DNA of 54,684 nucleotides, filler included, from Jimgerdemannia flammicorona (lineage: Eukaryota), in the NCBI GenBank assembly GCA_003990765.1. It is 2 parts of 2 records of this genome, joined end to end, with 100 filler letters (N's around TTAATTAATTAA, not from the genome) between each part and the next. Parts side by side here need not be neighbours in the genome. Positions count along the whole stretch, not along the records: positions 27,400 to 54,684 come from RBNJ01000643.1; 1 more part is not named here. One strand, 5' to 3'. A model generated the notes under the pieces. The model ran no database searches and was not told where the DNA came from. It saw only the letters and a program-made list of their open reading frames with translations. Both the position numbers and the translations under genes were made by a program. Positions 1 through 54,684 of the stretch are shown here, one piece after another; position 1 is the first letter of the stretch, and every line of letters begins with the position of its first letter.

Positions 1-1993
1 GCACATATTCATTGTTGGCGACCCTTCTCCAACACATAGTATGCCTCGCCGACTTCAAAATTTAGTAGATGTAGGTGGTTACGGTACCAAATACGAATTT
101 TATCATCTCAATTTAACAATTTATAATAACCTCACATTTAATTATAATAAAAACGGCACATATTTCAACCAATAGTCATGGATACCTCTTTGTTTACGTC
201 TATTTGGTAAACAAAAAAAAAAAAAAAAACAGCCCAAGTTTTATTTAAACCGCATACGACCCGTTTTACACATTTCTTGGCAGTTCGCGAAGTCAAAAAT
301 CATATGTCAGATGACGAATGCAAGCGTCATGTGCCGGTAACGACAGCCTTATCTTCTAAGACACAATAAAACAGATTTTTAGCCATTGTTCCACCATGGG
401 AGCCATGTTGAGACATGTCATTGCCAACTGTGCTAGTATTCAAGCAAAAGGCACATATGCTCATCGTAATGCGAATTTACCCGCTAGTAGGTAAATACTG
501 TCGAAACTCTTTGGCCCTTGCTTAATGGACACGACTTCTATCGACTGCATGACCGCCAGGTGACATCTCCGATGATAATCCCAAAGACGATCACAACGTC
601 AATATTGTCGCAATATTCGACTGTCTTCGGTGGACACTTTTCGGGAATCCTCGCTGCAGTCGTTAGAAATTTCTAACTCTCGTCGCGGATCTTTCTTTGA
701 AGGAACCAGTGAAGGTACCATTGGAATCCTACGCAGTCTCTAAGACAACATTTGTGAGACTGCTGGAGGTCATATTAATGACTCTTCTGGGTAGAATTGT
801 GAAGACAATCGAAGATTTGGCAAACTCGAGTGGTCGAACATGAATGGAATGCGTCACATGCAAGGAGCCGTTGGACCATATCATAGTCGAGGCTCAAGTT
901 CTTTACAAAGCAACGCCGTTCTTCTGGGAGTAGTGCAGAGCGATCAACCCGATCTACTTATTCTTCTTGGTGTATAACGAACTCGCAGAAATTGCCCCGT
1001 CTGTAACGTTTTACGTTTTCGTCGACACTGGGATTCATTTCGCATTGTTCAACCTAACCGTATTTTGCTATTTTGTCAGATGTCTATCTACTTCCGGTTA
1101 ATGACGCAAGTATCTGTGGCTCTCTCACGCATCTGAGATGCCTTTCGGGTATCAAATCCCACGATGTGACCTGGGGACCTGGGTAGCCACATGAGAACTT
1201 TAATCGACCAATCCTACAATGTGACAAGCTTTGAGGGTTCACAGGTGGGGTTTCTTTTTTACATAATCAAGACGGATATAAAGATGTCCTACCCGCGATT
1301 CTCGTTGCGACAAACCACGCCAGCTGAAATCCATCCGTGAGGCGATAAATCTCAGGAACAATTATCGGTGTGTAAATGGCGTGCGATCGCAAACAAGAAC
1401 AAGAGCGAATATAGATTACTCATGCCATTTCTTCGACAAACGTAGTAGGCGATTCCGAGAGCGATTTCAACCGTAATCGATCCGAGCATTATAAGGCAAT
1501 GACGGCCAACGTAAAGTACGGCGCCCCAGCCCAGGATCGCTTGTTAACCAAGGCCTCAGACGTCGAAAAACTAGAGCACCTTCGCACGATCAAGATAATC
1601 GAAAATGCCTGGTTGGAGAATACTTCACTTGTTGGTCCAAGATCAAAGACGTTTTTCTATGATGCTGAAGGGTGGCGGTATGAATGTTTCAACTCTAGAA
1701 AATGTGTAGAAATCGTATCGATTAGTCGTTGTCCGTCGTCGGACAATGACAACGACAACCCAGTTTCCACATTGGCAAGTCCCGCTAATACTATATCCTC
1801 TGATGGAGAAACGGAAACTGGATTTAAAGTAGATAATCATCCAGAAGACGCGTCGCCCCAAGACTCTTGCGAGTAGACTATCGCATATAGACTGGCCGCG
1901 CAAGTTGCTGTAAATACACAAAATAAAATTCTCGATCCGTTTTTTGCCCTTTCCCCATCTGCCCACTGTGTGATCGAAACTGTCAATGAGATA

Positions 1994-3175
1994 CTAATTC
2001 GTATAAATCCCGTGGTTAATCCCATTGACGGAAAGGGCGCAAGAATGGTTACCTTTATCCAGGTGCAAAGCTACTACGTCGCACTCCAAAAAATTTTCGA
2101 CCTTGTTCAAACACTGGAATAACCATCCCGAAGACGTGTACCACATGTCGGAACCGAAATCTTCGCCCACCAACCTAATTCCGCTGAAGGTCCTTCCGTC
2201 ATACAATCCAATGGATTCAACCACTACGTCCCATTCGCACAAGCCTGTCCTGAGTCGTCGTCCCGGAGACGGGGATCCGCGCCATCTTCAGCAACGGACT
2301 TCGGGCTTCCGACAGAAAGCTCCACGATCTTGCCATCATCTGAGACAACAATTTGCAAACCGACCTACTTGACTTCGGCGATAACCGGACGGTGTGTTTG
2401 CATGCGTGATGACCAAAGGCCATGTAGTACGGAGACGTCTCCCCAAACCCGTCGACCGCCTCCGTGAGGCTCTTCAGGCGATGCGGGTACACAAGGGTGA
2501 GGTCCACAGGTCTTACCATGTTCAGGAACGAGTCATTTCCCAACCGAATTTTGTCCTCGCATCCCGTAATCATACTGGCAATATCACGCCAGATGTCATG
2601 ACGCTCCGCAACGTCAGGCTCCGGCCCCTTGGTATGTGCCCAGACCCAGTCGACGAGGCACACCAACAGGTCGCACTCGGGAGTGACAAAGGTAGTCGCG
2701 TCGAGTTCAGTAAAGAGTAGCTCAAGAGCCTCTTCAGCTCGACGTAGATGTTCTTGCTGTCCTCACTCCATGGGATAGAGGCGGTGGCCCTGTTGAGATG
2801 ACGCCAAAGTCAAAAATATTTTGGGCGCACTCTAACACCATTTTGGGAGTAGGAGGTAGCTCGCTGCGCGGTAGATGTCCACAACGATGGTGATGGTGGC
2901 GTCGTCAATCGTTTTCAGTGTAGATAAAGCCGAGGACGACGGTGAACACTGCCATGTTTCCGTACAGCATTGACTTTCAGAAAGGGCACCTTTGGTACCG
3001 TATGACATCAATTAACGAAAAATATCTACAAATTCTAAACATAATCAGGAAACGATTGAATGCACCTTGCAGCCAGCACAGCACGGCAAGCGCCAAGCTC
3101 GACGCCATCGGTGCGACGGTTACGTCGTGGTAGGCTGTGCCTATTTATAAGGGGGTGATGTCGTCCTTGAAGCTA
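1994..3175 (-). pseudogene. BTB/POZ + BACK domain protein pseudogene
   Basis: Manual minus-strand translation gives BTB-like segments 'YHDVT..TDGVELGACRAVLAAR|intron 3065-2990|CPF*KSMLYGNMA.VFTVVLGFIYT' and 'VVDIYRAASYLLLPK', then BACK-like 'EEALELLFTELDATTFVTPECDLLVCLVDWVWAH' running into ORF 2217-2666. There is an in-frame TGA (2977-2979) and frameshifts. Boundaries approximate. Confidence 0.65.
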
Positions 3176-4509
3176 AGACCACTGTTGGATTGCACGATTA
3201 TATTTGTTTTAATTGTGGATTCCTGGGCATGTACAGGTGATTCTGCCAAATCACAACACTCATCATGAGAAGCATGCCGCCGTCTTCCTACCTCATTGCA
3301 ATAGCGTCAAGCCACGCGCGGTTTCATTTACTTCATCTTTATTGATAGTTGCTGTTTATATGGTATCATTTCTAGTTAATAAACAATATTAAGCCTTTTG
3401 TGTTAGAACGGTGTTTGCCATTTCGCAGCCCCTTTTTCTGTTGCCGATAGCGGTTATAAAGTATTCAGGCTTTCTTTTTCTCATGTCGAAATCCTGAATA
3501 AGGGTCTTGCCTGTCGCAGGATTTTATGCTCTTGGCACAGCTGTTGCAGCTCTGTTTCATAGGTTTGAGAGTGAATATGTTATGATGTACTTTTTGATGC
3601 GCAAACACTCGTCTTTTAATGGCGAGCTTTATATAAATTTATGGAGAGGTAAAGCCCTAGTACGATCCATGAGATTCCGAAGTGAGCTGTCACCCTTACC
3701 TCAACTAGCTATATGACCGACCCACACAATGCCACACATTCCAGCACCAATAGTTCCACTCATTTTGCGACTCCCACTTGTCAGTAACCAAGCGTCGCAA
3801 CCCATTTTCAATAACCAACACGATGAAGACGACAACAGTTTTGACATGGACCAAATGCCCTAACTGCTCGAAAAAAAAAATAATGGCAAGTCTGGGGCTT
3901 TGCGTCTTGTTACAAGTAGAAGACAGCAATTTCCTGAAAAATATCCCTATTATGCAACAAGACAAATTTCATCTTTGTATTACCTCAATGAAAGATGAGC
4001 ATTCGAATTCGGCCACTACGAATTAATCAACGAGTATACTCATTTACTCATTGCCAACAACGCTGCCTATGTCAGTCCCCCCCATAGATTTTATTGTACA
4101 AAAACAAGATACTACGCATCTCTTATTGTTATTATCCGGTAGGTCCGATTTCGACAAGCACACAATATGACCAAGAAATTTTGCCGCCCTCATCTTGCTA
4201 TCATCCCCATACGTGACAATGCCAAAAGCCCGTTTGATGCTTTTTGCTAGATTTGCGCTTAGAACTTGACTACCTTCTCGCACCGATTCTGGAGGTCGCC
4301 AATGAGAGCTCTTTTCACCACTATGAGGTCGGCGAGCTGAAAATACCATAGACTTCCTCGGCTTGTCTATATCTTTTCTCTTGGTTATGTCGGAACTAGT
4401 TTTCGAAGACAACCAGCAATTTATTAATAATTATGGCGCTAAGTATTTGTCCAAAATTATTTCTCAGCAAGCCCCACTAACCTACTGCTCGTTGACCCTA
4501 GGACGGGAC

Positions 4510-4745
4510 GAGACGTCATCACTCTACCTTATCGTCATCTTCGTCTTAGTCGTCGTCGTCGTTTTCGTTATCGTCTTTGTCGTCGTCCTCGTCATTTCCG
4601 TTACCGTCTTCGTCATTGTCTATCTTCATCGTTGTCGTTGTCTTCGTCGTTGTTTTATAATCGTAATCGCAATCTGTAAATTCTCGATGATGACGTTGCA
4701 GTTTAAATGGTGACGTATATATAATCTCGATGATGACTTTCAGTC
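4510..4745. repeat. Low-complexity (CGT/TCG)n tract with CGTCAYCATCGAGA-type motifs on the minus strand; possible inverted relative of 12650-12885
   Basis: Dense cgtc/tcgt trinucleotide-like repeats. The reverse complement has the same order of motifs (cgtcatcatcgaga, then an ACG-rich tract) as 12650-12885. Confidence 0.45.
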
Positions 4746-6154
4746 TACGGCCAAAATGGCGAGTCACATGTCCGTATCTCAATATATCACATCTGGTAAT
4801 TACATCATACACAGTTATGAATGCGGGAACGAGATCAAAATTTGCCACAATGAAATGTTCAATTGTGGGAGAAGGTGGCACGAATAAGCCATTAACCAGA
4901 AGAATCACGTGAGGACGATCAGATTGCAGAAGACAGGCCAAGATCGAGTGTGATCTACAGATTTTTTTTTTTTTTTTTCTTTTTCTGACAACCATTTTAT
5001 TTTTATTTATTTATTTTTGGCGGGAGGGTATTTGCAAAAAAATTAATATGCTCGGAATATAAATAATCAGGCATTTTGCTGGGCTGCCATACTCTGGGAT
5101 GCCGGCAAGGGCATCTTTCTTACTGTCGAAAAATATTTTGGAATAGGAATTATATATTAATTTTTTTATTTTATTTGATCACAATGACTATACTGCATTT
5201 AAGTATTATCATTGAACATTCGGAACGCCTAATCGATACAGATTGTATGTCACCGACGGCATATCATGTTGGGATTTATATACAACCTGGCTTATGTATA
5301 CGTCATCAGGTTACGTCATCAGTAATCGCACTGCAATAACATATCCCAACTCTGCTTTCGGTACCTCGTTCGTATTCTGCTTATCCATCCGAGTTACGTC
5401 CTGGTAACCCTGTTCAAAGTATCCAACCAGCGTAGGTTTTGAGCATAAATTAGCCATGTATACATGGAACAGTGATAAAGGTTCATGTAGTCTTGAGAGC
5501 TTTTTTTAGTGGTCGAATTCTTTCTTGCTCGTTGAAATGACAAGTTCGAAGCCGTATACAGGTGTATACAGGTATGGAGGAACCGTCACAGATGAGGATA
5601 TCCAGATGCCAACGACGGGGTTTCGATTCGTTGCGTTCTTTTACCTCGACAAAAACCGTGTATTTAAAATCTAGCACGCCTTTGGAAGTACTTGAAGTTG
5701 GTGGCGAAATGCGTACTCTAATAATCCTCTGAGAGGAGATGTGCTGAATGCATACGTTCTGCATGAAAAGAAACACTGACGAAAGCTCTATGGGCAAAAG
5801 TGCGCTCGAAAATATCCGCAGCGATTTTGACTGGATCAAAAGAGTGTAAGAGAATTCAGGCAAAGGTAATACGTTTATCCTTGAGATTCCGCAGCGCCTT
5901 TCCGTCGGATTATTGGCTTTAAAAGAATATTGTGAACATGCTCGCTATTAATGTTCTGTTGTGACGGGACTTTCGTCCGTTTTATCCAGGCGAATTAGTT
6001 ACAATACAGCGGAAGGTAAACCCCATCCATATATCTTGTATCTCTCGTGTGCTTGTTTGACTCGAAAATCAAGCCTGGATTACGAGTTCTTATTTTTGAT
6101 GCACTTCAGCATTTGAAACGTATTTATTAACCATATTTCCGAAAATACCCAAGC

Positions 6155-7500
6155 TCAAGGATCTTGGCGAAAGGGGTTGGGAATAGTAAGGATAGCTATG
6201 ATTAATATCACTAGCGAAATTATCAAGCAACCGAGTCCTAGAGTTCGACTCATAAGAATACTCGTTAGGAAAATAAAAAAAAGCACTGATGGGAGTACAT
6301 GTATTCGCAATGCTCTCCAAAGGCGGCCCCTACGACCTCCTGCTTTGCGCAGGACAATTGTCATTTCATTTCTTTTGTTACGTATGGCAACGTCTAGTGG
6401 CGTCAGCCAATATTTGTCCATCGCGTTGATCTTGATGCGATCGCTTTTAAGAAGCTCTTCGGCTGCCTTCGTGAACCCTTCAATCGCCGCGAGATGCAAC
6501 GGTGTCCTCTTCGTTACAGACTGGGTGTTGACGTCAGCACCGTTTTTGAGGAGGTACGCCACAGTTTCCGAATACCCATTTGCCGCGGCCAAATGTAACG
6601 GCGTAAACCCAGCAAGGCTGTACGTTTTAACGTTATTCTGCGTCTGCTCTACTCGTGTTCTAGTAAAAGCCTTCAGATCAAGAAGGGCGCCGAATTCTTG
6701 GAGCACCTGTACCGCCAGTCTGTGCCCTTTGCTTGCTGCACAGTGCGTTGGTGTCCATTCGCTATAGGGGGTCATTCCAGCCTTCGCGTTCACGTCGACG
6801 TGGTATGTGTTGGCGCTCAGCACCATCATTCTTATCACCTCAGCTTGTCCGTACAGCGCAGCTATGTGCAACGACGTCAAACCTTCAGGCGTTTTGGCTT
6901 GCACCTTGGCTCCGTGCTCGACAAGGTACTGCACACAGTCAACGCTCCCGCTCTTGACTGCTCTGAGGAACGGCGTCAAGTCCTGCCAATCCGAGTTCAC
7001 GTCCGCTTTGAGTGGGCCGTCGTTGATCAGAATTTTCATGACATCAACATATCCCATTTCTACACTGACGTGCAATAGAATGTTGACGGGGACATGGTTT
7101 CTCCAGATACCGGAATTAACCTGTACTTGCCAATTTGACTGTCGATGCAGATCAGTTAGATATGTATTGGATCGAAGTGACTGAAACATGAGTTCCAACT
7201 TACTCTGTCAGTATTGAATCCTAAGAACGTGGCAATAACATTTAATCGGATTTCGGGTTCTGTGCCTTCAAGGTGCTTTGTAAACTTCACCTCTTCAATA
7301 TCATTGAGGATTAAATTGAATTTGTCCTCTGCGAAGTATAACGAAATAAGAAATATGTTTTCAGTCGACATGAGAGGTTAAATCAGGACGCTGAACTTAC
7401 CAAGGACATCACCGTCGCCAGTAACTTTGATTCCACTATAATAAATATTCTCAACGTCAATGTTTGGGTGCTCTTCGGCTGGACTTTGTGCACTCGACAT
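6155..7500 (-). CDS. Ankyrin-repeat protein with two C-terminal hydrophobic (TM) helices; 3 exons: 7500-7401, 7328-7204, 7138-6155 (~402 aa)
   Basis: ORF contains repeated ankyrin motifs (TPFLRAVKSG, TSLHIAALYGQ, TPTHCAASKGH, TPLHLAAANGY, TPLHLAAIEGF, TPLDVA). The C-terminus has two hydrophobic stretches (VLPSVLFFIFLTSILM; LGLGCLIISLVILIIAILTI). Two GTAAGT..CAG introns (72 and 65 nt, the second with a CTAAC branch site) join upstream exons in frame to an ATG at 7500. Confidence 0.9.
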
Positions 7501-10500
7501 TGGATTTAGAAGTTGGGAAATTGAGAAACCGCTGCTACCGGTCACAACTTCAACTCTTTATGAGGATGAACTGTGCACGTGACATGTGGGCATGTGAGCA
7601 AGAAACTGTGCCACAGATGTGATCGTGTGAGAAATCTGAAACAAACACGGCCAATTAACTGGAAGTAGATGAAAATCGGTGAGTTTGCCTTTGCCTTTTA
7701 ACACGTGAAGGGGCAGCTAATGGGCACGATCGGACCCGCAGTTAGATTGCGCCACTCCGCCACAATTAGTACTACGATGACTGCGGCGCAGCAACAGGTT
7801 GATTACGTTGCTATCGGTGCTATTTAACTGGTTTGTAAAAGGATTACTCTTCCTGCAGCAATCAATTAAAGTATCGAGTCAGCTGTGTGACACTTGCTTA
7901 CCTTAGCAATTCAAAAACATTGTGAAAATAAACGTGGGCGATATATTTTCCCATGGTAATGGGTGCTTGTAGCAGATACTCAGAGTAACGTTTCAATGGT
8001 GACTTCAATTGGGACCCTGTTGTGATCGTTTTATTTTTGCCCTCTTTTCACATCCAGTTCCTGACAAATTGGGCGCGTGACCTCGGCTTAGGAACGGCCA
8101 CGCGCTCTTCATGACGTTTTTTCAACATTTGTGCTATTTTTTACAGCCCATATTCAAAGGTCAAGCCACCAAAAAAAAAATTGTTAATGTCCAATCTGGC
8201 TGATCATGATTGGATGACAACTTATTCCATCTATCTCGCCTGTTGAAAAGACATTAAAGAACCGGTTTCCCAGGGTGGCAACGGTTGAAATTTGAAACTT
8301 TTAAATTTCAGAACTTCAGCTTCCGTTAGGAAAATAAAACGTTTCTCCAATTCCAAGCATTCGCCTTCGCAGGGTTCAAATAGATTACTCCCAGTGCATC
8401 GCGTGGTTCTCAATGATAACCAATCTGACGTTTTATATGGCATTATACTGCATGAAATCTGTTGTCGCTTACCGTAGTCTTTCTAGTCCGTATTCAAACT
8501 TGGAGTTTTTCCTATCGTATTGCCTTGAGCATATGCGGATACATGTCCTGCAAATGAAACCCACTTATACTATTATCAGAAAATATATATGATGAAGATA
8601 ATTAGACAAGAAATGCCTAAAATTCAAATATTAAATACAATATCAATCACGATAATGTTTCCCACCGCCGGGCAGGATTTGCTGGTTATTCACATATCGA
8701 ACATATCGAACATATCGAACACGATTGTATTATTATTCACCCCCCCTCCCCTCCCCCCCCTTTCCAAACAAAAAACAAAAAACAAAACAAAAACAAAAAA
8801 CACGCTTTGTATGTTATTGATGTGGTCAAATTGTCCATTTCACAGAATATTCTAAATGCAAACCCGCGTATTCATTCAATCCCTCCGGTTATCAAAATTC
8901 AATTTGGACCTGTGGTAATGACAAGATTACGCTGAAATTTTCACAGACTTGGCAAAAATGATAATATGTTACATTATGCCACTTTTAATCTTGGCTTAAA
9001 CTTTGTTATTGTAACACCGAAACTCCAGTAACAGGTCGGCACGGTGTGCATCATTGTCTATGCCGTAACAACTTGCGTATGAAACCAAGATAATGACCCC
9101 GAGTATAAGACACGATAACTGGTGCAGCGCTGAATTACAGTATCCAAACGCCGCCTTTGATACTAGCCAATAAAGCAAATGACAAACCAAGAGAAAGCAA
9201 AGAGTGAAAGAGTCGGTGAGATACCGACTCATTCGGTCTTTTCTCAGCTCGTTAAGTCTGGGACAGACTTTGACGACTTCAATACCCTGTTATCTTTGAT
9301 TCGCAACGACCGCCTTATTAGTAGGTCCCAGAAATAGATTATGATTTATCCGCGATAGGGACGCCGGTCGGAGAATAGATTGGTGGTCCCAGGAACGATG
9401 TCCGCTCAGAGTACGATAAAAAAATTAGATTCTGATTTCCCCACTCGACAAAGCCGGTCGAAGAATAGATTGGTGTCCGACTTCCAAGTAATTAATTTTA
9501 TACTTACAGAAAAACTGTAACGAATATACGAGTCGGACAGAGGATAGACCTTCGGAAAACAAATATTCGTTGAATGTCGAGAAGTCGATTATTTGGTAGT
9601 TGCTATTCTCTGGATTTCCACGCCGATGGATATGCTGCTGTTGTTACCCATGATTCTGGCTAACTATAGTCGAGTCGTCGGAACTGATTTAGGTTTGGAT
9701 GTGTGTACTAGAAAGTTTTATTTTTATTTTAAAAAAAGCGTGAGGATGTCTAGGTAAGGACCAGAAGTTGATACATGTTGAAAGCTTCGTAACCAATAAA
9801 CAAAGAAATGGATATAGTCGGGTGCTTTTCTCTGGGTCTATGACTCATCGGTGCTCCCAGAGATTGTCATTCTCTGAACTATACTGCTCTATTATCTAGA
9901 ACGTACAATTAGGGTGCGTGATGGAACTCTATTCCATTTGGCTGCAGCTCCACCATCATCTTCAAAATACCTGCATTGTAAACGATGGTCAGGAGGTAAT
10001 GATTGGCTTATAAAAAATAACAAGTATATATACATAATTTAAATTAAATCTTATATAATTTACTCACACGAATGTGCACACAAACCTTGTTGGCAGGAGT
10101 CGAGGCGATGTTGGCATGCCTTATATGTATGATTTAATAACAGAATAGACATCTTTGAATGAACCTCCGCGAAAACTAATTTAAGATTCAGTTTCTCAAC
10201 TTCTCATCTAACCGTAGCTTTTTTTTTTTTTTTTTTTTTTGAAAGTTATTATGCAAGAACCAGAAACAAGCCGAATTGAAGTTGTTCAAATTGTGGCGTA
10301 CCCTGCGGGCGAGCCTCAATTCAATCTGTTCCTCGAGGAAAGGCCGTGATATTGATATATATACATTACGGTATGGCGAATACCATCGTGTAACGTTTAC
10401 TGTAAATCGTTTGGTATCTCGCGCCGATTAACAGAAAAAGAGTTTATCTCCCCATCCCCTACCCCTATGTCTCCAATGGCGTAAACTAGCGTGAAATTAC

Positions 10501-11603
10501 TGTCATTGGCTTTGGATCATGCTTCTAGATAAAACTTAGATTGAAGTGTTTTAACATCTACGATAATATCTAATATTTTATTGTGATTTAACTTATTTGA
10601 ATTTGTTGGGATTTTACAGTATAATCCGGGAGGGGAGCAAGTTACGCGTTGCAAATTGATGACGTAAACGTCACCGTTGATGACGTTTACTCTAAGTACA
10701 AGCCACAAATTGCTCTTAAAAATATAAAAATTTCAAAATGTGATTAGTTTAATATATTTAATCGACATTAAAAAAAAAAAAATTGTTATTAAGAAGACAT
10801 GATAAAATGGTAATTGACTGGGCTGCTCTCCAAATAGCAACGTTATTGTCGAACTAACGAAGATTTTCCGCCAAAGAGTGGCGAAACCCTAACGCACAAT
10901 TTCAGATTTTAAAACGGTAATTAGCGAGACAGGACAAGCCGAACAGATGGTGGGCTTTTGGTGTAGAAATCTTAGACGTAAAGAAAAAGAGGAAGGGCAT
11001 GCCGCACAAGGACGGGAAGGGGCATTATTGCGCAATCATCACGGCGTAATAGGCTCTGCACCATTTACAGCTTGCAGTACATTTTACCTCGCATCGGCAG
11101 AACTCCCGCCGTACGCCTGTACACCAGACCCCTTTCATTCGAGAGTGACTAGCAATGGCAAAATCGCGAACACATCGCATGCGCCGAGAACTGACTTGCA
11201 CATATTTTGTTAATTATACAGAGAAGCGGGTTGATGTCACCTATCGAATAGAGTATGGCTTTACTGTTTTTCGCGATGTTAACGGATTGGATGGATCTTT
11301 TGGGCGACAGAAAAGCATACGTCGTCGTTGCGAATTATTGGGATGCCAAAGCGTCCCTCGCAACCTCGTTGGTGTGCACCTCTCTGGTGTACCAGTTCAG
11401 ACAGGTCATTACCATTATCCATTGTCCAGATAGTTGATCGCCCATCGCCGCCGATCATCCTTTGTCCAACAGTCTATCATTCAGAAAGTTCGTCATCTAT
11501 CAATTTGTCATCTGTTCATTCATCGTTTATTGTCGATGGTTCTTCATCGTCCATCGTTCTATATCCGTTGTTCATTGTCCATCGTCTTTTAAAAACTCTA
11601 TTT

Positions 11604-12403
11604 TAGTGCTCTGAACGGAACTGAAACCTGCTCGTCGTCACCTTCTGCTGGTGGTATGCTTGCTCGCCAGTTCGTCTGCTAGTCGCCGTTTACCTGCCTG
11701 TTCTTCAGTTGCTCGTCGTTCCTGTTACCCCATTCAACACCCCTTTACCTGCTCAATGTTCACATTCTCACTGTTCACTTGTATGCTGTTTACTCGTTTG
11801 CCATTCACCTGACATTGCCCTATTATCCTTTCAATTCTTACGATAAACGGCGAGCGGGTACGTGAACGGCGAGCAAGCGAACGGCAAGTAGGTCAACGGC
11901 AGCAGTAAGTAGACGAACGGCAAGTAGAGAAATAGAAGTAAGTAGGTAGGCGAACGGCAAGTAGACGAACAGCAGTAAGTAGGTAGGCGAACGGCAAGCA
12001 GGCGAACGGCAGCAAGTTGGTAGGTGAACGGCGAGCAGGCAAACGGCAGGTAGACGAAACGGAACTAGGTAGGCGAACGGCAAGTAGGCGAACGGCAGCA
12101 AGTTTTTTGGTGAGCGGCGAGCAGGAAAACGGCAGCAAATAGATGGGCGAACGGTGCCAGCAGGAAGACGTATGGAAAGTAGGCGAACAGCATAAATTGG
12201 GTAGGAAAACGGCTCATAGGCAAACCGCAGCAAGTAGTTGAACGAACGATGAACAGGCGAATGGTGTGAACGGTGACAAGTAGGTAGGCGATGCCCATCC
12301 CTTCATTTTATAAATGCAGAACGATCATTAGCGACTGAGCGATTATGGCCACAGGGTGATGTCATTTTGTACATTATTTCGTCTTAATCTGTTCGGGACA
12401 CTA
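11604..12403. mobile_element. Putative non-autonomous foldback/TIR element with inverted subterminal motif arrays
   Basis: Ends TAGTGCTCTGAAC... and ...GTTCGGGACACTA are imperfect inverted repeats. The left interior carries TGCTCGYCGTTC-type motifs and the right interior (11845-12295) carries many GCGAACGGCRAGYAG motifs, their reverse complement. No clear TSD. Confidence 0.45.
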
Positions 12404-12469
12404 ATTGTCCATCATCTGTTGCCTATCGTCCATCATCCATTTCATTTATTGTGCATAGTGGTCAGACTC

Positions 12470-12705
12470 GACGTCCCATTTCACATTGCGACTGTGACGT
12501 CCCCATTGTGACTGTGACGTCCCCATTGCGACTATGACGTCCCCATTGCGCTGTGACATAACCATTACGACTGTGACGTCCCCATTGCGACTGCGACTGT
12601 GACGTCCATTACTACTGTGACGTCTCTATTGGAGACGCCACCACTGAGATTGTGACGTCACCATCGAGACCGTGACGTTACACCATCAGACCTGGACGTC
12701 ATCAT
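12470..12705. repeat. ~20-bp minisatellite (CATTGCGACTGTGACGTCCC), about 10 degenerating copies
   Basis: Directly visible tandem units from 12481, decaying rightward and followed by an ACG/ACGAT-rich tract to ~12885. Confidence 0.85.
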
Positions 12706-13929
12706 TAAGATTAATTATTACGATAACAACGATTAACGACTACAGAACGACGACGACAATTATACAACGATGATTATAATGATAAATAACAATTATTACA
12801 GGACGGCAGTGAAGACAGTTATATAATGACGACAGAGGCGATCATAGAACAACGATGATAACGATTACAGATATATACTGACGTCACCCAAGTTTTATCG
12901 GTGTCTCGCATGATGCACATTGTGACTAGATCGTTATTATTTTTAAATTGACTGAACTTTGTTTAATATAAAATTTTAATTAGATAAATATGAAATGAAT
13001 AAATAATAATTAAATCCGAGTAACAATTAATATATTCAAATTAATATTAAATATTAAAGTTGTTTTTTATTTTAAATTCTACATTTTTGGTAAAATATAA
13101 TATATAATAAAAGATAAATATACTGAATATAAAATAACTATAGAAATCAATTATGTATAAAAATAATTCAGTAAATATAATTACTTACTGGGGATTTATC
13201 TACAATTCCGCAAAATGGCTTGGCTCAACAGAATCTGAGGGCAAGTGTAACGAACGAGAATCGAATTTTTGAAATTATACATCGACGACTAGCGACGTTT
13301 TAACCAATCGTCGCCTTGCGGCTGGTTGTCAATGAATAGTTTGTATTGTGGTCACAAAGTTTTGTTCTGTTTCAGGTCGGGATCATTCGGGGAGAACGTT
13401 CTGGGATGAAAGCCCGCAGACACGAGATGGTCTGGCTTAGCTCCATGATACCCTGGTTGGGAATTCGTGGAGATGGTATTAAAATGGCAAAAATACATAT
13501 AAGCAATGAACAGGAGGGCTCTTGAGATGTTGATTTTTTGGTGTGCTCCTTGGTTTCTGATAGCATTTTTGTCTCTAATAGTTCCTTCGCACACTTGTTA
13601 GAGCAAATCGGGTCGGGTTTAAAAAAGTTGGAAGATCAAGTGACATTCGTGCGTTCACATATATACTCATTTTGCGCTTCCCTCATAGTCACCCCGCCCT
13701 CAAACTCAATAAATTAACTTTTTATACTCTGCTGCGCGCAGTCTCGTGTCATACATGTGCTTGCAGGCAACCGGGGGCCAAAGGTACGCCGCCCATCGTA
13801 AAGGAAATTGTTAGTGTGCCACATAATGGAATGCAAAATGCGATTTCCAATGCTCATTAAAGAACACGACGCGCCCCCCCTAACCGGATCACCCATATAT
13901 TTTTCATTGTAACAATATGTCATACATTC

Positions 13930-16900
13930 AATGTGCCCTGCGCACACAGAGGTGCCCGGTATCTTTTGGTTGACTAAACCTGTTGTTACACAAATGTCTC
14001 TGAGTCGCCTATAAACAAATCCTCCCACGCAGTTATGCCTGTGCACTTTCCATGAGAGGTTAGCTGAAGAAGCTTCCGTCCAATCTGGGATAGTACTCCG
14101 AAGTCCCGGTTCCGACCGGGCGGGACCAATCCAAACGGAACCACGCCCTCGGAACCTTTAGGTCACAAAAACTGCACAAAAATCGTCTAGAGGGTAAAGG
14201 TCATAATGCCAAGCCATGAAATTTCGCAAAAAAAGACCGATAGTACGGATTGGGTCGAAAAAAACGATGTTAGTACTTTTCGTGTTAAGGCAGAGGTTCC
14301 ACGGTCGTTCTCCTAAGGTAACTTAGTACGCGAAGAAAACCGGTTTCATGTGTACGCTGGTTGACGTCAACACATCTTTGATTGTTATTGTTGTGGCTTT
14401 CGAACGACCCTCGAAATCCAAAGTCTCCAATATAACAACCATATACAAAAAGGAAACTAGCCTAGCAAATGCGCCGGTCCAAGCTCACCTCTGGCAACGT
14501 TTTCGACCAAGAGAGGACGTGCAATGTATGCTCAGTAAAGTATAACGACGACAGGGTGTTTGAAACCCACCTTGCCGGATGGGCTCATCGCAGGCGATTG
14601 GCCAGCCAGCAGGGCGGAGCCAGCATCACGAACGGTCCCTGCTCCGACCCAGCCGCGACCGTTCGTCTTTCGCGTGAAGTGAAATCGACCGAGCAGCAGG
14701 CCCGGACAAGTGAGCTCATTCTCACCGAAAAATTACGTCCGACAAAGTTTTCGTTTCTGTCCCAACCACTCCTGCCCCGGTCGTGACCGTCCGTCTATCC
14801 CTCTTGTCTTCCCTCTCCGGTCATCACAGCTCATCTCCCTCCCTTGTACCCTCTCCTTCCCGGCCAGGCGGCGAACACTCTCGACTCGGCCGCGACCGCT
14901 ATTATCGTTCCGGCGGCCGCTTCAGCCGTGAACCTTGTTCCACCCACGAACCTTGTTCCACACGTGACATTTTCGCCCGCTACTATTCCCTCCGCGACTA
15001 TTCCACCTTCGGTCACAACCGCGGCCTTTGATCCTCCTGGTCCAGCTGCCACAAAGAGGTACCAACCTACTTCTAATATTCGATTTTCGCATCCATTCAC
15101 AGAGTAAATAATTTGATATCTTCACTCTTCAATCGCAGTCGCAAAAGCAAGAAGCATCAAAAGAAGTTGACGTCCAAGTATGTGCCTGTTGTTGAAAGTG
15201 CTTTCACCCTTCGCACATCCATGCAAAGAGTAAATTCGATACCTTCACTCTTCAATAGTAGTCAAAATGTTCAATGTGATGACTGCCAGAGGGAATTCTT
15301 GAATGTCGGAGTGCTTGAAGAGCACCGCAAAGGCAAGAAGCACCAAAAGAAATTGGCATCCAAGTATGTACCTGTTGTGGAAAGTGCTTTCACCCTTCGC
15401 GCATTCACGCACAGAGTAATTTTGATATCTTCACTCTTTAATCACAGTCAAAATGTTCGCTGTGATGACTGTCAGAGGGAATTCTTGAATGTCAGAGCGC
15501 TTGAAGAGCACTGCAAAGGCAAGCAACATCAAATGAAGTTGGCATCAAATAGCGCCAAAATTTCCAAGACGACCTCCAAAAAACGGCGAACCAAAGCCGT
15601 GTAAGTCTCTGCTTGGTGCTATTACTATACACACTCCATTCGGCTTCAAAGCATACTTGATTTACCTTCACGAAACCCATACGTTTGACAAATTTATTTG
15701 CATTACAGGTTTTTCCATTGCGAGCTGTGCTCGCGGATTGTTGTGAATACTTCTGCGTTCAAAAAGCACTTGCTGGAAACGCCACAGTCCTTCACGGCGC
15801 GCTGGGTCTTTGATAGTGAATCGGCGCTCCAAAATCACCTGCTGAAGGATCATACGAACGAGACGATCGCAGCATGGGAAGCAGCATGGGAAGCATGGGA
15901 GGCATGGAAAGGAGCATTCCGAAGAGTTTTGCTGGAGGGAAATTTCATTCGAGAAACACGCTTTCCATGGCAGAGGTATGTCCTTTGTAAACTGCTTGTT
16001 GTCGTTTATCTGCATTCACGAGCTTATACCCATATTAATTAAGGTTCTACCTCGCAGGTCGCTAGTTTATTGTCTTACGTGTCCAGCTATTTTTGACACC
16101 AAGAAGGCCCTCAAGCAGCACTGCGACAACAGCCTGAAGCATCAACTACTGTTGGAATTCTATCACTGGAAAAAATCTACTGTGATGGGCAGGAGCATTT
16201 CCTTCTCAATTGCACCATTAGCGAGGTACAATAGCATTGCGTATAGATTCATTTGAATATCTGTCCGTGGCTATCCACAACTAACCCATCGCACGCACAA
16301 ACCGGCTCCGTCTCCAAGCCAAAAAAAGTGTAGGTTTGCCATTCCAAGACACGATGGTATTGAAGTCCGCTTTTGCAATACTTGCCAGCTCCATTATCGT
16401 ATTCCTCAACCGGTCAAGCACTACCTCAATCGTTCGAGACACCAAACGTTGGCGAGGCAGCAGGCGGATAAACATGCGGCCTTTGCTGTACAAGAATTTC
16501 AGCGGACAAAAGCCCGCTGCGTTCCACGTATTATTGCAATATTCAGCAGAAACCAACACATACACCACAAAATTTTCGATTCTCCGCACCACCAGTACAA
16601 TATTTCCGATTCTCCACACCAGCCATTGAAGTATTCCAACACAATCGACTTTGGCAACATTGACCCAAGGGAAAGAATGTGCCCTTACGACATCATTAAT
16701 ATTATTAACCCTTCGAAAAAGTCTCCCATCGCGCTAACTGCCATTCACCGCGAAAGCATCACATCCCCATTCGACATCTCAGTTCAGCTGCCAATAGAGA
16801 TTGCCCCCTTGGAGTCGACTCGTGTCGAAATTGCGTTCGACAAGCACGGCCATCCGAATGGCCATTATCTCGAGCATTTGACTTTCAAGTTCATAAACCT

Positions 16901-17670
16901 GTATGATGACGACGTTCCCGAGGACGTAATTCTCACCCTGGTAGCAACTCTGGGTGAACCCGAGCCCATTCCGAAGCCCGCGGTGGTCAAGAAGAACGAT
17001 CTCAACAACGACGCTCCGCCCGATTGCGACACCCTCGTGATGGGCGCTTGCTGGCCCCTGCCGAAATATATGCCAATTAAGAAGGTCCGCGAGTGGGTCG
17101 GATACGTGCGTCAGGATGATCGGTGGATCGGTCCCACCAAGATCGTGATCCAAGATGAGGATATGGCGGTCGCGAGCGTTTCGAAGGTGTCGAAGCCGGT
17201 TTCGCAAGATTCAGAGCCGGACAAATGGATACTGGAGAGGGAGGAGTAGATGTGGTGATGACGGCAGCAAAGCCCAGAAGAAAAGATTAGTTATACATTA
17301 AGAACTTACCCACATTTCCGTTTTTTTTTTTTTTTTTTTGGCAGTAGCTTGTTTATGCGTTCTCAAATTCCACAAACTGAAACCATTCAACCTCAGAAAA
17401 ATATTGAACAGTCGCGAGACACGGAGTCATCGTTTGGCAAAGTACACCAGCAAACAGACATGGCATTTTCCCCACTATGTCAAGTGCACACACATGTTGT
17501 GGAAGATGTGTGGAGAGCAGCACAGTGGGGAAGATGGCTGTGAGGATGAGATGATGCTAGTGTCAGTTTTATATAGGGAAATATTTTGAAATTATTTATT
17601 TTTACCTAAATACATACATTGTGCGGGCGATCTTCTTTTGAGCATGCAATGTCACCAATTCACTGTCATG
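13930..17670 (+). repeat. Tandem segmental duplication, unit 1 (upstream region + ZF gene A + 3' flank)
   Basis: Upstream (atgtgccctgcgca..., gagaggttagc.gaagaagcttccg, gacgtcaaca.atctttgattgttattgttgtggctttcgaacgac) and downstream (caagtgcacacac.tgttgtggaag) blocks recur at 18135-18770 and 22950-23425. Confidence 0.85.
14469..17249 (+). CDS. Multi zinc-finger (U1/matrin/JAZ-type C2H2) protein with C-terminal Ig-like region, paralog A; 8 exons: 14469-14709, 14830-15058, 15139-15177, 15262-15363, 15448-15600, 15709-15975, 16058-16225, 16334-17249 (~704 aa)
   Basis: Fingers CNVC..H(LAGWA)H, CDDC..H(RKGKK)H, CDDC..H(CKGKQ)H, CELC.., CLTC..H..H and CNTC..H..H. All introns are GT-AG and splice into one open frame. 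The last exon has the beta-rich 'IDFGNID...IEIAPLESTRVEIAF...GHYLEHLTFKF...LTLVATLG'. Confidence 0.8.
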
Positions 17671-18770
17671 TATTTAATGTCATGGATCCGTGACGGACGT
17701 TAACAAGTAGTGTACGATGGAATTTGAGGCACAAAGATAGGTGAGGAAATTAGTTCGTTGCACAGATTACAATGAACCTATGTGTACGTCATAATCACGT
17801 TACTGCTGATAAATAACGAGTTAAAGAATATATACAATGTCCGGCTGATTTTTCGGGTCCGGATTCGGACGAATCAGGCATTGGACCCGAAACGCCATAT
17901 CATAACGTCATGATTCTATCTGGATACTATGTATATACAATGACATTGCAATGAGCCTGAGATACATGATCTCACAGAAAACTGATAAAATTTATTGGTA
18001 ATATATATATAATGTTATGTCTTCCTCAATTTTAAATAATTACCGCGCATTTTAATTCCTATTTTTCAGGTCACTCAGCAGAATTGAACAACCATATTCC
18101 CTATCCATCCAGCCACCTGAAAATGCTTTTGCGTATGTGCCCTGCGCAGGCGGGGTGCCGCAGAAACTCTCGCGGCTAATATCTTTTTGGTTGCATAAAC
18201 AAGGAACAATGAAATCCTCCCACGCAGTTATCTTCCAGGAGAGGTTAGCCGAAGAAGCTTCCGCCCAATCTGGGAAAGTGCTTCGAAGTCACGGTTGGGA
18301 CCAGGACGCCCCCGATGCAAACGGAATCGTTTCCCTTTGTAACGCAGCGAGGAATAACCCAATTTTATTAATCTTTAGTTCATTCATTCAAACTGCAGGA
18401 TCTCTGGTATTCTAACTCAATAATGTTAAAGTCTGATCATCTGCTGCCGAGTAATGAGGGAAAACATCTAGCCAAAATATCAAGCCATGAAATTTCGCAA
18501 ACAAAAAAAAAAAAAAGGAAAGCCGAAAAAACGATGTTAATGCTTTTCGTGTTGAGGCTGCGGTTCCACTCTCGCAGTTTGTAAGGTAACTTAGTGCGCG
18601 AGGCTTCAAAAGAAAATCGGTGACGTCCGATTTCATGTGCACGATAGTTGATCTGTGTCTGACGTCAACATATCTTTGATTGTTATTGTTGTGGCTTTCG
18701 AACGACTCTCGAAATCCAAAGTCTCCAATATATCCAATATAACAACTACAAAAAGAAACTAGCTTAGCAG

Positions 18771-21700
18771 ATGCACGGGTCCAAGCCCTCCTCTGGCAGC
18801 GTTTTCGTCCGAGAAAGGACGTGCGAAATATGCTTGTTTAAGTTTTACAATGACACGACGTTTGAAAACCACTTTGCAGGATGGGTGCATCAAAAACGAT
18901 TGGCCATCCAAAACGGCAGAGCCAGCGTCGCAAACGACCCGCCTGCGACTGTTGGTCTTGCGCGTGAGGAGGTGGAATCAGCCGAGCAGCAAGCTCAGAC
19001 AAGTGAGCTCATTCTCACCGAATAAACCACGTCTGACAAAGTTTTCGTTTCTGTCCCAACCACTCCTGCCCCGTTGTGACCAGCCGTCCGTCTACCCCCC
19101 CTTGTCTTCCCCCGGTCATCACAGTTCGTCTCCCCCCCTTACGCTCTCTCCCTCCTGGCCAAGCGAGCACTCTCGACTCGACCGCGACCGCTATTGTCGT
19201 TCCGGCGGTAGTTCCAGCCGTCAACCTTGTTCCACCCACGAACCTTGTTCCACCCGTGACTGTTTCCTCCCCTGTGACTATTCCCTCCGTGACTATTCCC
19301 TCTTCGGTCACAACCCCGTCCTTTGAACCTCCTGGTCCAGCTGCCAGTCCCAAGAGGCCAAAGACCACAAAGAGGTACCACCGACCTATTTCTAATATTC
19401 GGCTATATATATCCATGCACAGAGTAAATTTATATCTTTACTCTTCAATCACAGCGAAACTGTTCGCTGTGATAACTGCCAGATGGAATTCTCGAATGTT
19501 GGAGCTCTTGAAGTCCACTGCAAAAGCAAGAAGCATCGAAGGAAGGGCAAAAATGTCCTGAGGGGATGCACCAAAATCGTGTATGTCTCTGCTTGACGCT
19601 ATTGCTATACACACTCATTTCGGCTCCAAAGCATACTTGTTTTACCTTTACGAAACCCACACGTTAACACATTCATTTGCATCACAGATATTTCCCTTGC
19701 GAGCTGTGTTCGCGGATCTTTATAAATGAATCTGCGCTCGAAAAGCACTTGCTGGAAAAGCCACGAACTTGCACGGTGTGCTGGGACGTGTTTGATAGTG
19801 AATCGGAGCTCCAGAATCACCTTGTGAAGGAGCATAGGAGCGAGCAAGATAAATCTGACATCAAAACTACGAAGGAGACGGTGAAAGAGCCAGGAAGTAT
19901 GGCAAGCAATCGTATCGCAGCATGGGAAGAATGGGGAAAATGGGGAGCACAGAAACCGGATAACTCTGTCATCAAAACTACGAAGGAGACATTGAAAAGG
20001 CCAGGGAAAAAGGCAAGCAACCGTATCGCAGCAGGGGAAGCACGGGAAGCATGGCAATCGAAGCCTATTATTGCAGAACAGCAAGCGAAAATTTCCGAAA
20101 CGAATTCCGAAAAATGGCGAACCGAAGTCGTGTAAGTCCCTGTTTGACGCTATTGCTATACGCATTCCAGTCGGCTCCAAATCATGCTTTTTTTAACATC
20201 CAAAATCACTTAAACGTGCATAGGAGAAAGCAAGCTAAATCTACCATCAAAACTATGAACGAGACGGCGAAAGGGCCGGTAGTCAATAGTGTCCGCTGTG
20301 GTGACTGCCAGAGGGAATTCGCGGATGTCGAAGCGCTTAAACAGCACCGCCAAATGCGAAAAATATTGTACCGCTACCCTCCCAAAGTCGTGTAAGTCCC
20401 TACTTGACGCTATTGCTCCCATTCGGCTCCAAATGATACTTGATTTACCTTCACGAAACCCACATATTAACGCGTTCATTTGCATTGCAGGTTGTTCCCA
20501 TGCGAGCTGTGCTCGCAAATCTTTATGAATGACTCTGCGTTCAAAAAGCACTTGCTGGAAAAACCACAGACCTGCATGTGTTGGGTCGTCTTTGAGAATG
20601 AATCGGCGCTCCAGAGTCATCTTGTAAAGGGGCATAGGAACGAGCAAGATAAATTTGCCATCGATACTATGAACGACACGGCGAAAGGGCTGGAGAGCCA
20701 TAGTATCCACTGTGGTGACGGCCAGAATGTCGGAGCGCCCGAACGGCACCACGAAAGTAAGGAGCATCAGCCGAAGGTGGTGTCAAAGTATGTACCTATT
20801 GTTGAAATTGCCTTCACCCTTCGTCGCGCCTACCCTGCCTAACCGCCACCACTCTCAAACAGCGCCGGAACAAACTCCAAAAAATGGCTAACCGAACTCG
20901 GGTAAGTCTCTGCTTGACATTGCGCACTCCATTCGGCTCCAAACCATATATATTTTACCTTCACGAAACCCACATGTTAACGCATTCATTTGCATCGCAG
21001 GTTTTTCCCTTGCGAGCTGTGCTCGCGGATCTTTATGAATGACTCGGCACTCAAAAATCACTTGCTGGAAAAGCCACAGACCTGTACCGTGTGCTGGGTC
21101 GTTTTTGATAGTGAATCAACACTCCAGAATCACCTTGTAAAGGGACATAGGAGCGAGCAAGATAAATCTGCGAAGGGACCGGAGGTCCATAGTGTCTACT
21201 GTGATGATTGTCAGAGGGAATTCCTAAATGTCGGAGTGCTTGAACAGCACCGCAAAGGCAAGAAGCATCAAAAGAAGTTGACATCCAAGTATGTACCTGT
21301 TGTGAAAAGTTTTTTCACCCTTCGTTGCGCTCGCTTGCCTAACCACACTTTCCAACAGCGCCAAAATTTCCGAAACGAATTCCGAAAAACGGCGGATTGA
21401 AGTCGTGTAAGTCCCTATTTGACGCTATTGTTATACGCACTCAATTCGGCTCCAAATCGTACTTGTTATTACCTTCACAAATCCACACGTTAAAATTTTC
21501 ATTTGCATCGTAGGGGTTTCCCATGGGAGCCGTGCTCGCAGATCTTTATGAATTACTATGCGCTCAAAAAGCACATGCTGGAAAAGCCACGGACTTGTCC
21601 GCTGTGCCAGGTCGTCTCTGATAATGAATCGGCGCTCCAAAATCACCTGAATGAGCATCAGAGCAAGCAAGCTAAATCTGTCATCAAAATGATGAAAGAG

Positions 21701-22948
21701 ATAGTGATAGAGTTGAAGGGGCATGGGAGCGAGCAAGATAAATCTGCCATCAAAACTACGAAGGAGACGGTGAAAGGGCCAGGGAAGCACGGAAAGCATG
21801 GAAAGCATGGAAAGCACGGAAAGCACGGAAAGCATAGAAAACATGGGAAGCATGGAAAGCATGGAAAGCATAGGAAACACGGGAAGCATTGGAAAGCATG
21901 GGAAGCACGGAAAGCATGGAAAGCATGGGAAGCATGGAAAGCATGGAAAGAATGGCAAGCTTGGAAAGCACGGAAAGCATGGAAAGCATGGGAAGCACGG
22001 CATGCGAAAATTTCCAAAACGAACTCCGAAAAATGGCGAACCGAAGTCGTGTAAGTCCCTGTTTGACGCTATTGCTATACGCACTCCAGTCGGATCCAAA
22101 TAATGCTTGTTTTATCTTCCATAATCGCCTAAACGTACATAGGAGAAAGAAAGGTAAATCTGCTATCAAAACTACGAACAAAACGGCGAAAGGGCTGGAG
22201 GGCCATGGTGTCCGCTGTGGTGACTGCCAGAGGAAATTCCTGAATGTCGGAGCGCTTGAACAGCACCGCAAAAGCAAGCATCAAAAGAAGTTGGCATCCA
22301 AGTATGTACCTTTTGTGGAAGTCCTTTCTCCCTTCGTCGCGCCTACTTGTCTAACCACTATCCAACAGCGCCAAAATTTCCGAAACGAACTCCGAAAAAT
22401 GGCGAACCGAAGTCGTGTAAGTCCCTGTTTGACGCTATTGCTATACGCACTCCAGTCGGCTCCAAATCATGCTTGTTTTACCTTCCATAATGGCCTAAAC
22501 GTGCATAGGATAAAGCAAGATAAATTTGCTATCAAAACTACGAACGAAACGGCGAAAGGGCTGGAGGGCCATAGTGTCCGCTGTGGTGACTGCCAGAAGA
22601 AATTCCTGAATGTCGGAGCGCTTGAACAGCACCGCAAAAGCAAGCATCAATAGAAGTTGGCATCCAAGTATGTACCTTTTGTGGAAAGTTCTTTCTCCCT
22701 TCGTCGTGCCTGCTTGGCCAATCACTACCAGAATGCCGATTACAAAGGCACTCCACCCAATAACGACTATGCCGATCAAGAAGGTCCGCGAGTGGATTGG
22801 ATATGTGCGCCAAGGTAATCGGTGGATCGGTCCCACCAAGATCGCGGTACAAGATGACGATATGGCGGCCACGAACGTTGCGAAGAAGTCGAAGTCGGTT
22901 TTGCAAAATTTGGAACCAGACGAACGGATATTGGAGGGGGAGGAGTAG
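18771..22948 (+). CDS. Multi zinc-finger protein, paralog B; 14 predicted exons: 18771-19002, 19125-19374, 19455-19580, 19688-20131, 20224-20391, 20491-20787, 20863-20901, 21001-21288, 21359-21406, 21514-22050, 22143-22301, 22369-22416, 22509-22667, 22732-22948; premature TAG at 22651 in exon 13; lacks the Ig-like region
   Basis: Repeated CELC..H, CTVC..H..H and CGDC/CDDC..H..H fingers. Donors are GTAAGT/GTATGT/GTGAGC/GTACCA and acceptors YAG. The terminal peptide MPIKKVREWIGYVRQ..RWIGPTKI is shared with paralog A. May be a truncated or pseudogenising allele. Confidence 0.7.
21784..22002 (+). repeat. Coding 9-bp tandem repeat (GCAYGGRAA) within exon 10 of paralog B
   Basis: Roughly two dozen units. 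Reads KHG, AWK/AWE or MES/STE depending on frame. One-base insertion near 21889. Confidence 0.9.
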
Positions 22949-23961
22949 CTGTGGTAATTACAGTAGCAGAAGAAAAGATAGATGTACATTCAAATGTTAT
23001 TCAATATGCTCATTATTGTTAAGAATTTTTCCTGTATTTCCCATTGTCATATCTTTTATATCTTCCTCTTGGTCCCAGACCTAAGTTATCTCATATTATA
23101 CTGATATAGTGGTTCAGTACATTTCTGAAATTTTGTGGTAATATCTCAAAATACTGGCGAATAGCAATGAAGGAATTCAATGTTCAAATTTTAGTTTGGC
23201 TCTATTTTTTTTTTTTTTTTTTTTTTTTCTTTCGTGGCAGAGTATCAATCACATTCACGACGTTTTCCACGCTCTTTCAAGTGCACACACGTGTTGTGGA
23301 AGGTGTGAGGTGAGAGTATGGCGGGAAAAATGGCTGCAAGACTGAAATGATGTTAGTATTGGTTTTATTATAGCGCAGGCGATTTTTCTTTTGAGCGGGT
23401 GACGTCACCAGTCCATTGTCACGTGTTTGGCGACTACCCAAGAATTTCTGCGGTTTAAAAAAAAAATCAGTCTTTCAATATGTGTCATTGAAGTGTTTTC
23501 TGTACTGAGGAATGCTCTATAATCACCAGAGGCCTACATGTATATATGTAGTGCTCCGAAAAATCGACCGGATGACGTAACCGTCTGGATGGTGAAGTCA
23601 TCAGAAACACGTGATAGGAAAGGCGAAGCGATTGATCTATGGAACTGAAGGCCTACAAAGTCTAGAAATCATAATCCCTACACAAACAACATCCTTGTTG
23701 CTATCCTTACTCGAAAATTGTTTCAATATTGTAATAAGTGTACAGTTACTGAGGAAACAATCAATGATTGAAATTTATAAGTGTGACCGCCATCATGTAA
23801 TTTCGTGAATGGGAGAACCATTGGCACAGGATGACATTCCGAAATCTTGTGCTAACAATCACTTAGAAAGGGTTTCAATGACCCTACATTTTTTCATGTT
23901 ATATTTACTTATACAACCTGTGGATGGCATTTGATTTTTTTTTATTTAAAAAAAAAAAAAG

Positions 23962-25228
23962 ACTAATTAGCTGACTAGAAGAATATTTATCTCTCCAAAA
24001 GATTATATGACCATCTCTTTCTCTGCTACCTTACCAGTCACAAGGTTTGGTAGGCAACCTTCCAAGTCCCCTTTCCCCTATTATTATCCCCTCTACCTCA
24101 GATTGGTTTGCTGTACCTACATGGGTATGATGGGAGAAGGGCAATAGTGATGAGTTGCCTCTTTATCAGTGTCAGATCAGTGTCTTCTCCACTTTTTCAT
24201 GGTTTCTGGTATCTTCGGCTGTGTCTGGAGTGCATCCGTTTTGGTGCAGCACCTTCTTTCTTTTGCCATTGCTAACAAGGTGCTGCCTCAGTGTATCATG
24301 GATTATATAGAGAGTTGGCTGACCTTGGACATCAAGTACTTAGTGTAGATTACCTGCAGGTCCTCAGTGCCTGTAGTGGGGCCCTCTGGCTTTGGCGAGC
24401 TTCCTGACAAGTGTGGTTCTGGCATAGGTGACTGTTTTTTGGGTGTTGTCGGAATGGGAGAGGAGATGGCCATCACAGATAGGAGGATGGGTGATAATAG
24501 TGAATTAGTGGGATGTCAGGCTGGGGGTGGTCATTGGGGCTGGGGTGGACAATATTTTGGTAGGGCCTTTCAATTGACTGATGGGGGGTGGGGTGGTGCA
24601 GGGGCCGGCATCCTGGCTGTATCCAACTGGAACTGAGAGCTGATGTGGCAACACAATCGAGGCCCACAGGCTTAGGGAGTAGGGCCTTCCTTATTTGGCA
24701 GTACCCAACTGGAACTGGGAGCTGACATGGTAATGTAATTGAGGCCCATAGGCTCAGAGAGTGGGAGTGGGGTCTTTTCAGGCCCTAGCCCATATGTAAG
24801 TCCTTTGAGGAAGGTGCTGTATATGTATAAGTCCTTTACTCACCTACTTTGAATCTACTTTGCTCTCTGTTGATTAGTTGAGGGTTTTTTCTTTGCCTCA
24901 GGCTTTCTTTTGGGGTTCAGGGGGCTATTCTTTATTCAGTCCTGGCATTGCTAGATCCAATGCATAGATATGCTCTCATGTGTAAATGATGATCCAGCCC
25001 TGGTGAGCAGACAAGTCTAGTATATGTATGTTGTGGAGATTGACATAGCTGGTATTCGACAGACATAGCTGGAGTAGTGGGACTACTGGACAATTTAGTA
25101 GCCTAGGTTAATGGGGGGATATTGTTCAGTGGGTGGTGGGGGAGGGTTTTGGCCTATATAGTCTAGGTTCCCTTCCAATAAAAATCCGCAGGACTATGAG
25201 TCCGTTAAAAAAAAAAAAAAAAAAAAAA
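23962..25228 (+). mobile_element. Poly(A)-tailed non-autonomous retroposed element / long LINE 3' region, copy 1
   Basis: Ends AATAAA...GGACTatgAGTCC...(A)n after a G-rich stretch. Contains an internal ~82-bp direct repeat (24610-24770). Collinear with 25229-26855. 5' boundary approximate. Confidence 0.6.
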
Positions 25229-37100: not shown

Positions 37101-37849
37101 TGTGAGGCATGCCTTTATTAGAGTTCAACATTAGTGATGGCATCGAATGCCAAAGGGGTCCAGGCCAGGATCTGTGGACTAGTGGTTGGCAAGGAGTTGG
37201 AATTGGTGAGGAGTGGGACTGGCATGGGGTTTGGACCTGGAGTGCTGCAGTGAAAAATTGGATGCCGCCAAAGTACTGGGTAGTCTGGTGGCATGTCCTG
37301 AGGAGGAATGTGATGCTTAACTTCTGCTCAGGACACCTTGTTGTAGGGGGCTGCTTTGACTGCAAGAAGTGCCATAATGTCGGGCAGGAAGGGGGATTTG
37401 TACAGATGCCGGAACATTGGCTAGGGGAGTGTGAGGTGTTGGGAGACTTTTGGCAGGCCGTTGGGAACCGCTTGGGGGTAAGGCGTAGGGGTGATGATGT
37501 ACGGGAGAGGTGGGAGGACCTGAGGGATCGATTGATAGGAGGGGTTGGGGAGGAGTGGATTACTCTAGACTGGGTGTTGGCTATTTGAGTTGGGCTGGCC
37601 AGCCACTGGCTTTTTGTATTTGAGGAGGAGAAGTGGCCGAGCTTGGGGAGCCAGTTAGCAAGGTGGCAGTTCCTTATGGAGGATACATTGACAGGCTGGT
37701 GGCTTGGTTGGGGGCTGCAGGGAGGTCAGAGGCACTACTTGGTGGTGAAAATCTGTGGTCAGAGTGGTGGAAGAGTTGGAGTTATTGGTGAGAGGGTGGT
37801 CTTTATATGTGATGAGGTGGGGTGGGGCCACCCGATGGGGATCGGATAG
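34194..37849 (+). pseudogene. LINE ORF2: apurinic endonuclease - reverse transcriptase - C-terminal zinc finger
   Basis: APE motifs SLNVNG, LLQD, GGDFN, RIDWI and SDH. RT motifs APGEDG, NWRPI, LDQEKAYD, QGDPLSP, FADD and YLG. C-terminal C..C...H...C. One frameshift (~35480) and several point stops. Confidence 0.92.
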
Positions 37850-37950
37850 TGGGTGGTGATATTGTATACTTATTCATAGACTGGCAATAAAGACGGAGTC
37901 CAAGGGACTATAAAAAAAAAAAAAAAAAAAAAAAATAGTAATAAAAGATA

Positions 37951-40330
37951 CTGAATATCTGCTTGAGAGTTCTATTATTATACTCAGTTTGGTCATCTGT
38001 CTATGAGTAATAGACTATTGAGAACTTCAGCTTTATCTCTAGAAAATAAAGAATGCTTTCCAAAGTTACTAACAAATTTGGTATCTTAGTTAGAGATAAT
38101 AGTACTTAGTATACATATATATGTATTATATAGTCTGAATATCTAATTTAGAAATATTTTAGCAATCTTCAGAGCTATTGCAGTAGTCTTGATAGGTACA
38201 AAGTGAGTTTACTTACTAAGATAGTCAATGAATACTATATATTATAACATACTAGCTTAATAAAGACAAATTACAAAATTGGAACTACTATGTAGATTAA
38301 CTTAAGCCTTTAGTTACTTTGTCAAAAAGCAATAAAATATTTAATGATTTCTCTCAAAAATAGTTACAAGTTCTCTATTTTATATAATATAGATAATTTT
38401 TAGTGATTTTTTAATTAGATAGTAATTTTCTAGATAGTGCTAAATTAGTAGACTTCTCAAGTTCTTCAGGTTTAGTCTATTAAGTATACTAAGTATATCA
38501 GATAATTGGTTTTTACTTTTGAACTTTTCAGATAGAGATTTATTCACTTAAATTTCTAGAGTATTTTATATAGCTATCTGATTACTATTTGACTAATTAT
38601 AGAATATATAGTAATGCTATTTTAGGAAGAGAGTATCAGATATATCTGCTGAGTATATGGATACAAGTGTATTCTTAAGATACAGATCAATATATATATC
38701 TGATTTGATATATTTTACTATATTATATATATTATTTACTTATTATAGTATAATAGCATTCTATCCTATCTAGGTTTTGAGTAGCTAGATAATAAAGTCT
38801 ATTGTAATTTAATTATAATTATGGATAGAGATTGATAGAGATTACAGAAGTCTAGCTAATATCTTATTATTACTCTTAAATCTTTAATATACATTATAAA
38901 TATTTTGATATCCTTAATCATTTTTAACTAGTAGAATTCTCTAAAGATAAAATTATAGATTTTCTTAAATCCAAAGTATTCTACTATAAATATATTATAA
39001 AGTTTCTATATGATCTTAAGATAAAGTATATTATCTCTAAATAAATACTATCACTCTTTTATAGTCTTAGTATATGAGTCTATCTTAGTAGATAAATCTC
39101 TTAGTTATTCTTTTCATTAGTTCAGATATCTCAGTTTCTAGTTTCTAGTAGTATTAGAGAAAAACCAGTAGTGGACTATATTACTGATAGCAATTCTTAA
39201 TTAGTTGAGTAAAGTTATCAATTATCTTAACTATGAAGATAATTTCATCTTCTATATATCTTGAGAAATTATTAACCACTTAATTGATTTTATCTAAGAT
39301 ATACTTGATTTCTATATTAAAGAGAATAATGATTTTTATCTATAATACTTATTTATATATTAGCATTGGTTGAGTATAGATATATTTAAGTATATTAATA
39401 TATATAGTCTATAAATAGCTATCTTAGTAGGAAGTAACACTATTTCTAAAGAGTAGTTATTATAGCCAGAAGTTTCTTTTTATAAGTAATATATTGAGTT
39501 TTCACTAGCTTGAGCTTCTGAGATAGATAGATTACTAAGCAGTCTTCTTGACTAAGTATAGTACTAATAGTAATATATAATATATCTGTGGTCGGAATAA
39601 AGACCTAGTGGGGTCTGATGTAATCAGTACTGGAGTCTTAGTAAGTAGTCTTTTGAGGTAATCTCTAGCTTTTATATAAGCAGAGATCTATTCTTTTTTT
39701 TATATCAGAATAATAAGTAAGATAATAATTATAGAGTATCTCATAATCTCTAAGGAGTATTAAAGAAACTTGAGAGTAGTAGAGATAGAAATATCCTGTA
39801 GGGCTAATATCTTCAGAGATCTATATTAATACTATCTGCTGAGATAATATATCTCAGATACTCAATATAGTCTTAATAGAACTTATATTTACTTACCTTA
39901 ATATAGAGCTAATATTCATATGTATAGTAAAATCAGTATACTTTAGAGATAAGTATAATATAGTTCAACTGTCTCACTATAGATCAATATATCATCAATA
40001 TATACTAAGACATATATATTAAGTAGTAGTTTAAAGATATTATTTATGAGATTCTGAAAGATTACTAGTATATTAATCAGATTAAAAGATATAACTCAGA
40101 ACTAATAATATTTAAACTATATCCTAAAGGCTGTCTTTTCTATATTTTATCAATGAGAATCTTATAATATCTATTTTATAGATTCAATAGAGAGTATGCC
40201 TTAGTCTCAAAAATCTGATAAAGTAGCTCATCAATTCTTAGGAGAGTATATTAGTTCTTGATAGTAATCTTATTGAGAGCTCAATAGTTAATATATATTA
40301 TAGTGAGTATCCTTCTTCTTGACAAATAGG
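37951..40330 (-). mobile_element. Highly decayed Ty3/gypsy pol (RT-RNaseH-IN), continuation of 31140-32031
   Basis: Minus strand 'LFVKKKD...ALNKITIKN*YTLLRIDELL...EKTAFR...FQNLINNIF...VLVYIDDILIYS'. Confidence 0.75.
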
Positions 40331-43300
40331 ACAAATATATCAAAGACCCACTATCAGTATGAGGCCATCAAGATCTACACCCCTAAGATCTGATCAATAC
40401 TATCCCAAATATCACCAACTTCTCCCACCAGTCTCCTCCAGACTACCACACTTATAGAGTTCTCTGGTCTTCTTCCCTCAGAGCCCCAATACTCCTCTAA
40501 GCTCTACCAATAATCTTCTACTCTAAGCCAAGATATGCTCTGATGTCTGAACTACCTTTCCATGGAGTTCAGTATACCAATTATAATCCTGATAACTATC
40601 TATCTCTATTCAGTCTATCTGATAGCTCAATATCACATTTCTTCTCAAAAACTGCCACCAAACTACCTAATACCTAGAGGGTACTACCCAATATAAGGCA
40701 GCTACCTAATTCCAGACCTGATCCCACTCCCATATATTATTAATTCCAACTGCTTACCAACCAACTGGCCATCTCTCAAGGGGTCCTGTTCTAGTCTATT
40801 CTATGATCTTAATTAAGTAATATTCTTTTAATATTCTACCACCTACTGAAAGTAACTCCAGCCTCCACCACTGCTACCTGAAGTCTATATCCTCCCCAAT
40901 ATCAGACTCTACCAACTGTCTCAATCTGAAGTAGTCTTCTTATATTCTTCCACTCCTCACTCCTAGAGCAGAACCTAATCTTCTAATTGTCCATTGTTAG
41001 CTTGCCTCAACCTTCTTCTCTCAGCTCTACAAGACAGCACTCCTACCAGCTCTGAAGAGCCCTCAATTACTACTGAAAGTCAACTAACTCCAAGCCCCTA
41101 TGAGTAACCTACAGTACCTATGACTTCCATCCAATCTGTGGCCACCTCTCTCACTAAAGCCATTCTTCAATAGTCTTCTTCAACTGCCACACCACCCACC
41201 CAGGAAAGTCCAAATAATATCTCAAATACCATAACTTTGATAACTAGTATATATTCAAAACCACTACTCTCTCTATTAGAGAGAAGTTATGCTCAGATCA
41301 GTTTATTAATTACCTTCTAATTTCTGTACCATTCCACACCACCACTCTCTTGGCAGAACTGTTTTATATATCAAGAACCAAATACTCAAATATCTGTCAG
41401 TCTCTCTAGTAGGCACAACTTACTCAAACCCACTCTCAGCCCCTAAACCAGCACCAAGCTTCAAAGTCTCACACTTTCTCCAATTCAACTTTGCCCTAGC
41501 CAATCTATCATACTGTCCAATTTCCTCCTATAAAATATCCACATTCTCAACATCTAACTCTACAATTATATTATCTGCAAAAGCCCTGAACTTCTAAACC
41601 ACCTCTCCCATATGCAGTCTAGTCAGTCATCCCTTCAACTTGACCAATATAGGCTCCAAAGAGAGAACATAAAGGAGGGGGGAGAGGGGATCTCCCTGTG
41701 GAACTCCTCTATCCAAAGTGAACTCTAGACCATATCAGCCATTTATTAGAACTATAGCTCTATAGTTATATACTAATCTCATAAGCCTTCCAATCTCTTC
41801 CATATCAAACCCAGCCTTATGCAATATAGCCTTTAGATAACACTATCATACCCTGTCATATGCCTTCTTTTGATCTAAGAAGACTATCTGCCTATCAATC
41901 CAATAACTCCTACAATCCTCTAAGATATTCTGTACTCAAGCAGTACTGTTCTTAATCTGCTGCTCCATTACAAAACCCCTCTGCTCCTCACTCATCAGCC
42001 TGCCAATCCACTGCTACATCCTCTCAGCTAAGACCTTTGAGACCAACTTTCTATCAACATTCAATAGCATAATTGGCCTCTAGTTCTGCCACACCCTCTT
42101 ATCATCTTTCTTCTTATATAATAGAGAAATCAATCCTAAGTCACCATTACCAATCTACTGGCCTCCTCTAATATAAAGTTGATTATTATAACAAGCTAAG
42201 TACTAAACTCAGCCTAGAACTCCTTCCAAAACTCCCAAGATAGCTCATTCTCTCTAGGTGATGAACTACCCAGTATCTCCTGCAAAACCCCTAACACCTC
42301 CTCCAAGGATACTCTGCTCATCACAAAAGCCCCCATCTCTGACAATGCTACTACTAACTAGTTCTGCACCAATGGAGCATTCTCAACATCCAGTATACCA
42401 TCATTCCCACCCTCACCATCATTACTCTAAAAGACCTACTATTGCCCAAAGATCTCCTCAAGCATATCAGCAATATCAGAGACCTTGACATCATCCTCTC
42501 ACAAGACTGAAACCCAGCTATACTATACTCTTCTGGTCTTCAGAACACTCAATAGATACTTGGTTAGCTACTATCTTTCCAGTCACTAGGCTCTCAGATG
42601 TATCAGAAGGCCATCTACTACTCTGTTCTCTACCTCTCTCATATCTAACTATAGATCAACCACCTCCTTAGCTAGCTGATGATATTCTTCCCCTATTAGT
42701 ACCCCTTCTTCTAATAACTACAACTGCCACCTCAGGTCTCTCTCAGTCCTCTTCTCTTTATTCTTTCACTCCTTTCTAGTCATTTTTCCAACATCACACC
42801 AGTAAGCATCTACTAAGTACTTAAATCTGCCCCACTATTTAGCAACTGATAGACCACTATCCACCCACCTTATAACTTCCTGCCTGGCCAAAACTACAAA
42901 TTGTTCTCTCTTCACTAGATATCTGAGCAAGGCCACATTAAGACACCAATGCCCCCCTCCACTACTAACTGTCTGGAACCTTCTATATATCTCTACTCCC
43001 CAATGATCTAATTATAAGCACCACTATACCTCCATAATGTCTAGTATATTACCCCAATATTCTGATACTAGTACTCAATCAATCTTTGTCCTCCAGCCTA
43101 TTACCCACTGGATGCCACCTAGTGAAGGGCCCCGATCTATTCCCAGCTTATAGCTATATATCATCTATCAGTCTCATGCCTTTCTCTACCTGAAACCACT
43201 AGGATAGTCCCTGAGAAACTGCTGCTCCAGCCCCACCATCAGACTGGTCTAGAGCAGATTATACACTATATTAAAATCTCCCTCTAAAATATCCAACCCA

Positions 43301-45195
43301 ATACTCTCAAGCCAACTACTCCTTTATCCATTGTTTTCACTCTCTGCCAACTGCTGGTAAGTACACCAAGCCCACCAAAAGTCTATCTCCAGTCTTTCTC
43401 TTCAATCTTCCCCACACTAGTTAACTACTAAAAGTATCCACATCCATTAGCTCACTCTTACTGACACTAACTAGAATATCAACTTGCTTATTCCAACTGA
43501 TACTACCAATCTATTTCTTACTCTACTTCTTATAGTCCTGCACATTATAGATCTGAACATCCTGAAAAAATACTACATCATACTTCCTGACCTTTAGCTA
43601 CCAGAATAAGTACTGCCACTTGACTCTATTTTATTTACTATTGATATTAATTGATAAAATATATAAACTATTCATTATTAAGAATTGAGAGTTTATAGAT
43701 CAGCTATAACTACCACCATCTTCTCAGCTCTATCATTAATGATATCTCAATACTTCTTACAGACAGTCCTTCAGATACACTCTCTATTAATACTACCACA
43801 GAAGAAGTCCACCCACTTTAATGCTATCTTTCTGATATCCACTATTCTGACTTCATCCAACTCATACCCCTCATTCTCCAAAAGAGCCATCACTATAGCT
43901 ATCACCAACTTTAGCCCCTATATTGCCACATTAAGAAATCTCTCTCACATCTCTAGAGATTTCTGAAATATGTCCACTTCCTTGATGTCTTTCTCCACAA
44001 ACTCCTCAAAGATAGCCTGGAACCAACCATCTGCCATGATCATCAAGGGTTCTGGAGTGGCAGACCTAGGAGTCCTGCTCAACTCCAGAAGTAATTCTCT
44101 ATCTGCAGACACATCAGAGGCAATCTCTACTAAATCCTCCTCCTCAGAGACTTTATCTAGCTATACTACCTCACTAGCCTCAGGGTATTTTCAGTATATA
44201 TTTACAGCTCCAGTCATATTTATATCCTCCATCTGAGTCTCTGAAACCATCTTGATAATCTCCTCAAAATCTTCTCTTCTCACCTCCTTTCTATTAGCCC
44301 ACTTTCCCTTTACTAGTACATGTATAGAGGCTTCTATGCCTTTCAGCTATGAGAAGGATACCTTAGTTGCCTCCACCCCTTCCATCTAATTCCTATCAAT
44401 TGCAACTCTTGCAGCCTCCTCCTCTGTAGACTCTTGCAATATAGCCTTAAAATGCTCCCAATTCTCCTTATACTATCATCTCTTCTTTCTATTAACCTGA
44501 ATTCAGATCTAATTCTTAGTGAACTCCTCTCACTTTCTCTTCCACAAGACCTTTACTACTTCATACTCCTCTAGAGCAATCATCAACTTCTCCTCTTCCT
44601 GTTCAGAACCTTTTTTTCTCTAAATCTGATATTCCTACCATTTAATATAAATAACCTCAGGCCAGTCTTGCCCCAACTCTATCACTTTCTTTTTCTCCAA
44701 CTGCACCATTGCCTCATAGTTACCATTTCTCAACTTTATACTCTCTCAAAATATGAAGCTGAAATCTACCATCTCATCAAAACTCTCCAGAGCTTTGGCC
44801 ACTACTACCTTCATCTCCTGTCTACTCAGTATCAGCAATTCTTTAACTACCAGATACACTATACATGGGTCCCACTGCAGATATCTCACTATCCCAATCT
44901 TAATATTCTTGACCATCAGTCCTTTCTTCAGAGTCTTCACTATCATCTCCTCCTCAACAAAGTCAATCTCAACAGCCTCTACTGATAGAATAAATCTCAA
45001 TAACTCTGCCCTCACAATCTCCTCACCCACCAGTCACAAAACTTTCCTGACTGATTGCTCTAGCTTCAAGAAGTTGGCAGAGATAGCCCACATTGATACT
45101 GACTTGTGAAAGAAAGGATGCACTACTATTTCATTAGTTCTAGTAGTCAAAGTCATCCTATTCTTGCTCCCAGAAACCCCAGCCAATATCTTGCC
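40331..45195 (-). mobile_element. Second L1/Tx1-like LINE, diverged relative of 32049-37935; decayed, poly(A) end missing
   Basis: ORF2 start at ~43675. Minus-strand QGDPLSP (~41690), AFADN (~41575), LDQKKAYD and NW/*RPI. ORF1 remnant 44746-45030. Confidence 0.85.
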
Positions 45196-45199
45196 AGTA

Positions 45200-45407
45200 G
45201 TTTATTATTATCTATCTATCTTTATTGTCTATCTATCTTTATCATCTGATCTCTATTATCTGTCTACTATTTATTCTCCATTATCTATCTATCTTTATTA
45301 TCTATTTATCTCTATCATCTGTCTACTATCTATCCTCTATCATTCATCCACCTCTATCTATCTATATTATCTATCTATCTCTATTATCTATCTACTTTTA
45401 TTATTTG

Positions 45408-45473
<66 letters not shown>

Positions 45474-45594
45474 CTATTTTATAGGCTTGAGATCTCTTTA
45501 TTAACTAATCTATAATAAATATATAGTTCTTATACTATACCAGTAGCCCCACTTCAATCTATTTATTATCTGTCTATCTTTTTTTTCTTTCTAT
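45200..45594 (-). repeat. Degenerate (CTAT/ATAG)n tract, long poly(T), and a short minus-strand LINE 3' tail (~45408-45555)
   Basis: Minus strand reads ...tatttattatagattagttAATAAAgagatctcaagcctataaaatag(A)n, resembling the 3' end of the 32049 LINE (attcatagactggcAATAAAgacggagtccaagggactata(A)n). Confidence 0.65.
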
Positions 45595-47214
45595 TGTAAT
45601 AGTGATCTCAGAATGATGACATCAGCATAAGAGATAGTCTTTCCTTATAAGCTACCAGACTGAAGTACAAAAAGATCATATGGTATGACTCACCTAGGCT
45701 ACAAGATGAGCAAGGATGACTAACTGTAAGTTATTATGACCACAAGATAGATATCTCAAGAAATATAAAAGAAGGATCAAGAAATCACAGTAGCAGCAAT
45801 CCAAACAAAGCTTACAGAAATAGTTCTAAAGACTTATCACAAACAAATGCCTACTACTCACCAAACCTCAAGATTCAGGAACCACCAAGGCCCCTCAGTT
45901 CAGAAAAGGATGTTTCAAGACATCAGAATAGCCATGAGAACCTATACAAGAAGAACTCCTAGGTACCAGTGACCCTTATCATTATATCCTCTACTACCAT
46001 AAAATGGAAACAAGGATCACTATTGCTACTGAATATCTCTGGATATAGCAGGAGTATAAAATAGGAAACCTTCTCTGCTGGAAATTCCCTCAGACCAGTC
46101 ACTAAGAAATACAAGATGTTACTCCCATGAATGTATATAAAATAAGAATAGCCAAGAAGATTTATCAGGTCTTCAGGCATATACTATAGTCAATCTCCAA
46201 CTTAGAGTATACTAGGATCTCAGACTTCAAGGAACTGTCAGCCTATCTTACCAATGTACTGGAGGCCATAGTGGTTACAGAAGCCCAGTCTACTATTACT
46301 CTCAACAGTGATGAGATAGGAGAGTTCTGAAACTCTATTCTCAAGAACAATTCTGATCAATTTCTTCAAGAATTGATCTCAGCATTCCAAGGCCCCAGCA
46401 TCTGGGTTAGACCTCCCCAAGACCCCATATTTGTACTTTATTTTGTAGAAGAGAATGTTATATATTAGAGAGCCCCAGATCTCCTTGCTTTCCCTACTGC
46501 TGAATAAGATAATATCATCTACAATTATGTTATTGATGATGATATCATCTTACATAATATACACAAAGCACATGAAATATGCAACATATACAAAATAGAT
46601 AAAATGTTCACAGACCTCATCTCCTTCAAAGACATCCTATCTCTAACCTCTGGTCTTGATAATAGTGACAAAGATGAAGCCCCTATGGTCCTGAAATTTC
46701 TGCTCTAAGTTCTTAATAACACTGAATTCTATCAGTATTCTTTTTCTGTATAACTGTTATTCTTCTGACATTCTGATCTTGCATAACTCAGAAATTCTTC
46801 TGGTATCCTTTTCCTATACCACTAAAATTCTACTGATATCCTAAACTTATGTAACTATTTATACAGATACTTGAACTTATACTTACAACTATAGTTTTCT
46901 GTATCTCAGTATTTTATTTAGTTATTGGAATTTATATTTAGCTTTATAACTTAGCAACCATTGAATTATATTTTGTATAAATATCCCTCTTATTTCCTTT
47001 AAAATAAAGTTAGTTCTAGTTCACTTACTCGCAATTCCATGCAAGCAATCTAAGAGATAACAAGACAGTTTAAAGATAAGAAGTTTGAGGACTATAAGAT
47101 CTTGAGAAGGCACTCCAATAAGATCTTGCTTATAACAAACTTGAGGTTAGTCTAAGAGATACACCTTGGAGAGAATCTGATATATTTAAAGAACTCAGTA
47201 ACTACTATGTGACA
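45595..47214 (+). repeat. 5' LTR (1620 bp; TG...CA) with U3 ORF remnant 45847-46708, TATAAATA 46976-46983 and AATAAA 47003-47008
   Basis: Matches 53022-54638 and the reverse complement of 29280-30852. TATA and poly(A) signals are conserved in all three LTRs. Confidence 0.9.
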
Positions 47215-47217
47215 ACT

Positions 47218-47235
47218 TGGTATCCATTGGCTGGT
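47218..47235 (+). promoter_or_regulatory. Primer binding site (TGGTRYCCATTGGCTGG), 3 nt after the LTR; cognate tRNA not determined
   Basis: TGG start immediately downstream of LTR-terminal CA. Conserved in the minus copy. Confidence 0.7.
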
Positions 47236-47339
47236 GATTCAAGATGAATTCCTCACTTTCAAGCTAAAAAATGAACAACTATCATAATAACTACCCTAAC
47301 TACAAGAGTCACCCCTGCAAGAATTTAAGATAAGATAGA

Positions 47340-50300
47340 AATATATCTCCTCACATTCTATGGATATACTTCCAAAAAGTCAATCCTGATCTTCATTGAA
47401 GACTTTGAATAATTTACTACTATACAAGCCCTTGTCATAGATACACAATTGGCTCTTCTATCAGATAGCCTCAGAGGACCTACCAGAGATAAGTTCAATG
47501 TAGCCACCATTGCTAATACTGGTACAGCCAAACTTTCCAACATAAAGACCTTCCTCAGAACTATATACTATACTGAAGAGATTAAGCAAACTCTCAAGGA
47601 TCAACTCAACACTATCTGCCAGAGACTTAGTGAAGATCCCAACTCATTCTACACCCAAATCCTACCAGATTGTCTTGGCTGGCTATGATGATGCCCTTGA
47701 GGAATAAATAGCTGATTCAACTTTTCTAAAAGAAGTTCACTCTGAAATTGCTCTAGCAATCTGGTCTACCCCAGCTGCTCTGACCCTTGATCAGAAAGTG
47801 GTCTTTGTATAGAGATATTGGACTGCCAGACACCTCACTGAATACTTAATGGAGAAAATAACTAGTATTAAGATAGAGTCATCAAAGCCAACCAGTATCA
47901 TACCCACTATAGTTGTAAACAGACAACCATCCCCACCTACCCCCAAGGCAGCCAAAGCTAATCCAGTGGAGGAACTCACCAAGTAGTTTGCCAAGATGAC
48001 TGCACATCTTAGTGATATTGTTAGAGAAGTCTGAAGCACCAACAGAAGATCAGTATAGAGATTTGTAGCTGCTACAGAAGAATGCAATATCACATACTTC
48101 AGATATGGAGAAGAAGGCCACTATGCAAAGAGTTGCATGACCAAAACAAGATACAAAGCCCAATCAAGCAATACTACCAAAACTAGAGACAAACTAATAT
48201 AGTAGTCATCAAGGAGATTGATGATACTGATGATGAAAAATACTATGAAAAGTCTAAATTCTACTCTGTTACTGAAGGTACAAGAACTCAGTCCAAGCCC
48301 TATGACAAGAAGAGCAACAGCAAGCCAGTTGGAAGACCAAAAAAGACTCCAGCTATCATTATTCAAAGCAAGACCCAATCTGAGGAGATTGATCAAGACA
48401 TAGAGTTAGATGAAGCTGCTCACCAAATTATTGAAGACAATACTTCAGTCTCAGGAGAAAGTGAAAGTAAGAAAGAATAGAAGCTACACAAGATCAAGAT
48501 CCATTAGTATGATATCTACAAAGATCTCAAGGAATAGAAGGTCAATACTACTTTTGGACAACTAGTTAAAGTCCCTGCCTTCAGACAGTAGTTGAGAGTA
48601 GAACTTGCAATTACTATCAAAAATCAAGAGTATAAGATTGTAGAAGCTCACAATGTATAAGAAGAATTCAAAGACTCAGGTAAAGAATCTGAAGACTAGT
48701 ATAAGATATCAGCCTATACTCCATATTAGATTGAAGATTATATTGTTGATACCATTATTGATACTAGTGCTGAAAGATATCTCATAAGCAAGAAGACAAT
48801 TGACTGCCTAGACTGGGACATTGAAGAGTCTACCAAGATGATCTATATTACAGTAGATAGTATATAAGCTACCCCCCTAGGCAAGATCTGAGAAGTACCC
48901 ATTAAGATAGGAGAAACTACTATCACAGTAGATATGATTGTTACAAGCACCACCAACTATAACATCCTCATTAGCAACCAATGGCTTTATAAGGCCAAGG
49001 CTATTATTGACCTCAATGCTCAGAAGATGTAGATCAACTATAGAGGAAGAAAGGTATGAGTCTCTATCAATGTCCATAAAGGAGTACTACTAGAGTCAAG
49101 TCCTTCAGGACTACTGATACTTGAAAAAATTGGAATGATACAGAGAAGATTAGCATGGCCCCTGCACAAGAATGATACTATCTTCCTGAGTGGATAGCCC
49201 TATATGGGCAAGGAGTACTACTAGATATGGAGGAAGGAGATGAAGAAGACACAGAAGTCTTTATATACTTGGTATATAAGAATAAGAGCAAGATACCTAA
49301 GCTTACAGATGAGCAGTGGTATAATAAGATTATTGATGACTATGCCCCTCAAGGAAGATACCTCCATGGTATCAGGATGTACTACTCCAAACACCTAAAT
49401 AACTGCTGGTTCTGTATCAGTGAAGTCAGGAAAATCTGCCAACAAAAGTATGAGCAAGAAGCTGCTGAAGCAAAAAGAGAAGCTGAAGAAGATAACCAGC
49501 CCTCAGAGCTTCAAGCTAATAGTGAAGATGAGGAGGAACAAGAACCAGACATCATTCTCAAGGTTAAGAAGTTCCACCCTGAAGCCAAATCCCAGAATAT
49601 AAGACTGAAGGAGCTATAGGAATAGATCTTGCTAGCATTCAAAATGCTATCCTTGAACCACAGACCACCACTCTACTTGGTACTAGAATTGGAGTCAAGT
49701 TGCCAGAGAACTATGCTAGAATCATCAAGACCAGGAGCAGTCTGACCAAAAAAGAAATCTCAGTTAAAGGAGGAGTAATTGACCCTGATTATACTGATAA
49801 GATCTTTCTCATAGTCAGAAATCACAACCCTACCACCCCATTCAAAGTCAAGAAGTATGACATGCTGATCCATAAAGTCAAGAAGCCCAAGATCACTGAA
49901 GTCATTGAACTTATCAAGACCAAGAGAGGAGAACAAGGCTTTGAATCTACTGAAAAAGGAGCCTATGCTGCCACTAAGATTACTGAACTTGAGCACAAGA
50001 AAGATAAGGACCAGAACAAGCACACATATACCATTAGAGAAAACTTTCCTCTAGAAGAACAACTTCTCAAGATCCTATACTAGAATAAAGGAGTACTTGT
50101 TATAGACTTCAGAGATATCTATAATTAAGAACCCAAGTACTACCATGAAGTTGACACTAGTGATATCAAGCCTATCTACAAGAAAGTCAGACCTATACCA
50201 CCTGCCTACAGAGAATAGCTGCAAGCAGAACTTAAGAAAATAGAAGAAGCTGGAATCATCAAGCAAGCTATTAGTCCCTGGGCTTCACCCATTGGCCTTA

Positions 50301-51466
50301 TCTCAAAGAAAGAAAGTAAGCCTAGAGAGTTTGCTCCAAGACTCTGCATTGATTACAGGAAGCTCAATACAATTACCAAGAAGGATAGACAGCTCTTACC
50401 AAATATCTAAAAAATTCTTATTACCATTGAAAGTGAAGCCAAATACTATACCACCTTGGATCTGTTCTCAGGCTTTCATCAGATTGGTCTCACTTAAGAT
50501 ACTAGTGAGAAATCAGCCTTCATCATACCTGATGCCATCTATATCTATCTGTGAATACTATTTGGAATGTGCAATGCCCTAGTAAGTTTTCAGCAAATGA
50601 TAAATAGAGTCTTCAGCAATGAGATTGGAAAATAGCTCTTTGTCTATATTGATAATGTGATTATCTTTAGCAATACTACATGAGAATATGTCAACCACAT
50701 ATAGCTGGCTCTCAAGAAGCTCAAGAAGTATAGCCTCTATATCAAGCTCAAGAAGTGCAAGTTTGCAGCTCAGAAAATCACCTATCTAGGACACCTCATC
50801 AACTAGACTGGAATTCACATAGACTTTATAAAGATTGAGACTATTGCAGCCTACCCAAGATCCAGAACAACTACAGAAGTCTATGCCTTCCTTGGACTGG
50901 CTTCCTACTATAGAAGATTTATCAAAAAATACTCTAACATTATAGCACCTATCTATAAGCTACTGAAGAAGGAGACCAAATTTAAATAGACTAAGAAATA
51001 TCAAGAAATCTTCAATGAACTCAAGATCAGATTGACCCAAGCACCCATTCTCAGAAGACCAGATTGGAACCTAGAGTTCATCCTATAGGCAGATGTAAGT
51101 ACTATAGGACTTGGAGCAGTCCTAGCTCAGAAGAAAGATGAACATAAATATGTCATCTCCTATACAGGCTGAGGTATCTGCAGAGCAGAACAGAACTATA
51201 AATCATATAAGCTTGAATGCTTAGCAGTAGTTTGGGCAGGAGACAAGTTCTACTACTACCTAGCTAGGAAATACTTCACTATTCAAACAGACCATTCTGC
51301 TCTCACCTGGCTATTCTACACTCTGAACTCCAAAGAAATATATACCAGATAGATCTATAGGCTATAAGAGTATAACTGTACTGTCAAGCATCACTTAGAA
51401 AGAACCAATGCCAATACTGATGCACTCTCAAGAATACCCCAAAACACTCCCATCAAGACTATTTAA
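47340..51466 (+). pseudogene. pol: gag-pol polyprotein remnant (gag, protease, dUTPase, RT, RNase H)
   Basis: Protease IIDTSA (~48760). RT SPWASP, LCIDYRKLN, LDLFSGFHQI and VYIDN (~50645). RNaseH ADVSTIGLGAVL, LECLAVVWA, TDHSAL and DALSR, then TAA 51464-51466. Many CAR>TAR and TGG>TAG stops. Start approximate. Confidence 0.9.
49550..49960 (+). pseudogene. dut: dUTPase domain between protease and RT
   Basis: Motif 1 EGAIGIDL, motif 2 KTRSSL, motif 3 GGVIDPDYT, motif 5 RGEQGFEST. One 1-nt frameshift near 49590. Confidence 0.88.
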
Positions 51467-51467
51467 C

Positions 51468-52665
51468 ATGAATAAGGAGCTATACTATAGATTAATCAGC
51501 TACTTCAGGCAGTAGAAGATGCCCAACTATCTCGAATTCTGGACTATCACTATCATCAACTGGACTTAGAAACAATTTGAACTAGACAACACTATACTCA
51601 GAAAAGGAGAAAAGCTTGTAATACTTAAATACAAGAAGTATCAAGTAATAAAGGAAGCATATAAATAAGAATACCTAGGAGAAACTAATATATATGATAA
51701 AGCAAGAAGAACTATGTGGCGACCTAAGATGAAAGAAGACCTGCAAAAGGTATAATAAGTACCAAAAACAAAAATAAGATCAGCAAGACCAGACATTAAG
51801 ATCATCAAGAATTGAGCCTATCTCCTTCTACCACATTACAATAGATATTATTGGACCACTGCTAGTAATACTATCAGGAAACTGCTATATTATATATAGT
51901 TATAATAGACCTCTTTATCAAATAAATAGAAGCAGGAGTATTACAAGAAGCCAATGCTCTCTTTATAGCTAACTTCCTATACTGAGAAATTATCTATTGC
52001 TACAAGACACTAAGGCAAATCACCACAGACTACAGCATAGAATTTATCAATAGATTCTATAAGATAATGTATCAGAAATACAAGATTCAGTATATCAAGA
52101 CCACTGCATATCATCCTCAAGGAAATGGACAGATAGAAAGAACCAATAAGACCCTCAAAAACATCTTAGTGAAGATCTCAGATATGTATGATAATTGGGA
52201 TAACTACCTCCCAACTGCTCTCTCTATCCTACAAGATATACAGTTACAGAGTACACACTTTACTCTAAGAGAACTACTCTTTGGAGAAGAAGATTCCAAT
52301 GAAACCTCAGCTACAAATCTAGACCTAATATGGAGATGGATTGACTCAGAAATCTGGAGACTACACCAAATCAAGAAGAAGGCTGAAGATTATATCATCA
52401 AGTCACAAGTGCTGATAAAGAAGAATATAGAAAAGAATCACAAGACCCTAGAACCCATCCAAATTGGAGAAAATATTCTACTGTATTGAAATATAATAGA
52501 AGCCTCATGGTTATGAAAATTGGAGTCCAAATGGAAAAGACCCTTCTATGTGCAAGATATCAAGAGAACTACCTTCTGGCTTAGAAAACTCTCAGAGACT
52601 ATACTACCTATATAGTATATAGAAATAGACTCAAGAAGTACCATGAACCTATATAAGAGAAGTAA
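51468..52665 (+). pseudogene. Integrase, apparently a separate ORF with its own ATG
   Basis: Begins MNKELYYRLISYF one base after the RNaseH stop. Contains IDIIGPL, TTAYHPQGNGQIERTNKTL and the GPY/F-like KWKRPFYV. Confidence 0.8.
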
Positions 52666-52666
52666 A

Positions 52667-53026
52667 ATGTAATGATTGCCTGTGAGGTTCTAGTTTATAA
52701 ATTATAACAGTATGTTCTATAATCAGCAGACAATCTGTCTGGATCATTCTCTAAAGAATATGGTACTAGCAACTACTCATTCATATGACTTTCAAAGTCA
52801 GAGGAGTTCAAACTGTCAACTGATTGGTCAAGATCAGAATCAGGCCCTTGTTCTATATAAAGAGAACAACCCTTCACCATTAGGCCAAAATATATAGGGA
52901 AGATACCAGCTCATAAATACCACTTTTCAACCCCCTGCCAGAGATTATGAGATTAGCAAATTTTTCAGACTGGACCAATGAATAAGAATATTCAAGAGAA
53001 GATTCTTATTCAGGAGGAAGATATAA
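52667..53026 (+). pseudogene. Candidate extra ORF3 between integrase and 3' LTR
   Basis: ATG at 52667 lies one base after the IN-frame TAA (52663-52665) and is in frame with ORF 52712-52897. The interrupting stops could all be single C>T or G>A changes. Confidence 0.4.
53012..53021 (+). promoter_or_regulatory. Polypurine tract
   Basis: AGGAGGAAGA immediately precedes the 3' LTR. Confidence 0.75.
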
Positions 53027-54638
53027 TAGTGATCTCAGAATAATGACATCAGCACAGGAGACAGCCTTTCCTTACAAGCCATCAGATTGGAGTATAGGAA
53101 GATTATATAGTATGACTCAAGATGAGCAAGAATGACTAACTGTGAGTCATCATGACTACAAGATAGATATCTCAAGGAATACAAAAGAAGAATAAAAAAA
53201 CTGCAGTAGCAGCAATCTAAACAAAGATAACAGAAATAATTCTAAAGACTTATTATAAACAAATGCCTGCTGCTTATCAAATCTCAAGGTCCAGGAACCA
53301 CCAAGGCCCTCAGTTCAGGAAAGGATATTCCAAGACATCAGAAAAGCTATGAGGATCTATACAAGAAGGACTCCTAGCCTTAACCTGGATACTAGTGACC
53401 CTTATTATTATATCCTCTACTGTTATAAAATGGAAACAAGGATCACTATTACTATTGAATACCTCTGGATATGGCAGGAGTATGAAATATGAAACCTCCT
53501 CTGTCAGGAATTCTCTCAGACCAGTTACTAAGAAATACAAGATACTATCCCCATAGATGTATATGAAATAAAGATAGCTAAGAAGATTTATCAGATCTTC
53601 AGACATACACTATAGTCAATCTCTAACTTAGAGTACACTAGGATCTCAGACTTTAAGAAACTTTAGTCTACTGTACCAATGTACTGGAGGCCATAGTGGC
53701 TACAGAAGCCCAGTCTACTATCACCCTCAATAGTGATGAGATAGGAGAGTTCTAGAACTCTATCCTTGAGGACAATCCTGATCAATTCCTATAAGAATTG
53801 ATCTCAGCATTCCAAGGCCCCAGTATCTAAATTAGACCTCCCTAAGATCCTATATTTGTCTCTTATTTTGTAGAAAAGAATGTCATAGATTAGAGAGCCT
53901 CAGACCTTCTCACTTTTTCTGCCACTGAATGAGATGATATTATCTATGATATGTCATCAACAACAATGTCATCCTATACAATATGTATGAAGTATACAAA
54001 ACATACGATATATATAAAATGGATAAAATATTCACAGACCTCATCTCCTTTGAAGACATCCTATCTCTGACCTCTGGTCTTGATGATAGTGATGAAGACA
54101 AAGCCCCCATAGTTCTGAACTTTCTGCTTTAAGTTCTTGGTAACACTGAATTCTACCAGTATCTTTTTTCTATATAACTATTATTCTTCTAGCATTCTGA
54201 TCTTGCATAACTCAGAAATTCTTCTAGTATTCTTTTTCTATACTACTGAAATTCTACTGACATTATGAACTTGTGTAACTATTTGTACAGATACTTGAAC
54301 TTATACTTACAACTGTAGTTTTCTGTATCTCAGTATTTTATTTAGTTTTTGGAATTTATATTTAGCTTTATAACTTAGTAACCATTGAATTATATTTTGT
54401 ATAAATATCTCTCTTATTTTCTTTGAAATAAAGTCAGTTCTAGTTCACTTACTCTCAATTTCATGCAAGCAATCTAAGAGATAACAAGACAGTTTAAAGA
54501 TAAGAAGTTTGAGAACTATAAGACCTTAAGAAGATACTCCAATAAGAACTTGCTTATAACAAACTTGAGGTTAGTCTAAGAGATATACCTTAGAGAGAAT
54601 CTGACATATTTGAAGAACTCAGCAACCACTATATGATA
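53022..54638 (+). repeat. 3' LTR (1617 bp; termini mutated to TA...TA) with U3 ORF remnant 53263-54132
   Basis: Collinear with the 5' LTR. Differences are mostly transitions. Confidence 0.9.
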
Positions 54639-54644
54639 CTATCT

Positions 54645-54684
54645 ATTTTTTTTTTTTTTTATAGTTACTCAGACTCACTTTATT
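54645..54684 (-). mobile_element. 3' tail of another minus-strand LINE running off the window
   Basis: Minus strand AATAAAgtgagtctgagtaactata(A)n, similar to the other LINE tails. Confidence 0.55.

Follow-up and report, generated by a model that had tools for sequence, protein, structure and literature searches.

Paralog B, the downstream member of a tandem pair of zinc-finger genes in Jimgerdemannia flammicorona, is a real, transcribed and correctly spliced gene of fungal type. It is probably functional, or was until very recently, and would be a lineage-restricted gene of MOV10-like origin that encodes a 926-residue multi-zinc-finger protein; its finger array was built by the duplication of modules. 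The window, which is the whole 54,684-nt stretch of DNA that we analysed (NCBI GenBank assembly GCA_003990765.1), holds the coding sequence of B at positions 18771-22653 (926 codons) and its upstream tandem paralog A at 14469-17249; all parts of A and B described here lie on the plus strand.

Gene structure and splicing of paralog B

Splice joints were taken from two public sequencing runs belonging to two studies (X1 and X2), the RNA label of both runs being a guess; we treated them as RNA because introns are absent from the contigs. The evidence consists of short assembled contigs as opposed to long reads, and 15 of 24 joints are listed. Eleven of these 15 correspond to introns 1-11 of B, with GT..AG ends at the predicted positions, the other four being B intron 13, A intron 7, an ambiguous joint (22050→22509) and a chimera between A and B (15178→20510, TA..TG). 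The predicted splice sites are therefore in use, with GT..AG joints at introns 1-11 and 13 (12/13 introns), the last of these using the predicted donor with a different acceptor, and 8 of the 12 supported introns were seen in both runs, so B is expressed and spliced in two studies. X1 covers B and has no coverage of paralog A, which we do not take as silence of A; in X2, A is spliced at intron 7 (16223→16317, cut +2), and loose contig ends at 15058 and 15137 fit its exon 2→3 junction.

At the 5′ end of B, an X1 contig begins at 18743, abutting adapter sequence, and the ATG is at 18771. Exon 1 (18771-19002) carries one U1/JAZ-like finger (C-x2-C-x12-H-x5-H; Pfam zf-met E 0.0017, under the cut-off) and is joined in X1 by a GT..AG intron (19002→19125) to exon 2 (19125-19374), a Pro/Val/Thr-rich low-complexity segment that matches nothing in Pfam and is followed by the joint 19372→19453 (cut +2). 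The array proper is built of a few module types. Exon 3 (19455-19580, 126 nt, both flanking joints found) is a single JAZ finger, module S, scoring 29.8 bits with zf-C2H2_jaz, where the Pfam gathering cut-offs are 22.6 bits for this family and 25.2 bits for zf-C2H2 (PF00096). Exon 4 (19688-20131, 444 nt, joints 19580→19688 and 20131→20224) combines a double Krüppel-type finger, module D, with a W/E/K-rich stretch and a fused linker, L (zf-C2H2 32.1 bits, zf-C2H2_jaz 29.1 bits). Exon 5 (20224-20391, 168 nt) is an S′ finger fused to the end of a linker, its last His gone, and exon 6 (20491-20787, 297 nt) is a D+S module in which both the second finger (C-M-C) and the JAZ finger (CGDGQ, 12-nt deletion) have decayed, zf-C2H2 still reaching 25.3 bits; the joints of both exons were found. 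Exon 7 (20863-20901, 39 nt, joints 20787→20863 and 20900→21000, cut +1) is a linker with a 9-nt deletion.

The best-preserved D+S module, with three fingers, is exon 8 (21001-21288, 288 nt), which reaches 60 bits with zf-C2H2_jaz, 52 with zf-met and 36 with zf-C2H2, and whose top PDB matches by phmmer are the fingers of CTCF and ZBTB24. It is followed by a linker, exon 9 (21359-21406, 48 nt, joints 21288→21359 and 21406→21514 in both runs), and by exon 10 (21514-22050, 537 nt), where a D module lacking its first Cys (FPWEPC) is joined to a microsatellite and a fused linker. The microsatellite is a coding repeat of 9 nt (21785-21997, 213 nt; 10 W in 78 aa) that is read first in a KHG and then in an AWK frame, yet the frame downstream of this switch is retained. 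Exon 11 (22143-22301, 159 nt, joints 22050→22143 in X1 and 22301→22369 in both runs) is an S′ finger, exon 12 (22369-22416, 48 nt) a linker whose last 34 nt equal the end of exon 10, and exon 13 (22509-22667, 159 nt) another S′ finger, in which an in-frame TAG at 22651-22653 ends the coding sequence. The X1 contig across 22621-22667 lists no difference at this TAG.

The 3′ end departs from the first-pass annotation, which had placed the last acceptor at 22731 and run the open-reading frame on to 22948, overlooking that a stop intervenes and that the C-terminal tail is lost. The acceptor is at 22747|22748, as seen in one X1 contig (joint 22667→22749, one letter between), and since the last intron ends at 22747 and not at 22731, the conserved C-terminal tail is untranslated. 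The last exon (22748-23100) is accordingly non-coding and retains an out-of-frame remnant of the ancestral tail at 22769-22945, which shares 69% protein identity with A 17070-17246 (tblastn); X1 differs from the window in this exon by a 1-nt deletion at 22797 and by T>G at 22946.

That the array might be an assembly artefact, a collapsed or mis-joined repeat, was considered. The repeats are 74-95% identical, a run of N lies 4.3 kb downstream (27300-27399) and the copy number of the last 366-bp unit is beyond the reach of short contigs. Against this, independent RNA contigs from the two studies are colinear with the array across exons 1-2-3, 4-5-6 and 8-9-10, showing 0-2 differences in each piece, and every module copy carries diagnostic substitutions private to itself, which makes an artefact highly improbable.

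Phase symmetry and exon skipping

The first-pass annotation had described exons 3-13 of B as symmetric, and all 11 are indeed divisible by 3 and flanked by phase-2 introns, as are all five exons 3-7 of A (39, 102, 153, 267 and 168 nt). It had gone on to read these exons as interchangeable cassettes, any of which could be skipped, so that alternative splicing together with reshuffling would create many finger combinations with varied specificities. In favour of such a scheme, every skip within the 11 exons would stay in frame, the array has been reshuffled over evolutionary time, the D+S exons hold an internal CATAG|G that could in principle serve as an in-frame alternative 3′ site, and the joints listed are 15 of 24. 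Skipping as a working mechanism, however, found no footing in the short contigs, with 0 unambiguous skips among the 15 joints listed of 24. One candidate, 22050→22509 as a skip of exons 11 and 12, was rejected, its short side of 28 nt lying inside the 34 nt that are identical between exons 10 and 12; because these two exon ends are identical, the joint is explained equally well as the normal junction of exons 12 and 13. Exons follow one another in the constitutive order in contigs from both runs, that order is shared by the window, X1 and X2 with no visible change in module copy number, and the splicing of B looks constitutive in the data seen. In fungi, exon skipping is rare compared with intron retention. 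Taken with the state of the fingers described below, a combinatorial splicing scheme seems to us quite unlikely.

Growth of the array

Self-BLAST, Tandem Repeats Finder and alignments all show that exon and intron were duplicated together as units. The module types differ in number and order between A and B, as had been proposed. Tandem Repeats Finder reports a 366-bp unit in 2.0 copies at 94% and, in A, a 186-bp unit in 2.2 copies. The former is the youngest tandem duplication (22007-22727, about 94-95% identity), with the order L, 92-nt intron, S′ exon, 67-nt intron. The earlier description of the duplicates as recent holds for these last two units, but not for the other copies, which are 72-91% identical, most modules lying at 74-88%.

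The 92-nt intron, type b′, occurs three times (20132-20223, 22051-22142 and 22417-22508), and its alignment reveals a 162-nt deletion: it consists of the first ~68 nt of intron type b followed by 24 nt of former D-exon coding sequence, with an acceptor AG supplied by the old codons CAT AGG. Each D+S exon keeps the corresponding CATAG|G internally, and in the derived units it is the real acceptor. The introns of the array are copies of about three ancestral introns, so the 11 symmetric exons are not independent of one another. In homologous exon sequence, 12/12 distinct indels are multiples of 3 vs 2/13 in introns, a count that leaves out five exon gap events (4, 122, 1, 1 and 5 nt) in which segments are cut at non-homologous ends or fall in the replaced tail of exon 5.

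The basic unit measures ~510 bp and has a 288-nt [D+S] exon and a 48-nt linker exon, the former followed by an intron of ~70 nt and the latter by one of ~100 nt. Exons were copied along with their introns when units recombined unequally, in-frame deletions later fused or shortened some exons, and in one case the 162-nt deletion made former coding sequence serve as the 3′ end of an intron, yielding the 366-bp unit. All introns would be in phase 2 because they stem from a small number of phase-2 ancestors, the only kind whose copies leave the frame intact; we infer that phase symmetry is a condition for the survival of duplicates, not evidence of a splicing code. The proposal of a rapidly reshuffling array thus stands as regards in-frame duplication, deletion and fusion of exon-intron units, whilst its exon-skipping part is unsupported.

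Zinc-finger arrays normally expand within a single exon, as in KRAB-ZNF genes and PRDM9, where one exon holds the entire array, repeated in units of one 84-nt finger. The D module resembles that group, aligning to the fingers of CTCF, ZBTB24, ZNF568 and PRDM9 with EKP in register, and the array likewise shows gain, loss and decay of fingers; it differs in that the unit here is 366-510 bp with two introns and that the first finger of the pair is without its fourth ligand in all five copies. Titin/nebulin-type repeats and Dscam clusters also duplicate exons with introns in one symmetric phase class, the 1-1 class being common in animal modules (symmetric-exon shuffling, Patthy's phase rule), whereas here the phase is 2-2, in an organism with fungal-type introns. 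Here the repeat unit brings its own introns along, and every step can still be read in the sequence: units were duplicated, exons were fused by in-frame deletion, and coding sequence became an intron end whose AG belonged to old codons. This makes the locus a clean natural example, with short fungal-type introns, of how intron phase limits which exon duplications survive.

Finger types and their decay

The fingers of B are JAZ/U1-type singles and Krüppel-type pairs, and zf-C2H2_jaz, zf-met and zf-C2H2 each exceed their Pfam cut-off in the protein. Among the JAZ-type fingers, the C2H2 ligands are complete in B exons 1, 3, 8, 11 and 13 and in A exons 4 and 5 (zf-C2H2_jaz 27.1 and 27.6 bits in the two A exons); they are lost in B exon 5, where the second His is missing, and in the S part of exon 6, where the second Cys has become Gly beside the 12-nt deletion. 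By score, zf-C2H2_jaz is under cut-off in B exons 1, 5, 6 and 11. The D modules align with tandem CTCF/ZBTB24 fingers with the EKP linker in register (PDB phmmer alignments), with a 4-residue gap at the position of the first finger's last His, and this first finger lacks its second His, the fourth ligand, in 5/5 copies, so that none of the five D copies is a classical Krüppel-type tandem with two C2H2 fingers. The second D finger is intact in B exons 4, 8 and 10, and broken in B exon 6 and A exon 6. A tCWCH2 motif was considered and rejected, as the Trp follows the second Cys (CTVCW) and does not lie between two Cys.

Read from the translations, about 5/15 B fingers miss a zinc ligand, the decayed ones being the S finger of exon 5, the second D finger and the S finger of exon 6 and the first D finger of exon 10, plus the first finger of each D module, which never has a fourth ligand. 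Judging from the finger types, the B protein would be a nucleic-acid binder whose JAZ-type fingers most likely contact double-stranded or structured RNA. Fingers of JAZ type recognise helix shape, not sequence; Pfam describes the family as dsRNA-binding. The combinatorial nucleic-acid-binding specificity that had been envisaged for the array is weakened by both the missing ligands and the JAZ type of the single fingers. B resembles the dsRNA-binding proteins of JAZ/ZNF346, ZFa and U1 type (PF12171 zf-C2H2_jaz, PF12874 zf-met) in its single C-x2-C-x12-H-x4-6-H fingers, and in having several of them with long charged spacers between. Unlike those proteins, it mixes them with Krüppel-type pairs and W-rich repeats, devotes one phase-2 exon to each finger and has several fingers decayed.

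Selection and decay in paralog B

The spliced sequence of B has a single stop in frame 0, at codon 927, against 34 and 54 in the remaining frames. One stop was observed vs 7.8 expected, a depletion matched by 0.24% of 5000 neutral simulations over 1755 aligned module nt with 195 substitutions, an approximate figure in that shared ancestry inflates the substitution count. Purifying selection was detected in pairs of D modules, with dN/dS 0.16 for B4-B8 (Fisher P 1e-4), 0.15 for B6-B8 (P 6e-5) and 0.32 for B4-B6 (P 0.012), and in pairs of S modules, with 0.15 for that of exon 8 against A4 (P 0.002) and 0.21 for A4-A5 (P 0.007). Constraint was undetected in the D modules of B10 and A6, the S modules of B3, B5 and B11, and exons 1 and 2 (dN/dS 0.5-1.8, Fisher P 0.13-1.0). 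Module exons and module introns are equally conserved (80-88% both), and between A and B the mismatches amount to 17.2% in exons 1-2 and 5.8% in introns 1-2, an exon divergence ~3× that of the gene's own introns.

B may instead be a copy of A that is still transcribed but decaying on its way to an unprocessed pseudogene, its array drifting and its open frame reflecting no more than the youth of the copies. B has lost the Ig-like domain and tail of A, its stop precedes the ancestral one, zinc ligands are gone in exons 5, 6 and 10, exon 10 contains the 213-nt coding microsatellite, its exons are conserved no better than its introns, dN/dS is near 1 in several modules and X1 has its 1-nt deletion in the former tail. 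A pseudogene should however show a broken frame and no constraint, whereas B is open for 926 codons over 13 exons, its stops are depleted, its exon indels are all in frame as counted above, the frame survives the KHG→AWK change, and B4, B6 and B8, which were duplicated inside B, show significant purifying selection (dN/dS 0.15-0.3); B is also expressed and spliced in the two studies, X1 covering B and not A. We therefore regard the pseudogene as the less probable reading, though one to be taken seriously. What speaks for a functional, fast-evolving gene is that indels preserve the frame, stops are depleted and some modules have dN/dS of 0.15-0.3; selection would act on the open frame and on only some of the modules. 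The ancestral C-terminus has been lost and some modules are unconstrained. Should the protein prove inert, the locus would still be a useful case of an expressed gene between innovation and decay.

Paralog A and a probable link to MOV10-like helicases

Paralog A has eight exons (14469-14709, 14830-15058, 15139-15177, 15262-15363, 15448-15600, 15709-15975, 16058-16225 and 16319-17249) and an intact 709-codon open-reading frame encoding fingers, an Ig-like domain and a C-terminal tail; B is without the Ig-like domain, and its tail is no longer translated. An exhaustive phmmer search with the last exon of A matched 4 proteins in 1.84 billion, one of them a 928-aa protein with MOV-10_beta-barrel, Mov-10_helical and AAA_11/AAA_12 domains. 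BLASTP aligned the exon colinearly to the MOV10-like helicase, residues 121-210 to 105-192 (E 4e-11) and 252-274 to 862-884 (E 0.003), and hhalign matched the Ig-like domain of A to the N-terminus of the helicase with probability 95% and E 3e-8; in the window-wide tblastn the tail match was weak (E 0.2-0.35). On this comparison of one distant protein pair, the C-terminal domain of A is, as far as sequence can tell, a homologue of the Ig-like domain at the N-terminus of a MOV10-like helicase, a domain of MOV10/SDE3 type that, of the two paralogs, is present in A only. A language-model search returned PapD/ASH/HYDIN-type Ig domains (scores 0.91-0.92), a lead only. Structure prediction was unusable for B exon 8 as a single sequence (mean pLDDT 51.6) and, for the last exon of A with a 3-row alignment (mean pLDDT 30.9), too poor to confirm an Ig-like fold.

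A has the same order of parts as the MOV10/SDE3/Armitage-type SF1 helicases (P0004, with the source name Endogone sp. protein, and P0005), with JAZ-type fingers first, an Ig-like domain next and, at the C-terminus, a short motif (W.GY/F V.Q...W.GP; E 0.003). Unlike them, A, B and the window as a whole are without helicase core, beta-barrel and helical domain, none of which was found by Pfam in the 16 exon translations or in the window's 19 long open-reading frames; tblastn of the window with P0004 and P0005 matched only the Ig-like part and the tail. A and B are thus not members of the helicase family and at most offshoots of the MOV10 type. Both would go back to a MOV10-like RNA helicase gene, specifically to its non-helicase parts (JAZ/U1-type fingers at the N-terminus, Ig-like domain and short C-terminal tail), all three of which A would have kept. 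Searches for longer homologous proteins gave 0 for A's last exon and 0 for B exon 8, which is weak evidence, and related loci were absent from metagenome contigs among 94 pattern matches for B exon 8 and 70 for an alignment query. Rfam gave 0 matches at E<=1 over 13500-23600, so the conserved intron 1 matches no known RNA family. Among the papers listed by literature searches, none was on such a gene; one may exist.

Possible role in genome defence

One speculative reading, which we hold to be improbable, is that a MOV10-like RNA-silencing helicase gene gave rise to A and B as offshoots without a helicase, and that B serves RNA-based control of the retroelements abundant in this genome, whether as adaptor, sensor or decoy. 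In B, fingers of dsRNA type and Krüppel type are joined to the tryptophan-rich repeats of exon 10, and repeats of this kind resemble Argonaute-binding 'hooks'. Exons that outpace introns are otherwise known from venom and effector genes under arms-race selection. If this role were real, intron-bearing modules would let fingers come and go quickly with the frame unbroken. The likely MOV10-like descent, together with exons that evolve faster than introns, offers a testable link to RNA silencing or genome defence. The nest of transposable elements that had been placed right beside the array does contain real retroelements, but they start several kb downstream.

Modular structure of the tandem paralogs

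The sequence is eukaryotic in character, with short GT..AG introns of 64–122 nt, and gene models rebuilt from it place two tandem zinc-finger paralogs on the plus strand, A at 14469–17249 and B starting at 18771. The exon lengths reported for both genes in the first-pass annotation were reproduced by these models: those of B exons 3–13 proved exact, with phase-2 introns on both sides of each, and A exons 3–7 measured 39, 102, 153, 267 and 168 nt. Three types of coding module were found, and likewise three types of intron. Module D comprises two paired Krüppel-type fingers (FPCELC...H-LLEKP-x-TC-x-VCW...H-x4-H), module S a single JAZ-type finger (C-x-DCQREF...H-x5-H) and module L a 15-residue linker (AKISETNSEKWRTEV). 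The basic unit of ~510 bp consists of a [D+S] exon, intron a, an L exon and intron b, and is visible in the self-comparison as an offset of 510 between 20382–21170 and 20892–21680.

Departures from this unit can be placed in a history. A 162-nt deletion that took out intron b's 3′ end together with the initial ~122 nt of the D exon gave rise to the 366-bp unit; in the resulting 92-nt intron the last 24 nt are former coding sequence and the acceptor AG comes from the old codons CAT AGG, with the phase unchanged. In B exons 4 and 10, L is attached directly with no intervening intron, and exon 5 consists of an S′ finger joined to the end of L; two of the introns in A are chimeric between intron a and intron 2. 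Of an S finger, A exon 3 (15139–15177, 39 nt) keeps just the tail (RKSKKHQKKLTS), the finger itself having been removed by deletion; the exon is still spliced in, as loose contig ends at 15058 and 15137 fit the exon 2 to exon 3 junction. Module copies are 72–91% identical, with 94–95% reached by the last two units only. The earlier proposal that an array of modules was reshuffled with the frame kept is supported, and its history is now traceable step by step.

B exon 10 also contains a 9-nt microsatellite (AAGCATGGA, 23.6 copies, 21785–21997), which encodes KHG repeats and then, after an internal frame change, AWK/AWE repeats, with Trp at 10 of 78 residues. The D modules of B exon 4 and of A exon 6 are followed, at the corresponding place, by shorter W-rich runs.

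Divergence between A and B

The duplicated segment exceeds the genes, running from ~14017–17576 to ~18212–23373 in the sequence self-comparison. An element of ~125 nt lies 5′ of both A and B (14017–14140 and 18212–18326, 78% identical), its copies having similar minus-strand translations (...DW.EASSANLSWK...); it may be part of the duplicated segment, or a small repeat element. Between A 14469–15138 and B 18771–19454, exons 1–2 were around three times more divergent than introns 1–2: 78 of 454 aligned exon sites differed (17.2%), whereas only 11 of 189 did so in the introns (5.8%; Fisher P 8e-5), and over the initial ~75 nt of intron 1 A and B hardly differ at all. Synonymous sites, at ~24%, also exceeded the introns (P 1e-5), and the 260 nt 5′ of the ATG differed at 20 of 222 sites (9.0%). 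Patchy gene conversion, intron constraint and accelerated exon evolution are all candidate explanations.

Transcription and splicing

Two public sequencing runs from two studies, here X1 and X2, contain about half of the sampled words, and both are RNA since their contigs lack introns. Of 24 splice-like joints in these contigs, 15 were listed, 11 of which correspond to B introns 1–11 at the predicted GT..AG sites (eight of them in both runs), one to A intron 7 (16226–16318) and one to the last intron of B; another is an A–B chimera whose ends are non-canonical. Contigs span B exons 1-2-3, 4-5-6 and 8-9-10 with 0–2 differences in each piece, which shows that the assembled array is real.

The remaining joint (22050 to 22509) resembles skipping of exons 11 and 12 in B, and was rejected as such: its short side is just 28 nt, and exons 10 and 12 end in the same 34 nt. 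An overlap of about this length is usual at a branch between contigs assembled from 31-letter words, and the joint is equally well the normal exon 12 to exon 13 junction, which is otherwise absent among the joints listed; it is no evidence for skipping. Cassette splicing with combinatorial binding specificity, as had been suggested for B, finds no support in the available data.

X2 covers A and B, whilst X1 covers only B, with a depth of zero across the whole of A (14300–17533 vs. 18710–23100), which could be a difference of strain or condition, or a sampling gap. In X2, a loose end at 16317 is similar, though not identical, to the end of A exon 7, and a joint connects the last position of B exon 11 (22301) with 16834 in A, the two sides being separated by 23 other letters; together with the protein P0002 described below, these contigs hint at a third family member or allele.

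End of the B coding sequence

An in-frame TAG is present in B exon 13 (22651–22653), and the X1 contig over 22621–22667 has no listed difference there. In X1 the acceptor of the last intron is 22747|22748, printed as 22667 to 22749 with a single ‘A’ between, which we interpret as the intron's AG followed by a G>A difference at 22748. Past this splice the frame of B reads K-H-S-T-Q-stop; the conserved tail therefore stays untranslated with or without the TAG, and the coding sequence of B is 18771–22653 (926 codons). The stop presumed at 22946 in the first-pass annotation is thus not used. The tail remnant (22769–22945) is 69% identical to the tail of A. In X1 it carries a 1-nt deletion at 22797, and the formerly presumed stop codon at 22946 is altered too, as would be expected of a UTR.

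A probably functional gene with drifting modules

The spliced frame of B contains one stop, the other two frames 34 and 54. In the module copies one stop was observed vs. 7.8 expected under neutral simulation (P about 0.002, an optimistic value, as substitutions common to several copies enter the count repeatedly). Distinct indels were multiples of three in 12 of 12 cases in exons vs. 2 of 13 in introns, counts that leave out five gap events at non-homologous ends of the segments. Comparisons of D copies within B, named by exon, gave significant purifying selection (B4–B8, B6–B8 and B4–B6; dN/dS 0.15–0.32, P 6e-5 to 0.012), as did the S pairs B8s–A4 and A4–A5, and exon 10 stays in frame despite the switch of its microsatellite from KHG to AWK, which we also count in favour of a working gene. 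Against it, B has neither the Ig-like domain nor a translated tail. Zinc ligands are missing in B exon 5, exon 6 (two fingers) and exon 10; constraint was not detectable by dN/dS in modules B10, A6, B3, B5 and B11 or in exons 1–2, and module exons were no better conserved than module introns. Our reading is that B is a functional gene in which selection maintains the open frame and a subset of the modules, while the other modules drift.

Family and origin

In Pfam, the single fingers matched zf-C2H2_jaz and zf-met and the finger pairs zf-C2H2. Among solved structures, D aligns to the tandem fingers of CTCF, ZBTB24, ZNF568 and PRDM9 with the EKP linker in register and a 4-residue gap at the place of the first finger’s last His. 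This His is missing in 5/5 D copies, and its loss is therefore old.

An exhaustive search of 1.84 billion representatives with the last exon of A returned four proteins at E ≤ 0.001: the gene’s own model (P0001, 99% identical), a 200 aa relative of exon 7 and the last exon (P0002, 71% identical), a repeat protein which we took as noise (P0003), and P0004, a 928 aa MOV10-like helicase with MOV-10 beta-barrel, MOV-10 helical and SF1 helicase domains. By BLASTP the last exon has two colinear matches to P0004, with A 121–210 matching the region directly after its N-terminal zinc finger (E 4e-11) and A 252–274, more weakly, its C-terminal end (E 0.003), and profile-profile comparison agreed (probability 95%, E 3e-8). 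Two JAZ-like fingers are found at the N-terminus of P0005, a 72% relative of P0004. No helicase remnant was found within the window, no relatives in metagenome contigs, and no Rfam match in the paralog region. From these similarities, which come from one distant lineage, we infer that A is probably a helicase-less derivative of a MOV10-like helicase gene; B would be a further derivative, in which the Ig-like domain was exchanged for additional fingers.

Genomic surroundings

The earlier description of the array as lying beside a nest of transposable elements is fair, with the first recognisable element ~5 kb past the end of B in window coordinates. Retroelement open-reading frames downstream of B encode a gag-like zinc knuckle (27930–28889, minus strand) and, on the plus strand, an endonuclease (34164–35111), a reverse transcriptase (35459–36820) and a dUTPase (49583–50083); upstream of both genes is an ankyrin-repeat open-reading frame (6155–7207, minus strand). 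The region 32000–38000, a plus-strand LINE-like element, contains 37.8% G and 15.2% C (GC skew about +0.45), and 40000–45500 contains 10.2% G and 27.9% C (skew about −0.5); the two share no BLASTN similarity at E ≤ 1e-10. Two N runs of 44 each (27300–27343 and 27356–27399), ~4.3 kb 3′ of B, mark the filler join of the window, and the sequence around them at 26–27 kb is very AT-rich (GC 0.22).

Follow-up and report, generated by a model that had tools for sequence, protein, structure and literature searches.

A stand-alone integrase cistron at the end of the Gag-to-RNase H reading frame in a clade of Ty3/gypsy-type elements, and its possible expression by termination-coupled reinitiation

To our knowledge, integrase is the C-terminal part of Pol in every textbook LTR retrotransposon and retrovirus, and is freed from it by the protease. 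Recoding in these elements occurs at the border between Gag and Pol, with frameshifting as the usual recoding device of retroelements, and retroviruses express env from a spliced RNA. The devices described at Gag/Pol in the available part of PMC5911963 are the +1 frameshift of Ty1 and Ty3, the −1 frameshift of retroviruses, and the stop suppression of Tj1. Fungal Ty3/gypsy elements are described with one or two ORFs only, i.e., Gag-Pol or gag plus pol, as far as the accessible portions of these descriptions go. Those with a dUTPase include elements of Postia, Phanerochaete, and Tuber (Tmt1), and in PosPlaTy3-5 the dUTPase is located between protease (PR) and reverse transcriptase (RT), according to the accessible text of PMC2864245.

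Termination-reinitiation after long ORFs is described for calicivirus VP1/VP2, influenza B M1/BM2 (TURBS), Helminthosporium victoriae virus 190S (HvV190S), and the UAAUG of hypovirus CHV1 (available parts of PMC10275272 and PMC5972666). For the victorivirus restart site, an upstream structure is described in the same portion of PMC10275272. The non-LTR retrotransposon SART1 couples ORF1 and ORF2 through UAAUG and needs a downstream structure for it (Kojima et al. 2005, as related in excerpts of two reviews). Among the searchable papers, judged by titles and the beginnings of abstracts, none was found to report an LTR retrotransposon whose integrase ORF is separate or reached by reinitiation.

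The window considered here is the whole stretch of 54,684 nucleotides from Jimgerdemannia flammicorona. It contains an element that resembles Ty3/gypsy elements (Metaviridae) in its LTRs, its Gag with CCHC knuckles, its domain order PR-RT-RNase H (RH)-integrase (IN), and its H2C2/DDE integrase. The dUTPase between PR and RT is shared with PosPlaTy3-5, within the accessible description of that element. In contrast to Ty3/gypsy elements, the integrase of the window clade is located outside the Pol ORF and has its own AUG, which overlaps the stop of ORF1. Moreover, a single ORF carries both Gag and PR-RT-RH in this clade, unlike in the described Ty3/gypsy elements. The clade also differs from chromoviruses, as the intact integrases of two relatives, L001 (415 aa) and L011 (429 aa), have no Chromo Pfam match.

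The decayed copy in the window

The region at 45.6–54.2 kb of the window is a dead copy of a Ty3/gypsy-type LTR retrotransposon (Table 1). Its two LTRs, each of ~1.23 kb, are 84.8% identical and differ by 175 transitions vs. 10 transversions. The inner boundary of the 5' LTR is approximate, as internal sequence is repeated once more past the 3' LTR. Pfam detects dUTPase (E 5.8e-16), RVT_1 (E 9.6e-24), and RT_RNaseH (E 2.8e-25) in 49601–51466, and the matches of the mutated integrase to Integrase_H2C2 (E 1e-3) and rve_3 (E 9e-3) are both below the Pfam cut-off. The order PR-RT-RNaseH-IN, with Ty3-type RT and RNase H, is found by Pfam in the window as well as in L011, L014, L002, and L001, and the dUTPase takes the same PR/RT position in L011, L014, and L002. 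Other copies inside the window are a gag fragment at 27426–29579 on the minus strand and the start of the tandem copy, neither of which covers the RH/IN junction. A blastn search against a plasmid collection returned no match.

Table 1. Features of the element copy, in positions of the window
Feature	Position	Strand	Basis or remark
5' LTR	45597..46825	+	direct repeats D2, D4-D8; bounds approximate
ORF1 remnant (Gag-PR-dUTPase-RT-RNaseH)	47542..51475	+	alignment to L002 ORF1; start approximate
dUTPase domain, between protease and RT	49601..49951	+	Pfam PF00692, residues 1-117 of P0001
RNase H domain	50990..51373	+	Pfam PF17917/PF17919, residues 464-591 of P0001
Mutated Gln codon TAA, first annotated as the RNase H stop	51464..51466	+	aligned L001 codon is CAA
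Stop/start overlap ATGAATAA	51468..51475	+	integrase ATG 51468-70; ORF1 stop TAA 51473-75; IN in +1 frame
Integrase ORF remnant (H2C2 zinc finger + DDE core)	51468..52707	+	ORF end is TAA 52705-07
Second annotated junction	52663..52672	+	mutated CAA within integrase, then A, ATG, TAA; no ORF
Purine-rich run, polypurine-tract candidate	~53013-53022	+	directly 5' of 3' LTR
3' LTR	53024..54249	+	direct repeats
First part of another internal region (tandem element, LTR in common)	54250..54636	+	92.8% identity to 46826-47212

The copy shows RIP-like hypermutation, with C/G replaced by T/A. Compared to L001, an unmutated relative with 83% identity to the window copy, 191 of 234 differences are C>T or G>A. 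From L001 to the window, there are 113 C>T and 78 G>A changes, and 19 T>C and 6 A>G. A dinucleotide preference is present in the LTR pair, where A follows 44 of 77 C/T differences. Other copies in X1, the only DNA sequencing run found to carry the sequence (share 0.06), have G/C opposite an A/T of the window at 92 places and the reverse at 38, in a comparison of 1085 short contig pieces, 80–99% alike, that together span all 30 bins. The comparison recorded neither indels nor joints, and individual pieces of 114–212 nt are too short to bridge the junction informatively.

Decay affects both ORFs. The PR-dUTPase-RT-RH frame has 16 in-frame stops in 622 codons, and 31 stops of the window stand opposite sense codons in the alignment with the ORF1 of L002, whose nucleotide identity to the window is only 65%, so that ancestral codons taken from L002 are unreliable. 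In the integrase, stops replace 10 sense codons of L001, and there are three indels relative to L001: 11 nt are missing after 51743, 4 nt are inserted near 51891, and 1 nt is missing near 52610. Because of these indels, what the first-pass annotation of the locus had read as a single integrase frame passes through frames 0, 1, 2, and 1 in tblastn. The window copy is an inactive fossil, and its worth is that of a pointer to its clade.

The first-pass annotation had also described two TAA-N-ATG junctions, through which the integrase and a further ORF would be translationally coupled. The letters are correct (TAA 51464–66, C 51467, ATG 51468–70, and TAA 52663–65, A 52666, ATG 52667–69), but both junctions are mutational artefacts. 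Both TAA codons are CAA in L001, in line with the caveat, given at the time, that TAA can arise from CAA. The TAA at 51464, taken for the end of RNase H, is one of the 16 stops in that frame and stands for Gln. The frame continues after it with CAT GAA TAA to the real stop of the family at 51473–75, which overlaps the ATG at 51468. The TAA-C-ATG spacing is an artefact of C>T, and the real layout is an 8-nt overlap, ATGAATAA. Similarly, the integrase frame does not end at TAA 52663, since this codon and TAA 52654 are both CAA in L001, and the true end is the TAA at 52705–07.

Two functional TAA-N-ATG restart sites, with a third cistron downstream of the integrase, deserve next to no credence, even though both strings are present in the sequence. 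The ATG at 52667 opens no ORF, as TAA 52670–72 comes straight after it, and the related integrase P0264 reads on for 13 codons through the region of TAA 52663. The recurrence of the one-base spacing is attributable to chance, since TAANATG is commonplace; the window has 30 occurrences vs. 47 ± 7 in shuffles, and 4 of them are on the plus strand inside 51419–52720.

A canonical Ty3/gypsy element with the integrase inside Pol, in which the RH/IN break is a copy-specific indel plus C>T, is a very improbable reading as well. It agrees with the heavy decay of the copy (16 plus 10 stops and three integrase indels) and with the origin of TAA 51464 by C>T. However, the stretch 51350–51743 is free of indels relative to the unmutated L001 and collinear across the junction, with ATGAATAA in both, and the two-frame RH/IN junction is also present in L002 and L014. 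The alignment with L001 contradicts this reading and that of two literal restart sites.

Junctions and integrases of relatives

The relatives are related metagenome contigs, from which 80 loci were fetched and 20 junctions recognised in 19. The junctions were examined at the DNA level, independently of gene calls. In 19 of the 20, the ORF1-frame stop and the integrase ATG overlap by up to 11 nt or are separated by up to 2 nt, and the one in L067 is without interpretation. The forms are ATGAATAA (two), ATGAATAG (one), ATGGAGCGTGA (one), ATGA (six), TAATG (five), TGATG (three), and TGAnnATG (one). The window, L001, and L002 have an identical ATGAATAA, and L014 has ATGAATAG. Form and frame of the junction have been altered repeatedly, while the adjacency of stop and start is retained. 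With regard to the first-pass annotation, the adjacency is what relatives keep, and neither the stop+1nt+ATG spacing nor the +1 offset is conserved (+1 in 4 junctions, −1 in 15). Its proposal of a stand-alone integrase outside the Pol ORF is borne out by L001 and 18 further junctions, in all of which RH and IN are in different frames with the ATG at the ORF1 stop, and none of which has RH and IN in one continuous frame.

In these elements, ORF1 comprises Gag(CCHC)-protease-dUTPase-RT-RNaseH in one ORF, and the integrase is separate with its own conserved AUG. The ORF1 stop is located ~10–35 codons past the RNase H motif ADALSR. L011 is intact, with an ORF1 of 1791 aa, which is the longest, and an integrase of 429 aa with TAATG between them; the intact ORF1s of L014 and L002 are 1484 aa and 1258 aa. 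The integrase ORFs measure 409–543 aa, and extend for at least 409 aa from the conserved ATG in 11 of 17 loci.

The same division is visible among proteins. The nearest Gag-Pol proteins, P0174 and P0176 (41–42% identity over 615 aa), have gag, PR, dUTPase, RT, and RH Pfam domains, and no integrase Pfam domain was found in either. Both end 9–10 residues past the window alignment, which extends just beyond the RNase H motif. The nearest integrases are stand-alone proteins of 410–447 aa that start at a Met homologous to ATG 51468, in a search that was confined to proteins of 141–450 aa and in which all 16 matches were short. This Met is the first residue in 10 of 11 aligned stand-alone integrases and residue 19 in the eleventh, P0264, which is 77% identical to the window. 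That these proteins begin with Met is due in part to the way genes are called, a point that the DNA survey of junctions answers. Among 88 longer matches, i.e., fused relatives of 759–2165 aa, no close RH-IN fusion was found and the best is 34% identical (197 bits), which is a further argument against a canonical Pol with integrase inside it. Distant relatives cannot place the RH/IN frame change because the linker (51465–51535) gave no tblastn signal in any frame with 150 distant Pol proteins; close relatives did place it.

The integrase ORF is under purifying selection, with dN/dS of 0.085–0.20 in the 6 pairs with estimable dS (dS is saturated in two further pairs, L001/L014 and L005/L006). 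In a tree that includes 37 fused integrases, all 20 split ones fall into a single clade (SH-aLRT 99) and the arrangement changes once, although this monophyly is partly expected, as the split set was collected by similarity. The stand-alone integrase cistron is very probably real and conserved. On sequence grounds, the elements make up a deep clade of Ty3/gypsy type with two predicted cistrons in place of one Pol.

Routes to the integrase start codon

Judging from the junctions, termination-coupled reinitiation is probably the mechanism by which the integrase is expressed. A ribosome would finish ORF1 and terminate, a fraction of the 40S subunits would stay on the RNA, and these would restart at the integrase AUG a few nucleotides away. 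The product would be free integrase in sub-stoichiometric amount, made without protease cleavage from Pol. The putative restart site of this family is the AUGAAUAA overlap at 51468–75 of the window, with IN in the +1 frame.

Stop-restart pairs characteristically have an RNA element upstream of the restart site and near it, either a TURBS complementary to 18S rRNA or a pseudoknot or hairpin, and their second protein is translated only if the ribosome terminates at the upstream stop. RNA folding was compared with that of shuffled sequences. In a sister subclade, the group of L009, L011, L012, L015, and L016, an upstream hairpin ends ~9 nt before the stop/start. The hairpin of L011 has a z of −3.0, a fold that none of 200 shuffles equals, and compensatory changes are seen in L009 and in 4 of 9 pairs in the group. 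L018 likewise has a hairpin ~9 nt upstream (z −2.1). In the ATGAATAR subclade, the upstream z values are +0.8 (L001), +2.1 (L002), and +1.3 (L014), and folding up- or downstream of these junctions is no better than in shuffles. The consensus fold of 9 junctions is weak, at −2.9 kcal/mol, since three of them (L018, L022, and L024) cannot be aligned to the hairpin that the rest have. TGGGA, the motif that we take to mark a TURBS signal, is absent from the 90 nt upstream of the junction in 19 of 19 sequences.

The hairpin also bears on programmed frameshifting late in ORF1 (by −1 in most subclades and by +1 here), which would fuse RH and IN and make the ATG incidental. Such an explanation is improbable. 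The integrase frame is open for 18–147 nt upstream of the ATG, and in-frame heptamers of the form X XXY YYZ are present in L011, L012, L015, L016, L024, and L030, those of the first four being AAAGGGA and CCCTTTC. However, the existing heptamers sit within the hairpin and not 5' of it, none was found in 6 of 12 −1-type junctions (L005, L006, L019, L009, L018, and L022) or in the 3 +1-type junctions scanned, and the overlap in L018 is open for 18 nt only. Both signs of the offset occur within one clade, whereas programmed frameshift sites of retroelements have a slippery sequence in the overlap, a stimulatory structure after it, and a direction of shift that is conserved. The ATG is at the predicted place in all junctions, and its column has M in 20 of 20 split integrases but in only 1 of 27 fused sequences with a residue there.

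A real stand-alone integrase ORF could also be served by a spliced or internally promoted mRNA of its own or by internal ribosome entry, and the overlap would then be compaction or the trace of a fused Pol that was split. The architecture of the junction does not tell by which route ribosomes arrive at the AUG, the window's subclade shows no upstream RNA structure, and the adjacency might partly be the residue of the original split of a fused ORF. Nevertheless, 19 of 20 junctions keep the adjacency though form and frame change and the integrases across the set are only 40–50% identical. A route of this kind is disfavoured because a free-standing mRNA would not constrain the spacing of stop and start. 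The hairpin that one subclade conserves immediately 5' of the junction likewise counts against this route, which is considered unlikely.

With reinitiation as the preferred mechanism, the sequences tend to favour a deep, probably fungal clade in which the integrase would be made by termination-reinitiation after an ORF1 of 1250–1800 codons and not within Pol. The ratio of integrase to RT would be set by the ribosome and not by proteolysis, and the restart signals would vary by subclade, i.e., a hairpin vs. an unstructured AUGAAUAA context.

Comparison with known coupling and recoding, and implications

Like the described termination-reinitiation pairs, the junctions bring stop and start into overlap or to within a few nucleotides of each other (UAAUG, AUGA), out of frame and behind a long first ORF. 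In one subclade only, a structured element immediately 5' of the junction recalls the one proposed for HvV190S in the accessible text. In contrast to the viral pairs, the candidate restart site belongs to an LTR retrotransposon with an upstream ORF of 1250–1800 codons, and is known here from its sequence. The window's subclade also differs from TURBS systems in having no TURBS-like motif or structure. SART1, as portrayed in the review excerpts, is likewise a retrotransposon with a stop/start overlap for its second protein, but it is a LINE in which ORF1 is coupled to the RT-bearing ORF2, whereas the cistron that would be coupled here is the integrase of an LTR element. With Gag/Pol recoding, the proposed reinitiation has in common that a translational device would deliver the downstream enzyme in a lower amount than the upstream protein. 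On the contrary, the break is at RNase H/integrase, a conserved AUG is present at the stop, the offsets are both +1 and −1, and most junctions have no slippery site.

If true, the proposed reinitiation would give LTR retroelements their first stop-restart cistron, and would widen the known range of eukaryotic stop-restart translation to include these elements as well as upstream ORFs of very great length. A coupled integrase cistron would also alter how integrase stoichiometry and particle incorporation must work in the clade. For the annotation of transposable elements, pipelines that assume one Pol ORF will label such elements broken or 'integrase-less'. The natural variants of the clade (ATGA, TAATG, TGATG, and ATGAATAR) are material for dissecting restart rules in fungi. 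As a side observation, clusters of similar stand-alone integrases give a weak lead to Mucoromycota.

Protein relatives and the stand-alone integrase

The frame that carries reverse transcriptase (RT) and RNaseH in the window was searched across the protein library with HMMER plus a word-indexed search. Its distant matches, at 30–39% identity, are ordinary Pol proteins with a fused integrase. Only P0174 and P0176 match the whole 615-aa query including the dUTPase (41–42% identity). Both comprise the Pfam domains gag, protease, dUTPase, RT, and RNaseH, lack the integrase domain, and finish 9–10 residues past the alignment end, just after the RNaseH 'ADALSR' motif, the same place at which the window RNaseH frame finishes. 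Other Gag-Pol relatives (P0197, P0200, P0202, P0208, P0212, P0239, P0248, and P0250; ~40–43% identity) extend 200–400 aa past RNaseH into acidic, Cys-rich (CxxC-type) tails, in which the integrase Pfam domain is also absent.

The integrase-core search, covering lengths of 141–450 aa, gave 16 matches, all within that range. P0264 (433 aa) is 77% identical to the mutated integrase of the window; it is called from an upstream ATG and keeps the homologous Met at residue 19. Ten further proteins of 370–447 aa start at a Met homologous to the window ATG 51468 and share the N-terminal pattern M-[ND]-x-x-L-[YH]-x-G-L. Longer proteins (759–2165 aa) are fused forms at no more than 34% identity (best 197 bits), apart from one match at 40% identity that covers just 44% of the query. 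The 20 split forms make up one clade of a 57-integrase tree (SH-aLRT 99, one state change). This clustering is partly expected, the split rows having been collected by similarity; the nearest longer relatives available served as fused rows. The initiator column holds Met in 20/20 split forms, by ORF construction, versus 1 of the 27 fused forms with a residue there. Identity between split subclades is ~40–50%.

Intact members exist among the metagenome-contig loci. L011 has a 1791-aa ORF1 (CCHC knuckle, aspartic protease, dUTPase, RT, and RNaseH) and a 429-aa integrase (H2C2 plus rve), linked by TAATG; ORF1 spans 1484 aa in L014 and 1258 aa in L002. A single ORF joins Gag and Pol in intact relatives, and the dUTPase holds the same position in L011, L014, and L002. 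Counted from the conserved ATG, 11 of 17 loci have an integrase ORF of 409 aa or more; that of L014 measures 371 aa, that of L026 continues past the contig end, and those of L002, L003, L024, and L030 are broken. Pairwise integrase dN/dS is 0.085–0.20 for the six pairs with estimable dS, two deeper pairs being saturated.

On these sequences, a conserved architecture with a stand-alone integrase is very probable. Taken at face value, the junctions resemble chance debris in a hypermutated pseudogene, a reading overturned by the closest relatives, which bear out the central idea of the first-pass annotation: a polycistronic LTR element whose stand-alone integrase is placed for stop-restart translation. 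The LTRs, domain order, and integrase type of the window element are those of Ty3/gypsy, whereas its integrase lies outside the Pol ORF, unlike the usual arrangement. The element has no chromodomain. A dUTPase between protease and RT has been reported in fungal Gypsy elements (PMC2864245). No separately encoded integrase of an LTR element was found in the openly accessible literature searched or in two reviews of reinitiation. Among the language-model neighbours of the L011 integrase are clusters of ~400-aa proteins in which Mucoromycota account for most of the few labelled members, a lead only as to the host. Such an element is of real interest for research on retroelements and translational recoding.

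Form of the ORF1–integrase junction

Metagenome-contig DNA was fetched with an alignment of 11 stand-alone integrases; 392 of 518 pattern matches were confirmed, the best 80 of which are L001–L080. A junction was counted where the alignment reaches integrase residue 1, with L017 recognised by eye and gene calls not used. Among these best 80 of 392, 20 junctions are recognisable in 19 loci, L011 carrying two on one contig. In 19 of the 20, the ATG is at the predicted place and the RNaseH-frame stop either overlaps it by up to 11 nt or is separated from it by no more than 2 nt; the other, L067, is without a readable form. The count includes L005 and L026, which are the same around the junction, and the decayed L003, L012, L015, and L017 (extra upstream stop or later frameshift). 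The bicistronic layout is conserved, and stop and start stay together while their form and relative frame vary. In the more distant L049, L051, and L073, the integrase frame is open for 970–984 codons upstream, as in an ordinary fused Pol.

The first-pass annotation had described two TAA-N-ATG junctions between 51419 and 52720 that appeared to couple an integrase and a further ORF. Its letters are present (TAA 51464–51466, C, ATG 51468–51470; TAA 52663–52665, A, ATG 52667–52669), yet each of the two stops is an artefact of mutation, and no frame opens at the second ATG. The first TAA, taken as the RNaseH stop, is CAA in L001, the unmutated relative. After this codon the RNaseH frame reads CAT GAA TAA, which puts the family ORF1 stop at 51473–51475; instead of a one-base spacing, it overlaps ATG 51468 by 8 nt (ATGAATAA), the same in the window, L001, and L002. 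The second junction lies inside the integrase, where CAA>TAA changes relative to L001 occur at 52654 and 52663, and TAA 52670–52672 directly follows ATG 52667. Across the window, 30 occurrences of the motif TAANATG compare with 47 ± 7 in shuffled sequence, and the reported interval by itself has four on the + strand. No indel separates the window from L001 between 51350 and 51743, hence it is not specific to this copy that RNaseH and integrase occupy two frames.

Features of the window, its element, and related junctions
Feature	Position or loci	Strand	Integrase offset	Basis or remark
LTRs	~45597–46825 and 53024–54249			direct repeats
dUTPase, RT, and RNaseH frame	49601–51466			clear Pfam matches
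dUTPase domain	49601–49951			flanked by protease and RT; Pfam E 5.8e-16
Integrase ORF true end	TAA 52705–52707			comparison with L001
Junction ATGAATAA	L001, L002		+1
Junction ATGAATAG	L014		+1
Junction ATGGAGCGTGA	L003		+1
Junction ATGA	L005, L026, L006, L019, L024, L030		-1
Junction TAATG	L009, L011 (twice), L012, L016		-1
Junction TGATG	L015, L017, L018		-1
Junction TGAnnATG	L022		-1
Hairpin	L009:1778–1842; L011:117–181 and 7892–7956; L012:396–460; L015:236–300; L016:2738–2802; L018:1311–1375
gag-region fragment	27426–29579	-		86% identical to 46917–49065
Zinc-finger ORF fragments	15077–22653	both		Pfam zf-C2H2_jaz E 6e-7
Ankyrin-repeat ORF	6155–7207	-

Routes to integrase translation

Stop and start that remain together despite changes of form and frame are the hallmark of reinitiation coupled to termination at the end of long ORFs, by which ribosomes ending ORF1 would reach the integrase AUG. 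Reinitiation of this kind is described for caliciviruses, influenza B, pneumoviruses, the hypovirus CHV1, Helminthosporium victoriae virus 190S, and the LINE SART1 (PMC10275272, PMC5972666); in the retroelement literature searched, as far as the texts were accessible, stop-restart was found just for the non-LTR elements SART1 and LINE-1. Judged from the junctions, it is the likelier mechanism producing the integrase. An mRNA of its own, or an IRES, is a less likely source of the integrase.

In the TAATG/TGATG group, a hairpin ends ~9 nt upstream of the stop/start. It is more stable than expected in L011 (z -3.0, 0/200 shuffles as good) and L018 (z -2.1), and its stem is kept with different letters, that is, by compensatory changes, in L009. 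The hairpin also codes for a conserved peptide, ERL(P/G)KGxPF, and contains the in-frame heptamers AAAGGGA and CCCTTTC. Ribosomal frameshifting near the ORF1 end is nevertheless quite improbable as the origin of the integrase: both +1 and -1 offsets occur inside one clade, an X XXY YYZ heptamer is absent from 6 of 12 junctions of the -1 type, the heptamers of L011, L012, L015, and L016 sit within the hairpin and not 5' of one, and the integrase frame of L018 is open only 18 nt ahead of the ATG. In the ATGAATAR subclade, to which the window element belongs, such an upstream structure is not seen (z +0.8 to +2.1), and the TGGGA motif is absent.

Decay and surroundings of the window element

An LTR retrotransposon encloses the reported region. 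Its LTRs are 84.8% identical and differ by 175 transitions versus 10 transversions; 44 of the 77 C/T differences have A next, a RIP-like dinucleotide context. The dUTPase-RT-RNaseH frame holds 16 in-frame stops among 622 codons. L001 is 99% identical to P0264, and the window has 83.4% nucleotide identity to L001, with 234 substitutions (toward the window, C>T 113, G>A 78, T>C 19, and A>G 6). Ten integrase stops of the window are sense codons in L001 (four CAA>TAA, three CGA>TGA, and one each of CGG>TAG, TGG>TAG, and TGG>TAA). Three indels explain why the integrase homology shifts through frames 0, 1, 2, and 1: 11 nt are deleted after 51743, 4 nt are inserted near 51891, and 1 nt is deleted near 52610. 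Short contig pieces from sequencing run X1 carry G/C against window A/T at 92 places and the reverse at 38, which agrees with hypermutation of the window copy. X1 is a soil-metagenome run; its 1085 short family pieces (80–99% likeness) cover every bin of 51000–52900, so the family or close kin is abundant in that sample.

Internal sequence resumes past the 3' LTR at 54250–54636, 92.8% identical to 46826–47212, in a tandem layout. The order integrase, LTR-sized spacer, ORF1, integrase on the L011 contig points to copies in tandem or to a circular form. A second gag-region fragment of the family is far less mutated, with an open 319-codon frame (27930–28889) that includes a CCHC knuckle; it stops at the assembly gap, adjoined by N runs at 27300–27343 and 27356–27399.

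Elsewhere, a LINE-like element at 32000–38000 has a weak Exo_endo_phos match (34164–35111) and RVT_1 (35459–36820). At 51–55% GC this block is GC-rich; its GC skew is positive and very strong (+0.31 to +0.48), and two AT-rich kilobases (23–25% GC) come next. The 40000–45500 block has a negative skew of equal strength (-0.35 to -0.51), and a T-rich low-complexity run is present at 45380–45480. The repeated C2H2/JAZ-type zinc-finger ORF fragments resemble a gene family duplicated locally.
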